Shown: positions 1 through 64,000 of the stretch, one piece after another
Position numbering within the stretch: the first letter of the stretch is position 1
Layout: the number at the start of each line of letters is the position of its first letter
From: an uncultured Clostridia bacterium
Lineage (GTDB): Bacteria; Bacillota; Clostridia; Christensenellales; UBA1242
Reading direction: 5' to 3'
NCBI GenBank assembly: GCA_947626955.1
Contig: CANQUB010000001.1
Coordinates: 10,748-74,747, forward strand
Length of the DNA: 64,000 bases
Program-made: the position numbers and the translations under genes
Notes under the pieces: model-generated
The model's database searches: none
What the model was told of the DNA's origin: nothing
What the model saw: the letters and a program-made list of their open reading frames with translations, nothing else

Positions 1-725
1 TTTTTATCGTAAAAATCGGGGTTTTGCAAATTGCAATAGGTGAGAGTCTCCAAAAAGTTGGCATAGTCAGGGTTGTTGAAAACAAAACTCTTTAGCGTCC
101 TTCGCATATGAGTGTACATTTGCTCGGTATCTATCAAAACATCGAAGAACCTGTCCACCGAAAGGCGGGTGATGCTGCTAGTTGGATTGACCGTTCTAAA
201 AAGTTCCAGCCATGGGCCGTTTAGGCCATAGGCCCCGCCAAACATACTTGTGTCGCTAATTTCGGGGCTCTTTTCTCCCGAAGGCTTGCTCTTGTTTGGC
301 CTTGCCGCACTTTCGAAAAAGCGGTTGAAGGCCTCAAGGTAGTGCATCATAACCAGCTCCACCTGGGTAGGCTTAATATAGCCGTTAAAAAATCTTCTAA
401 TTTGCTTTATTAACGACATACTCATGCCAGTGTAAAAGTCGCTAGGTTTGACCTCTTTGTCTTTAAATGTCCTCGACAAGTGTTTGTTGGCGTTAAACTC
501 GTCCGAAATGATCTTTAACATTTTTTTGAAAACGTAGTAGACATGGTGATTTTTGGTTCGAGAAAAATATATAAACTGGTGGCAGTCTGGATTGAACTCA
601 ACTTTGCCAATGGAGTTTATAATAACCCGCTTGACCGGGGTATTTTTGCTCACGCACGGATTATTTGCACAGTTTAAGTCTTGCATTCTATAAAGGGTCA
701 AAATGTTATTGTTGTCGCTACTCAT
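1..725 (-). CDS. hypothetical protein, N-terminal part only (ORF runs off left edge)
   Basis: ATG at 725-723 followed by 240 further sense codons down to position 3, checked codon by codon with no stop. Missing from the supplied ORF track because it has no stop in the window. No family recognised. Confidence 0.5.
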   Translation of the reverse strand, partial: MSSDNNNILTLYRMQDLNCANNPCVSKNTPVKRVIINSIGKVEFNPDCHQFIYFSRTKNHHVYYVFKKMLKIISDEFNANKHLSRTFKDKEVKPSDFYTGMSMSLIKQIRRFFNGYIKPTQVELVMMHYLEAFNRFFESAARPNKSKPSGEKSPEISDTSMFGGAYGLNGPWLELFRTVNPTSSITRLSVDRFFDVLIDTEQMYTHMRRTLKSFVFNNPDYANFLETLTYCNLQNPDFYDK

Positions 726-790
726 GGCGATATTATAACACCTGGAAAACCGCTTTTCAATACTTGCCTTTAAAAAAGAATTAATATATA

Positions 791-1234
791 ATGTCTTATA
801 TGAAGAACATTACTATTTACACCGACGGAGCCTGTTCAGGCAATCCCGGCAAAGGCGGATGGGGCTGCGTTCTAATTTATAAAGACCATAAAAAAGAGCT
901 GTCGGGCGGGGAAGAGAACACCACCAACAATCGCATGGAGTTGACCGCCGTCATAAAAGCCCTTGAGCAGCTGAACCAGCCTTGCAATGTGGAGTTATAC
1001 AGCGATTCGGCCTATGTGGTGAACGCCTTTACCGAGGGCTGGCTGGAAAACTGGAAAAAGACCAATTTTAAAAGCTCCAGCAAAGAGCCGGTCAAAAATG
1101 TCGACCTTTGGCAAATGCTGGATCTTCTCACTCAAAAGCACAATGTGACCTTCAACAAAGTAAAAGGCCACGCCGACAATGAGCTTAACAATAGGTGCGA
1201 TGAGCTGGCGACAAGTGCAATAAACAAAATATAA
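791..1234 (+). CDS. rnhA: ribonuclease HI
   Basis: 147 aa with type-1 RNase H motifs: IYTDGACSGNPGKGGWG, NNRMELTA, YSDSAYV, VKGHADNELNNRCDELA. Confidence 0.9.
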   Translation: MSYMKNITIYTDGACSGNPGKGGWGCVLIYKDHKKELSGGEENTTNNRMELTAVIKALEQLNQPCNVELYSDSAYVVNAFTEGWLENWKKTNFKSSSKEPVKNVDLWQMLDLLTQKHNVTFNKVKGHADNELNNRCDELATSAINKI

Positions 1235-1360
1235 AACGCTCATTTTTACCTCTCTGGCTTTGTTTCTGCAAGGCGGTGCAAGACAGTCATTTATGTTTAA
1301 TAAACTCCTGCCTTGACCCCACCTTGCGAGCCTCGCCATAAAGGCAAATATGAGCGTTTT
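1233..1360 (+). repeat. copy E1 of a ~125-nt imperfect-palindromic structured element (candidate ncRNA or 3'UTR element, or MITE)
   Basis: Outer arms aacgctcattttt / aaatatgagcgtt pair. The core 1278-1318 matches the reverse complement of 43022-43061 at 40 of 40 aligned positions, with one extra A in E1. It starts at the rnhA stop codon. Confidence 0.55.
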
Positions 1361-1390
1361 GACTTTTTGAACATAAATAAAATACAAAAT

Positions 1391-1426
1391 AAAACGCCCA
1401 TATTTGAATATGGGCGTTTTATTTTA
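1391..1426. terminator. bidirectional intrinsic terminator between rnhA and the PadR-family gene
   Basis: Stem aaaacgcccata (1391-1402) pairs with tatgggcgtttt (1409-1420). It is flanked by an A-run on one side and a T-run on the other. Confidence 0.7.
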
Positions 1427-3307
1427 TACGTGGAAATTCCTTGAGTTAAAATACAAACAATGAAGTAACGCATCCAAAATTGGATACAGGCTGACAATGC
1501 TTGGAATTACCCAAATTAGGTGATTAAATAGTGGTTGTGTAAAGCTGTAGAAGCCTAGTTGTAGGCTGACGCAATAGGTAATTATAAGCATTTGCACGGT
1601 CAAAAGTATTGCAAAGATGAAATAGATCTTAAAGGCATAGCGAGCAGGTTTTTTCTTGTACGGATTGATTATATAGAGGATGGTGTAGATGACAGGAACA
1701 ACTGCCGTTACGCCAATGCCAATCAAGAAATATTCAAGCTTAAAGTCAAAGGCGAAATGAGATTTATAGTTGCTCATGATCAGCCCGGTGAGGCAGAGCA
1801 GGAAGGCAATAATGCCAAATGTTGTCCACGACCTTACAAGGTTGAGTTTGTTTGACTCAACGTATGAGCGTGTCTTCTTGCTCTCTTTAAGCATCTTTTG
1901 GTGCGGCCTTACAACCAGCCCCTCTTGTTCAAACTCGGCCTTGAGCTGGTCATAATCCTTAGCTACCATGATGGCCTCTTCTTTCTTTGGAGCGGCGGCA
2001 GGCTCTTCTTCATGAGCAGTGTAGGACATCAGCGAGCTAAGCTTATCTTTATATTCGGTTTCGGTATACTGCGGATTGAGATGTTCGTAATTTTCAGTAG
2101 CCTTATAAAATGCCATGTTTCCAGGTGAAACAGGGGCAGGCTCTTCTTCCTCTTGCAAATTTTCACCAAACAGGCTGAGCTGCCCATCCGAAACTTGACT
2201 AGCTGGTTCTTCTTCTTTCTCTTCTTCGACCTGTGGCTCTTCTTTGGCCTGCTCAGGGTTAAGGTAGATGGCGTCTTCGTCTAACTCGGACTCGTCCACC
2301 CAAATGTCTTCCTCTTTTGGCTTAACATAGTTTGCACCAAAGTCATGGTAAACAGGGGTGTTAAAGATTGGCTCAGCCTCACTTTCAGTCTCCTTCGCAA
2401 GGGCAGGGGACTCTTCTTCAAGGCCATCTATCTTCATCTCAGGAGCGTTGTAGTCCTTGACAGGGTCGTTTTCACGGCTGTCAAAATAGCTGTCGTTAGA
2501 ATCAACGACATAGTCATCCATCTTAAACACAAATGGGGTATTGCTCTCGGGCTTTTCTTCAGGCTCAGGAAGTTCAGGCTTTTTGGTGTATTCAACCTGA
2601 GGCTCCTCGTTGTGCTCAATGGCCTTGGCTGGCTCACTTTCTTCAAATACCGAGCTGTTTTCTTCAAACAAGCTGGCCTGGGCTTCGTCAACTTCGGCCC
2701 ACTCATCACTAGTTGTCTCTTCTTCGCTCTCAAATGGCACAGCCGAAACCGATTCGCCATTTTTGGCAAAGTCTACAATGGCATCATTTTGCAAAGCAGG
2801 GGAAGAGGCCGAAACTTTTTCGGTTTCTTTAGTCCAAGGGATGGTCTCTTCATCATCGTATTTAACCACGGTGGTGTCGGGTTCAACATGGTTTTGCTTT
2901 GGCTGCTCGCTTTGAACGGGCTGGGCCTCGGCCACTTCATCTTTTTTTACAACCACATACTGCGAGCCCTCATACATAGAGCTGGAAATCAGGTTGTCGA
3001 TAATCTTTCGTGAACGCATCCAATCGTCATAGTTGGCCTGGTAAGCTTCACGGCCGGCTTCGGTCAGCTTGTAGTAGTGACGCTTGCCGCCGATGTCGCT
3101 GTCTTCCCAGTAAGAAGAAATAAGGCCTTGTGTTTCAAGACGCTTCAAGCAGCTGTAAAGAGTGGGTTGCTTCATTTCGTAAGCCCCATTGCTCTTCTCT
3201 TCGACTTCCTTCATAATTTCAAGGCCGTATCTATCACCCTCGTAAAGAATTTTGAGGATGATGGTGTCAATATGACCACGGATAAGGTCGCTGTCTATAC
3301 CTTGCAT
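1424..3307 (-). CDS. PadR-family transcriptional regulator fused to an acidic linker and a 4-TM C-terminal membrane domain
   Basis: The N-terminal ~95 aa form a PadR winged helix (GHIDTIILKIL..GDRYGLEI..LYSCLKRLETQGLISSYW..GGKRHYYKLTEAG). About 380 aa of E/P/D-rich low complexity follow. The last ~140 aa contain four hydrophobic helices. Confidence 0.8.
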   Translation of the reverse strand: MQGIDSDLIRGHIDTIILKILYEGDRYGLEIMKEVEEKSNGAYEMKQPTLYSCLKRLETQGLISSYWEDSDIGGKRHYYKLTEAGREAYQANYDDWMRSRKIIDNLISSSMYEGSQYVVVKKDEVAEAQPVQSEQPKQNHVEPDTTVVKYDDEETIPWTKETEKVSASSPALQNDAIVDFAKNGESVSAVPFESEEETTSDEWAEVDEAQASLFEENSSVFEESEPAKAIEHNEEPQVEYTKKPELPEPEEKPESNTPFVFKMDDYVVDSNDSYFDSRENDPVKDYNAPEMKIDGLEEESPALAKETESEAEPIFNTPVYHDFGANYVKPKEEDIWVDESELDEDAIYLNPEQAKEEPQVEEEKEEEPASQVSDGQLSLFGENLQEEEEPAPVSPGNMAFYKATENYEHLNPQYTETEYKDKLSSLMSYTAHEEEPAAAPKKEEAIMVAKDYDQLKAEFEQEGLVVRPHQKMLKESKKTRSYVESNKLNLVRSWTTFGIIAFLLCLTGLIMSNYKSHFAFDFKLEYFLIGIGVTAVVPVIYTILYIINPYKKKPARYAFKIYFIFAILLTVQMLIITYCVSLQLGFYSFTQPLFNHLIWVIPSIVSLYPILDALLHCLYFNSRNFHV

Positions 3308-3385
3308 TGTATCCCCTCGCGAATTTATACTTATTCACTTATAATTTTATAAATTTATCTTAGCAAAGTCAATTAAAAAGCCCTT

Positions 3386-3415
3386 TATATAACTATATTT
3401 TTTATATAACTATAT
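3386..3415. promoter_or_regulatory. tandem 13-bp near-palindromic repeat (tatataactatat x2, 17-bp period) in the padR/ygjP divergent promoter region; candidate operator
   Basis: Exact copies at 3386-3398 and 3403-3415, each with the form atata-ac-tatat. Confidence 0.35.
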
Positions 3416-3555
3416 CTATTTTGTGCAAAAATTTCATTATTTCAGCAGGGCATGAGGGAATTTAACGACAAAAAAGCCTGCTATTTACAATTTTTTTATG
3501 AATTGAAACAAAATAAAAGTTGTAAAAATTGGGTAGGGAGGCTATAATAAAAACC

Positions 3556-4227
3556 ATGATAACACCCGATTTAATTACACGCTCTAGCCGCCACACCCTG
3601 AGTTTGTCCATTCTAAAGGACGGGCAGGTGGTGGTCAAAGCCCCACTAAAAATGCCACGCGAGGCCATAGACAAGTTCGTTTACGAAAAGCAAAACTGGA
3701 TACGCGAAAAGCTGGCCATAATCGAGCAGAACCGCCAAAAATATGACGAGATTTTGTCATACAAAAAATTCTTGCTATTTGGCAACCAGTACTCGCTAAA
3801 GCTGGCCGACGTCAAAAAAATAGAGACTTCGAGCGACCAAATGGTCATTTTAATGCCAAAGACCACCCCCGAAGACAAGATACTAACCCGCCTCAAGAGC
3901 TGGTATAAAAAGCAGGCCAAGATCATCCTTACCGAAAGGCTGGAATATATTTGCTCCAAAATAAAGCTGGTGCCTGCTTCCATGCGAATTTCGGACAGCA
4001 AGGGTAGGTGGGGAGCCTGCAACAGCAAGGGCAGTATCAGCTTCAATTTTAGAATTATCATGCTTGAGCCGGCCATAATCGACTACGTCATCGTCCATGA
4101 GCTATGTCACCTTGTTGAGATGAACCATAGCAAAAAGTTTTGGGCACTGGTCAACACCTTTTTGCCATCGGCCAACGCCTGCAAGGCCAGGATCAAGGAA
4201 TTTGGATTTTTGTTAAGCCTTTTTTGA
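3556..4227 (+). CDS. YgjP-like metal-dependent hydrolase (DUF45 / SprT-like)
   Basis: HELCHLVEMNHSKKFW zinc motif near the C-terminus. The ATG at 3556 (MITPDL..) is preferred over the TTG at 3529, which overlaps the GGGAGG Shine-Dalgarno sequence. Confidence 0.85.
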   Translation: MITPDLITRSSRHTLSLSILKDGQVVVKAPLKMPREAIDKFVYEKQNWIREKLAIIEQNRQKYDEILSYKKFLLFGNQYSLKLADVKKIETSSDQMVILMPKTTPEDKILTRLKSWYKKQAKIILTERLEYICSKIKLVPASMRISDSKGRWGACNSKGSISFNFRIIMLEPAIIDYVIVHELCHLVEMNHSKKFWALVNTFLPSANACKARIKEFGFLLSLF

Positions 4228-4267
4228 AAATATGAATAAAAAAAATTAAACACGCCATACTAAGACT

Positions 4268-4316
4268 AGATGGAACAAAGAAAAGCACATAAGTTTCTTT
4301 GCTCCATCTTTTTTTT
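4268..4316 (+). terminator. intrinsic terminator after the ygjP-like gene
   Basis: agatggaacaaagaaa pairs with tttctttgctccatct (one mismatch) and is followed by a T8 run. Confidence 0.7.
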
Positions 4317-4700
4317 GTGTCAGTCAACGTTATAAATTTAGCCAAGGTGGGTTATGATTATGTTGCATAGGTTGGTAGCCGGCTTTTTATCCCGTCTCTC
4401 GCCGCCTCTTACAACATGACGACCAACTGGATTAATATCATATGCAGCCAAACACCAAGCAGCACATTAACCAAACCAATTTACGCAACCAACAACACCA
4501 CACATAAAGATAGCTAAATAAAAATTTGGTACAATAAGGCAGTAGCACTTGAAAGCAATTTAGATATGACCAAGCCCTTCTTTAACAAAGATTAAAAGCT
4601 AAAACCCCTCTTTTTGCCCGACCCGAAAAAATTTTTCAGGTGGGGAGTGATAAACTTTGTTAAAAGTTATTCACCCGATTGTTAACAAGATTTCTAGAAT

Positions 4701-4730
4701 TTATTCGTAAAAGGCAGCTTTTACGAATAA
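4701..4730. repeat. perfect palindrome at the left junction (13-bp arms, 4-nt centre gcag); candidate att site or hairpin
   Basis: ttattcgtaaaag (4701-4713) gcag cttttacgaataa (4718-4730). The arms are exact reverse complements. Confidence 0.8.
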
Positions 4731-4783
4731 TTTCCGAGCTATTTGCAGTATATATCAACAATTAATGTATGTCAACAAATTTT

Positions 4784-4812
4784 TTGACTTTTTAAAAATA
4801 TTTTTATAAAAT
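4784..4812 (+). promoter_or_regulatory. sigma-A type promoter for the 69-aa plus-strand gene
   Basis: TTGACT (4784-4789), a 17-nt spacer, then TAAAAT (4807-4812). Confidence 0.5.
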
Positions 4813-4836
4813 ACTTTTAGGAGGAAAAAAAACAAA

Positions 4837-5046
4837 GTGGACATATTAAAAAAAATTTTAGCACCGATATCTAAATTTGTTCTAGAAATCTTTGCCGTAG
4901 TTGCATTTATAATACACACACAAATATATTACGGCAAAGATTACATGAAAACAAAAATAATCGGTGCTATATTTATAATTGCATTTATTGCAATTACAGC
5001 ATTTGAAATTTACTTTAAAATTACTGAACAAAAAAAGTCGGATTAA
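4837..5046 (+). CDS. small membrane protein (two TM helices), the only plus-strand gene of the element
   Basis: 69 aa with a GTG start 12 nt after AGGAGG. It has its own promoter and terminator. Hydrophobic segments are FVLEIFAVVAFIIHT and IIGAIFIIAFIAITAF. Confidence 0.5.
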   Translation: MDILKKILAPISKFVLEIFAVVAFIIHTQIYYGKDYMKTKIIGAIFIIAFIAITAFEIYFKITEQKKSD

Positions 5047-5066
5047 AACCCGACTTTTATTTTTTA
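5035..5066 (+). terminator. intrinsic terminator of the 69-aa gene
   Basis: aagtcgg pairs with ccgactt, followed by ttttatttttt. The stop codon lies in the loop. Confidence 0.6.
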
Positions 5067-5095
5067 TTCAAGAATTTTAAAGTAAATTACCCCTA

Positions 5096-5121
5096 GCTTG
5101 ACATTATTTATAATGTCAAGC
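5096..5121. repeat. perfect 11-bp/4-nt hairpin between the convergent 69-aa gene and rep
   Basis: gcttgacatta ttta taatgtcaagc. No U-tract on either strand. It is flanked by cccctagc at 5090 and 5141. Confidence 0.6.
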
Positions 5122-5154
5122 ACCACACAGTTCCAATGTGCCCCTAGCCGTTTG

Positions 5155-6030
5155 TTAAGAGTATATTGGACGTATTTTTCCAATTAAATTGTAGAACTCA
5201 TACTCACTTATGTCTAACATAGCACTTGTAAACATGAAAGGTTCTATCTTTTCTCGTTTAACTCTACCTAACATTTTTAAGTATAAATTAGAGTTTACAC
5301 TCTCTCTTAACAACATGATCAAGACCTTATCAGTATCATTAAGAGTGTATAAATCATACAAGTCAAGACTTTTGTAAAAGCGGACTTGTGGAATATGTGA
5401 CTTAAAATTCGAATAATCAAAGCTATCAAGAGTAATTTCAAGCCTAGTTAGATCATAATTAAGACCTTGTTCAAGCGTTTTGTTGTAAAGCTTAACAAAG
5501 CCGTTCGAGTTACGAACTCCAAGATATTCAGTCATATTGCCAAGATTATTGTGCTTTAAGTCCACATAAAAATTCTTTTTATATGACCTTAAATCTTTAA
5601 TTAAGCAAACATCTTCACGCCTTGCGGGCATATCTATGGCCAAATCAAAACGGACAAGCTCAAAACCAGCGACAGGAATTAAAGGCTTAATATAATTTAA
5701 AATGTCAAACAATGGAGAATATTGGAATAAACATTTATTCGGGTTAAATTCGATAAAGCAATTATCAAAATCGCTCTTTCTTACGCCATTAAAACCAAGA
5801 CCAAGGACAAAAGAGGAATTATTTTTTAATGTAATATTGACCATGAACTTATAAGAGAAATAAGCTCGACTTTCATAAACATGAAAGTCAAGACTACCAC
5901 CAAGAGACTTTTTATATAAAAAATTATTAAAGCCTTTCATGTGGTATTCGGGAAATCTAAAACGTAAACGCAACATATCACATGATAGTATATTGCCATT
6001 TTTATCAACAACACTAGCAAAATAGTCCAT
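5155..6030 (-). CDS. rolling-circle replication initiator, Rep_trans-like (RstA/RepC type)
   Basis: Motifs VRFDLAIDM, EYLGVRNS, KLYNKTLEQG and LTRLEITL resemble Rep_trans (PF02486) as I remember the family. The ATG at 6030 (MDYFASV) is preferred; the track ORF begins at a GTG at 6075 inside a hairpin. Confidence 0.6.
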   Translation of the reverse strand: MDYFASVVDKNGNILSCDMLRLRFRFPEYHMKGFNNFLYKKSLGGSLDFHVYESRAYFSYKFMVNITLKNNSSFVLGLGFNGVRKSDFDNCFIEFNPNKCLFQYSPLFDILNYIKPLIPVAGFELVRFDLAIDMPARREDVCLIKDLRSYKKNFYVDLKHNNLGNMTEYLGVRNSNGFVKLYNKTLEQGLNYDLTRLEITLDSFDYSNFKSHIPQVRFYKSLDLYDLYTLNDTDKVLIMLLRESVNSNLYLKMLGRVKREKIEPFMFTSAMLDISEYEFYNLIGKIRPIYS

Positions 6031-6069
6031 TCTATTACCTACCTTAATTTTGTAGAAAAATGCAAGGTA

Positions 6070-6251
6070 GGCCACCTCTTAGACAGAGGTGGCCTGAGGG
6101 GGTGCATAAGCACCACCCACCACCCCGACAACATCACAAAACATTTAAGCGTCAATGACTGGGAGACTTGCACAAACCATGAGGCTCGAAACAACCTCAA
6201 ACCGAATATAACAAAGTATTTAAGGGGCTGTTTATAGGGGCGAGCCCCTAT
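6070..6251. promoter_or_regulatory. GC-rich hairpin cluster in the phage intergenic region (candidate origin or packaging region)
   Basis: ggccacctct-tagac-agaggtggcc (6070-6094), ggtgc-ataa-gcacc (6101-6114) and ataggggc-ga-gcccctat (6234-6251). This is a locally GC/CA-rich island inside an AT-rich element. Confidence 0.4.
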
Positions 6252-6288
6252 TACCCCACTACGCACGCAAAATAAACGTTAAAAAGAA

Positions 6289-6444
6289 TTATTTATCCTC
6301 GCTAGCATTCTCGTCGGCTTTCTCTTCTTTTATAGACTTGTTACGGGCTTTACGTTCTTTAATTGCCAAAATAAGCTGGTAAATCTCATAACCGAGCCAA
6401 ACGAGCAAAGCTAAAAGACAAATTACTTTCAAAGCAGTTTTCAT
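6289..6444 (-). CDS. small single-TM protein (51 aa), not in the ORF track
   Basis: ATG at 6444, 6 nt after GGAGGTG. Sequence is MKTALKVICLLALLVWLGYEIYQLILAIKERKARNKSIKEEKADENASEDK. It follows the ATPase gene directly. Confidence 0.5.
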   Translation of the reverse strand: MKTALKVICLLALLVWLGYEIYQLILAIKERKARNKSIKEEKADENASEDK

Positions 6445-6447
6445 GCT

Positions 6448-7416
6448 TTACACCTCCTTTTTATTTGTAGTTTTTGGAATAAGTTTTTGTTTTGGAATTT
6501 TTAAAAGCTCATATCTTTTAAGTGAAGTATAGATATTATCCGAGCCATGAGGCACAGTGTTATATCTTTCCGAATAGCAATAAGTATCATATATTCGGTG
6601 GAAAGGCATGATACCCCATGTAAACTTCTCGTTATCTTCCCTATTGTTCATTTCAAGAATTTTTATGTCCTCACTAGTGGACATTGAACGAATTTGAACT
6701 TTATATAAAAACCAATACTTTTTAAAATTTTCAAGCAAAAACACTTTATTAAGTCGAACACGAACTTGCTTTACGATATTATCACTACACTGGTCAGTTA
6801 CTACTAGATAACCGCCTTGTGTGTAATGACGAAACAAACGCACAAACTCATCAAGACCGAGCAAAACATTCGGGTTAGCATATTCAAACTGGCTACACCA
6901 TGAACCGAATTCGTCAATAAAGACAATACTTAATTTTGCCAACCTATCTTGCAAAAGAATATGCTTTTCAGTGAGCTCAATGGAACTCTCTACATAATGT
7001 TTTACATTAGCCTTCTTAATGTTCAAACGAACAAAATCTTCATAAGGAATGTATTTTTCAAGTGAAAAAAGCTTATAGTAGCTTTCTTTAAGCTCTACAA
7101 CATTACAATTTTTGAAATATCTCTTCTTTACCTTTATAAAGACTGGAATTGAAGAGTAAAGCAAAGGTATATCTTTATTCAAAGCTTTTTTAAACTTTTT
7201 ATGGAAAAGGTTATAAATACGAGTTTTGAAATTAGACCACTTTACTTTAAAACGATTACGGCGTAACAGCTTTAAAGATATTTTAACTCCTCGAAGGGTC
7301 TTTCCGCTACCAAGGCCACCAACATAGCCGAAGGCATTATCAAATTTCTCGAAATATAATTTCAAGAAAATCCACAACACAACGACCAAAACAACAACTA
7401 AGATTATTACTAACAT
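6448..7416 (-). CDS. Zot/pI-like assembly ATPase with an N-terminal TM helix
   Basis: Walker A GGLGSGKT, Walker B LSIVFIDEFGSW, N-terminal TM MLVIILVVVLVVVLWIFL. AGGAG lies 8 nt upstream of the ATG. Confidence 0.6.
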   Translation of the reverse strand: MLVIILVVVLVVVLWIFLKLYFEKFDNAFGYVGGLGSGKTLRGVKISLKLLRRNRFKVKWSNFKTRIYNLFHKKFKKALNKDIPLLYSSIPVFIKVKKRYFKNCNVVELKESYYKLFSLEKYIPYEDFVRLNIKKANVKHYVESSIELTEKHILLQDRLAKLSIVFIDEFGSWCSQFEYANPNVLLGLDEFVRLFRHYTQGGYLVVTDQCSDNIVKQVRVRLNKVFLLENFKKYWFLYKVQIRSMSTSEDIKILEMNNREDNEKFTWGIMPFHRIYDTYCYSERYNTVPHGSDNIYTSLKRYELLKIPKQKLIPKTTNKKEV

Positions 7417-7427
7417 ATATTTAACTC

Positions 7428-7781
7428 CTAAATTAGAATTCCAACGAACATTTTGCCAGCAAGTTTAAACAAGAACAATAACATTTGAACGATATATACA
7501 AAGAACTTAAATATCCAAACAATAGCAAGAGCTATTGTCTTAATAACCGAAAAGACAGCCCTAATAGCCTTTAAAACGCCATTTGTATCGGCACTATATT
7601 CGGCATACTCTTCCCAAACAGTTTCAATATCATTGAACGTCGGAAACCTAGGCATATCTTCGGATGCAGCACTCAAATTAGTTATATAATTTTCAAAGCT
7701 GAAAGTTTTATCTTCCTTGTTATATGCGAAAAGTGCAAAAACCACTGACAAAATGAGCAAAAGTGATATTATTTTTTTCAA
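7428..7781 (-). CDS. secreted/membrane protein (117 aa), minor virion or assembly protein candidate
   Basis: TTG start overlaps the upstream TGA (TTGA) and has an AAAGGTGG Shine-Dalgarno sequence. It has a signal-like N-terminus and a hydrophobic C-terminal third. Confidence 0.5.
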   Translation of the reverse strand: MKKIISLLLILSVVFALFAYNKEDKTFSFENYITNLSAASEDMPRFPTFNDIETVWEEYAEYSADTNGVLKAIRAVFSVIKTIALAIVWIFKFFVYIVQMLLFLFKLAGKMFVGILI

Positions 7782-14664: not shown

Positions 14665-16227
14665 CTACGTTGCGGTGGCGACGGCGCGGGTTTCCCGAAT
14701 AATGTTAACCTTAATTTGGCCAGGATATTCAAGCTCGGCCTCGATCTTCTTGGCTATGTCTTTGGCAAGAACAATCATGCCGGCGTCGTCAACTTCTTCA
14801 GGCTTAACGGCAATACGAATTTCACGACCGGCCTGAATGGCGTAGGAAGTTTGCACGCCCTTAAAGCTGTTGGCAATCTCCTCAAGCTTTTCAAGACGCT
14901 TAACATAGGCATCAAGCGATTCACGCCTTGCCCCTGGCCTTGCACTGGAAATGGCGTCGGCCACTTGAACAAGCATGGCCTCGATGGATTTGTATTCAAC
15001 CCCACCATGATGGGCCTCGATGCAGTGGATGACCTCAGGGCTCTCCTTATACTTTTTGGCCACGTCAACGCCGATGGAAACGTGAGTTCCTTCCATCTCA
15101 AAGTCTAGCGCCTTGCCAATGTCGTGGAGCAGGCCTCCACGCTTTGCAACTGCCACATCGGCTCCAAGCTCACCCGCCAAAAGCCCGGCAAGATATGAGG
15201 TCTCAAGCGAATGCTTAAGTACGTTTTGGCCATAACTTGTGCGGTATTTCAGGCGGCCAAGAATCTTGATAAGCTCGGGATGAAGATTGAAAATTCCGGC
15301 CTCAAAAGCAGCGTTTTCGCCGGCCTCTTTAATGGTCTTTTCAATGTCTTTTTTGACCTTTTCAACGATGTCTTCTACCCTTGCTGGGTGGATTCGACCG
15401 TCGGTGATAAGCTTTTCAAGGGTCAGCCTTGCAACCTCGCGGCGGATTGGGTCAAAGCTTGATAAAATTACAGCCTCAGGGGTGTCGTCAACAATGAGGT
15501 CAACCCCGGTGGCAGTTTCGATTGCACGAATATTGCGGCCTTCACGCCCGATTATTCGGCCCTTCATTTCGTCATTTGGAAGAGGAACAGCGGTCACCGT
15601 CACCTCGGCAGTGTGGTCGGTAGCGCAGCGCTGAATTGCCAAAGTTATTATCTCTTTAGCTTTCTTTTCGCCCTCTTCACGAGCTTCGTTCTCGATGTCA
15701 CGAACAATTACGCCGGCCTCTTTTCTTGCGTCATCTTCGATGGATGCCACAAGCTGTTTTTTGGCCTCGGCCTGGGTAAGCCCCGACACTCTTTCAAGCT
15801 CTTTGTTGATGCCCTCAGCTTTTTTGTCTAGCTCTTTTTCACGGTTGACAAGATCTTGCTTGCCCTTTTCGATTTGGGCTTTAAGCTCGTCGGCCGTGGC
15901 AAGCTTTTTGTCTAGGCTCTCTTCCTTGCGGTCAAGAGCCTCTTCTCTTTGCACAACCCTATTCTCTAGGCGTTGCACCTCGGCACGACGCTCACGAATT
16001 TCGTCGTCCGATTGTTTTTTGAGTTTTAATGATTCTTCTTTTGCTTCAATTAGTGCCTCTTTTTTTAGAGTCTCTGCTTGTGCTTTAGCATCTTCAAGTG
16101 TTTTTTGTGCCTGGTTCAAAGTCTTACCAAAAGACTTCTTCAAAACGGCATAATAAGTCACTGTGCCAAGTAAAATGCCTACAACAAGAGCGACAACTAT
16201 GAGGCCTATTGCTAGTCCTGTGCTCAT
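14665..16227 (-). CDS. rny: ribonuclease Y
   Basis: 520 aa with an N-terminal TM, a coiled coil, a KH domain ([15 protein letters not shown]) and an HD domain (HSLETS..LLHDIGK). Confidence 0.95.
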
Positions 16228-16379
16228 AATGTCCTCCTAAAAATAAAATATATATAGAGCAAATTTATCTTTTGCTTATAATATCTCAATATGAATATAT
16301 CATACATGATGTCATATTACACTAATTGTCGCCCTCAAGTCAAGCAAATATAAAACACTATTAATTTATTGTTTGCAAT

Positions 16380-16406
16380 AAAAAAACACCAAAATTTTTT
16401 GGTGTT
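16380..16406 (-). terminator. intrinsic terminator after the 139-aa gene
   Basis: On the minus strand aacaccaaaa pairs with ttttggtgtt and is followed by a U-run. Confidence 0.7.
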
Positions 16407-16415
16407 TCTTTTCAT

Positions 16416-16835
16416 TTAATTTTCGCCAGGCTGACTACCGTTTTTTGACGCCTTTAGGCCTCCCAATAAGCCTTTATTATATTCATCAATGAATCTTTCA
16501 GGGCCTCTCTTGGTTTGATAATAGGTTGGGTCTGACATAAATATTGTAGAATACACTAATAGTTCATCTCTAGATTCATAATCAGTAAGCAGTACTTGGC
16601 GTTCATGATTATTATCAATAAAGTATAGTTTGCCGCCCTCTTCTTGCATTGCCCTCGTGACTTTAGCATATCCTGGATCTTTAATATCCAAAACGAGCAA
16701 TCCCCCAGTGAACGCATAGACCTCAGCATTGTTGTTATCGAAAAACTCTTGAAGTAGGCTCAAAATATGCACGGATTTTGGATCATTAAACCTGCCATGT
16801 AGCCAAGCCTCATTTAAAAATTCTCTAACTTTCAT
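16416..16835 (-). CDS. hypothetical protein (139 aa)
   Basis: Clean ORF between recA and rny with host-like composition. No family recognised. Confidence 0.6.
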   Translation of the reverse strand: MKVREFLNEAWLHGRFNDPKSVHILSLLQEFFDNNNAEVYAFTGGLLVLDIKDPGYAKVTRAMQEEGGKLYFIDNNHERQVLLTDYESRDELLVYSTIFMSDPTYYQTKRGPERFIDEYNKGLLGGLKASKNGSQPGEN

Positions 16836-16891
16836 TTTTATTTCCCTCCTCGTATTTAAATGCTACCACAAAAGCCCGTTTTTGTCAATAC

Positions 16892-17884
16892 TCAGGCTTG
16901 CTTGTCCTTTAGGATCTCGCGAATCTTTTGCTCAACTTCGGTTGCAAAGTCAGGGTTGTTTGCAAGGTAGCCCTTGGCGTTTTCTTTGCCTTGGGCAATC
17001 TTTTCGCCGTTATAGCTAAACCATGCACCGCTCTTTTGGATAATGTCGTTTTCTATGGCAAGGTCAAGCAGGCAGCCTTCTTTTGAAATGCCTTGGCCGA
17101 ACACAATGTCAAACTCGGCAGTTTTAAATGGAGGAGCCATTTTGTTTTTAACAATCTTGACTTTGGTTCTCGAGCCCACGCTTTGGTCGCCGTCTTTGAT
17201 AGTTTCACCCTTTCTAACGTCCATACGAACGCTGGCATAGAACTTAAGGGCCTTTCCACCAGGGGTGGTTTCGGGGTTGCCGAACATTACTCCAACTTTT
17301 TCACGCAACTGGTTGATAAATATGACGCAGGTCTTGGTCTTTGAGGTTATTCCGGCAAGCTTTCTTAGAGCTTGGCTCATAAGCCTTGCCTGAAGGCCGA
17401 CATGGCTGTCCCCCATTTCGCCATCAATCTCGGCCTTTGGAGTTAGAGCTGCAACCGAGTCGATAACCACGATGTCTACCGAACCACTTCTAACAAGGCT
17501 TTCGCAAATTTCAAGACCCTGCTCACCTGTGTCTGGCTGAGAAACCAAAAGGTTTTTGATGTCTACACCAAGGCGCTGAGCATAGATTGGGTCAAGCGCG
17601 TGCTCTGCATCAATAAATGCTGCCGTTCCACCAAGACGCTGAGCCTCGGCAATGATGTGCAGCGAAACCGTGGTTTTACCCGAAGATTCAGGGCCATAAA
17701 TTTCTATGATCCTGCCACGTGGCACACCGCCAATTCCAAGAGCCATGTCAAGGGTCAAGCAGCCGGTTGGGATGACCTCTACGGCCTCGGCTGGCTGATC
17801 GCCAAGTTTCATAATGCTGCCTTTACCAAACTGCTTTTCAATTTGCGCAATGGCTTGTTCAAGTGCTTTTTCTTTATCTGTCAT
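16892..17884 (-). CDS. recA: recombinase RecA
   Basis: 330 aa with GPESSGKTT Walker [10 protein letters not shown] and typical L1/L2 regions. Confidence 0.97.
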
Positions 17885-17894
17885 TTTTCTTCCC

Positions 17895-18596
17895 TCACTT
17901 TAATTGATTTATTATCCTAAAACATATTGTCTTTGCCAGTTGGTTCATTTGGTCTCGCTTTTTGCCCTCAGCCTCTTGCTTTATGAGCTTTACGCCGTCT
18001 TCACTGCCAATGGCCACATAGGATACAATTCTATTATCATTATAATACAAATTGTTGCCCTCGGCAAGTGTAGAGAGCGAAACAACATACAAATCGGCGG
18101 CAATTCGGCTACGCATAAACGAGGCGATGTCGAAGGCTATCTCGCTGCAAACCCCGTGGTTGACTGTGAACTTGAATGGGCTAAGGTCAAAGTGGTTTTG
18201 CATGGCACGGACCGACGGCATGACATAGCTGGTCTTAACAATTTGCTCGGCCCCATCAAAGGCCATAAGATTGCTGGTTATAATTCCGCCGGTGGCCTGT
18301 TCCATAAGGCAAATGGTCTTGTTTCTAAGCTTCAAAACCTCGAAAAGCCGCTCGTAGAGACTGACATCTTCATAGGCGTAGATGTATTTTGCAAAGCAGT
18401 TTACAATCTTCTTTATTTCGCCCTCAAAAGTGCCATCTTCCTTCTTTTCATCTATATACAAGAAGGCGTCTTCATACTTTTCTTTAACATAGGTTTTTAT
18501 GCTAGGAAGAAGGCCAAGCTCACCGAGTTTGTCCTCAATTTCCTGCTTTTTAAGTCCAAAGAGTTTCAGGGTTTGGTTCTTCATTTTATTTTTCAA
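17895..18596 (-). CDS. CinA C-terminal domain protein (PncC-like nicotinamide-nucleotide amidase family), lacking the MoCF-type N-domain
   Basis: [12 protein letters not shown] corresponds to the ESCTGG motif of CinA_C. pgsA-cinA-recA synteny supports the call. Confidence 0.7.
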
Positions 18597-19212
18597 CCTC
18601 GTTATTATTCTTCAAAGCCTTTACCGCCTTGACGCTGTAGTTCACGCAAGAGATGACGCAAAGTGCCACCCCGACAAGCATAAGCCCCATGCCAAAGCTT
18701 CGAACATATTCAAGAGGCATCTTGCCTATATAGGCGTTTTCAGCCCCCGAAAGGCAGCTGCGAAGGCCAACATAAAGCATGAGTATCATGGCCGAAATGT
18801 CCAAAAATAGCGACTTTATCTTGCCAAAGATGTCGGCAGCGATGACTATGTTTTTGTTGGCTGCCACCATTCTTATTCCGCTGATTATTGTGTCGCGAAG
18901 AACAATCACCAGCACCATTATAACAGCCAGCCAAACGTAGGTCACATTGCCAGCAAACAGCACCAAAATTATGGCCGTGGTGGTGATGGCCTTGTCGGCA
19001 ATTTGGTCCATAAACTTGCCAAAGTCGGTTATCATGTTATACTTTCTTGCAATGTAGCCGTCAAGAAAGTCAGTAAGGCACGCAAGGGCGTAGACCCCAA
19101 GGGCCACAAACACGCCAATGCCGCTTGGAATATTGACTAGAAACAGTACAACCACTATAGGCGTGCAGGCCAATCTTATCATTGTTAAAATATTTGGAAC
19201 ATTCCACTTCAT
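18586..19212 (-). CDS. pgsA: CDP-diacylglycerol--glycerol-3-phosphate 3-phosphatidyltransferase
   Basis: CDP-alcohol phosphatidyltransferase motif DFLDGYIARK..G.FMDQIADK, multiple TM segments, and synteny. Confidence 0.9.
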   Translation of the reverse strand: MKWNVPNILTMIRLACTPIVVVLFLVNIPSGIGVFVALGVYALACLTDFLDGYIARKYNMITDFGKFMDQIADKAITTTAIILVLFAGNVTYVWLAVIMVLVIVLRDTIISGIRMVAANKNIVIAADIFGKIKSLFLDISAMILMLYVGLRSCLSGAENAYIGKMPLEYVRSFGMGLMLVGVALCVISCVNYSVKAVKALKNNNEVEK

Positions 19213-20558
19213 TAGACTTTATCTCCATATAAATCGTAATCTTTAACACGTTTTATCTTGATGTTGTAAAACTCGCCAATGTCAGCCCTTTCGCTGCTTT
19301 TGAAGTAGACAAGGGTGTCAATTTCGGGCGACTGGTACTGCGACCTTCCAAAGAAGCGTGCCTTGGAGTAGTCAATGCCCTCGTAGCAAACTTCGAGGGT
19401 CTTTCCCACCCACTTTCTATTTTCTTTCTTGACCACTTTTCTTTGAAGCTTAACAAGCTTTATAAGGCGTTTTTGCTTTGTCCTTTCGCTGACCTGGTTA
19501 GGAAGAGTGGCCGCCGCCGTTCCTTCCTCACGAGAGTATGCAAAGAAGCCAACATGAGTTAGCGGCTCATTTTTAATGAAGTTATACAGCTCCAAAAAGT
19601 CGTCGTCGGTCTCGCCAGGGAAGCCCACCATAAAGGTGGTGCGAATGGCCACTGGCTGTGGCAGGGCTTTGATCTTTTTTACAAGTTCCACCACCCCGTC
19701 ATGATCAATGTGGCGGTTCATCCTCTTTAAAATGCCGTTTGAAACGTGCTGGAAAGGAATGTCGAGGTAGTTGCAAAGCTTTTCATTATTCATCATCTCG
19801 TCTAGCAGTTCGTCGGTGATGAGCTCTGGATAGCAATATAGCAGCCTTATCCACTTGAGATTTTGAATCTTGGACAGCTCACGAATGAGGTCAACAAGCT
19901 GAGGCTTGCCGTCTTTTGAAAGGTCGGTGCCATATCTTGTCACGTCTTGTGCCACAAGGATAATCTCGTGTGCACCATTGTTGGCAAGGTCGGTGGCCTC
20001 TTCCACAAGCTCCTTTATCGACCTAGAGCGATAGCTGCCACGAATGTATGGAATGGTGCAGAAGGTGCAGTAGTTATCGCAGCCGTCGGCAATCTTTAGA
20101 TAGGCGTAGTGATTAGGCGTGGTGATCATGCGGTTTTTGACCTTGCTCTCGTGCGGCTTGCCGTCAACAGCAATTATCCTTTGACCGTCCTTATATGACT
20201 GGTCCAAAAGACTTACAATATTTTCATACTGGTTGATACCCATGAAAATGTCCACTTCGGGCAAGTCTTTTCGCATTTCTTTCAACCACTTTTGAGGCAT
20301 ACAGCCGGTAACCACGAGCTTTTTGCAAGAGCCCAGCCTCTTGTATTCACACATCTCAAAAATGGTGTCCATGCTCTCTTTGCGGGCATTGGCAATAAAG
20401 CCGCAAGTGTTGATAATTATTATCTCGGCCTTGGATGGATCACTGGTAAAAGCATAGCCGCCTTCACTCAAAAAGGTCAGCATATGCTCGGTGTCGACAC
20501 GGTTCTTGTCGCACCCAAGCGAGATAACACCAACAAGTTTCTTTTTTTCGTTCTTCAT
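19212..20558 (-). CDS. rimO: ribosomal protein S12 methylthiotransferase RimO (radical SAM, MiaB family)
   Basis: N-terminal SLGCDKNRVD, radical-SAM CDNYCTFC, C-terminal TRAM domain. Confidence 0.85.
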   Translation of the reverse strand: MKNEKKKLVGVISLGCDKNRVDTEHMLTFLSEGGYAFTSDPSKAEIIIINTCGFIANARKESMDTIFEMCEYKRLGSCKKLVVTGCMPQKWLKEMRKDLPEVDIFMGINQYENIVSLLDQSYKDGQRIIAVDGKPHESKVKNRMITTPNHYAYLKIADGCDNYCTFCTIPYIRGSYRSRSIKELVEEATDLANNGAHEIILVAQDVTRYGTDLSKDGKPQLVDLIRELSKIQNLKWIRLLYCYPELITDELLDEMMNNEKLCNYLDIPFQHVSNGILKRMNRHIDHDGVVELVKKIKALPQPVAIRTTFMVGFPGETDDDFLELYNFIKNEPLTHVGFFAYSREEGTAAATLPNQVSERTKQKRLIKLVKLQRKVVKKENRKWVGKTLEVCYEGIDYSKARFFGRSQYQSPEIDTLVYFKSSERADIGEFYNIKIKRVKDYDLYGDKV

Positions 20559-20569
20559 ACCTTCTTCCT

Positions 20570-23500
20570 TTATTCGGCGTCATAGTCGCCAAAAAGCTGA
20601 TTGTATTCTTCTATGGTTATCTTGACGTCGCGTGGCTTGTTGCCAATTCCGCCGTCAATAAAGCCATGCACTTCCATTTGGTCGATGATTCGGGCCGCAC
20701 GGGCATATCCCACGCTGAAACGGCGTTGAATCATGCTGATCGAGGCCTTGCCATTTTTCATGACAAGCTTCAAGGCTTGTGGCATATATTCGTCCATCTT
20801 ATCGTCGCCGCCGCCCTCGCCCTCGTCGCCATCGTCATCCTCATCCTTTTCAGGCTCGGCATAGATCTCTTTTTGCACCTCTTCGTCGTATACCGAAGGG
20901 TTGTGCTCTTTTATAAAGATAAGGGTCTTTCTTATCTCTTCATCACTGACAAAGGCTGCCTGCAAACGCACAAGCTGGTTGCTGTCCTGAGCCGAGAGGA
21001 GCATATCCCCTTGGCCAAGCAGTTTTTCAGCACCGCCCTGGTTTATGACTGTCATCGAGTCGATGGCACTAGACAGCGAGAAGGCCACACGGGTTGGCAG
21101 GTTGTTTTTGATTGTTCCGGTAACCACATCGGTGGAAGGACGCTGAGTGGCCACAACCATGTGTATTCCGGCCGCACGCCCAAGCTGGGTTATACGCTGA
21201 ATCTTGCCCTCGACATCTTTCTTGGCAATGCCCATAAGCTCGGCAAGCTCGTCGATAACAATTACAAGATATGGCAGTTTCTTTTCTCGGCCCTCTTTAA
21301 CGGCTGGGCACTCGTTGAACTGCTCAAGCTTTTGACACTCGTTATCCATCAAGAGCTGATATCTTCGCTCCATCTCTTTAACCGCCCATCCAAGAGCACT
21401 TACCGCCTTTGAGCAGTCGCTGACAATTTCAGGCAGCATCATGTGCGGCATCTTGTTGTATCTTGAAAATTCCACCCTCTTTGGGTCGACCATTATGAAC
21501 CTTAACTCCTCAGGCGAATGCTTATACATAAGGCTCATGATAAGCGAGTGCAAGAACACCGATTTACCCGAACCGGTTGATCCGGCAACCAACAGGTGCA
21601 CCATCTTTGGCAGGCTCTTTATTATAACCTCGCCCGAAATGTTTTTACCAATGGCAACAGGGAGCGGGCCTTTGAAGTTCTTAAACTCAGGGCTTTCGAC
21701 AAGTTCTCTAAGTCCAACCATAGAGGCCTTGGCGTTTTCTACCTCAACACCAAAGGCGTTCTTGCCCGGAATTGGAGCTTCAATACGCACGCCGCTGCGG
21801 GTGGCAAGGTTCATACTCATGTCTTTATCATAGGCAAGCACACGGCTTACAGGAATGCCCGAAGGCATACTCATTTCGTATCTAGTTACCTTTGGCCCAC
21901 GAACAACGTTTATGACCTTGGCTGAAATTTTGAAGTCATTTAGAGTCTTTTCCAAAATTTCGCTCTTTTGCTTGTATTCTTCGCTATAGTCAACGTGCTC
22001 CTCTTTGACAACATTCAAAAGGTCGGTTGGCGGAGCAACATATTTTTGGTTTAATTGCTTTGCAAAGTCGTTTTGAGGCTTTTCTCTAACCTCGCTTTGT
22101 GGCTTCTCACGCTCACCAAGGCGGTCACGGCCGTCCAGCACCGAAGCAAAGTTATTTACAGGCTTTGCCTCAATTCCAAGCGAGGTGGCATTTGCCAAAA
22201 TGTCCCCACCTGCTCTACGGTCGGACAAGCGAGATGGAAACTCCTCAGTCTTGTTCTCTTCGGCCTTCAATGAAAAGTCTGAAAGGGTGGTTTTTTCGCT
22301 GTCAAGTCCCCTCCTGTCCAGCCTGTCACGGCTGATTCGATCGGTGCGATCGGCATTTAACCTATCGGTGCGGTCAACTCGGTCGGCACGGTCACGGTTT
22401 ACACGGTCCAGCCTATCCGACCTATCCACACGCTCGGTGCGGTCCACGCCACGGTCGCGGCCGTTGTCGGCTGGCAAAATGGAGCTTTCCTCGGCTGGCT
22501 GGCTTTGGTAAATTCCAAGTCCCTCGTCACGGCGGCGGACATCCCTACCTTCAAAGCTCTTGGTTGGCCTATACTCACCCCAGCTGGTCTTAACCAGTCC
22601 AGTGTCGGTCTCTTCGGTAGGCTCAATGCTAGGTTCTTCGGTCTTTGGAAGGTTTTCGTCATAGCTAAGGGTTTGCGAAGCATATTGCCTTTTCCATGCG
22701 TCACGGTCGTCGCTTGAGCGGTCAAAGATGTTTGGGACGGCCGGGCCATCACCAAACAGGATGTCATGGGCCGAGCGAGGCTCGACGTTTTCTTCAGGCT
22801 TTGCCTCTTCTCGATCGCCAAACAGCACATTTTTTGCATAATCTTTTTCGGTTACAACCTTTTCAGGTTCGGTTTTCTCGGTAAATAAGCTTTGGTTTTG
22901 GTCAAAGCCAAAGGCTGGCGATGGTTCTTCGTCGTTGGTGGTGGTTTCAAAAAGGCTTGGCTCATCCGAAGCAGTCTCGCTCCCCTCAAAGCCTTCAAAC
23001 AGGCTTGGTACTTTTTCGGGGTTCTTTACCGAAAAGCTGTAGCCCTCGTCCTCGCCATATGGCTTGGTCTCTTCAAGGCGTCTTTCAATATCCTGCCTGT
23101 TTTTAATCTCTTTTCTCTTTCTAGCCTTATTATAGATAAGATAATCCACAATAAGCCCAATGAACACGGTGGCCAAAATGGCAAACACCACATATGCTCC
23201 ACCAAGTTTTAGAAGTGCGCGCACAAAGAACACCACAATGCCCAGCAAAACGCCGCCAACGGTGATGCCGTTTTCCATGTTGTAGCAAGCCTTAAGGTAG
23301 CCGCCCATGTCTTTGAACGAAACATAGGTGCTGTTTAGCATTTTAGATGTAAAGATGGTGTGGGCAAGGCAAAGCAGCGAAAGTATTGCCACAGCCAAAT
23401 AAAAGGTGAACTTTTTTGAAAAAGTGTAGCTAAGGTTCATTATAAGCGCGGTTCCCAAAAGCACCAAGAACAGGCAAAGCGGATAGGTCAACACCCCAAG

Positions 23501-23635
23501 CACGCCAAGGAAGAAATTTCCAATTACAAGTGCCGATGGAAAAAGGCTAAAAAGGAAAACCAGCACGCCTAGAACAATAAGGCAGATGCCAATAGTCTTT
23601 TTTATGCTAAAACCTTTAGAGTTATTTTTAGCCAA
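20570..23635 (-). CDS. ftsK: DNA translocase FtsK/SpoIIIE
   Basis: 1021 aa with N-terminal TM helices, a long linker, the motor domain (GSTGSGKSV, VIVIDELAEL) and a gamma domain (ISMIQRRFSVGYARAARIID). Confidence 0.95.
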   Translation of the reverse strand: MAKNNSKGFSIKKTIGICLIVLGVLVFLFSLFPSALVIGNFFLGVLGVLTYPLCLFLVLLGTALIMNLSYTFSKKFTFYLAVAILSLLCLAHTIFTSKMLNSTYVSFKDMGGYLKACYNMENGITVGGVLLGIVVFFVRALLKLGGAYVVFAILATVFIGLIVDYLIYNKARKRKEIKNRQDIERRLEETKPYGEDEGYSFSVKNPEKVPSLFEGFEGSETASDEPSLFETTTNDEEPSPAFGFDQNQSLFTEKTEPEKVVTEKDYAKNVLFGDREEAKPEENVEPRSAHDILFGDGPAVPNIFDRSSDDRDAWKRQYASQTLSYDENLPKTEEPSIEPTEETDTGLVKTSWGEYRPTKSFEGRDVRRRDEGLGIYQSQPAEESSILPADNGRDRGVDRTERVDRSDRLDRVNRDRADRVDRTDRLNADRTDRISRDRLDRRGLDSEKTTLSDFSLKAEENKTEEFPSRLSDRRAGGDILANATSLGIEAKPVNNFASVLDGRDRLGEREKPQSEVREKPQNDFAKQLNQKYVAPPTDLLNVVKEEHVDYSEEYKQKSEILEKTLNDFKISAKVINVVRGPKVTRYEMSMPSGIPVSRVLAYDKDMSMNLATRSGVRIEAPIPGKNAFGVEVENAKASMVGLRELVESPEFKNFKGPLPVAIGKNISGEVIIKSLPKMVHLLVAGSTGSGKSVFLHSLIMSLMYKHSPEELRFIMVDPKRVEFSRYNKMPHMMLPEIVSDCSKAVSALGWAVKEMERRYQLLMDNECQKLEQFNECPAVKEGREKKLPYLVIVIDELAELMGIAKKDVEGKIQRITQLGRAAGIHMVVATQRPSTDVVTGTIKNNLPTRVAFSLSSAIDSMTVINQGGAEKLLGQGDMLLSAQDSNQLVRLQAAFVSDEEIRKTLIFIKEHNPSVYDEEVQKEIYAEPEKDEDDDGDEGEGGGDDKMDEYMPQALKLVMKNGKASISMIQRRFSVGYARAARIIDQMEVHGFIDGGIGNKPRDVKITIEEYNQLFGDYDAE

Positions 23636-23650
23636 AGTTACACCTCGAAA

Positions 23651-24901
23651 TTAGTCTATATAGTCAAGAGAGTCTAGCTCAACAGGTGAGCCAAGATATG
23701 CAATGTACATCTTTGAGAAATCGAAGATGTCATTTAAAACCTTTGTTGCGTCTTTGGTCTTTAAAAGCTCAATCTTCATAAGCTCGCTAGAAATGTTGTA
23801 GCTTTGCTTGTTGATGGCCACCTCTTTGATGGCAGCCTTGTTGAGATCGTAGCTGTTTTCGTTTTCTTGAAGATATTTAATGATGTAGGCATTTTTTTCA
23901 ATTTCGAACTCGTTTTCTGCAATATTGCTGCTAGCAAAGTTCTTTATGCCCTCAACCACCTTGTCGAGATACTCCTTGGTTTTTTCATAGTCGACCATGG
24001 TCTCGATGGTGAGCTTTCCGTTGTTTGCATAGTAGGTGTTTGAAATGTTCTCGCTGTGGAAATATGAAGTCTCAGCAAGGTTGGCCTTAATGCTCTTTAA
24101 GACAAGCGGCAAAACAATGTTTAGCACATGGCGATAATTAGACTTGTAACTAATGGATGGGAAGGCCAGCACCATGCGGCTTTGGTTAAGCTTTTTGTTC
24201 TTGGTTCTCTCCCCGCCCATAAAGTCTTCGATTGGTGCAACGAACTTGAGCTTTTTGTAGTCGCCGCCGTCTATGAACTTTGAATAGAAAGTCTTCATGA
24301 CTTTTTCGTACACTTCGTCGGCATCAACATCGCCCACAACTGCAATGATGCAGTTTTTAGGAGTTAAAATACGGTTCATGAAATTTTGACAGTCGCCCGA
24401 AGTCATTCGTGAAATGGTGGTCACGGTGCCAAACTTGGCGTTGGCAAGGCCGGTACGATAGAACAGGGCCTGGTTTACCATCTTGTCTAGAAGGTATGAC
24501 GGGTTTTCTTGCAGCTTATAGATGTCGGACAGCAGGCTGTTTCGAACAATGTCGCCCGAGCTAACTGAAAACTCGCTGTCGAAGGCAATCTCGCACAAAA
24601 GGTCAATGGCCTTATCGATATTCGAGGTGGTGGTCGAAGCCGAAATCATGATGTTTTCGGCAGTGTTGTCTCGAGACAGCACCACTCCGTTGGCTTTTGC
24701 ATAGTCGCCAAGAAGGGCTGCTCCAGGGTGCTCTTTTGTTCCCATCAAAAGCATGCGGGACAAAAACTCGCTCACCCCTGCCTCATAGTTTTTTTCCGAC
24801 TGCGTTCCACTGGTGATGGACAAAACCACCGATACCAGCCTTGTATCTTTCTTTGGGATGACCGACAGCCTTAGACCGTTTGGATATATCTTTAGTGCCA
24901 T
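23651..24901 (-). CDS. M16-family (pitrilysin-like) protein with a degenerate zinc motif
   Basis: 416 aa with the M16 fold pattern. EFLSR occupies the position of HxxEH. It sits in the MlpA/YmxG-equivalent position after the deacetylase. Confidence 0.8.
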   Translation of the reverse strand: MALKIYPNGLRLSVIPKKDTRLVSVVLSITSGTQSEKNYEAGVSEFLSRMLLMGTKEHPGAALLGDYAKANGVVLSRDNTAENIMISASTTTSNIDKAIDLLCEIAFDSEFSVSSGDIVRNSLLSDIYKLQENPSYLLDKMVNQALFYRTGLANAKFGTVTTISRMTSGDCQNFMNRILTPKNCIIAVVGDVDADEVYEKVMKTFYSKFIDGGDYKKLKFVAPIEDFMGGERTKNKKLNQSRMVLAFPSISYKSNYRHVLNIVLPLVLKSIKANLAETSYFHSENISNTYYANNGKLTIETMVDYEKTKEYLDKVVEGIKNFASSNIAENEFEIEKNAYIIKYLQENENSYDLNKAAIKEVAINKQSYNISSELMKIELLKTKDATKVLNDIFDFSKMYIAYLGSPVELDSLDYID

Positions 24902-24998
24902 AAAAAACTCCTAAATATTTTTATAAATAAAGTATAACATAATAAAATCCGTTTTGGAAAACGGATTTAAATAGTTTTTTATAAATTTTGTATATTTT

Positions 24999-25733
24999 TT
25001 ACTCTTTAATTGTATTAGAGACCGTGTCTGGGGTCAGTTTTTTACTTTTAATGCAAGTTAAAATGCTCTCAAGGGCATCACGAGTGCAGGCCGTTGGGTG
25101 CATTAGAATCAGGTCTCCCGAATGCAAATTATTTATGGCTCTTGAATAGATAAGGTTGGTGTCCTTGTCTCGCCAGTCGATGGTGTCACGCGTCCAAAGT
25201 ATGGTTTTGTAGCCAAGGCTTTCGGCAGCTTTTACCGTGCCCACACTATAACTGCCACCAGGTGGTGCAAATAGATTCATGTCGATGCCTAAAACCTTCT
25301 TTACCTCGTCGTGACAAGATTGTATTTCACTTATATTTTGCTGGCTGTTTAAATTGGCATGTTCTTTGTGGTTTGTGCCATGATTGCCAATTTCGTGCCC
25401 TTTTTCATAGATGAGCTTTAACATATCTGGATTCTCTTTAACCCAAGTGCCACCCACGAAAAAAGTGCATTTTGCATCATATTTTTCTAAAATTTCCAGC
25501 ATATTTTGCAAAAATTCGGTTCCCCAGTACACATTTATCATGAGGGCCACCTTGCCGCTATCTTCATTCCCGGCATAGATTACCCCGCGGTATGACTTAT
25601 ATACACTTACTGCCTCGACATTGGTAAACAGCCCGCAGCCCAGCATACAAATTCCAACCAGGCACACAAGTGCAAAATTGACCAGTCCATGAATGATAAA
25701 ATTTTGTCTTCTTTCAGCTTTTTCCATACGCAC
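24999..25733 (-). CDS. polysaccharide deacetylase family protein (YlxY-like)
   Basis: NodB-type motifs (FFVGGTW, EIGNHGTNH) with an N-terminal TM. It lies downstream of pnp, as in Bacillus. Confidence 0.85.
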   Translation of the reverse strand: MRMEKAERRQNFIIHGLVNFALVCLVGICMLGCGLFTNVEAVSVYKSYRGVIYAGNEDSGKVALMINVYWGTEFLQNMLEILEKYDAKCTFFVGGTWVKENPDMLKLIYEKGHEIGNHGTNHKEHANLNSQQNISEIQSCHDEVKKVLGIDMNLFAPPGGSYSVGTVKAAESLGYKTILWTRDTIDWRDKDTNLIYSRAINNLHSGDLILMHPTACTRDALESILTCIKSKKLTPDTVSNTIKE

Positions 25734-25837
25734 CTCTAATTAAGTATATGACCTAAAAAACGGGTTATTACTTATAAAAAGACAAAAATTTGCATGAAAA
25801 AACCTGCCAAAAATTTCAGCAGGTTTTCTTTCTTTTT

Positions 25838-27922
25838 TTATAGTTTTTTGATAAGTTTTAGATCAACTCGACCTTTTTCGTCAATTTTTATAACCTCGAC
25901 TTCAACACGGTCGCCAATGTTGACAACATCTTCCACCCTCTCCACTCTCTTGTTTGAAAGCTTTGAAATATGAATCATGCCGTCCACATTTTGAGTTAGC
26001 TCAACGAAGGCACCAAATTGCAAAATTCGAACCACTGTTCCGGTGTATCTTTCGCCAATCTCAGGCTCAAACACAATGCCAAGAATGATCTCTTTTGCCT
26101 TTTGAGCAGCGGCCTCATCGTTTGAGGCAATCATAACTCTTCCGTCGTCCTCGATGTCTACCTTAACGCCGGTTTCGTCGATAATCTTATTGATGGTCTT
26201 TCCTCCCGAGCCAATGACCTCACCAATCTTGTCTGGAGAGATGTTGAAGGAAATTATCTTTGGAGCCCACTTGCTCATGTGGTCACGAGGAGCGGCAAGC
26301 ACTGCAAGCATCTTAGACAAGATGTGCGCCCTGCCCTCTTTTGCCTGAGCAAGAGCCTGGGTTAAGATGGCCTCGTCAATTCCCTTGATCTTTATATCCA
26401 TTTGAATGGCGGTTATGCCCTTCTCGGTTCCGGCAACCTTAAAGTCCATGTCACCAAAGAAGTCCTCGGTGCCTTGAATGTCGGTAAGAACCACAACTTT
26501 GCCAGTCTGCTCGTCTTTAATTAGTCCCATTGCACAGCCCGAAACTGGAGCCTTGATTGGAACGCCAGCATCCATAAGCGACAAGGTGGATGCGCAAACA
26601 CTGGCCATTGACGACGAACCGTTTGACGAAAGCACTTCGCTTACCAGCCTTAGTGCATATGGGAACTCTTCCTCACTTGGAATAACTGGTTCAAGTGCTC
26701 TTTCAGCAAGGGCACCGTGACCAATTTCACGACGACCAGGAGACCTTAGAGCCTTGGCCTCGCCAGTTGCATAGCCAGGCATATTGTACTGGTGCATATA
26801 GCGCTTATACTCGGTGTTGTCTAGTCCGTCTAGCTTTTGAACTTCGCTGATTGTGCCAAGTGTCAGGGCGTTTAGCACCTGTGTTTGACCACGGGTGAAC
26901 ACGCTTGAGCCATGAACTCTTGGCAAAATGCCAACTTCGCACCAAATTGGGCGAACTTCGGTTAGAGCACGACCGTCTGGACGAATGCCCTTGTCCACAA
27001 TCATTCTTCTAACCTTTTCTTTCTTCATCTTGTAAAGAACGTCGTTGATCTCTTGCTCACGCCCCTCAAACTCGGTGGCAAAATGCTCCAAAACATCCTT
27101 TTCAACAGCGTCGGTTCTCTCGGTTCTTTCGGCGCGGTTCTTGGTGATGGCAAGAGCCTCGTCCATAGCCTTGTCGGCGTAGGATCTAACAGCCTTGTCG
27201 ACATCTTCACCAACGGTGAACACCTCGACCTCTCTCTTAGGTTTACCAACCTTCTTTACGATGTCTTCGATGAAGGCAACAATCTTCTTGATCTCTTCGT
27301 GAGCAAACAAAATTGCGTCTAGCATCTCTTTTTCGGTTATCTCTTGTGCCCCAGCCTCGACCATCATAATGGCGTCTTTTGTTCCGCTGACAGTTAGGTG
27401 AAGGCGGCTTCTTGCAGCTTCTTCCTCGGTTGGGTTAATGATATACTTTCCATCTATCATGCCAACCACAACCGATCCGGTTGGGCCAGCAAATGGGATG
27501 TCCGAAATTGAAAGAGCAACCGATGAGCCAATCATGGCCAGCACCTCAGGTGGCCTGTCTGGGTCAACCGAGAGTGCGGTGGCAACAACGGTTACGTCGT
27601 TATAAAATCCCTTTGGGAAAAGTGGACGGATTGGGCGGTCGATAAGTCTTGATACCAAGATAGCCTTATCACTGGCTCTACCCTCACGCTTTTTGAATCC
27701 GCCAGGAATTTTACCTACTGAATACATTTTTTCTTCAAAGTCCACTTGAAGAGGGAAAAAGTCCATCCCCTCACGTGGTTTGTCGCTCATGGTTACGTTT
27801 ACCATGACAGTGGTGTCACCACTTTTCACCATGCAAGAGCCGTTCGCAAATTCTGCATATTTACCCAATTCGACGGTAAGGTCACGGCCAGCGACAGTGG
27901 TTGTAAATACTTGTCCTTCCAT
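25838..27922 (-). CDS. pnp: polyribonucleotide nucleotidyltransferase (PNPase)
   Basis: 694 aa with two RNase PH domains, a KH domain and a C-terminal S1 domain (GAFVEL..DGMIHISKL). Confidence 0.97.
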   Translation of the reverse strand: MEGQVFTTTVAGRDLTVELGKYAEFANGSCMVKSGDTTVMVNVTMSDKPREGMDFFPLQVDFEEKMYSVGKIPGGFKKREGRASDKAILVSRLIDRPIRPLFPKGFYNDVTVVATALSVDPDRPPEVLAMIGSSVALSISDIPFAGPTGSVVVGMIDGKYIINPTEEEAARSRLHLTVSGTKDAIMMVEAGAQEITEKEMLDAILFAHEEIKKIVAFIEDIVKKVGKPKREVEVFTVGEDVDKAVRSYADKAMDEALAITKNRAERTERTDAVEKDVLEHFATEFEGREQEINDVLYKMKKEKVRRMIVDKGIRPDGRALTEVRPIWCEVGILPRVHGSSVFTRGQTQVLNALTLGTISEVQKLDGLDNTEYKRYMHQYNMPGYATGEAKALRSPGRREIGHGALAERALEPVIPSEEEFPYALRLVSEVLSSNGSSSMASVCASTLSLMDAGVPIKAPVSGCAMGLIKDEQTGKVVVLTDIQGTEDFFGDMDFKVAGTEKGITAIQMDIKIKGIDEAILTQALAQAKEGRAHILSKMLAVLAAPRDHMSKWAPKIISFNISPDKIGEVIGSGGKTINKIIDETGVKVDIEDDGRVMIASNDEAAAQKAKEIILGIVFEPEIGERYTGTVVRILQFGAFVELTQNVDGMIHISKLSNKRVERVEDVVNIGDRVEVEVIKIDEKGRVDLKLIKKL

Positions 27923-28005
27923 AAACTTCTATAACTCCTATAACTTTTACACTTTTTGTGCATAACTAAAGGGCAAAGAGTACTAACCCTTGCCCCAAAA
28001 ATGAC

Positions 28006-28269
28006 TTATTTTCTAATGTTTAATTTAGCAATAAGTTCACGATAACCTTCAAGATTAGTCTTCTTTAGATAATCCAAAAGGCCACGTCTTCTACCAACCA
28101 TTTGAAGTAGCCCACGGCGAGAGTGATCGTCTTGCTGATGGGTTTTAAGATGCTCGGTTAAATGGTTGATTCTTTCGGTAAGAAGTGCTATTTGAACTTC
28201 AGGCGAACCAGTGTCGGCCTCTTTTCTTTGATAAGCACCAATTATCTCTTGTTTCTTTGCTTTATCCAT
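28006..28269 (-). CDS. rpsO: 30S ribosomal protein S15
   Basis: [42 protein letters not shown].. The ATG at 28269 has a GGAGG 10 nt upstream; the track ORF start at 28299 is probably too long. Confidence 0.95.
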
Positions 28270-28402
28270 AGTGGTTTTTCCTCCTTCATTATTTGCCATT
28301 GCGCTAAGGTCTCAGTCGAAAAACCAAAACAAATGAGCCTTACGCAAAGGTACAGCACGAAGTATAACATATTAATTATAAAAAGTAAACAATTTTTAAA
28401 AA

Positions 28403-30487
28403 TTAGTTTTGATTGTTCCTATTTACAAATTGCACCGGCTTCAGGTTTTCAAGCTTTTCCATAATCTCATCGCTCATGGCCTTGTCTTTAACCTTTATGC
28501 TGGCAATAATTTCAAACCTGCCCTGCCCGGCCTGGTGAGCGTTGATCGAATTTATTGGCACTTTGGCGTCGTAGAAGATGTCTAGAATGTCGCTTAGCAG
28601 CCCGTCTTCGTCCTTTCCACCTATCTTGAAGCCCTCTTCAAAATATTTGTCCACCCCATCTTTCCACTCGGCCGAAAGAAGCCTGTCACGGTCCATTTGC
28701 TTTACGTTTGCACAGGAAGTGCAGTGCACGGTTATTCCGGCATTTGAGGCAATTGCGCATATCTCCTCGCCTGGAATTGGTGTGCAGCACCTTGCGAACT
28801 TGACATCGGCAATCTCACTGCCCTCAATATATACATAGGCATTGGGCTTTACCTCAGTCTTTTCGTCCTCGCTCTTTTTCATGGCAATGTTTATTATGTC
28901 GGCACGGTGAATACCATGGGTGGCAACCGAAGCAAACATATCGTCTAGAGAATAGATATAGTACTTCTTTTTAACCTCTCTCAGCACGTCATTAGACAGG
29001 CATTTTGACAGCGGAACCCCCATTTCTTGGCACCTTTCTTCAAGCATATCCCTGCCTTTTTTAACCATTTCGGGAACAAGGCTGCGCTTAAAGAAGTTCT
29101 TAATCTCGTTTCTTGCATGGGCACTGACAGCAAACCCCAACCACTCACGGCTTGGGCCAAGGCTGTCTTTTGAGGTTATAATCTCGACCACATCGCCAGT
29201 GGTGAGCCTTCGGTTAAGTGGGGATTTTTTGCCATTTACCTTGGCCGCAACGCAGCTGTTGCCAAGGTCAGTATGAACGGCGTAGGCCATGTCGATTGGA
29301 GTGGAGTTTTCGGGCAGTGAGATGGGTTTAAACTTTGGCGTAAACACCCAAATTTCGGCATTGCTGAAGTCCATTTGCAGTGCCTTTACAAAGTTTTCGC
29401 TGTCCTTTATTTGCTTTTCATTTTCAATGACCGACCTCACCCAGTTTAGTTTGTCTTCAAAGGCCGAAACCTTTGTGTCACCGCTTTTATATCGCCAGTG
29501 TGCAGCAATACCATATTCGCAAAGCTTGTGCATTTCAAAGGTGCGAATTTGCACTTCAAAAGGAGTGCCGTCTTTGGTAATTAGCGTGGTGTGCAGCGAC
29601 TTGTAGCCATTTTGCTTAGGCGAAGCAATGTAGTCTTTAATTCGCCCAGCAACAGGTTTATAGAACTTATGAACCTCGCCAAGAACTCGGTAGCAATCAT
29701 CCACATTGTCCACCAAGATTCTAAAGGCAATTATGTCGTAGATCTTGGCTGTGCCCTTGTCCTTAATCTTTTTGTAGAGCGAATAAAAATGCTTAAAACG
29801 GCTTTGCACTTCGCCATGCAGCTTCAGGTTTTCTAGTGCCTTTTTAAGGTTTAACTCAATGTCGGCCATGCGCTTGGTATTCTTTTCATATTTGCGGTCG
29901 AGCTCGGCCTTAAGCTTGTTATATTCCTCGGGATTGAGTACTGCAAAGCACATGTCTTCAAGCTCAATTTTTATGGAGTTTAGCCCCAGTCTTTCGGCCA
30001 GTGGTACAAAGAGGTTCATGGTCTCGGTGCAAAATTTTATTTGCCTTTCATATGGAAGCCCCGAGATGGTCTCCATGTTGTGCATACGGTCGCAAAGCTT
30101 TATTAAAATTACCCTTATATCCTTGCTCATGGCCATGAACAGCCGCCTTAGACTGTCCATTTCAATGGTGCTTTTGTTGTACTTAAATGAGCTAATTTTA
30201 GAAACGCCCTTCACTAGGCTTTCAACCTCGCTACCAAATTCGGCCTTGATCTTTTTGTAGCTTACCGGGGTGTCTTCAACCACATCATGAAGTAGCCCAG
30301 CCGTCACCGTGGCCTCGTCCATTCCAAGGTCAATAAGCTTGGTTGCCACGCTGACCGGATGGACAATATAAGGCTCACCCGTGCCACGCTTTTGGTTTTT
30401 GTGTGCCTCTTTGGCAAGGTCATAAGCCTTTAAAATCATGCCCGGGTCTTCATAATTATTTCTAACAAGTTTTTCGAACTGATCCAT
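28403..30487 (-). CDS. relA: bifunctional (p)ppGpp synthetase/hydrolase (RelA/SpoT homolog)
   Basis: HD hydrolase domain (HPVSVA..LLHDVVEDT), synthetase domain (YKSLHTT, EVQIRT), TGS and ACT domains. Confidence 0.95.
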   Translation of the reverse strand: MDQFEKLVRNNYEDPGMILKAYDLAKEAHKNQKRGTGEPYIVHPVSVATKLIDLGMDEATVTAGLLHDVVEDTPVSYKKIKAEFGSEVESLVKGVSKISSFKYNKSTIEMDSLRRLFMAMSKDIRVILIKLCDRMHNMETISGLPYERQIKFCTETMNLFVPLAERLGLNSIKIELEDMCFAVLNPEEYNKLKAELDRKYEKNTKRMADIELNLKKALENLKLHGEVQSRFKHFYSLYKKIKDKGTAKIYDIIAFRILVDNVDDCYRVLGEVHKFYKPVAGRIKDYIASPKQNGYKSLHTTLITKDGTPFEVQIRTFEMHKLCEYGIAAHWRYKSGDTKVSAFEDKLNWVRSVIENEKQIKDSENFVKALQMDFSNAEIWVFTPKFKPISLPENSTPIDMAYAVHTDLGNSCVAAKVNGKKSPLNRRLTTGDVVEIITSKDSLGPSREWLGFAVSAHARNEIKNFFKRSLVPEMVKKGRDMLEERCQEMGVPLSKCLSNDVLREVKKKYYIYSLDDMFASVATHGIHRADIINIAMKKSEDEKTEVKPNAYVYIEGSEIADVKFARCCTPIPGEEICAIASNAGITVHCTSCANVKQMDRDRLLSAEWKDGVDKYFEEGFKIGGKDEDGLLSDILDIFYDAKVPINSINAHQAGQGRFEIIASIKVKDKAMSDEIMEKLENLKPVQFVNRNNQN

Positions 30488-32788
30488 CTATGCCATCCTG
30501 TTCATAAATTTTGAAGAAGTGAGTTCTTTTCGTGGCGGATTCTCCTCTACCACCAAGCTAAACTCACTGCCAAGCGACAACTTGACAAAGCCGAGCTCGT
30601 CAAAGCACAGTAGCGAGAACAGCACCTCAAGCTTATTAACTCCTCCCTCGGCCGCCTTCAGCTTGTCTAGCCATTCAAAAATATTGTTGGCACGAATTAT
30701 TGGTGCATACTTTTTGATTAGGTTATACGAATAGACATGCCTGTCACGATTCTTGGTAAACACGCCCTTCTCGCATGGTGGGCACTTGGCCACAAACACC
30801 TTTGAGAAGGCCGCAAAATAGTCTTTTTCGTGAAAATATTTTTGACGAGTGAAGACCACATTATTGTAGCCAATAATGTCGGCGCTATCCAGCACTCCCC
30901 GTCCCGAAACAAGCAAGGTGTTTTGCCTGTTTTTGAGCGGCACGTGCGACAGTGTAAAGTTTTTGAACTTTGGAAGCATGGCCTTTATTTTTTCGGCGTC
31001 TTTGTAGTTATCCACCACAACCAGAGTGCCAAAATTGCCGCCGCCAAGGCTCAAGATGGTCTTTTCAAGATCCTCGCTATTAAAGAGCTGGCACTCAGCC
31101 TTTGAGCCCTCGGAATAGTATTTGTTGATGAGCGAAATCATGTTCTCTCGCTCCTTGTCTTCCTTTACGCATACCTCTTTCAAATAGACATTTTTTAGTA
31201 TAGCCTGAGGCTCAACCTTGCCACGGAAGACATCGTTTTCCAGCTCTACGATGAGGTGCTTTTTGGCCGTCATTTTCAAAATATCCACATTCTTTTCGGC
31301 CGCAAAAGCCACAATGGACTTTCCCTTTGGAGTGGTAAGCTTAAAGTGGCGATAGCTTGCGTCCTTCATCTGCATGACCTTTACAAGGTTGGTTTCTAGC
31401 ATGAGTACCGGCTTTTCGTTTTTGCAGCCAAAAGGCTCTAAGAGCGAGAGCATATCTATAAACTCTTTGCAAATGTCCTCTTCGCTAATCTTTATGTCAT
31501 AGGCCTCTTTTTCTATAAAGGCCTTCATGCTTACCTGCTTTGAAATGCTCTTTCTAAGGCCGGCTTTAAGTTTATCAAAATCCTCTTTTTTAACCTCGAC
31601 ACCAACCGCCATCTTGTGCCCACCATAGCGAATCAGGCAAGCCGAACACTCTTCAAGAGCCCTGTGAAGATCTATGTCATCAAGGCTTCGTCCACTGCCC
31701 TTCAGTGTTCCTTCGTCGGTGGTGGTAAACACTATGGCTGGGCGGTTATAGTCATGGCAAATGCGTGAGGCCAAAATGCCAAGCACGCCTTGGTGAAAGT
31801 CGCCCTGCAAAAGGATGATGTTCTCGCTTGCAAGGTCGATATTTTGCATCTGTTTGTCGAGAATCACCGCCCCCTCGCTTATCTTGTTTAGCCTCTCTTC
31901 GTTGTCGGCAACGATGTCGTTAAATAGGCTTTTAAGTTTTTTGTCATTTTCCTCAATTAGGAAATCAAAGACCTTTTTGCCCTTGCTCATGCGGCCGCAA
32001 GCGTTTATCCTTGGGACAAGCTTAAAGGTCACATCCTGCCCCGACAAATTCTTAATATTCAGCTCCGAGAGCATATATTTATAGCTCTTTAGGCACTGGC
32101 GCTTGTTCAGTCTTTCAATGCCGGTTTTGGCAATGTATCTATTCTCTTCAACAAGAGGCACAATGTCGCCAATGGTGGCCACGGCACAGATGTCAAGGTA
32201 TTTATCAGCCGCCTCTTTTCCGCCAAGCGCTTCAACAAGTTTTAGTGCCACTCCTGCCCCGCAAAGGCCATTGAATGGGTACTTTTGCCCCTCAATCTTT
32301 GGGTCTATCAAGATGCAATTTGGAAGAGTGCTCGACGGCTCATGGTGATCGGTAACAATGATGTCTACCCCAGCAGCTTTAATGGCCTCAACCTCACTGA
32401 CGGCGGTTACGCCAAGGTCGACGGTTATAATAAGGTCGGGCCGAGCTTCGGTGAGTACTTCGTCTATCATGTTTGGCGAAAGGCCGTAGCCGTCGTCAAA
32501 GCGATCGGGTATGTAAACATCGGGGGTGTTGCCCCGAGATTGCAAATATTTATAGAGTATCACGCAGGCCGAAATGCCGTCGCAGTCGTAGTCGCCGTAA
32601 ACCACAATCTTTTGCTTTTTGTCTATGGCCTCTTCAATCCTCTTTACTGCCTCGGCCATGCCGCTTAGGTCAAACGGATTATTGAGCATGGAAGAATCGG
32701 GGCTAATAAACCTTTGAATTTCCTCTTCGGTCTTGAGTCCCTTTTTATTTAGATATTCAATTATTCTCTTATCTAATTCCACCATCAT
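30488..32788 (-). CDS. recJ: single-stranded-DNA-specific exonuclease RecJ
   Basis: DHH motifs (YGDYDCDGI, VDLG, IVTDHHEP) and DHHA1 (GGHKMAVG). Confidence 0.93.
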   Translation of the reverse strand: MMVELDKRIIEYLNKKGLKTEEEIQRFISPDSSMLNNPFDLSGMAEAVKRIEEAIDKKQKIVVYGDYDCDGISACVILYKYLQSRGNTPDVYIPDRFDDGYGLSPNMIDEVLTEARPDLIITVDLGVTAVSEVEAIKAAGVDIIVTDHHEPSSTLPNCILIDPKIEGQKYPFNGLCGAGVALKLVEALGGKEAADKYLDICAVATIGDIVPLVEENRYIAKTGIERLNKRQCLKSYKYMLSELNIKNLSGQDVTFKLVPRINACGRMSKGKKVFDFLIEENDKKLKSLFNDIVADNEERLNKISEGAVILDKQMQNIDLASENIILLQGDFHQGVLGILASRICHDYNRPAIVFTTTDEGTLKGSGRSLDDIDLHRALEECSACLIRYGGHKMAVGVEVKKEDFDKLKAGLRKSISKQVSMKAFIEKEAYDIKISEEDICKEFIDMLSLLEPFGCKNEKPVLMLETNLVKVMQMKDASYRHFKLTTPKGKSIVAFAAEKNVDILKMTAKKHLIVELENDVFRGKVEPQAILKNVYLKEVCVKEDKERENMISLINKYYSEGSKAECQLFNSEDLEKTILSLGGGNFGTLVVVDNYKDAEKIKAMLPKFKNFTLSHVPLKNRQNTLLVSGRGVLDSADIIGYNNVVFTRQKYFHEKDYFAAFSKVFVAKCPPCEKGVFTKNRDRHVYSYNLIKKYAPIIRANNIFEWLDKLKAAEGGVNKLEVLFSLLCFDELGFVKLSLGSEFSLVVEENPPRKELTSSKFMNRMA

Positions 32789-32838
32789 TTTTCCTATTAA
32801 AAAAGCCCATCAAAATATTTGTGGGCTTAATTTTTTTA

Positions 32839-33879
32839 TTAAACTACGGGTTTGGACGTGTCGTCCTTCTTGCGCTTTGCCTGTTGCCTCTTGACCATCT
32901 CTTTGTCTTTCTTTTTAGCTTCGGCGCTCTTGGCTTTTGCCTTTGCTTTTTCAGGCTTTAGGGTGGTCTCTATGTTAGGGTTACGCGAAAGTCTAATCTT
33001 GTCTCTTGTAACCTTGGCCTCAAGAAGATATTTGTGGATGTTCATGGCCACAAAATAGTATGTGTAGGCCGAAACGAGCAGGCAAACAAATATGGTTGCA
33101 CCCGACATTGTCACAACGCTGAGCGGCGTGCAAACAAGGCACAGTGCCAATATTAAAAGTGCGCAAACAATGAATATAAGTGGTTTTAGCGTTGACTTTT
33201 GGCTCATATTTACAAGCTCGTCCACGCTAAGGCCTTCATTATGCTTGGCCTTTTGGTTTTCGCGAAGCCTTTCAAGGGTGATGACGCAGGCAAACAGCGT
33301 TAGAATTACCGACGCAAGGATGATTGCCATACTTATGAAGTTTATTGGCAGTCTTACAATAATAACCAAGGCGGTTGTCACAATAAGCGAGTGAAGCACA
33401 GCAAGCAGCAAGGTCAGCCCGGCCATGATCTTATATCTCAGCCAGCCGGCCACAAAGATGGCAAGCAGCACGCAGACAATGGTGACGCTAGCCCAAATTA
33501 CCGCACGGTTGGTCACTGTTCCGCTTATGGTTTGAAGAGTCGAAACGGCTTCTTCTTCAACGCCAAGCTTTTTAATTAGAGTGTCACGGAGTTTTGGATC
33601 GACATTCTTTTTGTTTACTCTAACAACAAGGTATGTGTCAACCCCCTTGTCTTCAACAAAGATACGCTCTTCAATGAGCCCGTGCTCTTTGAGTGCACTC
33701 TTTACTTGCTTTGTCTGCTGACTAACATTTTGGGTGTTTTCAATCTTTATTTCTACCTGGGTCCCGCCCCCGATGTCGCTTCCAAGGTTTATTCCAACGG
33801 TCAGCGACAATACAACTGCAACGATAATTAAAACTAGTGAAACGCAAAGATACCAAACGAGGTTTTTCTTATTAGTCAT
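32839..33879 (-). CDS. secF: protein translocase subunit SecF (Lys-rich C-terminal tail)
   Basis: The ATG at 33879 (MTNKKNLVWY), 2 nt after the secD stop, is preferred over the track start at 33945. It has a 6-TM SecF pattern. Confidence 0.9.
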   Translation of the reverse strand: MTNKKNLVWYLCVSLVLIIVAVVLSLTVGINLGSDIGGGTQVEIKIENTQNVSQQTKQVKSALKEHGLIEERIFVEDKGVDTYLVVRVNKKNVDPKLRDTLIKKLGVEEEAVSTLQTISGTVTNRAVIWASVTIVCVLLAIFVAGWLRYKIMAGLTLLLAVLHSLIVTTALVIIVRLPINFISMAIILASVILTLFACVITLERLRENQKAKHNEGLSVDELVNMSQKSTLKPLIFIVCALLILALCLVCTPLSVVTMSGATIFVCLLVSAYTYYFVAMNIHKYLLEAKVTRDKIRLSRNPNIETTLKPEKAKAKAKSAEAKKKDKEMVKRQQAKRKKDDTSKPVV

Positions 33880-35221
33880 TAGTCTTTTCCTCCTCTTTTG
33901 TTGGTAGCCTATACGCTTTTGTTGCCCCATCGTTAAAGGCCTCAAAAATCCTTATGAAGCCTGGTAGCATAACAAGTGTGCTAAATAGCGATAGACAGCT
34001 AAACAAAGTAGTGATTAAGCCGAACACTCTAAGTTCAGAGCCTGCCACTATAGCAACGACTCCAAAAATGACTGCAAGGGTTACACATGAAGCCACAATC
34101 CCAGCTATTGAACGCTTGAATCCGCTCTCTAGCGATGCTGAGATGGTCTTGCCCGACTTATACTCTTCTTCAAAGCGGCTGGCAAACATCATGGCAGTGG
34201 TCTCTAATATCGCAAAGCCAAGGCCAAGCGCAATTATGGATGATAGGCTGAGCTCGACAAATTCAAATGCACACAGCACGCATATTGCCATGATTGCCAC
34301 AAATATGGTTGCCAAGCTCTGACAAGCACCTATAACACCGTACTTAACAATGAGATATACAAGGGCTACAACAATAAGCAGTGCCACCCCGATAATTCCC
34401 ATAACCTTAGCAAGTGAGAAACCAAAATTCTTAGCCGATGGATCAGCAGTTAAATTGCCAACGCCAAGAGTGCTAGACATTGTGTCTATCTTAACGGTGT
34501 CGGAATTTAAAATAATTTCCATCGACCCAAGACGAACACGCATGGCAAACTCTTTTGCGCTTTCTAGCGTTCCAAGGCTGAGCGAGAGCGTTGAGTAGTC
34601 CGACGTGGTCATGTTCTCGGTCGAAAGGCTGGTCACCTGCTCGCCGCCCATGTAGATATAGATGCTGCTAGCTCCCGAAGTAAGCAAGTCTTCATAGGCC
34701 TGTTCGCCGGCTTTGTTAAAATTGATGATAACAAAGTTGTTGCCTCCGTTGTTGGCAAGTTCAACGCTTTTGATGTGCTTTGAGCCAATGATGTAGATGC
34801 CCTCTTCGTCGGTGCTGCTTCTAAGCTCGAACGAGCCCGAGCCTATGGTGTTTAGAAGTGAAATTGAATCGTTCAAATTGGCCTCTAAACTTGGATAGCC
34901 AATCTCGATTCTTATCTTCTTTCCATCAACTGCAAAAACAGTTGCACCCGAATATCCCTCATCTGCAAGCACGTCTTTGATGGTGGCAATGCTGCGGTTG
35001 ATCTGGTTAGAAGTGTAGTCTTGCTCACCATCATTTTTCAGGTCATACTCAGCATAAACGCCCCCGCCAAGGTCGTTAGAAACATTGATAGTTCCTAAAA
35101 GCGAAGTGAAACTAAATGAGTGAAAATTCATTGGAATAAAGGTAAATACAGCACCGATGACCAAAATTACAGCTATCAGCCCGATTAAAATTTTTGCCGT
35201 TTTCTTTTTTATAGGTTTCAT
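33872..35221 (-). CDS. secD: protein translocase subunit SecD
   Basis: 449 aa with an N-terminal TM, a periplasmic-type domain and a C-terminal 5-TM bundle. It is adjacent to secF. Confidence 0.9.
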   Translation of the reverse strand: MKPIKKKTAKILIGLIAVILVIGAVFTFIPMNFHSFSFTSLLGTINVSNDLGGGVYAEYDLKNDGEQDYTSNQINRSIATIKDVLADEGYSGATVFAVDGKKIRIEIGYPSLEANLNDSISLLNTIGSGSFELRSSTDEEGIYIIGSKHIKSVELANNGGNNFVIINFNKAGEQAYEDLLTSGASSIYIYMGGEQVTSLSTENMTTSDYSTLSLSLGTLESAKEFAMRVRLGSMEIILNSDTVKIDTMSSTLGVGNLTADPSAKNFGFSLAKVMGIIGVALLIVVALVYLIVKYGVIGACQSLATIFVAIMAICVLCAFEFVELSLSSIIALGLGFAILETTAMMFASRFEEEYKSGKTISASLESGFKRSIAGIVASCVTLAVIFGVVAIVAGSELRVFGLITTLFSCLSLFSTLVMLPGFIRIFEAFNDGATKAYRLPTKEEEKTND

Positions 35222-35469
35222 AATGCGTCCTTACTCAGTTCATTTTGCCCCATTATACAACATATCTTTTGGCGCGGTCAATGATTTACTAAAATTTTTT
35301 CTCTTAAAATTTTCTCCTTAATTTTTATATATATTCTACTCTTCCGCCTTTCTTCCGCCTTGTCTCTTTTTTAGCTCACCCCGAAACATTATTTTTCGAC
35401 AAAAGTTTTTTGCTCCTACACGCCTAAACTGAGCATTTTAGCATATACATTTACAAAAAGGAGCACATT

Positions 35470-35874
35470 ATGAAAACTAAAACTCAAACAAAAACCAAAA
35501 GTGAGGGCCTTGTAAAGGTTTTAAAATACATAAAAAGCCTGTTCGTTTCGCTTATAATCACTTTCGGCCTTATCATTCTTTTTGCGTTTATAATTAAATG
35601 GGTGGATCTTCCTGACGCCTACATCACCCCAGTAAATCTTGTTATAAAGGCTCTTAGCGTATTCTTTGGTGCCATGATTCTTACCAAAAATGGTCAAAGA
35701 GGCTTGGTTAATGGCATCTTGTTTGCCCTTGTATACACCCTTATCTCCTTCACCATTTTCTCCCTTCTTGCCAAAAGTTTTTCGCTAGGCCTCGGGCTTG
35801 TTTCCGACTTTGGCTTTAACGGCGTTGTTGGCGCAATCGGCGGGATTGTGGGAGTCAATATTAAGAAAAAATAA
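35470..35874 (+). CDS. small integral membrane protein (YrzE/TIGR04086-like)
   Basis: 134 aa with 4 TM helices. Its position near yajC/secDF matches the B. subtilis yrzE neighbourhood. The family assignment is from memory. Confidence 0.5.
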   Translation: MKTKTQTKTKSEGLVKVLKYIKSLFVSLIITFGLIILFAFIIKWVDLPDAYITPVNLVIKALSVFFGAMILTKNGQRGLVNGILFALVYTLISFTIFSLLAKSFSLGLGLVSDFGFNGVVGAIGGIVGVNIKKK

Positions 35875-35914
35875 AAAATGAATGATACTCGCTTGCTTTG
35901 TGAGCGAATTATTA

Positions 35915-35960
35915 GTTCCGCTGCACAAGTGCAGCGGAACTAAACAAGTCGCTCGCAACC
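35915..35960. repeat. hairpin + GTCGCTCGC motif, copy R-b
   Basis: gttccgctgcac-aa-gtgcagcggaac (35915-35940) followed by acaagtcgctcgcaacc (35944-35960). Confidence 0.5.
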
Positions 35961-35968
35961 TAACAAAA

Positions 35969-35991
35969 AAGACCGCATCTGCGGTCTTTTT
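35969..35991. terminator. bidirectional intrinsic terminator between the membrane-protein gene and yajC
   Basis: aaaaaagaccgca-tct-gcggtcttttt. Confidence 0.75.
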
Positions 35992-35996
35992 AGTGC

Positions 35997-36533
35997 TTAT
36001 TTTTGTTTCTTTCTTGGTTTTTTGCCACTTATTTGCTTTTCAATGTCGGCGGCGGTGTCACCTTCAGTTTTTGCCTCGGCCTTCTCTTCGGCTTTTGGCT
36101 CTTCAGCTGGCTTTTCTTCGGCCTTTGGTTCGGCTTTTTCTTCGGCTTTTGCCTCAGTCTTGGTCTCAGCCTTCTCTTCCTTTTCAGGCTCGTAGGTCGA
36201 TGTTAGAACCGAGCCAACAGCGTTCATGTCGAACTCCATGGTGGTCTTTGAGCCCTTTGCGCCAGTCTCTAGCACGAAAGTTGCAATGTCGCCTTTTTTG
36301 TTGATGCGGGTCACGCGGCCTATAATTCCGCCTATCGTGCGCACTTCATCCCCCACTCTCAGGCGGTCAACCATTTGGTTGTATTCTTTCATTCTGCGGC
36401 GATTGGTGATGGTAGGCAAAACTAGCATCAAAACAACCAAAACAATCAAAACAACATATATGATCCAGCCATATTTGCTACCCTTGCTAGTTTCGGCTGC
36501 ATCGCCTGCAGCGTCAAGTAAAAATCTTAGCAT
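35997..36533 (-). CDS. yajC: preprotein translocase subunit YajC with an acidic/Lys-rich repeat tail
   Basis: TM plus the YajC core (RRRMKEYNQMVDRLRVGDEVRTIGGIIGRV). The C-terminal ~75 aa carry EKAE/PKAE-type repeats. Confidence 0.85.
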   Translation of the reverse strand: MLRFLLDAAGDAAETSKGSKYGWIIYVVLIVLVVLMLVLPTITNRRRMKEYNQMVDRLRVGDEVRTIGGIIGRVTRINKKGDIATFVLETGAKGSKTTMEFDMNAVGSVLTSTYEPEKEEKAETKTEAKAEEKAEPKAEEKPAEEPKAEEKAEAKTEGDTAADIEKQISGKKPRKKQK

Positions 36534-36625
36534 TTTCTTTCTCCTTTAATTTCTAATGCTTAGTTTAGCATACAATTTGTCCTGCCCGCAAGCATTTTTT
36601 TGTAAAATTATGGGCATATACAAAA

Positions 36626-38849
<2,224 letters not shown>

Positions 38850-38914
38850 AATCTCTTCTCAAAAAACGCAAAATTGATATTGCAATAGCGAAAAAACCAT
38901 ATCAAAACTGCATT

Positions 38915-39943
38915 TTAGTTAAATTTTCTTCCCAAATGCTCATAGGCAGCTGGCATTGGTATTCGTCCACGAGGGGTGCGTGCAATAAAACCAATTTGAA
39001 GAAGGTATGGCTCATATACATCCTCAATGGTGACCTGCTCTTCGCCAGTTGCCGCTGCAATGGTGTCAAGACCAACTGCCCTGCCACCAAACTTATCAAT
39101 CATGGCAAGCAGTATATTTCGGTCGACGTTATCGAGTCCCAACTCATCTATCTCCATGGCGTTTAGTGCAGCCTTGGTGACGTCGAGTTCAATTCTTCCC
39201 GAGCCCTTAACCTCAGCAAAGTCTCGAACACGTCTTAGCAGCCTGTTGGCAATTCTTGGTGTTCCACGGCTGCGGCTGGCAATCTCCACACTGGCCTCGT
39301 CGCTTATGGCAGTTCCAAGAATTTTTGCCGAGCGACGAACAATGGTGGCAAGCTCTTCAGGGCTGTAAAGTTCAAGTCTACAAATAACCCCGAACCTATC
39401 GCGAAGTGGGCCGGTCAGCATTCCAGCTTTGGTGGTGGCGCCAATCAATGTAAACTTTGGCAAGCTTATTCTAACGCTTCTTGCCGATGGCCCTTCACCC
39501 ACCATAAAGTCGAGAGCGAAGTCTTCCATTGCAGGATACAATATCTCTTCTACCTTATGATTGAGGCGGTGAATCTCATCGATAAACAAAACGTCATTGT
39601 CTTGCAGCTTGGTAAGAATGGCCGCAAGGTCGCTAGGCTTTTCAATTGCTGGGCCGGTGGTTATGCTCATTTGCACGCCAAGCTCATTCGCAATGACCGA
39701 GCTAAGAGTGGTCTTTCCAAGTCCTGGAGGGCCGTAGAGCAACACGTGGTCAAGTGCCTCATTTCTCTTTTTTGCCGCACTTATATAGACGTTTAAATTC
39801 TCTTTAATTTTGGTTTGACCCACATATTCAGCCATGGTGCGAGGGCGGAGCGAGGCCTCAATCTTTTCGTCCTCAGGGTTCTCCCTCACGCTGACAATGC
39901 GGTTTTCTTGACTATCTTTGTAACTGGTAAATTTTTGATCCAT
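38915..39943 (-). CDS. ruvB: Holliday junction branch migration helicase RuvB
   Basis: GPPGLGKTT Walker A and FIDEIHRL. The ATG at 39943 overlaps the ruvA stop (TAATG). Confidence 0.95.
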
Positions 39944-40533
39944 TACAAGCACTTCCTTACTATTTCTTCAGTCTTATCGCCCTTTGCGGCCTTGGCTTTT
40001 ACTAGCTTTGTGGCCTCTTCTTTCTTAATTCCAAGCTCCATAAGCACGCTGACAGCGTCGGCCATTTCGTTTGTGAAGTCCACAAAATTGACTTTCTCAA
40101 AGCCATCCATGGTGTCGGCCTCAGCATTTTTCATGGTCTCATGTAGTTTCTCTTTGAGTTCAAGTACAATCCTTTCGGCCGTCTTTTTGCCAAGCCCTTT
40201 AACTTTGGTAAGCATGCCAACTTGGCCATTTATGATAGCACCGGCAAGCATCTTTGGGCTCATGGATGACAAGATCATTATGGCCATCTTTGGGCCAATG
40301 CCCGAGATTGCAATGAGGTTTAGAAACATTCTCTTTTCTTCAAGCGAAGAAAAACCAAACAGCGAAACGCCGTCTTCGCGAACCTGAAGATAGGTGTAGA
40401 CTGTGCGGGTCTCCCCCGAAATTTCATCGAGGGTGGCAAGCGAGCAAATAACCTCGTATCCAACGCCCCCTGTTTCGACCACGGCCACATTGTCGTCTAC
40501 TCTTGTAACTTTTCCTGTGATTGAATAAAACAT
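39943..40533 (-). CDS. ruvA: Holliday junction DNA helicase RuvA
   Basis: 196 aa: [15 protein letters not shown], with HhH motifs ([21 protein letters not shown]). Confidence 0.9.
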
Positions 40534-40542
40534 ATTCCTTCC

Positions 40543-41043
40543 TTAAAACATACTATTATTTCTTAAATTATTATTGGTTTGCGCGTGACAAAGCGCAATG
40601 GCAAGTGCGTCGGCAGCATCGTCAGGCTTAGGGTCTTTTGCAAGGCCAAGCAGCATTTTGGTCATGTACTGCATTTGCTTTTTTTCAGCCCTGCCCGTTC
40701 CGGTCAGTGCTTTTTTGACCTGTATGGGTGTGTACTCATACAGTTTGCCGCAGTGTTGCACGGCCGCACATACGATAACTCCCCTGGCCTCGGCAACCGC
40801 AATACCCGTTGTTATGTTGGTATTGAAAAACAGTTCTTCTAGTGCAATGGCATCGGGCTTAAAGCGTTCGATCAGGCTTTTCATGCCGTCATCAATGAGC
40901 GCCAGCCTGGTCGGGAAAGCCTCGTTTTTATCGGTCTCGATAGCGCCGTAGTCAATGAGCGAGCACTTGCCCGTCTTGTCGTCTTTTTCAATGACGCCGT
41001 AACCAACTATTGCATATCCGGGGTCTATACCAAGAATTATCAT
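40543..41043 (-). CDS. ruvC: crossover junction endodeoxyribonuclease RuvC
   Basis: MIILGIDPGYAIVGYGV.. and ADALAIALCH. It sits upstream of ruvAB. Confidence 0.9.
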   Translation of the reverse strand: MIILGIDPGYAIVGYGVIEKDDKTGKCSLIDYGAIETDKNEAFPTRLALIDDGMKSLIERFKPDAIALEELFFNTNITTGIAVAEARGVIVCAAVQHCGKLYEYTPIQVKKALTGTGRAEKKQMQYMTKMLLGLAKDPKPDDAADALAIALCHAQTNNNLRNNSMF

Positions 41044-41112
41044 ACTTTACTCCATATATAATAATATAAAAAAAATAAAGATAAGTCAAACAAACAATAA
41101 GAAAAGAGAGGC

Positions 41113-42600
41113 TTAGCTCTCTTTTTTATTTGCGTCCGCTATTGCTTCGTTGGCGTACTGCTCTTTGAGTTTTTGGTACTTTTCATATTCTTCAGCCGGC
41201 AAATAGAGTTTTGACCTAATATTTTTTATTCCCGTACCTTCATAGATGTAGCCAAGTTTGGCAAAAAGGTCTTTCATGGAAATGGCGTTGTCAGCGCAAT
41301 ATTTCATGATAGGTTTCCACACCTTTTTGTCTTTCCAAAGCCCAGTTATTGGCTTGCCACGCTCAAAGTTTGCATCAACCAGCCGCCCAATCTCATAAAG
41401 ATTAATGGTTTTTATCGAGTGCTTTGTGCTGTTGTAGTGATAGCCAAAATATTCAAGCAGCGCCTGCATATTTGGAAATACATTGCCTGGATAGTAATGA
41501 CGAAAATATTGCAATCTCCTGTAAAGCTGTGGGTTGTCAGTAACAACATGGCTTATGCTGCAAGGTGCTTGGCCATATTTATATCTAAGCATGGTTCTTA
41601 AATAATCTTCATGGTCAACATCAAAATAGCGCATAGCAAGTTTGTAGCCAAAGCCGCCAACGTAGTCATAAAAGTTCTTCCCCTGCTCGGCAGCCTTGCG
41701 CTTTAATAGTGCAAAATAGTAGGCATTGTCGCGGATGGCATCGACATAGCCATCGCCATCGTTGTAGGATTCAAGAATATCCACAATGCCTTGCTCATCA
41801 AGCAAAGCCCTGGCCTTTCGGGTGTAACCTTCGGGCATTCCGGTTGGTGTCCTATATTCAACCTCAGGTAAGAACAAGTTGACGATTTCACCTATAGAGA
41901 TCCCATTTCTAACTGCAATTTGCACAAAGGTGTTGTATAACTGTGGTGCGCGTTCATTTAGATAAGAAATGCAGCCTTTTTCATCGGTGAGCTCATGTAA
42001 AGCGTCGCAAACAGCACTGTAGATCACAGGATTTCTAGTTATGAAGTTGGTGGAGTTCATGTCGTAGATAGAAGCATATTTGATATATTTATATGTCCCA
42101 TTTGGCACACCTAAAAATTGATTGATGGCCGTTTCAATGGAAACATCATTTTTCTTGGCAATTTGTCTAATGTACCCATAGGTCATAGGATAAGACTTGC
42201 TCAGTTCAAGCACTTCCCCGTTTTCATTGATACAATTTTTGATGTTTTCAACATGTATGCTTTTGTCAATTGTTTTGCCGCGATTTTGCGTTTTTACAAT
42301 ACCGCTATAGTCAAAATATCCAACAGCACTTATCTCATCCTCAACCGTTCTACCATAATGAAAGGCACGGGATTGGAGTACTTTTTGAAGACGCATATCC
42401 CTGTATAGATGTAGTTGCCCGTCAATGTTGACGTTTTTAAGTCTCTCTCGCATCTCTTCGTCAGTGATTTTAATTTTGTTTCCAGCCATGCTCCCGCGGA
42501 ACTGTTTTATAGCATTCATCACTTTAGATTCGTCAACCTTTTTGTACTGTTTATCCCTTCTAACAATATAATTTTCTTGTTTTTCACCACTTTTAGCCAT
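41113..42600 (-). CDS. hypothetical protein (495 aa) with five ~35-aa internal repeats
   Basis: The repeat pattern (P)xLYxxhxxxAxxxGhSxxxhhxxhG occurs at about aa 139, 218, 290, 352 and 425. No family recognised. It looks AT-richer than its neighbours. Confidence 0.7.
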   Translation of the reverse strand: MAKSGEKQENYIVRRDKQYKKVDESKVMNAIKQFRGSMAGNKIKITDEEMRERLKNVNIDGQLHLYRDMRLQKVLQSRAFHYGRTVEDEISAVGYFDYSGIVKTQNRGKTIDKSIHVENIKNCINENGEVLELSKSYPMTYGYIRQIAKKNDVSIETAINQFLGVPNGTYKYIKYASIYDMNSTNFITRNPVIYSAVCDALHELTDEKGCISYLNERAPQLYNTFVQIAVRNGISIGEIVNLFLPEVEYRTPTGMPEGYTRKARALLDEQGIVDILESYNDGDGYVDAIRDNAYYFALLKRKAAEQGKNFYDYVGGFGYKLAMRYFDVDHEDYLRTMLRYKYGQAPCSISHVVTDNPQLYRRLQYFRHYYPGNVFPNMQALLEYFGYHYNSTKHSIKTINLYEIGRLVDANFERGKPITGLWKDKKVWKPIMKYCADNAISMKDLFAKLGYIYEGTGIKNIRSKLYLPAEEYEKYQKLKEQYANEAIADANKKES

Positions 42601-42744
42601 GTTTTTTCACCTCGTCTCCACCATTTTTGCGTTTTTTCTTCCGCCCATAATTTACTATTCTATTGTATCACATAAAGATTGAAAAAACAAGAGAGAAAAG
42701 TATTTTTTTTGCGAGGAGCCATTGCCCCTCGCACTCCCATTTTA

Positions 42745-42800
42745 AAACGGGCAGTTTGTTACCAAACTGCCCGTTTGGTTGCGAGCGACTTGTCGCTCGC
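42745..42800. repeat. hairpin + GTCGCTCGC motif, copy R-c
   Basis: aaacgggcagtttg-ttac-caaactgcccgttt (42745-42776) followed by ggttgcgagcgac-tt-gtcgctcgc (42777-42800). The 17-mer 42777-42793 is the reverse complement of 35944-35960. Confidence 0.5.
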
Positions 42801-42981
42801 TCCCACCTCTCCGCAAATAAAGCAACCTTTATAACAACAGCATCGAAACCTGACATTTGGTGACCAAACAGGTCTACCAAACATCAGTTTTCTTCGCTCT
42901 TGTCACAAATCTTGCCTTATTTGCTTCTTTGCAAGCACCAACTAATGGCCTAGGACAAGGCTTTTATAATCATAAAAAATA

Positions 42982-43106
42982 ATAGGGCTTAATTTGCGTC
43001 TCCACCAAGGCTCGACGAGTAGGGTCAAGGCAGGAGTTTATAAACATAAATGACTGTCTTGCCCTGCTTGGCAGAAACGCAGGCGAAAGCGTAAAATAAG
43101 CCCTAT
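42982..43106 (-). repeat. copy E2 of the ~125-nt structured element
   Basis: Outer arms atagggcttaattt / aaaataagccctat. The core is nearly identical to E1 in inverted orientation. Confidence 0.55.
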
Positions 43107-43113
43107 GCCGTAA

Positions 43114-43234
43114 GAAGGCTTAGTTTAGGCCTAGGACAAGGCAACAAAAAAATTCTAGGCACGGGGTTTATTGACATAAATCCCTGTCTAGAATTTTTGC
43201 AGTTAACGCAGTCCTAGGCCTGAAATAAGCCTTC
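43114..43234 (-). repeat. copy E3 of the ~125-nt structured element, abutting the yebC stop codon
   Basis: Nested stems gaaggcttagttt/gaaataagccttc, aggcctaggac/gtcctaggcct (perfect 11 bp) and ttctaggcacgggg/ccctgtctagaa. The apex is tttattgacataaa. Confidence 0.55.
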
Positions 43235-43954
43235 TTACTCGGCGTTGTGGTAAACCGATTGCACATCATCCAAATCATTCAAGGCGTCTTCCAGCTTTTC
43301 AACCGAGGCCATCTTCTCTTCATCAAGAGTGACAGTGTTGATTGGAACATATTCGTTTTCACTGGAGACAATCTCAAAGCCGGCAGCTTCAAATGCCTTG
43401 ACTGCGGCATGAAGTTGCTCGGACGAGGTGTAGACCACAAAGCACTCGTCTTCGGTCAAAACATCGTCGGCACCGGCATCAAGAGCCACAAGCATGACGT
43501 CGTCTTCGGTGAGGCCGTCCTTCTTATTGATTACAATAACTCCACGATATTGGAAGTTATACATAACGCTACCGCTAGCACCAAGGCTGCCGCCAAAGCG
43601 TGAGAAAATATGGCGAACATCGGCTGCTGTTCGATTCTTGTTATCGGTAAGGCAGTCCACAATGAAAGCCACGCCATTTGTTCCATATCCCTCGTATAGG
43701 CAAGGCTGATAGTTGTCGCCCTCGGTCTCGCCGCTAGCCTTTTTGATACTTCTTTGGATATTGTCATTTGGCATATTGTTTTGCTTAGCTTTTTGGATAA
43801 CATCATAAAGCTTGCTGTTGGTGTTAGGGTCAGGACCTCCGGCTTTTACGGCAACGGCAATTTCACGCCCAATCTTGGTGAAAATTTTGCCACGTGCTGC
43901 GTCGGCCTTATCTTTAGTTGCTTTGATGTTATGGAATTTAGAATGTCCGCTCAT
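43235..43954 (-). CDS. yebC: YebC/PmpR family DNA-binding transcriptional regulator
   Basis: MSGHSKFHNIKATKDKADAARGKIFTK.. is a canonical YebC N-terminus. 239 aa. Confidence 0.93.
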   Translation of the reverse strand: MSGHSKFHNIKATKDKADAARGKIFTKIGREIAVAVKAGGPDPNTNSKLYDVIQKAKQNNMPNDNIQRSIKKASGETEGDNYQPCLYEGYGTNGVAFIVDCLTDNKNRTAADVRHIFSRFGGSLGASGSVMYNFQYRGVIVINKKDGLTEDDVMLVALDAGADDVLTEDECFVVYTSSEQLHAAVKAFEAAGFEIVSSENEYVPINTVTLDEEKMASVEKLEDALNDLDDVQSVYHNAE

Positions 43955-44016
43955 TGGTTTTCTCCTTCAATATCTTTTTATAATTGTACACCCAGTCTGC
44001 CAACTATGGCAAACGA

Positions 44017-44799
44017 TTAGATAAATTTATGCTTTAAAAGCTCATACAAAAGCACACTTGCACTCACCGAAGCGTTTAAGCTTTCCACCCCTCTTTGCAT
44101 TGGTAGAGACAAAACTCGGCTGGTCATGGCTCTAAGCCTTTGACTGACCCCCTGCCCCTCACTGCCGACCACAAGACCGAACACCTCGGGAACGTCACGC
44201 ACATTAAATATGTTTTCGCCATTCATATCGGCCACAAAGAGCTGGGCGTTTTGCCTTTTGACCTCTTCTTCAAGCTCGTCAACCGATAGCGAGAAAAGGT
44301 CAAGTTTTGTTATTGTTCCGCTGCTAGAGCGGACAACCTTTGGCGAGTATGGGTCAACGCAGTTTATCATCACCACTTCTTGAATCCCCACAGCCGCCGC
44401 CGTACGAATGATGGTGCCCATATTTCCGGGGTCTTGGATATTATCTAGCACCAAAAATGGGCCACTAAATTGCAGTCTGCCCGTTTCTTTCATGGCAAGC
44501 TCAACCACAATTCCCTGCGGTGTCTCGGTGCTGGCAATCTTTGAAAAGACGGCTGGGCTCAAAATTATCACCTTGTCGCCAAAGCTAGAAATGATGTCTG
44601 AAAACTTGTCTTCACAGCCCTTTTCTATATAAATATTAATAGGGCTATCACTTGCCAAAACCTCTCTTGCCAACTTTTCGCCCTCCACCAAAAAACTGCC
44701 GTAGTATCTACGGAATTTCTTGTCTTTGAGGCTGGCCGCCCGCTTAACTTTTTCGTTGTTTACGCTTTGTATTATTTCCATATCAATAAAATAAAGCAC
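44017..44799 (-). CDS. TrmH/SpoU-family RNA 2'-O-methyltransferase
   Basis: SpoU motifs (LDNIQDPGNMGTIIRTA, LVVGSEGQGVS, LPMQRGVESLNASVSASVLLYE) with an N-terminal substrate-binding domain. Confidence 0.85.
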   Translation of the reverse strand: MLYFIDMEIIQSVNNEKVKRAASLKDKKFRRYYGSFLVEGEKLAREVLASDSPINIYIEKGCEDKFSDIISSFGDKVIILSPAVFSKIASTETPQGIVVELAMKETGRLQFSGPFLVLDNIQDPGNMGTIIRTAAAVGIQEVVMINCVDPYSPKVVRSSSGTITKLDLFSLSVDELEEEVKRQNAQLFVADMNGENIFNVRDVPEVFGLVVGSEGQGVSQRLRAMTSRVLSLPMQRGVESLNASVSASVLLYELLKHKFI

Positions 44800-44833
44800 T
44801 CAACATTGGCTTTTTATTGAGTGCTTAAAAAAT

Positions 44834-45190
44834 TTATTTTGCAAGGGCTGCATTAACTTTGTCTGCAATGTCTTTAAAAGCAGCTTTATCGTTAACAGCA
44901 AGGTCAGCAAGAACTTTGCGGTTAAGTTCGATATTGGCAAGTTTTAGGCCATGCATCATCTTGCTGTAAGAAAGGCCATACTCTCTTGCAGCGGCATTGA
45001 TTCTTGCAATCCAGAGCGAACGCATATCTCTTTTCTTGTTCTTTCTTCCTACATATGCATAGCTATCGCTCTTCATAACAGCTTCGCGGGCAACTCTATA
45101 AAGCTTGCTCTTGGCACCTCTATAGCCCTTTGAAAGCTTGCGAATTTTTACTCTTTTCTTGTTGGCATTAACGCCTCTTTTAATTCTCAT
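44834..45190 (-). CDS. rplT: 50S ribosomal protein L20
   Basis: [34 protein letters not shown].. Confidence 0.97.
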
Positions 45191-45203
45191 TGTCCTTCAC
45201 TCC

Positions 45204-45404
45204 TTAGTCCTGATTTCCGACAAGTTTCTTAATTGTCTTCTCTTGGGTTGTTGAAACATATGCATTGCTTCTAAGATGACGCTTACGACCTGTCTCCTTC
45301 TTTGTTAGAATATGGCGTTTGTTTTGATGACCACGCTTTACTTTTCCGCCTTTAAGAACATTAAATCTCTTCTTTGCGGCACTGTTGTTTTTTTGCTTTG
45401 GCAT
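45204..45404 (-). CDS. rpmI: 50S ribosomal protein L35
   Basis: [36 protein letters not shown].. Confidence 0.95.
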
Positions 45405-45421
45405 TTTCGTTCTCCTTTAAT

Positions 45422-45937
45422 TTATTTTTTGACTTTTGGGTTCAAAATGACAACTACATTTCTACCCTCAACCTTAGGCTCTTTGTCTTTTATGGCGTAC
45501 TCTTGCACCTGCTCGCAAAAAGCATTGACAATCTCAATACCCTTGGCGAAGTAGGCTTGTTGCCTGCCACGCATCCTCAAAGCCACCTTAACCTTGTTGC
45601 CACTTTGCAAAAATTTAATGGCGTTTTTGGCTTTGATGTCTATGTCGTGCTGCTCAATGGTCATGGACAGCTGAACTTCTTTAAGCTCAACAATCTTTTG
45701 ATTTTTCCTGGCCTCTTTTTCTTTCTTGGCCTTATCGAACATAAACTTGCCATAGTCCATAATTCGGCAAACTGGCGGAACGGCATTTGGAGAAATTTTT
45801 ACAAGGTCTTTGCCGGCTTTGTCTGCAAGCTCGTTTGCCTCACGAGCACTCATAAGCCCAAGCATTTCCCCGTTTTCTCCAATAACTCTAACCTCACGGT
45901 CGGTTATATCGCTGTTTATCTGATGTTCTTGTTTTAT
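45422..45937 (-). CDS. infC: translation initiation factor IF-3, ATA start codon
   Basis: The conserved N-terminus IKQEHQINSDITDREVRVIGENGEMLG lies upstream of the first ATG in frame. The ATA at 45937-45935 is 7 nt after GGGAGGA. The result is 171 aa. Confidence 0.9.
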   Translation of the reverse strand: MKQEHQINSDITDREVRVIGENGEMLGLMSAREANELADKAGKDLVKISPNAVPPVCRIMDYGKFMFDKAKKEKEARKNQKIVELKEVQLSMTIEQHDIDIKAKNAIKFLQSGNKVKVALRMRGRQQAYFAKGIEIVNAFCEQVQEYAIKDKEPKVEGRNVVVILNPKVKK

Positions 45938-45944
45938 GGCTGTA

Positions 45945-46145
45945 TCCTCCCAAAAGTTTTTGCTTTAAACGAAGATAAAGGCTGGAAGCATACCACTCCC
46001 AGCCATGAAATCACGCTTTTAGCCTTAAGGCCATACGCAAATTCTAACGCCCGATGTCTTGCTACACCGAAGCGAAAATAACTGTTTTACCCAAACAAAA
46101 TCTTTCATTCGGTTGGGGGAAAGTGGTCTTTCTCTTGTTTTAAGC
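45945..46145 (-). promoter_or_regulatory. infC-rpmI-rplT leader with attenuator hairpin (L20-leader type)
   Basis: A ~200-nt leader. The hairpin ggctgggagtggtatgcttccagcc (46004-45980) is followed by uuuaucuucguuu just before the infC Shine-Dalgarno sequence. The analogy is to the Bacillus L20-controlled leader. Confidence 0.5.
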
Positions 46146-46151
46146 GTTGTT

Positions 46152-46180
46152 ATATTATCACCTTACACTATAATTGTCAA
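46152..46180 (-). promoter_or_regulatory. infC operon promoter
   Basis: TTGACA (46180-46175), a 17-nt spacer, then TAATAT (46157-46152) with TGa immediately upstream (extended -10). Confidence 0.6.
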
Positions 46181-46185
46181 GTGTT

Positions 46186-48087
46186 TTATCTAACCTTTTT
46201 GTCGATCTCGTCTTTCATTTGCTTTATGACATCTTTAAGCTGCAGACCGCCAAGCTCGACATTGCCACGCTTTCTTATAGATACTGTTCCCTCGTCGGCC
46301 TCTTTTTCGCCAACTATGAACATATAAGGAATCTTTTGCATTTGCGCCGAGCGAATCTTGTAGCCAATCTTCTCGCCGCGGGTGTCTAGTTCGGTCTTAA
46401 TGCCGGCATCTTCAAGCTTCTTAGCCACTTTCTTTGCGTACTCTTCGCTCTTCTCACTGACATTCATGACTATTGCCTGAACGGGCGCTAGCCACAATGG
46501 GAAAGCCCCGGCAAAGTGCTCGGTTATGATACCAAAGAATCTTTCAACCGAACCGAATATAACTCTATGCAGCATGATTGGTTCTTTTCTTGACCCGTCT
46601 TTGTCCACATACTCAAGCCCAAAACGCTTTGGAAGCTGCATATCAAGCTGGATGGTTCCGCATTGCCATGTGCGGCCGATGGCGTCTTTGATGTGAATAT
46701 CTATCTTTGGCCCATAGAAAGCTCCGTCACCCTCGTTGATGACATAGTCCTTTCCAATATGCTTTAAGGCATTTTTAAGGCAGGTTTCGGCATGCTCCCA
46801 CTCTTTTATTGTTCCAATGTGCTTTGCTGGCATGGTCGAAAGCTCAAGGTGATATTCAAGTCCAAACACGCTGTAAACTCGGTCAACAAGATGAATAATG
46901 TTGGCAATCTCGCTCTCAATTTGGTCAGGGGTCATGAATATGTGCGCATCGTCTTGAGTGAAGCAGCGAACCCTAAACAGGCCGTGCAATGTTCCGCTGG
47001 CCTCGTGGCGATGAACCTTTCCAAGCTCGGCCACGCGAAGTGGGAACTCCTTGTATGAATGGATACGCTCTTTATAAAATAGCATTCCGCCTGGACAATT
47101 CATTGGCTTTACGGCAAAAGTGTCGCTTTCAACCTTAAATGTGTACATATTCTTCTTGTAGTGATCCCAGTGGCCGCTCATTTCCCAAAGTTTGCGGTTT
47201 AGGGCAATTGGAGTGGTTATTTCAACGTAGCCGGCCTTCTTATGCTCTTCACGCCAAAAGTCTATGAGAGTGTTTATAATGGTCTGCCCCTTTGGCATGA
47301 AAAATGGCATGCCGGGTGCATAGTCAGACAGGAAGAACAAATCCAACTCTTTTCCGAGCTTGCGGTGGTCACGCTTCTCGGCCTCTTCTAGCATTTTGAA
47401 GTATTCTTCCATCTCGCTGGCCTTGTCGAACACAACGCCATAGATACGGGTGAGCATCTTGTTTTTCTCATCCCCTCTCCAATAAGCACCGGCAAGTTTA
47501 GTCAGCTTAAAGGCCTTGATCATGCCGGTTGAGCGAAGGTGTGGCCCGCGGCAAACATCCTCAAAGTCGCCCTGGTGATAAATGGTTACAGTCTCATTTT
47601 TGTCGATGGCGTCGATAAGCTCAATCTTGTATGGCTGGTTCTCCTTTTTAGCGCGCTCCAAAGCCTCCTGCCTTGTCACAACCTCACGAGTGATTGGGAA
47701 GTTGGCCTTTATTATCTTCTTCATCTCAGCCTCAATCTTGGCAAGGTCATCATTGTTTATTGGGGTTTTGAACTCAAAGTCATAATAAAACCCGTCGTCG
47801 GTAGCTGGGCCGATTGAAAGCTTGGCATTTGGATAAATGCTCATAACGGCCTGAGCCAAAACATGGGCGGTGGTGTGGCGCATAACCATCTTGGCCTCGG
47901 GGTCTTTGCTGGTTATTATTTGCACTTCGCAGTCGTGGTCAAGCTTTAAGTTTAGGTCAGCAAGCTTGCCGTCTACCTTTCCGCAAATGGCCATTCTTGC
48001 CAGACCCTCTGAAATGCTGGCTGCAATTTCGTAGACGCTGGTTCCCTCTTTATACTCTCTTACTTGGTCTCTTAGTTTAATTTTCAT
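46186..48087 (-). CDS. thrS: threonyl-tRNA synthetase
   Basis: 633 aa with TGS, an editing domain (HTTAHVLAQA), a class II core (HRHEASG, FTQDDAHIF) and an anticodon-binding domain. Confidence 0.97.
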   Translation of the reverse strand: MKIKLRDQVREYKEGTSVYEIAASISEGLARMAICGKVDGKLADLNLKLDHDCEVQIITSKDPEAKMVMRHTTAHVLAQAVMSIYPNAKLSIGPATDDGFYYDFEFKTPINNDDLAKIEAEMKKIIKANFPITREVVTRQEALERAKKENQPYKIELIDAIDKNETVTIYHQGDFEDVCRGPHLRSTGMIKAFKLTKLAGAYWRGDEKNKMLTRIYGVVFDKASEMEEYFKMLEEAEKRDHRKLGKELDLFFLSDYAPGMPFFMPKGQTIINTLIDFWREEHKKAGYVEITTPIALNRKLWEMSGHWDHYKKNMYTFKVESDTFAVKPMNCPGGMLFYKERIHSYKEFPLRVAELGKVHRHEASGTLHGLFRVRCFTQDDAHIFMTPDQIESEIANIIHLVDRVYSVFGLEYHLELSTMPAKHIGTIKEWEHAETCLKNALKHIGKDYVINEGDGAFYGPKIDIHIKDAIGRTWQCGTIQLDMQLPKRFGLEYVDKDGSRKEPIMLHRVIFGSVERFFGIITEHFAGAFPLWLAPVQAIVMNVSEKSEEYAKKVAKKLEDAGIKTELDTRGEKIGYKIRSAQMQKIPYMFIVGEKEADEGTVSIRKRGNVELGGLQLKDVIKQMKDEIDKKVR

Positions 48088-48099
48088 ATTTTTCCCTCC

Positions 48100-48316
48100 T
48101 TAAAAATAAAAAGTCCCAACAAAACAAAATGTTTTGTAAGGACGAATTTGTGATCCGTGGTTCCACCTTACTTGCCAAAAACTTGGCCACTCATTAGGGT
48201 GAATTATCTTTTTTATAAGGGTGGTTTCATTCTTTTAGCCTGCAAAGCACCCTTTCAGCCACAAGGCGCTCTCTCTTTTGCCACTTTCAAAGAACTACTT
48301 GTTCCTTAGATAATAC
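48100..48316 (-). promoter_or_regulatory. T-box leader (riboswitch) of thrS, specifier ACC (Thr)
   Basis: On the minus strand: an AGAGAG box; a specifier context gaaugaaACCa (codon at 48225-48223); the T-box sequence aagguggaaccacgg (48170-48156); and the terminator guccuuacaaaaca/uguuuuguugggac (48143-48113) followed by a U-run. Confidence 0.8.
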
Positions 48317-48322
48317 ATTGGT

Positions 48323-48351
48323 AGTATATGCCCACAAAATTTTTTTGTCAA
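48323..48351 (-). promoter_or_regulatory. thrS promoter
   Basis: TTGACA (48351-48346, overlapping the ytxC stop), a 17-nt spacer, then TATACT (48328-48323). Confidence 0.6.
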
Positions 48352-49109
48352 GAGTTTTGTTTCAAAACGCTAACTTTCCCGTCAAATAATGAAGAAATAT
48401 ATGCTGTGAGCTCGCTATCTACAATATCGCTATGCAAAATAATCTTTTCAGGAGCAAGGCTGATAAGCTCGGTAAGCACCCTAATTTTGCTGTTGTCGTC
48501 TTTTTCTTTATATGACAATTTAAAAATTTCATTGCCGCTTTCGCCCACCGCCCAAATGCTGCCCGGGCTGTAGTGCACATGCACCTCTCCCATCTCGGTT
48601 TCGCTGGTCAAAATGAGAAACTTCATAAGTTCCATAAAGCTGCCACTCATTATAAGATAGCTGGAATTTTCACTGACCAAATTGCAAATTTCTTGCCACC
48701 TCTTTTCAAGCTCCCACAATCTAAAATTATAGAGGCTGTCAATCAAAATTTCTCGGCAGGGTTCGAGCTTGGACTTTATTAGTGCCTTATCCCCCGCTTT
48801 ATCAAACATGGTGAGGGCTTTTATAAATGTGGCACGAGTCACCGAGCTGGACAGGGCGAGTTTTAAATGTTTTTCGAGATACTGCTCTTTATACGAGCGA
48901 ATGATAACCTCGGCCACGGCGTCAAACACCGCACCAAGCACCACGTCTTTCTTATCCTCACTGACTGCAAGGGCAAGCTTGACCCGCTTGTCAAACTCCT
49001 CGCACACCATAATACCATGGTGGCTTTTGATGGTGGGGCGAAGGCGTTTTATGAGAAAAGTGATGTCACTAGATTTGGCACTATTTGTGCTGATAGTGAG
49101 TTCAAACAT
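48348..49109 (-). CDS. ytxC: YtxC-like sporulation protein
   Basis: 253 aa located immediately upstream of thrS, as in B. subtilis ytxC-thrS. The assignment rests mainly on synteny and size. Confidence 0.55.
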   Translation of the reverse strand: MFELTISTNSAKSSDITFLIKRLRPTIKSHHGIMVCEEFDKRVKLALAVSEDKKDVVLGAVFDAVAEVIIRSYKEQYLEKHLKLALSSSVTRATFIKALTMFDKAGDKALIKSKLEPCREILIDSLYNFRLWELEKRWQEICNLVSENSSYLIMSGSFMELMKFLILTSETEMGEVHVHYSPGSIWAVGESGNEIFKLSYKEKDDNSKIRVLTELISLAPEKIILHSDIVDSELTAYISSLFDGKVSVLKQNS

Positions 49110-49296
49110 TGCTGTACCTCAAACCTAGTTTATGCTAACAATATTTGTTTTACTCACATAAATAAAAAAAGTTGTTTTGACGACCAAAACACTTTAAATA
49201 TATCTTTTGACGCTAATATTTTCTTTTATTCGCACCGCATGGCCATTGTCAAAAAAACGCAAAATTGGCAAAAAAGAAATGAAAAAACGCATCATT

Positions 49297-49944
49297 TTAT
49301 ATCATATGCGGAAAAATTTGTTCAATGTCGTTATTGTTGCCACCAGCAAGTTCGCCCTCTTTAACGCTAACTTTTAGCTTTTCTTTAACCCCTTTATAAA
49401 GGTCTATAAGCTCATCTCTATCAATAAGTTCCACCCCGTTCTCTTTGGCAAGCTGTTCGCAAGGCTGAGTGAAATGCGATGACGAAATGACCATGGCCTG
49501 ACTGCAGTTATAGTGGCATTTGGCAGCCAGCACCTCTTGCACACACTTGACCCCAACCAGCTTGTTATACCTCTTGGCCTGCACGGCAACTCGTATGTCA
49601 TTTTTAGTGATAATCAAATCGGCGCCATAGTCTCGTGAGCGGCTGGTTAGCTCGACCTTAAAACCAAAACAGGTCAACAGTCCTTCAAGATATTCCTCAA
49701 ACATATAGCCGCTCATAATGTCAATATCTGAGATGTCAGCCGACATAACCAGTTCTTTTCCATGCTTGTTTGCCTTTTCAAACTTGCGCTTTTTATAAAG
49801 CTTAACAATGCCGCGAATCATAAAGTATATTAAAAAAACAGGAGAAAAAATTATGACAAAAATCCAGCATATAACCTTTATAAAGATTATAAATCCCCTC
49901 TTTGCTCTATTTTTTCCACTTTTTTGCACATTTGCACTGTCCAT
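49297..49944 (-). CDS. membrane-anchored restriction endonuclease-like protein (Mrr_cat domain)
   Basis: N-terminal TM (FIIFIKVICWIFVIIFSPVFLIYFMI). Mrr catalytic core: GYMFEEYL..DYGADLII..VAVQAKRY..VISSSHFT. Confidence 0.7.
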   Translation of the reverse strand: MDSANVQKSGKNRAKRGFIIFIKVICWIFVIIFSPVFLIYFMIRGIVKLYKKRKFEKANKHGKELVMSADISDIDIMSGYMFEEYLEGLLTCFGFKVELTSRSRDYGADLIITKNDIRVAVQAKRYNKLVGVKCVQEVLAAKCHYNCSQAMVISSSHFTQPCEQLAKENGVELIDRDELIDLYKGVKEKLKVSVKEGELAGGNNNDIEQIFPHMI

Positions 49945-50065
49945 ACCATAATTATAATAAAAAATTCAGTTTTGGCAAAAACATTTGATTATAATTAAAA
50001 AAGTTGGCACTTTTCTTTGCCAATTTTATTGTGGTTGTGATAAACTTTAAATAAGGAAGAAAAAT

Positions 50066-50737
50066 ATGATCATTGCAATAGACGGAACATCGTCAAGTGG
50101 AAAATCCTCAATAGCTAAAGAGCTTGGCCGTAGGCTGGGCTTCCATGTGCTGGGCACGGGCTCGCTATATCGCGCCGTGGCTCTAAAAATGCTCAATCTC
50201 TCGATTGACCTTAGCGACGATGAAATGATAAAAACCATGCTCTCCACCTCAAAAATAGAAAGCCATTTCGAAAATGGTGTTATCTCCATTTCCATCGACG
50301 GAATCGACACTCCAATGTCAACTCTCAACAGCCAAGAGGTTTCAGCACTCTCAGCCGAGGTGGCTCAAAAGCCTTTTGTGCGCGAGTTTATTCGCAGCAT
50401 TCAACATGCCGAAGCTGAAAAGCATCAACACATAATTGTTGAAGGGAGAGACATTGGCAGCGTGGTATTCCCCGATGCTGAGATTAAGCTATATATAGAC
50501 GCCGATATCGTCACACGCGCCAAAAGAAAGCAGGCTACCTATCATGAGAATGGCGAAGATGTAAAGCTTGAAGAGGTCATCCGTCAACTCGAACAGCGCG
50601 ACAAAGAAGACCGCGAACGAGATATCTCTCCACTTATCATGACCAGCACTTCTATCTTTGTGGACACTTCTGCCGAAACCCTCGACCAAAGCGTAAACAA
50701 GATTATTGACCTAATAAGTGAAATAAGAAACAAGTAA
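50066..50737 (+). CDS. cmk: cytidylate kinase
   Basis: MIIAIDGTSSSGKSSIAKELGRRLGF..GSLYRAVA..EGRDIGSVVFPDA. Confidence 0.93.
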   Translation: MIIAIDGTSSSGKSSIAKELGRRLGFHVLGTGSLYRAVALKMLNLSIDLSDDEMIKTMLSTSKIESHFENGVISISIDGIDTPMSTLNSQEVSALSAEVAQKPFVREFIRSIQHAEAEKHQHIIVEGRDIGSVVFPDAEIKLYIDADIVTRAKRKQATYHENGEDVKLEEVIRQLEQRDKEDRERDISPLIMTSTSIFVDTSAETLDQSVNKIIDLISEIRNK

Positions 50738-50762
50738 AAAACTCGGCAATGCCGAGTTTTTA
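50736..50762. terminator. bidirectional terminator between cmk and queH
   Basis: aaaaactcggc-aat-gccgagttttt. Confidence 0.8.
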
Positions 50763-50767
50763 TTTGC

Positions 50768-51343
50768 CTAATTTAAATGCCAGTTAGAATATTGGCAACC
50801 GCAATAGTCTTGGCGGTAGAGCTCATAGTCCTTTGAATATTGAATACTTTTTTTGTAGCCATCTTTCTTCTTAAAGTTGGTTTCAAGATATTTTATGCCA
50901 ATCTTTTCTTCAAGCATATTTCCAATGCTATTTATAAGCTCAGCATTTTTATGCGGGCTTACAGTAAGGGTTGTGGCAAACAGGTCAAAGCCATTTTCCT
51001 TGGCAGTAATGGCCGTCTTTTCAAGACGGAGCAAGAAACATTTTTCGCAGCGTTTGCCTCCCTCTCTCTCATCTTTTAATGGGGCGGCTATCTTTTCAAA
51101 TGCAGGGTTGTCGTAGTCGGTATCCAAAATTTCAATATTATATCCCTGCTCCTTTAGCCTGTGAACAAACTTTACTTCCTCACCCTTTCTCTTTAAATAT
51201 TCTTTTTCGGGTTCAATGTTTGGATTGTAATAAAATATGGTTATGTCATAATCGCTTGCAAGGGTAAAAATAGCTGTCGTGCTACAAGGTGCACAACAAC
51301 TATGCAATAATATTTTAGGCTTATTTTTTGTAATATCGCTCAT
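50768..51343 (-). CDS. queH: epoxyqueuosine reductase QueH (DUF208)
   Basis: LLHSCCAPCS, GGKRCEKCFLLRL, TTLTVSPHK and YRQDYCGCQYS are the DUF208/QueH cysteine motifs. Confidence 0.85.
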   Translation of the reverse strand: MSDITKNKPKILLHSCCAPCSTTAIFTLASDYDITIFYYNPNIEPEKEYLKRKGEEVKFVHRLKEQGYNIEILDTDYDNPAFEKIAAPLKDEREGGKRCEKCFLLRLEKTAITAKENGFDLFATTLTVSPHKNAELINSIGNMLEEKIGIKYLETNFKKKDGYKKSIQYSKDYELYRQDYCGCQYSNWHLN

Positions 51344-51387
51344 TTTTTACCTATTTTTGCATATTTTATTACATATTTTTGCGTTTT

Positions 51388-53151
51388 TTACATTTTTGTT
51401 GGAGTTTCAATACCGAGGGTATCAAGCCCAAGAGTTATGGCCTTAAGCGTAGCTAAAGAAAGTCCAACAAGGCTGGCTTTTCTCTTTGAATCTTTTTCGG
51501 TGTTTACCTTGATGTTATTGTAGAAAACAGCATACGAACTTGCCAAGTTGTAGACTGCCGCACAAAGCGAGTGCAATGAATTCTCCTCGTAGGCTGTTGT
51601 GAAGCTCTCGTACATTTTAACAAGGCTTATAACTATATTTCTCTCCTCGTCGGTCTCAACCTTAATCTCGCCTGGTTCAACCCCAGTCTTTGTTATAAGT
51701 GAGTTTATACGAGCGGCGGTATACTGAATATATGGGCCAGTCTTGCCTTCAAAAGATGAAAACTTGTCGAGGTCGAAAACGTAGTCCTTATATACAATAT
51801 TTGAAAGGTCGCCAAACTTAAGAGCACCAACGCCAATCATAAGTGCCAATTTTTGGTCGCCCACAATTCCATTTTCTTTCAACCTCTGGCTGGCCTTGGT
51901 GGTAATCATGTCGATAATGTCGCTGAGTTTAACAGTTGTGCCCTCACGAGTTTTGAAGGCCTTGCCGTCTTTTCCGTTCACTGTTCCAAAAGAAATTTGG
52001 ACAAGTTCTTGCTCTTTTGGCGAAATTCCAACCAGCTTGCATGCACGAATAAATTGTGTGAAGTGCATGGTCTGCCTTTGGTCAACAATGTACATTATCT
52101 TGTCGGGGCTATATGTCTCGTTCCTCATAAGCACGGTTGCAATATCGGTTGTGGCGTAGAGGTCGGCGTCATTGTATTTTTTGATGATAACCGGTGGCAT
52201 TGGGTTACGATACCTTTGAGGCTCGTCGTCGCTCTTTTTCTCAATTGGAATATTTTCCCCTTCTTTGGCGACATCCACCACAAGGGCACCCTCGCTCATA
52301 TATGCAAGCCCCTTGTCCTTGAACATCTGCACGGCACGATTGAGGTAAGGTTCAGCTGTACTTTCGCCGTACCACAGGTCAAAGTGGCAACCAAGCTGCA
52401 AATAGTGCTCCTTTATCTTTGCCACCGACAATGCCCTTATGTCTTGATAAATTTGGTAAAAAGGCTGCTTCTTTCTTTGAATAAAAAGTGTATAATCATC
52501 GGCTTTTTTCTTAAAGTCGCTTTCGGTGGACTTGCGCTTGCTGGCTTTTGGATACTCCTCGTTGAGGGTGTCAAGAGTAATTTCCTTATTCGTTCCCCTG
52601 CCAAAATATCCCTCAAGATAGCCGTCATCTTCAAGCTGAGCAACGGTGAGGCCCATTTGCAGTCCCCAGTCGCCAAGGTGAGTGTCGGTCACAACTTCGT
52701 TGCCCATAAGCTTGTTTAGCCTAAACAATGCCTCACCGATAATTGGCGAGCGAACATGGCCGATATGAAGCTCTTTTGCAACATTGGCTCCACCATAGTC
52801 CATAACAATTTTTAGCGGCTTTTCAGGTTTTTTGACCATATTTTTAGGGTCTTCTAGCACCGAATTTGCGATTTTTGACAAAAATTCATTGGTCATTTTT
52901 ATGTTTACAAAAGCCGGCTTAGAAAATGTGGCGACAAAGTCTTTGCTATACTTTTCTAGCTCCTGCGCAATGGCTTCGGCCACCTCGTCAGGACGCTTAC
53001 CTAATTTCTTTGCAAGCACAAAAGCCGAGTTACATTGGTAGTCAGCCACCTGAGGATTGTTGGCTTGTCCCAGGGTGACATCGCCCTTGTCGTACCCAAG
53101 CTTAGTAAAGGCTTCCTCTAATTTACTAATTAAATAATCTTTAACAATCAT
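51388..53151 (-). CDS. argS: arginyl-tRNA synthetase
   Basis: 587 aa with a class I HIGH-type motif (ANVAKELHIGHVRS), a DALR anticodon-binding C-terminus and a typical terminal Met. Confidence 0.96.
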   Translation of the reverse strand: MIVKDYLISKLEEAFTKLGYDKGDVTLGQANNPQVADYQCNSAFVLAKKLGKRPDEVAEAIAQELEKYSKDFVATFSKPAFVNIKMTNEFLSKIANSVLEDPKNMVKKPEKPLKIVMDYGGANVAKELHIGHVRSPIIGEALFRLNKLMGNEVVTDTHLGDWGLQMGLTVAQLEDDGYLEGYFGRGTNKEITLDTLNEEYPKASKRKSTESDFKKKADDYTLFIQRKKQPFYQIYQDIRALSVAKIKEHYLQLGCHFDLWYGESTAEPYLNRAVQMFKDKGLAYMSEGALVVDVAKEGENIPIEKKSDDEPQRYRNPMPPVIIKKYNDADLYATTDIATVLMRNETYSPDKIMYIVDQRQTMHFTQFIRACKLVGISPKEQELVQISFGTVNGKDGKAFKTREGTTVKLSDIIDMITTKASQRLKENGIVGDQKLALMIGVGALKFGDLSNIVYKDYVFDLDKFSSFEGKTGPYIQYTAARINSLITKTGVEPGEIKVETDEERNIVISLVKMYESFTTAYEENSLHSLCAAVYNLASSYAVFYNNIKVNTEKDSKRKASLVGLSLATLKAITLGLDTLGIETPTKM

Positions 53152-53217
53152 AGCATTTTTCCTTTGCGACGATTATAGCATAGCAGCCCGCCATTTTGCA
53201 AGTAAAAAAAGAAAGCA

Positions 53218-55332
53218 CTATTTGCTAGTGCTCTTCTTTCCTTTTTTCTTATCTTTATATATCATGGCCCTGAGCGAGTTTAGCACGGCCAGCAGGCTTA
53301 GACCAACATCGGCAAAGATGGCAAGCCACATCCCCGACAGCCCAAACGCACTTAGTATTAGCACCGCCACTTTTACAAGCAGTATGCCAATCACATTTTC
53401 ATAAATGACCTTTCTTGTCTTTTTGGCAATCTTTATGGCGTCAGCCACCTTGCTTGGCTGGTCGGTCATGATGACCACATCACTGGCCTCGATGGCCACG
53501 TCGCTTCCAACCCCACCCATGCTGATTCCAACATCGACACTGGCAAGCACAGGTGCATCGTTAATGCCGTCACCAACAAAGGCCATAGTGCCCTCTTTCT
53601 TTATTTCTTTCAAGGACTCAACCTTGCCCTCGGGCAAAAGGCCGGCATAATAGGCGTCAAGGTTAAGCTCGTTGGCAACGCTGTTTGCCACATCCTCATT
53701 GTCCCCTGTGAACATAGTGACCGTCTTAACCCCGCAAGCCTTAAGCTTTTCCACCACGCTGAAACTATCCTCTTTTATTTTGTCCGACACGCGAACATAG
53801 CCCATGTATTTGCCACTTTTTGCAAGGTAGACAACAGTGCCAACCTCTTCGGCCTCTTCAAATTTGATTTCGTGTTCCTTCAAAAGTTCGGCCTTGCCCA
53901 CAACGCACAGCTCGCCAAACAGCGTGACCTCCACTCCGAGACCGGCACGCTCGGTATAATCCTCAACAAATGCAGTGTTTATTGGCTTTTCAAAGGCCGC
54001 AACAATGGACTTGGCAATGCGGTGATTAGAAAAGCTTTCGGCATAGGCCACCAACTCGAGCACCTCTTTTTGAGTGGTGCCCTTTTTGGCAAAGACCTTA
54101 TCCACAACGAAGTTGCCCTCGGTAAGCGTGCCCGTTTTGTCAAAGGCCACGGTGCTGACCTTTGCCAACATTTCAAGATAGGTCGAGCCCTTAATTAACA
54201 CGCCGTTGTGCGCTTCAGCCCCAATCCCAGCAAAATAGCCAAGAGGAATGGAAATTATCAGCGCGCATGGGCAAGACACAACCAAAAATGTCAGTGCCCT
54301 ATAAAGCCAAACCGAAAAGGCCTGACCGCACAGCCACGGAACAACGGCCAGCAAAACGGCCACTCCCACCACGATTGGCGTATACCATTTGGCAAACTTG
54401 GTTATAAATTTCTCGGTCTTGGCCTTGGTCTTGGTGGCGTTTTCCACCATCTCGACAATCTTTGTGACCGTGCTGTCCTTCTCGGTCTTGGTTATGCTTG
54501 CAAGCAGCACTCCCTCGCCGTTTATGCAGCCGCTCAAAAGTTCGTCGCCCTGTTTTACAAAGACCTCGCGGCTCTCCCCGGTTATGGCAGCCATGTTGAG
54601 ATAGGACTGACCTTCCAAGACCTTGCAGTCTAGCGGCACTTTTTCCCCCGCCTTGATGCGGATGATGTCACCCACCTTCAGGCTGTCCAGCGAGACCACT
54701 TCTTCACCTCCGTCAACCACCTTGTTTGCGCATTCGGCCTTTATTTTAAGCAGGCTTTGCACGCGTTTTCGCGAACGGCCGACGGCCAGCTCTTGAAAAA
54801 ACTCGCCTATCGAGTACAAAAACATTACGGCGATGGCCTCAATCCACTGCTGTAAACACAGCGCTCCAATGGTTGCCACACTCATCAAAAAGTTTTCGTC
54901 CAGCATCTTGCCGTGAATGATATTTTTGGCGGCGGCATATAAAACATCCAGCCCCACCGAAACATAGGCCAGCATATAAAGTGTGATTTTCAGCCACTCA
55001 ATCTTTGCTGGCAAAAGATAGCCGACAAGGGTCAAAACCCCAGCAAAAATTATCTTTGCAAGGCCAAACCATTTTTGAAATTTCTCTCTTTTTTCGGCCT
55101 TTTCTCTTTGCGAAGTGTCAACAATTCTTATTGAGCTGTCGAACTTGGTAATGCACTTTTCAACCCTCTTTACCACCTCTTTAATCTCTTTGCCGTCGGC
55201 CTCGACAATGACCTTTTTGGCTGCGAAGTCCACCACGGCGCTTTTGACGCCCTCGACCTCACGCACCTTGTCTTCAAGGTTGACAGCACATCCAACGCAA
55301 TGAATCCTGCTAAGTTGTATTTCTTTTTTCAT
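53218..55332 (-). CDS. cadA: heavy-metal (Cd/Zn/Co-type) translocating P1B-type ATPase
   Basis: N-terminal HMA domain (CVGC), a CPC motif in TM6 (VSCPCALIISIP), DKTGTLT and GDGINDAP. Confidence 0.9.
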   Translation of the reverse strand: MKKEIQLSRIHCVGCAVNLEDKVREVEGVKSAVVDFAAKKVIVEADGKEIKEVVKRVEKCITKFDSSIRIVDTSQREKAEKREKFQKWFGLAKIIFAGVLTLVGYLLPAKIEWLKITLYMLAYVSVGLDVLYAAAKNIIHGKMLDENFLMSVATIGALCLQQWIEAIAVMFLYSIGEFFQELAVGRSRKRVQSLLKIKAECANKVVDGGEEVVSLDSLKVGDIIRIKAGEKVPLDCKVLEGQSYLNMAAITGESREVFVKQGDELLSGCINGEGVLLASITKTEKDSTVTKIVEMVENATKTKAKTEKFITKFAKWYTPIVVGVAVLLAVVPWLCGQAFSVWLYRALTFLVVSCPCALIISIPLGYFAGIGAEAHNGVLIKGSTYLEMLAKVSTVAFDKTGTLTEGNFVVDKVFAKKGTTQKEVLELVAYAESFSNHRIAKSIVAAFEKPINTAFVEDYTERAGLGVEVTLFGELCVVGKAELLKEHEIKFEEAEEVGTVVYLAKSGKYMGYVRVSDKIKEDSFSVVEKLKACGVKTVTMFTGDNEDVANSVANELNLDAYYAGLLPEGKVESLKEIKKEGTMAFVGDGINDAPVLASVDVGISMGGVGSDVAIEASDVVIMTDQPSKVADAIKIAKKTRKVIYENVIGILLVKVAVLILSAFGLSGMWLAIFADVGLSLLAVLNSLRAMIYKDKKKGKKSTSK

Positions 55333-55670
55333 TATTCGGCCACGTGCTCCTTTGCAATCTTCAAAAGTTTAGTGATGTGTTCATCGGCAAGGCTATACAC
55401 AATCTCGTTGCCCCGCCTAGAGGTGGAGACAATTTTGGCCTCACGCAGCACTTTAAGTTGGTGCGAAATTAGCGACTGCGACGCATCCAAATAGCAGCAC
55501 AGCTCGTGCACGCACCTCTTGCCCTTCTCTAGGGCATAGACAATTCCCAGCCTATTCTTCTCTCCAAGCACCTTGTATAATTTGGCAATTTTATCAATCT
55601 CTTCTTTATGTTGAGCGGTCGGCTCAAAATGAAACTCGTGATTCACTTCTTTGGCTCCTCTTTCTACCAA
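55332..55670 (-). CDS. cadC: ArsR/SmtB-family metalloregulator (CadC-like)
   Basis: wHTH (LGEKNRLGIVYAL..CVHELCCYLDASQSLISHQLKVLREAKIV). The likely true start is the GTG at 55646, 8 nt after AGAGGAG. It overlaps the cadA start. Confidence 0.85.
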   Translation of the reverse strand: MVERGAKEVNHEFHFEPTAQHKEEIDKIAKLYKVLGEKNRLGIVYALEKGKRCVHELCCYLDASQSLISHQLKVLREAKIVSTSRRGNEIVYSLADEHITKLLKIAKEHVAE

Positions 55671-55674
55671 TAGT

Positions 55675-55737
55675 ATATGAACGGATTTTCATATTGTCAA
55701 CTAAAAAATAAAGAATATGAAAATTTATTCATATTCT
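55675..55737. promoter_or_regulatory. two inverted repeats ATATGAA-N6-TTCATAT upstream of cadC-cadA (candidate ArsR-family operators)
   Basis: atatgaa-cggatt-ttcatat (55675-55694) and agaatatgaa-aattta-ttcatattct (55712-55737). Confidence 0.5.
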
Positions 55738-55810
55738 TATTGGACTCAAACTTTTTCAGCTCTTATTTAAATTTATAGACAATCTATATATAAATAAATT
55801 TCCTTTTATA

Positions 55811-56980
55811 TTATCTTGCCTTTATAACAACTGACTCAATCTTTGAATAGGCCTCGTCGACAAGGACGTTGAAGTCAAGCTTAGCTTCCTCTCTTTTAAC
55901 ATTTTCCAGCCGTGGCTTTATAATAGGGTTTTTAGGCACGAAGACTGTGCAGCAATCCTCATATGGCCTAATGGAAATGTCGTAACAGTCAATCTTGCGA
56001 CTGAGCTCAATGGTATCTTGCTTGTCAAAGCCCACAAGCGGCCTCATAATTTGAGTGTCCTTTACCACCTCACCAACCACGCTCATGCTCTCAATGGTTT
56101 GGCTGGCCACCTGCCCAAGGCTCTCCCCCGTGATGATCATCTTAAAGCCCTTATCCTTGCACAGCCTTTCAGCAATAGTAAACATGGCACGGCGAAGTAG
56201 AGTTATATTGTAGTCACTCTTGCAATTTTTGTTGATCTCTTCTTGGTAGTGGGTCATTGGACACATGAACACTTCGAGTTCTCCAGCGTTGTATGCAGCA
56301 ATTTTTTCGGCCAACTCCTCAACCTTGCGGCGAGCAAGCTCGCTGGTGTATGGAAAACTATGAAAATGCAGTGCATAAATTTTTGCTCCGCGCTTGGCCA
56401 TCATATAGCCGGCAACCGGGCTGTCTATTCCGCCCGAAAGCAGCAACAGTCCCCTTCCGGCCGAGCCCACAGGCATTCCCCCAACGCATGGATAGGTCTT
56501 TAAAAACATATAGGTCTTTTTGTTCTCACGGACATCAACATTTAAAATATGCTCGGGGTGAACAACGTCAACTTTTAGCGACTTGTTTGCTTTTAGAATC
56601 TCACCACCAAGCATGGCACTAATTTGCATTGAGTTTAGCGAAAAAGTCTTGTCGGCACGGTTGGTCTCTACTTTAAAAGTCCCCTCTTCGTCCTCCATAA
56701 GCTTTGTGGCCATGTCCTTTAAATTGTCAAGGTCGGTATCAAAACATACAGCTGGCGAAAGCGAAAATAGCCCGGCCTGCTTTGTTAAAAGAGCAATAAG
56801 AGCGGGCTCGCTTGCCAAATTATATCCGCTTACAACATACCTTCCGGGTATGCGCGAAAATTCACAATTATAGGCTGAAATGGCGTTTTTGATATTGTTT
56901 TCCAACAATTTTTCAAAGAAATTGCGGTTTTTGCCTTTAAGGTAAATTTCGCCAAAACGTAAAAGTAAACATCTATCCAT
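55811..56980 (-). CDS. thiI: tRNA 4-thiouridine(8) synthase ThiI
   Basis: 389 aa with THUMP and PP-loop domains (LLLSGGIDSPVAGYMM). It has no rhodanese domain. Confidence 0.92.
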   Translation of the reverse strand: MDRCLLLRFGEIYLKGKNRNFFEKLLENNIKNAISAYNCEFSRIPGRYVVSGYNLASEPALIALLTKQAGLFSLSPAVCFDTDLDNLKDMATKLMEDEEGTFKVETNRADKTFSLNSMQISAMLGGEILKANKSLKVDVVHPEHILNVDVRENKKTYMFLKTYPCVGGMPVGSAGRGLLLLSGGIDSPVAGYMMAKRGAKIYALHFHSFPYTSELARRKVEELAEKIAAYNAGELEVFMCPMTHYQEEINKNCKSDYNITLLRRAMFTIAERLCKDKGFKMIITGESLGQVASQTIESMSVVGEVVKDTQIMRPLVGFDKQDTIELSRKIDCYDISIRPYEDCCTVFVPKNPIIKPRLENVKREEAKLDFNVLVDEAYSKIESVVIKAR

Positions 56981-58106
56981 AGTTTCTTTCCTTTATCTTT
57001 TGTATCTCTTCGGCCATTATTTTGGCTATCTCTTTTGCATCAAAGTCAAGGGTTGGTGAAAGCGAAATTCTAATGCTAGAGAGCATCTTTTCTTTGTTCA
57101 AGCCCATGGCCTCAAGGGTGGCGTTTATATGTTTGCTTGCCGAGCATGCCGACCCAGTTGACACATACACACCTCGCCTTTCTAATGCGTGCAGCAAGGT
57201 CTCACCTCTAACCGAAGTGTCAAACCACAAACTCATAATTCCCGGAAGGCCCCCGCCGTTGATGTGGTATTCCACGCCATTCTTTTTCAACTCACCAAGA
57301 AGCTCGGCTCGCCTTTTTTCTAGTTCGGCAGTATTTTCGGCCAGCCTATCCTTATTATATATAACAGCCTCTTTAAAGCCCACAATGTTGAACACATTTT
57401 CAGTGCCCGACCTGAGGCCACCTTCCTGCCCGCCACCAAAAATTAGTTTGTTTACATTTAGCCCCTTACGGACATAAAGTGCCCCTATGCCTTTGGGCCC
57501 GCCAATTTTGTGAGCCGAAATGGTGTACATATCCACGCCAAGCGCATCCACGCTGAAGTCCATCTTCAAAAAAGCCTGCACGCCGTCGCTATGAAAGATG
57601 ACATCGGGATTGGCCTTTTTGGCCAGCCTTGCCAGCCGCTCAATATCATTCACCGCCCCCGTCTCGTTGCTTGCGTGCTGAATGCTGACAAAAGCCACCT
57701 TGCTAGACAGCAGCTTTTTGTACTCGTCGATGTCCACACTGCCGCTCTCGTTAAGTGGCACGAACTTTACATCGGCTCCTCTACTCTTCAGTTCTTTTGC
57801 GCACTCGCTTACCGACGGATGCTCACCAGCCGAAAACAAGAACACTTTACCCGCATAATTTTTTATGGTAAAGCAGGCCATGTTGTTAGCCTCGGTGGCC
57901 GAACCGGTGAAGATAAATTTTCCTTGGCCACCAAGAGCCGACAAAATATCACTTCTTGCCTGGTCGATGACCTTTCTCACCTCGACAGCCTTATCGTACA
58001 CGGCGTTTGGGTTATAAAAATCGCCAGCAAGAAAACGAGAGGCCTCACGTATGGCCTTATCTATCATTGGCGTGGTTGCTGCGTTATCCAAATAATATCT
58101 TTGCAT
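56973..58106 (-). CDS. cysteine desulfurase (NifS/IscS class V aminotransferase)
   Basis: YLDNAATTP and the PLP lysine in SAHKIGGPKGIGALYV. The active-site Cys is in STGSACSA. The ATG at 58106 is preferred. It is coupled to thiI. Confidence 0.9.
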   Translation of the reverse strand: MQRYYLDNAATTPMIDKAIREASRFLAGDFYNPNAVYDKAVEVRKVIDQARSDILSALGGQGKFIFTGSATEANNMACFTIKNYAGKVFLFSAGEHPSVSECAKELKSRGADVKFVPLNESGSVDIDEYKKLLSSKVAFVSIQHASNETGAVNDIERLARLAKKANPDVIFHSDGVQAFLKMDFSVDALGVDMYTISAHKIGGPKGIGALYVRKGLNVNKLIFGGGQEGGLRSGTENVFNIVGFKEAVIYNKDRLAENTAELEKRRAELLGELKKNGVEYHINGGGLPGIMSLWFDTSVRGETLLHALERRGVYVSTGSACSASKHINATLEAMGLNKEKMLSSIRISLSPTLDFDAKEIAKIMAEEIQKIKERNYG

Positions 58107-58165
58107 ATGGCTAGTATAACACAAAAAATTGAGATATAAAAGCCATGTGCAAAAGTTTTTATAAA

Positions 58166-58858
58166 TTAGTGGCCAGGAATGAGGTCGAGCATGTCCTGAA
58201 GCTGGTTGCTTTTAAGGTAGGTTTCAGGAATATCGCCCACAATCAAATTCTCACACACCAAAACTTCATTGCTCAAATTAATGGCAATGGTTTTAAACGG
58301 CAAAACCAAGTTTACAACGGTGTCCACCGACACATAGATCTTGTGCTGCGTTTGGTTGACCCCAGCGCTTATGAACTGGCTCAAAAACTTGCACCCCACT
58401 TCGCCGTATGGGAAAATTTCAACTTCGATGGGCGGCCCCAGCCCCGAGAAAAGTGAGATACCCGTAAAAGCTCCGAGCGGTATGTGTATTGGCGTTCGTG
58501 CTATTTCCATTAAGTGCGATAGCGTAATTCTTTCTATCATCATGCTTATATTGTTTATCTTAACAGTGTTTGCCTGAATCATGCTAATCTTGCCCGAACT
58601 ATCGGTCACAATGTTTACAAGATCGTCGTATGTAATGTGCTGATTCATGGCCTCGGTTATGGCAAAGTTCATCGACTGCGTGGCGTGAACTTTTATTTGT
58701 GCCTCGCTTGTGTGAATAATAAGCGGTGTCACAAGAAATTTTATATACAAAACAAAAAACGCAAAAATTGCCGCCACAATGGTGAAAAACAGCACAATTT
58801 TGCGTTTTGTGTGAGGTTTTTTGTTTTTGGTGCTGTAAAAGCTATAATTCATAATCAA
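58166..58858 (-). CDS. yunB: sporulation protein YunB
   Basis: 230 aa with an N-terminal TM and a YunB-like pattern (VTDSSGKISMIQANT.. IHIPLGAFTG..FSGLGP). Confidence 0.7.
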   Translation of the reverse strand: MIMNYSFYSTKNKKPHTKRKIVLFFTIVAAIFAFFVLYIKFLVTPLIIHTSEAQIKVHATQSMNFAITEAMNQHITYDDLVNIVTDSSGKISMIQANTVKINNISMMIERITLSHLMEIARTPIHIPLGAFTGISLFSGLGPPIEVEIFPYGEVGCKFLSQFISAGVNQTQHKIYVSVDTVVNLVLPFKTIAINLSNEVLVCENLIVGDIPETYLKSNQLQDMLDLIPGH

Positions 58859-58887
58859 TTATATGCTTTTTGAGCATCAATTATAAT

Positions 58888-59262
58888 TTAGTCTTTTTTA
58901 GTTCTTGAACTGACGAAGAATGACACAAGATAGCTAAAACCAATGGATATTGCAATGCCTGCACTGGTGGCAATCAGCCCACCCGAAAGAGCTCCGAAGA
59001 ACCCATCAGTTTTGGCTGCCGAAATGGCCCCATTTGCAAGAGCGTTGCCAAAGCCTATAATTGGCAGCGTTGCACCTGCCCCCGCCCAGTCGACAACGTA
59101 GTTATATAGTCCAAAGCCGCCAAGAATTGCCCCAACCATCAAGAAGATAACCAATATCCTTGCCGGGGTTATCTTTGTGCGAATGACTATAAGTTGGGCC
59201 AGCATACATATGGTGCCGCCAACAAATATCACCTTTAAATACATGAGTAGTGCTTCTAACAT
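58888..59262 (-). CDS. spoVAE: stage V sporulation protein AE (SpoVAEB-type)
   Basis: 124 aa membrane protein: FVGGTICMLAQL..TPARILV..AGAGATLPIIGFGNAL. Confidence 0.85.
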   Translation of the reverse strand: MLEALLMYLKVIFVGGTICMLAQLIVIRTKITPARILVIFLMVGAILGGFGLYNYVVDWAGAGATLPIIGFGNALANGAISAAKTDGFFGALSGGLIATSAGIAISIGFSYLVSFFVSSRTKKD

Positions 59263-60272
59263 TGTACCCCTCCTTCAAACATCACTAGATGTGCAATGCA
59301 CGGAATGCTGTCCCCCTGCTGATTGGTGGTCGTGCTCATGAGCGCTCCGGTGGAGATCAGTAGCACCTTTTTAAATTCTCCCGTCTGCAACTTTTTTAGT
59401 ATGTACGAGTTAAAGACGCTGGCACTGCACCCCGCACCGCTGCCACCCTGCATGGTGTCCTGGTCGATGTTAAATATCATGTGGCCGCAGTCGATGTAGT
59501 TGGTCTCAAGGTCATATCCCTTTTCGGCCATAAGGTCTTTTAATATGTCCGAACCGAGCTTGCCAAGGTCTCCCGTGGCAATTAGGTCGTAATCTTCCTG
59601 GTTGGTGTTGGTCTCTTCAAAAAAGGTTGACAGCGTCTCCATGGCCGCCGGAGCCATAGCTGCACCCATGTTTGCAATGTCGGTTATTCCAAAGTCAGTC
59701 ACCCTGCCAATGGCGAACTTGGTTATTCGCACGCTGGACTTTTGCTTGGTGGAAATCACGCTGGCTCCAACCCCGGTCACCGTCCACTGCGCATAGGACT
59801 GACGCTGGTTGCCAAACTCAAGCGGGTATCTATACTGTCTTTCGGCCGCCGAAAAGTGGCTGCCAGTTGCACACAAAACATTACTTGGTCCGCCCGTCTC
59901 AAGAAAGGTTGACCCAACGATGAAGCTTTCGGTCATTGTGGCGCAGGCGTTATATAGTCCAAGAAAAGGCAACTGCAAATTCTCAGCAACATAGTTTGAG
60001 GAAACCAACTGATTCATAAGGTCGCCACCAACATACAAGTCAATGTCTTCTTTACTAAGCTCGGCACTGCGAATGACTGCCGATGTGGCTTTATAAAACA
60101 TTTTGCGTTCAGCCTTTTCAAAGGTCTTCTCGCCCATCTTGTCGTCGTTTTCGATGTCGTCAAAATAATTTTTCAGCGGACCCTCGCCCTCTTTGCGGCC
60201 GACAAGACCATAGCCAGCAATGATGCTAATTGGCTTGGAAAGTTCATATGTTTGCTTGCCTAGTTTCTTCAT
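59256..60272 (-). CDS. spoVAD: stage V sporulation protein AD
   Basis: 338 aa thiolase-like protein (GRKEGEGPL..; YNACATMTES). It lies between spoVAC and spoVAE. Confidence 0.9.
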   Translation of the reverse strand: MKKLGKQTYELSKPISIIAGYGLVGRKEGEGPLKNYFDDIENDDKMGEKTFEKAERKMFYKATSAVIRSAELSKEDIDLYVGGDLMNQLVSSNYVAENLQLPFLGLYNACATMTESFIVGSTFLETGGPSNVLCATGSHFSAAERQYRYPLEFGNQRQSYAQWTVTGVGASVISTKQKSSVRITKFAIGRVTDFGITDIANMGAAMAPAAMETLSTFFEETNTNQEDYDLIATGDLGKLGSDILKDLMAEKGYDLETNYIDCGHMIFNIDQDTMQGGSGAGCSASVFNSYILKKLQTGEFKKVLLISTGALMSTTTNQQGDSIPCIAHLVMFEGGVQC

Positions 60273-60280
60273 AACCCCTC

Positions 60281-60739
60281 CTATAGTAGCCCAATGATAA
60301 AATACACAATCCCAACGATGAGCGAATAGGCCACGCCGTTTACCAGCACTGGCCCCGCCACATAGAACATCTTTGCACCGACGCCAAACACCAGCCCTTC
60401 TTTCTTAAACTCGATGGCACAAGAAGCTATGGAGTTGGCAAAGCCAGATATTGGAATAAAAGTGCCCGCCCCGCCGAACTTTGCAATTCGGTCAAAACAA
60501 CCAAATGCCGTTAGAAGTATGGTCAAGGTGATTACGATGACATTTATCCATGAGCCAAGCGTCAATAGGTCGAGCATGGGAAAAAACGAGCGAATTATAT
60601 CCGAAAACATTTGCCCGAGGCAGCATATTGTTGCCCCCATCAAAAAGGCATGAAAAAGGGAGATTGCCCACCCTGCCTTTGGAGATTTCTTTTCGACATA
60701 TGCAATATATTCTTCATTTCGTGCTTGTTTATCTATCAT
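60281..60739 (-). CDS. spoVAC: stage V sporulation protein AC
   Basis: EYIAYVEKKSPK..FLMGATICCLGQ..IPISGFANS. The ATG at 60739 follows GGAGGG; the track start at 60784 is a TTG. Confidence 0.88.
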   Translation of the reverse strand: MIDKQARNEEYIAYVEKKSPKAGWAISLFHAFLMGATICCLGQMFSDIIRSFFPMLDLLTLGSWINVIVITLTILLTAFGCFDRIAKFGGAGTFIPISGFANSIASCAIEFKKEGLVFGVGAKMFYVAGPVLVNGVAYSLIVGIVYFIIGLL

Positions 60740-60857
60740 TATCCCTCCAACAAAAACTGCATTTTCGAATATAAATTTTGTCAAAACAGCCTTAAAATAT
60801 ACAAAAATTAAATATTTTTAATCAAAATTCAAATACTATTAAAAATTGGAGGATCAT

Positions 60858-62471
60858 ATGAAAAAGTTTATTTTGTTTATACTAGCACCATTTATGGGAG
60901 TTTGTTTGCTATTTGCCGGCTGTGCCAGCCAGTCGCAAAATGTGGCCAAAAGCCTTGACGACACTATAACCAACCTTATATATACTGTCAGCTCACTAGA
61001 CTGGGCCGACAGCGAAATATTACAAAATATATCTTCGGTGAAAAATAACCAAAACACAAACACCGACCTTAGCAAAATTCAAAATTCACAAAACGCAGCA
61101 AGCGAAGCCGAGATTGAAAACTTACAAAACCAAAAAATTCAAAATGACGCTAACACAAGGATAATGATGCGTAGAAAGGATCTTATGGATATGCGCGCAA
61201 GGTATCCTGAAAGCAATATGCAACCAATGGGCCAAACTGCAGTTCCTTACCAAAATGCAGCATTAGGTCAGGCACCTACTACATATCAAAATAGCACCAT
61301 TAACGCACAAAGCCAAGCCACAAACAACAGCAATCCACCTACCCGCCCTGCAAAGCTATCAAAAATGACTAGAAGCAATCTATACAACACAAAAAAACAA
61401 AATGTATCCCAAAGCATTGCACAGTCTAACTACTTGACAAGCCGCATTGCAGCCATAAATGCCGAAGCGGTTGCCTACAATACTTCAGCAATTGAGGAAA
61501 ATTCAAGCGAGGTGTATCAAAGAATATCCGACCTAATAAACAAGCGCGCCACCATCCTGGTTTACCTTAATCCACTTTACAACGGCACCGCTGAACTTAG
61601 CAAAGAAAACATAAGTGCTATAAACGCCTATATCAATATTATAAAGGATAACAATTCATATCTTAAAAGCAACAAAGGTATGGTCTCAAACCAGCTGTCG
61701 CAAGCAAACTCAGTAAAAAACAACAACGCATCTTCACCTATGATAAATGCATATATCATTAGGACTAACGAGGCGTTGCAAACAAGGCTTTCAAAGCTCG
61801 ACGCTGCACTAATGGCCATTGATGCAATAAGTGATATATTGTCAGCCTGCATCGACAATCCAATTCCACAAAACTACAATTTAAGCAATATGCAGCTTCC
61901 GCTTATTGATAATAACAAATTGAGCACCGATAATAAAAACGCAAATAATACCCAAGACCAGTGTGAAAATTGCGAAAAAATACCAAATATTGACAATAAT
62001 TCACAAAATGGCATCCAAAACAATGCAAATTTATCTCCCGAAAAAGAGCCAATTATAAGTGATAAAAATAGCGATATCGAAAAGTCACAAGAAACACCAC
62101 AAGCTCAAACAAAAGATATTGAAACCCCAAGGGAGCAAGTATCGCCATATATAAATTCTCAGCAAGACCTTCGTAATCCTGAACCTGAAGAAACAACTGA
62201 GCCCGATAATGAGATTACACAAAACGAACAAGGGCAAGAGAAAAAGCAAGACGATATGACAACTGAGAAGCAAACAAAGCTGATAGATGAAGGCAAAATT
62301 ACTTCCCCAAAACAGCTAAAGAATCAGTCGCCTAATCAAAATATAGAAAACCTCGACAAATTAGCCGAAGCTAGACAAACCTCGGTGGTAGCAAAAGACC
62401 ACTTTGAAACCCACCCTATGCCCGAGCCTAAATTTTTTAAAAGTGGCGCAACATCATTAAATATTCTATAA
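60858..62471 (+). CDS. N/Q-rich low-complexity lipoprotein
   Basis: Signal peptide plus lipobox MKKFILFILAPFMGVCLLFAGC. The rest is N/Q/S/T-rich with predicted helical stretches. The ATG at 60858 follows GGAGGA. Confidence 0.7.
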   Translation: MKKFILFILAPFMGVCLLFAGCASQSQNVAKSLDDTITNLIYTVSSLDWADSEILQNISSVKNNQNTNTDLSKIQNSQNAASEAEIENLQNQKIQNDANTRIMMRRKDLMDMRARYPESNMQPMGQTAVPYQNAALGQAPTTYQNSTINAQSQATNNSNPPTRPAKLSKMTRSNLYNTKKQNVSQSIAQSNYLTSRIAAINAEAVAYNTSAIEENSSEVYQRISDLINKRATILVYLNPLYNGTAELSKENISAINAYINIIKDNNSYLKSNKGMVSNQLSQANSVKNNNASSPMINAYIIRTNEALQTRLSKLDAALMAIDAISDILSACIDNPIPQNYNLSNMQLPLIDNNKLSTDNKNANNTQDQCENCEKIPNIDNNSQNGIQNNANLSPEKEPIISDKNSDIEKSQETPQAQTKDIETPREQVSPYINSQQDLRNPEPEETTEPDNEITQNEQGQEKKQDDMTTEKQTKLIDEGKITSPKQLKNQSPNQNIENLDKLAEARQTSVVAKDHFETHPMPEPKFFKSGATSLNIL

Positions 62472-62476
62472 ATTCA

Positions 62477-62509
62477 AAAACCGCATTTTCGATATGAATA
62501 TGCGGTTTT
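62477..62509. terminator. bidirectional terminator between the lipoprotein gene and sigF
   Basis: aaaaaccgcat pairs with atgcggtttt. It overlaps the sigF stop codon. Confidence 0.7.
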
Positions 62510-63248
62510 ATAATATCTTTTTTTTCAATTTTTCTATTATCCGGCTCTCAATTCTCGAAATTTGCACCTGACTGACCCCGCACATCTCGGCCACTTCACT
62601 TTGCGTTTTCCCTCTAAAATATCGCAAAATTAAAATTTGCTTCTCTCGTGATGGCAATTTGTTTATAGCGTCCTTAAGCAAAATTTTATCTATAAGTTGC
62701 TCGCTCTTATCGTCGGCAGCCACCCTGTCTAGCACCGACTGCGAGGACTGCGAGCTTTCGTCAAGTTGTGCATTCAGGCTAATAAGCTGCTGCGAGGAAT
62801 CCATGGCGTAGATGACGTCAGCCGGATCCACTTCAAACTTTTTTGCCAGTTCCTCAACAGTTGGCAGTTCCTTGTTTTGCTTTTTAAACTCATCCAAATA
62901 TGCCTTAATCTTTATCCACAGCGATTTTATTGCCCGTGACACTTTGATGTTTCCATCATCTCGCAAGAACCTTTTGATTTCTCCTGCCACCATGGGCACA
63001 GCATATGTAGAAAATTTTACAGCGAATGAGGGGTCAAAATTATTTATGGCCTTCAAAAAACCAACGCAGCCAATTTGGTAAAGGTCATCATAGTCGACGC
63101 CCTTATTTTGATAGCCACGCACTATCGACTTAATGAGCGGAAAGTTTCCTTCAATGAGCCTCTCCTTGGCTTGCTCGTCTCCGCTCTTGGCTTTTGCAAC
63201 AAGTTCGCATGTCTCTTCGGGTGAAAGCGGCTTAAACTCTTCCATCAT
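62508..63248 (-). CDS. sigF: sporulation sigma factor SigF
   Basis: 246 aa sigma-70 family protein with regions 2-4 (DDLYQIGCVGFLKAINNFD; SQSEVAEMCGVSQVQISRIE). It lies downstream of spoIIAA-spoIIAB. Confidence 0.92.
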   Translation of the reverse strand: MMEEFKPLSPEETCELVAKAKSGDEQAKERLIEGNFPLIKSIVRGYQNKGVDYDDLYQIGCVGFLKAINNFDPSFAVKFSTYAVPMVAGEIKRFLRDDGNIKVSRAIKSLWIKIKAYLDEFKKQNKELPTVEELAKKFEVDPADVIYAMDSSQQLISLNAQLDESSQSSQSVLDRVAADDKSEQLIDKILLKDAINKLPSREKQILILRYFRGKTQSEVAEMCGVSQVQISRIESRIIEKLKKKIL

Positions 63249-63254
63249 TTAGCC

Positions 63255-63695
63255 TCACGAGCGAATTTCCTTTTGCATTTCCACCGTAAGCCCTCCGCCC
63301 TCGGCGTTGTTGTACACATCCAGTTCGTCCATAAAAGATTCCATAAGTGTAAAGCCCATGCCCGACCTCTCCTCTTTGGACTTGGTGGTAAAAAATGGCT
63401 GCCGAGCTTTTTCAATATCCTTTATGCCAACGCCATGGTCGGTGATTTTGATAAATACAATGTTGTCCTTAATGCCCACAAATAATTCAATCTCACCTTT
63501 TCCTCCGCCATAGCCGTGCACAATGCAGTTGGTGACCGCCTCACTGACTGCCGTTTTTATGTCGTTTATTTCGCTTACCGACGGGTTGAGCTGAACACAA
63601 AATGTGGCCACCATGCTACGGGCGAACCCCTCGTTTATAAGTTTTGCATCAAATTTCAAACTAAATTTATTAAAATAATTTTCAATCTTTTCCAT
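63255..63695 (-). CDS. spoIIAB: anti-sigma F factor SpoIIAB (serine kinase)
   Basis: 146 aa with a GHKL ATPase N-box (AVSEAVTNCIVHGY) and G-boxes (DHGVGI, GMGFTLM). Confidence 0.92.
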   Translation of the reverse strand: MEKIENYFNKFSLKFDAKLINEGFARSMVATFCVQLNPSVSEINDIKTAVSEAVTNCIVHGYGGGKGEIELFVGIKDNIVFIKITDHGVGIKDIEKARQPFFTTKSKEERSGMGFTLMESFMDELDVYNNAEGGGLTVEMQKEIRS

Positions 63696-63703
63696 ACTCC
63701 CTC

Positions 63704-64000
63704 CTAGCCAATTTTTGGCATAATTTCATAAATTCCAGTCATTTTTAATATTCTATCCACATGATTTTGCGGATTTTTGATAAACATCGATATATCATTT
63801 TTGCTAAATTTGTTGTATCTACCAAGTAGCACGCCAATGCCAGTGCTGTCCATAAAACTGACGCCCGAAAAGTCCAAAATTAACGAAGCCGACTTCACAC
63901 AGGATATGTCTTTAAGTAGTGCATCTAGCGACAGGCGGACATATTCGGCTGTGCACTCGTCGAGCTCGCCATTGAGTTTTGCCGTCAATACATTGTCCTT
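63704..64000 (-). CDS. spoIIAA: anti-sigma F factor antagonist SpoIIAA (STAS), 5' end beyond the window
   Basis: STAS motif with the phosphorylatable Ser in SFMDSTGIGVLLGR. The reading frame stays open to position 64000. Confidence 0.85.
   Translation of the reverse strand, partial: KDNVLTAKLNGELDECTAEYVRLSLDALLKDISCVKSASLILDFSGVSFMDSTGIGVLLGRYNKFSKNDISMFIKNPQNHVDRILKMTGIYEIMPKIG

Follow-up and report, generated by a model that had tools for sequence, protein, structure and literature searches.

In CTXphi of Vibrio cholerae, the single-stranded phage DNA folds into an attP(+) that is recombined with dif1 by XerC, and to our knowledge such a folded single-strand attP has so far been shown only for CTXphi-type phages of Proteobacteria. 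The CTXphi attP1 has an extended centre (12 bp) and attP2 a centre of 5-7 bp; the two sites lie ~90 nt apart and the folded attP(+) covers ~150 nt (PMC4246890). VGJphi and TLCphi are also filamentous phages that use the host Xer at dif, with a single dif-like site of normal spacing and integration as a duplex.

The single-recombinase systems named in the published surveys consulted are XerS of streptococci and lactococci, XerH of epsilon-proteobacteria, XerL of Legionellales and XerA of archaea (PMC5357621, PMC9765430). In the original XerS paper, gaining XerS is treated as a landmark event in the Streptococcaceae (PMC1914069), and a 2017 review names no IMEX (integrative mobile element exploiting Xer) for XerS or XerH hosts (PMC5357621). 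The locus described below resembles that of LME-1 in Legionella, in which the att site of an element revealed a previously unrecognised, highly palindromic, single-recombinase dif. It differs in that LME-1 involves the XerL family and Proteobacteria hosts, with dif and xerL >400 kb apart, and the accessible portion of that report notes no CTX-type two-site attP for LME-1 (PMC9765430).

The window (the whole stretch of DNA that was analysed, 64,000 nt) comes from an uncultured Clostridia bacterium and carries a small prophage between a ygjP-like metallopeptidase gene and serS (Table 1). We consider it quite probable that the insertion site is the dif of the host, that a XerS-like recombinase of the host acts on it, and that an integrase-less phage hijacks both, most likely by a single-stranded route of the CTXphi type.

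Table 1. Features of the prophage, its junctions and the neighbouring host genes (positions in the window)
Feature	Coordinates	Strand	Details
Host ygjP-like metallopeptidase gene	3529..4227	+	Left-flank marker; PF01863, 8e-61; synteny
attL, intact dif-like site	4701..4730	.	Left arm TTATTCGTAAAA 4701-4712, centre GGCAGC 4713-4718, right arm TTTTACGAATAA 4719-4730
Inovirus-type prophage body	4731..10354	-	Structural and replication genes all on minus strand
Sole plus-strand phage ORF, 69 aa	4837..5046	+	Two hydrophobic helices; divergent from Rep, at attL end
Probable rolling-circle replication initiator (Rep), 306 aa	5155..6075	-	Weak Rep_trans PF02486; position conserved in related phages (290-306 aa)
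Zot/pI-like morphogenesis ATPase, 322 aa	6448..7416	-	N-terminal membrane helix, then P-loop GGLGSGKT
Probable adsorption/minor coat protein, 589 aa	8018..9787	-	Signal-like N-terminus, C-terminal membrane helix
Probable major coat protein, 71 aa	9787..10002	-	C-terminal hydrophobic helix, basic tail RLIRR
First phage gene, 61 aa	10006..10191	-	First gene of 59-63 aa conserved in relatives
Predicted forked hairpin, attP(+)-like	10231..10376	-	Coding-sense strand
Phage site A, second dif-like site	10236..10265	.	TAGTTCGTAAAA 10236-10247, non-homologous centre GCCTCT 10248-10253, TTTTAAAAATTG 10254-10265
attR, phage site B	10340..10372	.	Degenerate arm CAATTCTTAAAA 10340-10351, insert GTT 10352-10354, centre GGCAGC 10355-10360, arm TTTTACGAATAA 10361-10372
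Host serS	11114..12406	-	Right-flank marker; ORF and synteny
Arm-like half-site AACTATTCGTAAAATACT	12511..12528	+	35 nt upstream of xer start codon
Host tyrosine recombinase, XerS-like, 348 aa	12563..13609	+	PF00589 2.5e-31, PF02899

The original prediction described a palindrome at the left junction, part of which is repeated at the right one, and both observations were borne out. Positions 4701-4730 read TTATTCGTAAAAG-GCAG-CTTTTACGAATAA, with 13-nt arms that are exact reverse complements, and the 18-mer GGCAGCTTTTACGAATAA is present at 4713-4730 and 10355-10372. It has exactly two copies in the 64-kb window (chance expectation, 0.11 matches; two or more copies in 0 of 100 shuffles), and no third copy was found there with up to three mismatches allowed. 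As far as the window shows, the 18-mer is therefore not a generic repeat. The likeness of the junctions extends over 6 further bases with one mismatch (TTTCCG vs ATTCCG). Folded as single-stranded DNA, the 46-nt junction stretch reached -12.6 kcal/mol (z = -6.9), and none of 200 shuffles was equally stable.

When the host flanks are joined (up to 4730 and from 10373), the sequence reads GAATTTATTCGTAAAAG-GCAG-CTTTTACGAATAAATTC, with 17 perfect arm pairs. This rebuilt empty site is a 38-bp perfect palindrome, longer than the palindrome at either junction, and on this reconstruction the left-junction palindrome is a shortened version of the original host palindrome. The site is best read as dif-like, with 12-bp arms (TTATTCGTAAAA and TTTTACGAATAA) around the 6-bp centre GGCAGC, the shared 18-mer corresponding to the centre and one arm. 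If attL resembles its counterparts in related prophages, it owes its left arm and centre to the host and its right arm to the phage, and by inference the right arm of attR (10361-10372) would be host-derived. A tRNA as the integration target was rejected because no tRNA or tmRNA gene was found in the 64-kb window.

The rebuilt empty site aligned colinearly, on both flanks, with five phage-free relatives (L001, L003, L005, L007 and L009), and the orthologous palindrome was found in these element-free genomes at the ygjP-serS position, where the original prediction would place it. This evidence was drawn from species whose Xer proteins are 86% and 78% identical to that of the window. An exact search of the first relatives for the 18-mer or arms of the window gave no match because their arms contain CGCAAAA, not CGTAAAA; their sites were located by low-stringency BLAST. 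In three further host species, this dif is occupied by related prophages (L243, L246 and L252), and a related phage genome (L249, 5.3 kb) is a free circle with one attP. The predicted excised circle of the window phage comprises 5,642 bp (4731-10372) and has one copy of the 18-mer. Recombination between a hairpin-like attB and an attP that share an 18-bp core, as proposed originally with a possible part for the 12563-13609 recombinase, was supported by the empty sites of the relatives, by the two-copy count of the 18-mer in the window and by the single attP of the free genome. This attB is very probably the dif of the chromosome. A scan of all loci for a half-copy consisting of the centre and one arm returned only the window and L015.

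The element is a filamentous (Inoviridae-like) phage, as indicated by its Zot-like ATPase, small circle, one-strand gene block and small coat protein. Its GC content is ~34%, vs ~45% in the flanks. The Zot-like protein of the window has no direct Pfam match itself; 9 of the 26 members of its family match Pfam Zot (PF05707), the top PDB fold match of its AF2 model (pLDDT 80) is 2R2A, the N-terminal domain of Zot, and several Inoviridae Zot proteins match it in BFVD. A search of a viral collection with this protein found no relatives. The Rep candidate matches Rep_trans (PF02486) weakly (E 0.0063; 16.6 bits, below the cut-off of 29.6). The minor coat candidate contains a G/Y/E-rich array of 36-nt repeats (8748-9205) and ranges from 331 to 618 aa among the relatives, and the major coat candidate, which ends in ...GLVYGAVRLIRR, has a homologue of 70-72 aa at the same position in all of them. 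The product of the first gene, which has no family match, may be an ssDNA-binding protein. At the position of the plus-strand ORF, the relatives have a small ORF or a DUF2726 gene. Apart from repeat-driven Yae1_N/FliH hits and the weak Rep_trans match, searches of Pfam, PHROGs and NCBIfam with the phage proteins gave no informative direct match.

No integrase domain was found in any phage ORF, and tblastn with Xer over the window returned only the gene at 12563-13609 and nothing inside the prophage. With a dif-like host site and a prophage lacking an integrase, the element is therefore an IMEX, and its integration would rely on the Xer enzyme of the host.

The phage attP comprises two sites and is predicted to fold into a dif mimic. 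Sites A and B are 74 nt apart; the two arms of site A are complementary to those of site B, and the centre of site A is unrelated to that of dif. With its arms 9 nt apart, site B would probably not function with Xer as a duplex. In the predicted forked hairpin, dif arms pair in the outer stem and degenerate arms in the inner stem, with an internal bubble at the centre (MFE, -29.2 kcal/mol; z -4.8). In the free phage form, the outer stem is completed by 4731-4745, on the far side of the circle junction (-30.9 kcal/mol). The same forked MFE fold was obtained for L243, L246 and the free genome L249 (z -4.1 for the latter). In all five phages, the spacers measure 9-10 nt on one side and 6-7 nt on the other, and the second centre bears no relation to dif; arm complementarity is 10-12/12 in the outer stem and 7-11/12 in the inner stem, the inner stem of L243 being poor in strict register (7/12).

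The junctions of the related prophages point to the position of the exchange. Those of L252 share only an arm and 1 nt, the centres being unrelated (GTGCCC vs GACAAC), and those of L246 share 5/6 of the centre, the gene-1 junction keeping the centre of the phage and the Rep junction that of the host. Together, they indicate that in these relatives the crossover lies where arm and centre meet and that no homologous centre is traversed. The whole centre of the window phage, like that of L243, matches dif, and one-sided homology at the centre is therefore visible only in the other relatives.

On the preferred reading, the XerS-like recombinase would normally act on the dif arms at the terminus and resolve chromosome dimers. 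In the single-stranded phage genome, site B, with its dif-identical arm and centre, 3-nt insert and degenerate arm, would pair with site A, and the resulting forked hairpin would present a duplex dif mimic with an open centre. Xer would then cut at the arm/centre boundary and exchange one strand pair, and replication would turn the exchanged junction into a prophage. After integration of this kind, the end nearest Rep would carry an intact dif (4701-4730), and the opposite end a hybrid site whose arms are 9 nt apart (10340-10372).

This arrangement resembles that of CTXphi in several respects. Both phages are filamentous, have no integrase and are found at dif; both have two dif-like sites, of which the first has an over-long centre and the second a non-homologous centre of 5-7 nt. 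The two sites are tens of nucleotides apart and fold into a forked hairpin of ~125-150 nt. The crossover at the arm/centre boundary and the regeneration of an intact dif on one side only are also common to both, and possibly a Rep_trans-type initiator as well, given the weak match here. Unlike CTXphi, the phages described here have Gram-positive Clostridia as hosts, and their site suits one recombinase (symmetrical AAAA/TTTT arms, apparently bound by a homodimer), whereas that used by CTXphi suits XerC plus XerD. The two phage sites here are direct repeats, not inverted as in CTXphi, because their arms are palindromic. In addition, the genomes are smaller (5.3-5.6 kb), and no sequence homology to CTXphi proteins was detectable. 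Finally, the mechanism here, namely catalysis by the 12563-13609 recombinase and the single-strand route, is what we infer from the sequence.

A double-stranded replicative form might instead integrate at the same host dif, with the same recombinase, through site B alone, as VGJphi and TLCphi do. The integrated product would be identical under either route, and site B does have the centre of dif and one perfect arm. In Ff and other filamentous phages, large intergenic hairpins also serve as packaging signals or minus-strand origins, and site A and the hairpin could be such elements here, or an accessory binding site. The attP sites of TLCphi and GGI likewise combine a good arm and a matching centre with a second arm that diverges, and resemble site B alone (PMC5357621). 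We nevertheless regard the duplex route as unlikely. VGJphi and TLCphi do not have the two complementary sites seen here, or the 3-4-nt insertion in the junction site. The arms of duplex site B are 9-10 nt apart in all five phages vs 6 nt in dif, and over-long spacing likewise makes the attP1 of CTXphi inactive as a duplex (PMC4246890). In L246, where the host dif is asymmetric, site A follows the complement of the site B arm (the right arm) and not the left arm of the host. Moreover, the stem reaches into phage-specific flanks across the circle junction, and a two-strand exchange would not tolerate a mismatch such as that between the unrelated centres of L252.

Under either route, the palindrome is most likely dif, the site at which the host unlinks its chromosomes. 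At least 120 genomes, nearly all of them Clostridia, contain the motif TTCGYAAAA-N6-TTTTRCGAA; the 80 matches listed came from 80 different assemblies, and the 64-kb window contains one full dif-like site. The 12 + 6 + 12 layout holds in 117 species. An orthologue of xer, mostly 46-60% identical, was present within the same 8-kb chunk as the motif in 55 of 120 species, usually at a distance of 40-800 bp; in Christensenella intestinihominis AF73-05CM02 (contig NZ_MAIQ01000001.1), the distance is 129 bp. The motif was also found in 111 viral contigs, none of which is related to the window phage proteins; many of these "viral" contigs probably include host dif or xer sequence.

The site lies at the replication terminus, as shown by the aggregate of 72 species. 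Mean GC skew was +0.067 to the left of the site and -0.050 to the right, and the left value exceeded the right one in 66/72 species (p = 7e-14), as expected of a terminus. The sign pattern (+,-) occurred 45 times and (-,+) once, and the left-right difference was 0.117 at the site vs a mean of 0.024 at control splits. In the closest relatives (L001-L005), the skew shifted in the expected direction, with a left side that never turned positive. The window alone shows no switch because its left flank, only 4.7 kb long, is too short for the skew to be informative. Furthermore, outer arm positions that differ between species remain complementary within a site (0.69-0.83 observed vs 0.36-0.53 expected), the outcome expected if one protein binds both arms.

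That protein would be the recombinase encoded at 12563-13609, which contains the catalytic set R199, H293-x-x-R296, H319 and Y329. Its best NCBIfam match is XerS (NF003462; model positions 3-356 of 360), and because the score of 192.2 bits is below the curated equivalog cut-off of 267 bits, we named it XerS-like and not XerS. Among proteins of solved structure, XerD and XerA are its nearest relatives. After removal of the prophage, xer is 2.2 kb from the site, with serS in between. In the relatives, xer lies in conserved housekeeping synteny (serS, RNase Y, recA and ftsK), and the gene for an FtsK that has a gamma domain lies ~8 kb away. Taken as it reads, the protein is a host XerS-like Xer enzyme and not a phage integrase, and a single such recombinase would act on dif to resolve chromosome dimers.

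The module has much in common with XerS/difSL of streptococci and lactococci and with XerH/difH of Helicobacter and Campylobacter: a single recombinase of ~350 aa, with XerS as the best family match; a recombinase gene that usually adjoins its site; arms ending in ...GAAAA / TTTTC...-like runs; and a site at the terminus, with FtsK carrying a gamma domain nearby in the relatives. It differs from XerS in a score of 192 bits, under the equivalog cut-off, from difSL in a centre of 6 bp vs the 11 bp reported there, and from both difSL and difH in arms that are almost perfectly symmetrical rather than imperfect. The hosts are Clostridia, and in the lineage of the window serS separates the site from xer.

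It could be argued that the palindrome is a private attachment site and that the enzyme is an integrase serving a phage or another mobile element, with no part in chromosome dimer resolution. The protein does match generic 'Phage integrase' models, it scores under the curated XerS, XerC and XerD cut-offs, and some viral contigs bear the same motif beside distant recombinases (28% identical). We consider this very improbable, since the xer gene lies outside the prophage among the housekeeping genes named above, gene and site are both present in phage-free relatives, the site coincides with the GC-skew switch in 66/72 species, and the linkage of site and gene recurs in many families of Clostridia. 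The alternative in the original prediction, that a phage Rep nick site or replication origin was partly duplicated during integration, has a perfect hairpin beside the Rep end of the prophage in its favour and is hardly credible, since the full palindrome is host DNA that occurs in phage-free relatives and is kept across species beside xer at the GC-skew switch, the palindrome of the rebuilt empty site exceeds that of each junction in length, and the free phage L249 has the two-site attP and no perfect palindrome.

An IMEX at dif is of a known kind; the Gram-positive hosts and the single recombinase are new. A literature search, whose incomplete coverage makes it weak evidence, found no relevant description of a Clostridial XerS-like system. 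The evidence leaves evenly balanced the wider proposal that many Clostridia use a previously undescribed module of a XerS-like recombinase and a symmetrical 12-6-12 dif (Christensenellales, Lachnospiraceae, Oscillospiraceae, Defluviitaleaceae, Halanaerobiales and others), and that Gram-positive filamentous phages parasitise it via a folded single-stranded attP. A XerS-like module spread across the Clostridia would change the picture of XerS as a landmark of the Streptococcaceae, and the analysis points to the probable dif and Xer recombinase of a large group of Clostridia from gut and rumen, most of them uncultured. Filamentous phages that hijack Xer would now include some with Gram-positive hosts and a one-recombinase system. 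If the wider proposal is true, dif mimicry by ssDNA either is ancient or arose several times among the inoviruses, and a homodimeric Xer can carry it out; the two-site attP of the five phages raises the question of how such an enzyme picks the strand on a folded single-stranded DNA. In practical terms, the motif TTCGYAAAA-N6-TTTTRCGAA beside xer flags the terminus in fragmented metagenome-assembled genomes, and also an insertion hotspot for small prophages.

The arm-like half-site upstream of xer is kept in L001, L007 and L252 and absent in L246. Strict covariation of this half-site with dif was dropped as an idea, the half-site of L252 having T where the dif arms of L252 have C. The half-site may be an autoregulatory operator.

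The left junction (attL) reads TTATTCGTAAAAG-GCAG-CTTTTACGAATAA, with 13-nt arms that are exactly complementary, and folds at -12.6 kcal/mol (z -6.9 versus its own shuffles). The 18-mer GGCAGCTTTTACGAATAA was present at both junctions; no further copy was found in the 64-kb window with up to three mismatches tolerated, 0.11 matches were expected by chance, and two copies appeared in none of 100 shuffles. The palindrome and repeat of the original prediction were thus borne out, and the 18-mer is not a generic repeat within the window. When host sequence up to 4730 is placed directly against host sequence from 10373, the result is GAATTTATTCGTAAAAG-GCAG-CTTTTACGAATAAATTC, a perfect 38-bp palindrome that exceeds the one at either present junction.

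Orthologues of the neighboring recombinase were present in uncultured Clostridia, on contigs with a kept gene order (RNase H, PadR, YgjP, gap, serS, xer, dipeptidase, RNase Y, recA and FtsK). Contrary to the refuting outcome named in the original prediction (relatives without the element also lacking the palindrome), phage-free relatives carried an orthologous palindrome at the ygjP-serS position, reading CTATTCGCAAAA-GACAGC-TTTTGCGAACAA in three loci (L001, L003 and L005), ...GACAGG-TTTTGCGAATAA in two (L008 and L009) and ...GACAGG-TTTTGCGAACAA in another (L007). Both flanks of the rebuilt empty site aligned with these sites, and the arms changed jointly between lineages (GTAAAA/TTTTAC in the window versus GCAAAA/TTTTGC in the relatives). 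The phage-free sites and the joint change of both arms indicate that the palindrome is host DNA.

The site was best parsed as a 6-bp centre within 12-bp arms. A scan for TTCGYAAAA-N6-TTTTRCGAA in one genome per species returned at least 120 loci; among the matches listed, almost all were from Clostridia, with hosts including Christensenella, Catabacter, Butyrivibrio, Lachnospiraceae, Oscillospiraceae, Defluviitaleaceae, Halanaerobiales and others, and 80 matches listed fell in 80 different assemblies. Also among the matches listed, 55 of the 120 8-kb chunks contained an orthologue of the window recombinase (mostly 46-60% identical), generally at a distance of 40-800 bp from the site. Beyond the fixed motif, arm positions varied by species and were complementary within a site (0.69-0.83 observed versus 0.36-0.53 expected, sd 0.04, among the matches listed), the outcome expected from one protein bound to both arms; the Y/R position was symmetric in 84 of these listed sites and mixed in 33.

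A dif site is the meeting point of the two replichores, so GC skew should be positive before it and negative after it in either contig orientation. Among the matches listed, 72 species had flanks of 1.5 kb or more on each side of the site, with skew averaging +0.067 in the left flanks and -0.050 in the right. The left value was higher in 66 of the 72 (binomial p = 7e-14), the pattern was (+,-) 45 times and (-,+) once, and the mean difference was 0.117 at the site versus 0.024 at control split points within the flanks. In the window, the right-hand 54 kb showed uniformly negative skew, and the left flank (4.7 kb) was too short to judge. On these computational grounds, we consider it highly probable that the palindrome is dif. 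The dif-to-serS spacer differs among species: the window has no long ORF there, and in relatives it holds a gene for either a 291-aa protein or a CD_NTase_C-domain protein. The motif was also present in 111 IMG/VR 'viral' contigs (L012-L122), many of 4-9 kb, and in several a host xer orthologue lay directly beside it (58% identical in L118, 53% in L096 and 45% in L038). This points either to predicted prophage borders that extend too far into host DNA or to dif as a general small-prophage hotspot in Clostridia.

The recombinase contains an integrase catalytic domain, a SAM-like N-terminal domain and the residues R199, H293xxR296, H319 and Y329. Its best NCBIfam match was XerS over the whole model (1e-56), ahead of XerA, XerC and XerD, with a score of 192 bits, short of the 267 set as the curated XerS cut-off; XerD and XerA were the closest solved relatives. 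The protein is XerS-like, not XerS. It resembles the single-recombinase systems XerS/difSL and XerH/difH in their hallmarks, namely a length of ~350 aa, adjacency to the site and AAAA/TTTT-type arms (PMC5357621). No description of a Clostridial system of this type was found in the searchable literature, whose coverage is incomplete. A dif-arm-like half-site, AACTATTCG[T/C]AAAATA, precedes the xer start codon by ~30-45 nt and recurs in two relatives (L001, ~9949-9966; L007, ~9948-9965) and in a related prophage locus (L252, ~15106-15125), even where serS separates xer and dif; it was absent from another such locus (L246). Its T/C state equals that of the dif arms in three lineages, not in L252. 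It may be an autoregulation operator or a relic of a formerly adjacent dif.

Between the two copies, small genes form a block on one strand. A hydrophobic helix with a basic tail, as in the 71-aa product, is typical of filamentous-phage coat proteins. The 322-aa P-loop protein had no direct Pfam match; however, 9 of 26 members of its family matched Zot, and its AlphaFold model (pLDDT 80) had the Zot N-terminal domain (2R2A) as best PDB match and also matched several Inoviridae Zot proteins (BFVD). No recombinase was found inside the element, and no tRNA gene within the window. The element is a small prophage of the inovirus type that would give a 5,642-bp circle on excision.

Coordinates of junction, prophage and host features in the window
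Feature	Position	Remark
ygjP	3529-4227 (+)	
attL palindrome	4701-4730	Rep-proximal end
18-mer copies	4713-4730; 10355-10372	
Predicted exchange points	4718/4719 (attL); 10360/10361 (attR)	
Prophage interval	4731-10354	GC ~34% (flanks ~45%)
61-aa gene		first gene, minus strand
71-aa gene		hydrophobic helix, basic tail RLIRR
589-aa gene	8018-9787	rich in repeats
Repeat array in 589-aa gene	8748-9205	36-nt (12-aa) G/Y/E-rich units, …EGYDEGxxAGxx…
Two small membrane protein genes		
322-aa gene		P-loop protein
51-aa gene		
306-aa gene		weak Rep_trans match
25-nt inverted repeat	4808-4832; 10191-10215	96% complementary
Second inverted repeat	5007-5088	29-nt arms, 90% complementary, 24-nt loop
attP site A	10236-10265	
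attP site B (attR)	10340-10372	gene-1 end
Terminator-like hairpin	10376-10396	CCGCTTGTTTTTGCGG, then T-run; opens the spacer
dif-serS spacer	10373-11113	~740 bp
serS	11114-12406 (-)	
xer-upstream half-site	12511-12528	
Recombinase gene (xer)	12563-13609 (+)	348 aa

The repeats of the 589-aa putative adsorption protein account for its spurious Yae1_N and FliH matches, and its length ranges from 331 to 618 aa across related phages, a wide variation that suggests a rapidly evolving host-range determinant. The 25-nt inverted repeat holds the ribosome-binding regions of a plus-strand 69-aa ORF and of the minus-strand first gene, which thus have a near-identical leader in common. In the circular phage, these two genes would face outwards from the attP region. 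The second inverted repeat, between the ends of the 69-aa ORF and the putative Rep gene (306 aa), may terminate transcription in both directions or form part of a replication origin.

Through homologues of the Zot-like protein, related prophages were located in three further host species (L243, L246/L247 and L252), all inserted at the same dif. Moreover, a 5,319-bp contig (L249) has an 11-nt terminal overlap with a coat gene reading through the junction, and is therefore a free circular genome of ~5.3 kb with its attP region intact. One attP design was common to all five phages. On the coding-sense strand, it consists of a dif-like arm and centre (in the window phage, all 18 nt are identical to dif), a 3-4 nt insert, a degenerate arm, a 22-74 nt loop, a degenerate arm complementary to the previous one, an unrelated 6-7 nt centre and a last arm that is the complement of the first. 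In the window, these elements make up sites B and A. At minimum energy the strand folds into a forked hairpin, in which the arm duplexes form the two stems and the centre forms the internal bubble. The energies were -29.2 kcal/mol (z -4.8) for the window sequence as integrated, -30.9 for its reconstructed free form and, for L249, -17.9 (z -4.1).

Intrastrand pairing is favoured over two independent duplex binding sites by three features: in L246, whose host dif is asymmetric, phage site A matches the complement of the right arm and does not copy the host left arm; the outer stem continues into phage-specific sequence over the circle junction; and site B as a duplex would space the arms by 9-10 nt instead of 6. 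The attP of CTXphi has been described along similar lines, with attP1 and attP2 centres of 12 bp and 5-7 bp lying 90 bp apart, a folded attP(+) of ~150 nt, and a single strand exchange mediated by XerC at the arm/centre border and completed by replication (PMC4246890).

In the window, the 18-bp identity masks the exchange point. Identity between the two L252 junctions is limited to the flank, the arm and a single base of the centre, their centres being otherwise unrelated (GTGCCC at the gene-1 end versus GACAAC at the Rep end). In L246, the gene-1 junction retains the phage centre, TCTGCC, and the Rep junction that of the host, TCTGCA. These centres suggest exchange at the arm/centre boundary of the coding-sense strand, for which a homologous centre would not be required and which would suit one-strand exchange better than the canonical two-step reaction. 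The L252 prophage (7281-7365 versus 13866-13895) is reversed relative to ygjP, unlike those of the window, L243 and L246; palindromic arms may permit insertion in either orientation, in this case with almost no centre homology.

[quoted passage not shown] Integration of a double-stranded replicative form at site B would yield an identical product and appears rather unlikely. A private integrase with its own attB is highly improbable in view of the synteny, the terminus location and the finding of the site in phage-free relatives. The palindrome as a Rep nick site or origin, the alternative in the original prediction, is contradicted by its host origin and scarcely credible. The main attB/attP interpretation was supported and sharpened to a filamentous IMEX at dif. 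Such phages are a known kind of system; the use of a folded, CTXphi-like attP at a Clostridial dif served by a single XerS-like recombinase would be a variant new to the literature searched.

Integration would regenerate an intact dif at attL, so the host would retain dimer resolution. With a spacer of 9 nt, the hybrid site at attR is probably inactive, and Xer-mediated excision of the window phage may therefore be inefficient, as is that of CTXphi. In line with this, two relatives (L002 and L004) had what looks like a decayed phage remnant beside an intact dif and no clean empty site, the remnant comprising a DUF2726 gene and a phage left end resembling window 4744-4760. The loci (L002, ~6290-7400; L004, ~5220-6330) are from strains of the sister species, some of which carry this remnant as an insert of ~560 bp. 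The insert starts with TGCAGTATATATTAACA, similar to the left end of the window phage, and no second core copy was found at it; it appears to be what is left of a phage of the L243 type, in which DUF2726 lies at the Rep end.

An unrelated second case of the same layout was seen in IMG/VR contig 3300007524_000100 (L015, 1-8230). It contains, in order, a 357-aa xer-like gene (28% identical), a full site AATTTCGTAAAA-TATTAA-TTTTACGAAATT, ~7 kb of small genes on one strand and, at the contig end, the half-copy TATTAATTTTACGAAATT, with another right-arm-like copy ~60 nt inside. This is probably another Xer-hijacking small phage of a different host lineage.

Follow-up and report, generated by a model that had tools for sequence, protein, structure and literature searches.

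Palindromic elements in the window

The 64-kb stretch of DNA analyzed here (the window) carries five copies of a long, imperfect palindrome, E0 to E4. They were recognized with a covariance model, which also found copies in four other species represented by metagenome-assembled genomes (MAGs), each at a different gene. E1 (positions 1233 to 1360; sub-family 1) has its better-folding strand (the "top" strand) on the minus strand (107 bits on the minus strand and 39 on the plus strand), and its outer stem begins within the TAA stop codon of rnhA (1232 to 1234, plus strand). E2 (42982 to 43106; top strand plus; 98.9 bits on the plus strand and 40 on the minus strand), also of sub-family 1, stands in tandem with E3 (43110 to 43238; top strand plus; sub-family 2; 124.7 bits). 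The outer stem of E3 contains the TAA stop codon of yebC (43235 to 43237, minus strand) and the last base of the final yebC codon. E2 starts with a TAG on the gene-sense strand, yet no open reading frame (ORF) terminates there. E4 (14538 to 14670; top strand plus; sub-family 3; 103 bits) holds within its outer stem both the TAG stop codon (14665 to 14667, minus strand) and the last codon of the RNase Y gene (rny). E0 (42813 to 42924; top strand minus; 35 bits) is a 112-nt sister type with arms homologous to those of E4 (GGCAAGATTTG.GACAAGAGCGAAGAAAAC) and a different apical hairpin; its minus strand folds at −57.2 kcal/mol and its plus strand at −33.9 kcal/mol. Relatives of E0 were found in loci L001 (2129 to 2237 and 2760 to 2869) and L021 (10775 to 10982). 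The initial annotation had described the three hairpins E1, E2, and E3, which are present as described except that E3 ends at 43238 rather than at 43234; it had missed E4 and E0 and had overlooked the overlap of the copies with stop codons.

Three further features accompany the elements. A 15-nt arm fragment, GGCCTAGGACAAGGC (42947 to 42961, plus strand), is identical at 15 of 15 positions to the E3 arm at 43128 to 43142 and is probably the leftover of another copy. A plain bidirectional terminator hairpin, AAAACGCCCATATTT-GA-ATATGGGCGTTTT (1389 to 1423), lies 3' of a PadR-like gene (stop codon, 1424 to 1426). An ordinary terminator-like hairpin, AAACGGGCAGTTTGG..CAAACTGCCCGTTT followed by TTT (42745 to 42776, minus strand), was read from the sequence and was also picked up as a generic hairpin match; it closes a yebC 3' region of approximately 490 nt that contains E3, E2, and E0.

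Members of the family are 110 to 133 nt long. Their outer stem varies from copy to copy, the second stem has a semiconserved start ((T)TAG-RGGC-AAGATTT), the internal loops are small and conserved (RAGGC / GCAGWAAC, or GCA), and the apical hairpin contains a 32-nt conserved core. The core of E2 (AGGCAGGAGTTTAT-loop-ACATAAATGACTGTCT) spans 43028 to 43059 (plus strand), and the equivalent cores lie at 43157 to 43189 in E3, approximately 1280 to 1312 (minus strand) in E1, and approximately 14587 to 14622 in E4. Two G.T wobbles are conserved within the core, as is a tandem GA/AG, the latter replaced in some copies by GGG/CCC plus a bulge, and alignment columns 50 to 54/82 to 86 and 59 to 64/71 to 78 are invariant or nearly so. 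We confirmed that the cores of E1 and E2 are identical apart from a single extra base, that the outer arms GCTCAT/ATGAGC and GCTTA-/-TAAGC are complementary, and that E3 has a perfect stem (AGGCCTAGGAC/GTCCTAGGCCT), all as initially annotated. The right apical flank had been given as CTGCCT for every copy; in E3 it reads CGTGCCT, and the E3 apex has, on the better-folding strand, a bulged C and GGG/CCC in place of the tandem GA/AG of E1 and E2. The apical stem of E4, GTCGTAT/ATACGAC, is a compensated form of GTTTAT/ATAAAT.

Strand-specific folding and covariation

Folded as RNA, the better strands of E1 (minus; −67.6 kcal/mol; z score, −11.1), E2 (plus; −59.6 kcal/mol; z score, −7.8), and E3 (plus; −75.1 kcal/mol; z score, −13.5) were more stable than the respective other strands (−47.5, −47.8, and −63.0 kcal/mol), and none of 200 shuffles was as stable as any of the three. 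The consensus fold of the family was examined with RNAalifold. Across 13 copies, 94.4% of the cells paired, versus 70.1% in shuffled alignments and 37 to 48% with slid partners. Double compensatory changes were present in 34 of the 48 pairs, and none of 500 shuffles reached the observed values for pairing or double changes. The earlier claim that structure is conserved above sequence is thus borne out. Positions in the arms show up to four or five pair types, away from any consensus, and orthologous copies also bear compensatory changes.

The top strand was the more stable one in 13 of 13 copies (margin, 4.6 to 24 kcal/mol). Its pairs included 44 G.U versus 8 A.C, and the covariance model scored 99 to 125 bits on this strand versus 39 to 68 on the other. 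The A.C mismatch that had been described as shared by all copies does occur on the mRNA strand of the neighboring gene; on the opposite, better-folding strand it is a conserved G.T wobble. The gene-sense strand thus shows A.C mismatches where the top strand has its conserved wobbles, and U.C/C.U in place of the tandem G.A pairs. A transcription-linked C-to-T mutation bias was rejected as the cause of this asymmetry, as the wobbles would then be expected in the sense strand, contrary to observation.

Position at stop codons and terminator-like features

Our sample is small, with approximately 11 independent sites, each taken from a MAG or a metagenome contig. At all 11 gene-adjacent sites, an ORF on the opposite strand ends 52 to 64 nt from the center of the element, in the 3' arm of the outer stem, and the top strand is always antisense to the gene whose stop codon sits in this outermost stem. 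The adjacent genes include rnhA, the PadR-like gene, yebC, rny, serS, and ORFs that we took as rplA and greA, among others. The end sequences are TTAG, ATAG, GTAG, GTAAG, TTTAA, or AAAAC; the ends often take the form TAG...CTA or TAA...TTA, and the TAG is the stop codon at 5 of 10 sites. Orientation by replication strand was rejected as a rule because E1 points the other way from E2 to E4 in a single domain of monotonic GC skew. The remaining adjacent genes probably all run in the direction of replication, which leaves the gene rule and a replication rule confounded.

Nine of the 13 copies have an inner hairpin of 41 to 45 nt with a run of 5 to 8 A's on one side and 4 to 7 T's on the other (A7 and T5 in E3; A8 and T6 in E4). 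Its predicted free energy in these nine copies is −17 to −27 kcal/mol on the top strand and −12 to −21 kcal/mol on the bottom strand. On the gene-sense strand, the hairpin is followed by 5 to 8 T's, which constitutes a predicted intrinsic terminator, and the run read as U by the gene's own transcript is at least as long as the opposite one in eight of the nine. By its sequence, then, the apical hairpin bracketed by A and T runs looks like a bidirectional intrinsic terminator. Termination by the elements is putative, since sub-family 1 (E1, E2, and an L001 copy) has no A or T runs around the apex and a separate, ordinary terminator ends the yebC region.

This placement invites the reading that each element is a host cis-acting 3' untranslated region (UTR) RNA, a hairpin starting at the stop codon that shields the 3' end against exonucleases or modulates translation termination or mRNA decay, with gene-to-gene spread being secondary. 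Stop-proximal REPs of Escherichia coli, according to Liang, Rudd, and Deutscher in 2015, reportedly modulate translation termination or mRNA decay via ribosome stalling and trans-translation. The fixed phase with stop codons and the fixed orientation relative to the gene agree with such a role, as do the strong conservation of E1 and E4 between genomes and a compensated change that links the last rny codon with the distal arm (see below); the rnhA and yebC copies lie upstream of the final terminator and so are probably cotranscribed with their genes. Nevertheless, we regard this explanation as unlikely. The mRNA-sense strand folds worse in 13 of 13 copies, and the reading is not straightforward because the best-folding strand is not the one expected in the gene's transcript. 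Moreover, with a terminator at the apex, most transcripts should stop before the distal arms, precluding the outer stems in RNA, and a close relative dispenses with E0, E2, and E3.

An autonomous small RNA gene was also considered and is not supported: promoter-like matches, among them TTGGCA-18-TAAAAT within E2, have no conserved counterpart in the other copies.

Distribution and turnover

The exact core pattern was found in 185,579 species genomes at only seven true loci in four MAGs, all of uncultured Clostridia. In JGI/ENA metagenome contigs, it occurred in only three contigs, all representing one locus, and it had no match in viral contigs; E2 plus E3 had no blastn match in plasmids and phages. 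Consistent with the initial annotation, in which the motif was not recognized as a described RNA family, Rfam gave no matches for the whole window at gathering thresholds; at E values up to 10, the E2/E3 region matched only generic eukaryotic microRNA and snoRNA hairpins, far below threshold. Several loci end inside a copy.

The presence/absence polymorphism that had been raised as a possibility was found: of the five elements, a close relative has only E4 and, in inverted orientation, E1. In its locus L020 (YebC, 94% identical), GAGTAA is followed by an ordinary terminator without an element, and E0, E2, and E3 are absent. The relative's loci hold no copies in 28.6 kb (L020 and L021) and one copy each in L022 and L025. 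The inverted E1 homologue in L025 is 91% identical and adjoins the stop codon of the other adjacent gene. L023 and L024 have plain terminators 3' of rny, with E4 absent, and the serS copy is present in L023 only. Copies also occur in tandem and nested, and several sub-families are found at unrelated genes.

In two cases, a plain terminator hairpin corresponds to the outer stem of a filled site. The stem of the hairpin at 1389 to 1423 has the same sequence as the P1 outer stem of the E1 homologue in L025, and the serS terminator hairpin in L024 shares its stem with the outer stem of the L023 copy. We rejected the idea that a prior terminator supplies the outer stem in general: it holds at PadR and serS and is not visible at yebC or rny. 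Insertion into a hairpin loop and deletion of the center of a palindrome suit these data equally. The PadR-rnhA gap of L026 holds a different palindrome.

Shared stems between plain hairpins and filled sites, pairing that reaches into flanking gene sequence, and the different palindrome in L026 are what would be expected of functionless, terminator-derived palindromes that lengthen, shorten, and remain self-complementary by template switching during replication (quasipalindrome correction) and by central deletions, with occasional gene conversion accounting for the similarity between loci. We consider this very improbable, because template switching should erase bulges, wobbles, and asymmetric loops, which are kept across genomes. 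It also leaves unexplained the strand bias, the 32-nt core at unrelated loci of several species, and an identity of 91 to 95% between orthologues against a background of approximately 80%.

Variable presence among relatives and the tandem and nested copies recall an ordinary MITE, mobilized in trans by the transposase of an insertion sequence (IS) located elsewhere in the genome, with a TA or TAG/TAA target (IS630- or IS5/Harbinger-like), of which only insertions at stop codons survive and whose covariation reflects two ends that follow one consensus. The frequent TAG...CTA or TAA...TTA ends and the use of TAG as the stop codon at 5 of 10 sites fit as well. Such an origin is rather unlikely on the remaining evidence. 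The covariation of the arms leads away from any consensus (up to four or five pair types), and terminal inverted repeats of the MITE kind were not found: the outer stems differ among E1 to E4 (3 to 5 pair types per column) and are wholly different between copies of one genome. We saw no near-identical copies. Target-site duplications had been proposed as a mark of a MITE; comparison of filled and empty sites at yebC, rny, serS, and PadR/rnhA gave no direct repeat separable, or distinguishable, from the palindromic inverted ends. Were TA or TAG targeted at random, insertions in either orientation should be common in intergenic DNA at a distance from stop codons, a pattern absent among the 11 sites, and the orthologues are conserved far above neutral expectation.

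As for a mobilizing activity, phmmer searches with approximate IS608/IS200 TnpA queries were negative for every ORF in the window and in 25 loci (240 kb). The missing transposase is weak negative evidence, as a single gene per genome is easily missed in 240 kb.

Conservation of orthologous copies

The window and the close relative share a mean identity of 79.5% over 34 kb, and 41 to 44% of 4-fold sites differ. Against this background, E4 is identical at 126 of 133 positions (95%) and E1 at 116 of 127 (91%), and these two are the only noncoding 100-nt windows with at least 93% identity. Each orthologue pair has a compensated double change, and one of these changes includes position 3 of the final RNase Y codon. 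A conservation of 91 to 95% in individual orthologues is more in keeping with a host function than with selfish spread, whereas the absence of E0, E2, and E3 from the close relative suits a dispensable repeat better. The conservation of structure above sequence, the strand-specific wobbles, and the conservation of E1 and E4 together argue for the importance of a folded single strand and for the maintenance of some copies by selection. In this respect, the initial interpretation as a functional RNA or single-stranded DNA (ssDNA) hairpin is partly supported; the contrast drawn there with a mobile repeat does not hold, as the family behaves like an interspersed repeat (several sub-families at unrelated genes, variable presence, inversion, and tandem and nested copies).

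Alternatively, function could reside in the folded top strand itself, acting either as an antisense small RNA over the stop region or as an ssDNA site for a recombinase, nuclease, or replication-associated protein. Folded ssDNA hairpins serve as such sites in integron attC and at the ends of IS200/IS605 elements. The G.U bias, conserved wobbles, tandem G.A pairs, and conserved unpaired loop bases all lie on the top strand, orthologues are conserved along their whole length, and the interior is gained or lost at hairpin loops. All the same, we judge this quite improbable. No conserved promoter was found in or beside the elements, and where the neighboring genes run in the same direction, no source of top-strand transcription is known. 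The neighbors are housekeeping genes, and neither R''/R' boxes of the attC type (RYYYAAC...GTTRRRY) nor a Y1 transposase was found, the latter in the 240 kb searched. A pure replication-strand rule fails once, E1 being opposite to E2 to E4 in one replichore.

Relation to known repeats

REPINs are inverted pairs of REPs that form long hairpins (PMC3337134), the GTAG termini of REPs often supply the TAG stop codon of flanking ORFs (PMC3733652), and SPRITE, a repeat that resembles a terminator, shows enrichment at 3' ends (PMC3049150). Stop supply, 3'-end location, and compensatory changes have already been described for repeats of the REP/SPRITE type (PMC3733652, PMC3049150, PMC3184786). A REP unit is a GC-rich palindrome of 20 to 40 nt with GTAG (or CGTC) at one end, and REPs number tens to hundreds per genome; REPINs are mobilized by RAYTs, Y1 transposases of the IS200/IS605 type whose genes usually have the repeats on either side. 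Like REPs and REPINs, the present elements are scattered through extragenic DNA, for the most part 3' of ORFs or in the gap between convergent ones; they form a long imperfect hairpin with outer tags (TAG...CTA ends in most copies), build mosaics with other small hairpins, as in BIMEs, and persist for long within lineages. They differ in that there is no short GC-rich unit and the arms are not themselves hairpins; the tag is nTAG or TAA, missing in E1, and GTAG in E4 only; the apex rather than the ends is most conserved; orientation relative to the gene is strict; and no RAYT was found in the 240 kb searched. To our knowledge, no REPs or RAYTs have been described for this clade. A 2013 survey of REPs contains no occurrence of "Firmicutes" or "Clostridi" (PMC3733652).

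The likeness to SPRITE, a pneumococcal and thus also a Firmicute repeat, lies in a long stem followed by a U-rich tract, in a preference for sites near coding-sequence 3' ends and between genes that converge, and in AAAA/TTTT terminal repeats with no identified target duplication or cognate IS (PMC3049150). Our elements show the stem-loop, the U-rich tract, and the proximity to coding-sequence 3' ends of a SPRITE-type repeat and are likened to it by description. The SPRITE stem comprises 18 bp with a long U tract, compared with a multistem palindrome of 50 bp here, and SPRITE lies near 3' ends, whereas the present elements are phased on the stop codon; the available part of the SPRITE report describes neither a strand-specific wobble bias nor conservation above background (PMC3049150). 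Co-option of SPRITE as a terminator has been suggested (PMC3049150).

With MITE-like structured repeats (bcr1 of the Bacillus cereus group, ERIC, Correia/NEMIS, RUP, and BOX), the elements share a length of 100 to 170 nt, predicted folding, cotranscription with neighboring genes (probable for the present elements), and variability among related strains. Those families, however, have recognizable terminal inverted repeats and direct target duplications, none of which were seen here, and their copies are usually much more alike. The target duplications are TTTAT for bcr1 and TA for RUP and Correia. Compensatory base changes have been reported for bcr1 (PMC3184786).

Bidirectional Rho-independent terminators likewise consist of an A run, a GC-containing hairpin, and a T run directly after a stop codon, and the empty orthologous sites carry such terminators. 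In the elements, by contrast, the hairpin is set in approximately 45 further base pairs of palindrome, and its 32-nt core with an AT-rich apical stem is common to unrelated genes and genomes.

Integron attC sites are also imperfect palindromes of similar length that keep structure above sequence. In attC, one strand is the active folded form, and the site is placed directly after an ORF, often over its stop codon, in a fixed orientation. The elements differ in lacking RYYYAAC/GTTRRRY boxes, in having nTAG...CTAn ends and a conserved apex, and in their neighbors (rnhA, yebC, rny, and serS), which are housekeeping genes in conserved synteny rather than cassettes; no integron integrase or attI context was found here. 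An identity as attC was rejected because neither the end motifs nor the gene context fits.

Origin and significance of the elements

We conclude that E1 to E3, E4, and E0 are lineage-restricted, interspersed palindromic repeats of the REP/REPIN/SPRITE kind from a few uncultured gut Clostridia. The explanation we prefer, to which we assign about an even chance, is a REPIN/SPRITE-like family whose copies spread to terminator hairpins and are retained there as 3'-end modules. Either the whole element or, at a minimum, the interior of approximately 95 nt would be gained and lost at hairpins 3' of stop codons through an agent that probably recognizes the folded single strand; action on this form would keep wobbles, tandem G.A pairs, and bulges on the better-folding strand. 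Once in place, the element may act as the 3'-end module of the gene, terminating or insulating transcription in both directions and capping the 3' end, and purifying selection would then retain some copies. We infer the 3'-end or terminator function, the mobility by way of a single strand in its folded form, and the nature of the mobilizing activity. Against this explanation, the family has no strongly conserved terminal repeat, and neither a 3' UTR RNA function nor a transcription-linked mutation bias explains the wobble asymmetry.

A more doubtful possibility is that the elements are host-selected, are anchored to stop codons, and have as their active form the folded antisense strand, either as template-strand DNA or as antisense RNA. 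If so, the 130-nt hairpin would be a new kind of 3'-end control or insulation device, one in which a distal arm pairs with the stop codon and the final sense codon and which has become modular and copyable between genes.

The repeat family of uncultured gut Clostridia reported here would be previously undescribed and is unusually conserved and unusually strict in orientation. It unites gain, loss, inversion, and nesting with covariation, stop-codon phasing, and above-neutral conservation of copies, features that are usually seen apart. Such elements break assemblies, and covariation-based screens can mistake such repeats for noncoding RNA genes. The family offers a natural system for asking how REP-like repeats spread without an obvious transposase and whether bacterial terminators and 3'-end hairpins are exchanged between genes as modules.

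Results

Each of the three ~125-nt imperfect-palindromic elements folded into one long imperfect hairpin with a stability far above that of dinucleotide shuffles. On their better strands, E1 (1233-1360; minus) reached a dG of -67.6 kcal/mol (z, -11.1; other strand, -47.5), E2 (42982-43106; plus) reached -59.6 kcal/mol (z, -7.8; other strand, -47.8), and E3 (43110-43238; plus) reached -75.1 kcal/mol (z, -13.5; other strand, -63.0). All three were present where the initial annotation had placed them, with E3 ending four bases past 43234. The annotation's descriptions of the identical cores of E1 and E2, of outer arms that differ yet stay complementary, and of a perfect 11-bp stem in E3 were correct. 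The reported apical A.C mismatch holds on the strand described; the complementary strand has a G.T wobble there instead. We refer to the strand with this wobble as the top strand (minus for E1 and plus for E2 and E3).

An inverted-repeat scan and a covariance model with nine copies as input added a further member, E4 (14538-14670, plus), and a 112-nt sister type, E0 (42813-42924, minus). The arms of E0 are homologous to those of E4 (GGCAAGATTTG...AAGAGCGAAGAAAAC), and its apical hairpin is different. The apical stem of E4 (GTCGTAT/ATACGAC versus GTTTAT/ATAAAT in the others) is a fully compensated replacement. The model, run with speed filters off, detected no further copies in the 64 kb. A 15-nt orphan arm fragment between E0 and E2 (42947-42961), identical to the E3 arm at 43128-43142, points to a rearrangement or to an older copy that has been broken.

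All copies have the same outline. The outer stem (P1) is followed by a one-base irregularity and then by a second stem (P2). Next come an asymmetric internal loop, whose conserved bases are RAGGC (5' side) and GCAGWAAC (3' side; GCA for E4 and its sub-family), and an inner stem, which leads to the apical core, AGGCA(C)GGRGTTTAT-loop-ACATAAAT(GA/CC)CTGTCT. Across genomes, three sub-families recur (E1, E2, and L001; E3, L006, and L003; E4, L004, L007, L005, and L002; L numbers denote comparison loci from metagenome-derived genomes [MAGs] or contigs). Among 13 top-strand copies, 94.4% of the stem cells held standard pairs (column shuffles, 70.1%; slid partners, 37 to 48%), and 34 of 48 pairs had changed on both sides (shuffle mean, 25.2), a count that none of 500 shuffles reached. 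These pair counts support the earlier proposal that structure is conserved beyond sequence. The variable stem positions are flanked on either side by conserved segments; not all of the covariation can therefore come from nesting of insertions in unrelated host hairpins.

The top strand was the more stable in all 13 copies (margin, 4.6 to 24 kcal/mol); the same held for three further E0-type copies. G.U outnumbered A.C in the stem cells (44 versus 8; 21 versus 8 without the two conserved wobble columns), and where some copies have a tandem GA/AG beside the apical stem, others have GGG/CCC and a bulge. The stability gap, the G.U excess, and the GA/AG-GGG/CCC exchange are marks of a strand that would fold single-stranded, with the caveat that derivation of the structure on the top strand gives that strand some advantage. 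Transcription-linked deamination was rejected as the source of the wobble bias, as it predicts the opposite bias. No conserved promoter able to make a top-strand RNA was found.

At every gene-adjoining copy, a real opposite-strand ORF ends within the 3' arm of P1, 52 to 64 nt from the element center. The genes are rnhA (E1), yebC (E3), the RNase Y gene (E4), and seven further MAG-locus genes, including the SerRS gene and two ORFs presumed to encode ribosomal protein L1 and GreA; the E4 orthologue and the E1 homologue of a close relative (L022 and L025) follow the same rule. There are 11 such sites (10 when E1 and its L025 homologue are treated as one), and a single orientation throughout would arise by chance with a probability of ~0.001 to 0.002. 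The stop codon is TAG at 5 of 10 sites, and E2, in tandem after E3, likewise begins with TAG, without any ORF ending there. Pairing extends into the last codons usually by 1 to 3 nt and once by 10 nt. None of these proteins is shortened: the RNase Y terminus is ...ATAT* with or without an element, and YebC ends in ...NAE* in the window and in the relative with the empty site. As the ORF lies opposite the top strand, the mRNA of the adjacent gene would carry the weaker, bottom-strand hairpin. A pure replication-strand rule for orientation is broken by E1, the sole copy adjoining a gene probably on the lagging strand; because it is the only one, the gene rule and the replication rule are confounded.

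In 9 of the 13 copies, the inner hairpin (41 to 45 nt) is bracketed by an A-run of 5 to 8 and a T-run of 4 to 7, giving the apex the look of a predicted bidirectional intrinsic terminator; the run read as U by the gene's own transcript is at least as long as the opposite run in eight of these nine. The apex of sub-family 1 lacks A/T-runs, and P1 of E1 and its L025 homologue reads AAAACGC...GCGTTTT. E1 has the rnhA stop on one side and a bidirectional terminator (1389-1423) on the other, and the group of E3, E2, and E0 is likewise enclosed by the yebC stop and an ordinary terminator (42745-42776); thus, co-transcription with the upstream gene is likely. Downstream of the E0-E3 array, a 495-aa ORF (41113-42600, minus) is syntenic between yebC and ruvC; the annotation of its counterpart in the relative (L020 10886-12370) lists no Pfam domain.

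When 185,579 species genomes were scanned for the exact core pattern, seven loci proved to be true, each in an uncultured Clostridia MAG (UMGS1774, two "Lapin" bins from rabbit gut, and a MAG labeled Thermoanaerobacterales), and the same scan of metagenome contigs added only three contigs, all corresponding to the UMGS1774 locus. Viral contigs, plasmids, and phages gave no match. With the core in a few Clostridia MAGs and nothing elsewhere, the family is therefore restricted to a narrow lineage. The initial annotation had recognized no described RNA family, and Rfam at gathering thresholds likewise gave zero matches in the 64 kb. Even near infC-rpmI-rplT (genes at ~44800-48500), no leader or T-box was detected, an unexpected absence for a Firmicute-like genome; in L020, thrS lies just upstream of infC.

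The close relative (Logan metagenome assembly ERR14656722) has the same gene order, with YebC, RNase Y, and RnhA 94%, 98%, and 86% identical, respectively. At its yebC site, GAGTAA is followed directly by an ordinary terminator, E3, E2, and E0 are absent, and the intergenic gap is 165 nt versus 635 nt in the window. At the rny site, the relative has E4 at the same place (L022 11558-11690), and the two rabbit MAGs have plain terminators. At the PadR/rnhA site, the L025 homologue of E1 (91% identity) is inverted as a whole and abuts the PadR stop, not the rnhA stop; the orientation rule holds for both. At the position of the L025 element, the window has a plain hairpin (1389-1423), and P1 of that element forms its stem; at the serS site, the terminator of one rabbit MAG (L024; AAATGGCAAC-CATT-GTTGCCATTT) shares its stem with P1 of the post-serS element of the other (L023). 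A more distant relative (GCA_948835695.1, L026 10441-10568) carries an unrelated 128-nt palindrome that exactly fills the interval between the PadR and rnhA stop codons, with an apex flanked by A- and T-runs and without the conserved core.

These filled and plain-hairpin sites show gain or loss of the ~95-nt interior at hairpin loops, whether by insertion into loops or by central deletion of palindromes. Whole elements invert, appear, and vanish over a short evolutionary scale. The contrast with a mobile repeat that the initial annotation had drawn is not supported, as copies are gained, lost, and inverted between relatives.

Other repeats lie within the apex of some copies (L001 2392-2930 and L021 10775-10982). 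The nested forms there comprise a normal-ended element with ~200 nt of foreign sequence at the apex, an E0-type unit in the apex of half an E4-type element, and an E0-type copy with a ~100-nt insert of small hairpins (GGGGGAAAAGTGGTGGGCTCGCTCACC...).

A second small repeat, the hairpin GCGAGCGAC-TTGT-CGCTCGC, often then TCCCACCTCTCC, occurs beside the big elements (window 42778-42801, 14509-14530, and 35890-35960, the last with its loop split by an inserted hairpin; L022 11703-11722; L001 ~2722-2745). Perfect 15-bp hairpins of one type lie at 14474-14505 and 35912-35943 (TTCGTTCCGCATCGC/GCGATGCGGAACGAA and TTAGTTCCGCTGCAC/GTGCAGCGGAACTAA); the former stops 2 nt short of the start codon in an M19 peptidase gene (13593-14471, minus), at the expected ribosome-binding site. 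The same intergenic regions of the relative (L022 11700-12040 and L025 674-750) have TCTCCCC-loop-GGGGAGA and GGTGCG-loop-CGCACC repeats. The 3' regions with small hairpins turn over very quickly, even at 98% RNase Y identity. One rabbit MAG has three extra genes between rny and the M19 peptidase gene (L023 2244-6607), one encoding a 770-aa TIR_2 and LRR_5 protein; absent from the window and other relatives, they may be a small defense island. Window positions 4000-11000 are AT rich (GC, 33 to 39% versus ~45% elsewhere), with several other long palindromes (e.g., 5007-5088, 4880-4949, and 10621-10785), and may be an island or represent another class of repeat.

Four-fold degenerate sites differed between the window and the close relative by 41% in rny and 44% in yebC, and 34 kb of alignable DNA had a mean identity of 79.5% (95th percentile, 90%). 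The E4 orthologues were identical at 126 of 133 positions (94.7%), with flanks diverging at the usual rate, and E1 and its L025 homologue were identical at 116 of 127 (91.3%). E4 and E1 provided the only non-coding 100-nt stretches with at least 93% identity; the others were in rny, a presumed recA segment, yebC, rplT, rpmI, and infC. Both pairs contain compensated double changes: of the seven positions at which the E4 orthologues differ, one is the third, synonymous position of the final RNase Y codon (ACG to ACC), and a C-to-G change in the distal arm compensates for it; in the E1 pair, a T-A of P1 has become C-G. Such conservation is hard to reconcile with neutrally decaying selfish DNA and argues for purifying selection on sequence and pairing, at least for the E4 and E1 copies.

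Discussion

The E elements are a real, non-random feature, and the whole picture is most likely best fitted by a REP/REPIN- or SPRITE-like interspersed repeat. The likeness lies in the restriction of a multi-copy family with sub-families to one lineage, mosaics formed with small hairpins of other kinds, the 3'-end location, ends coinciding with TAG stops, and compensatory changes within long hairpins. Precedents exist for each of these features: the TAG stop of a flanking ORF is often supplied by a GTAG REP terminus (PMC3733652); REPs paired in inverted orientation, known as REPINs, fold into long hairpins (PMC3337134); the terminator-like repeat SPRITE is concentrated at 3' ends, and neither a target duplication nor a transposase is known for it (PMC3049150); and bcr1 shows compensatory changes (PMC3184786). 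Unlike the known families, the present one is conserved at the apex rather than the ends, keeps a strict stop-codon phase and a strict orientation, has its wobble bias on the strand antisense to the gene, and has orthologous copies conserved far above background. The sample is small and consists of MAGs and metagenome contigs, and no mobilizing enzyme was found in the 240 kb searched. We propose that the element may spread at terminator hairpins through some activity acting on the folded single strand and that, once placed, it would be kept as a 3'-end module in the role of bidirectional terminator, insulator, or protective hairpin.
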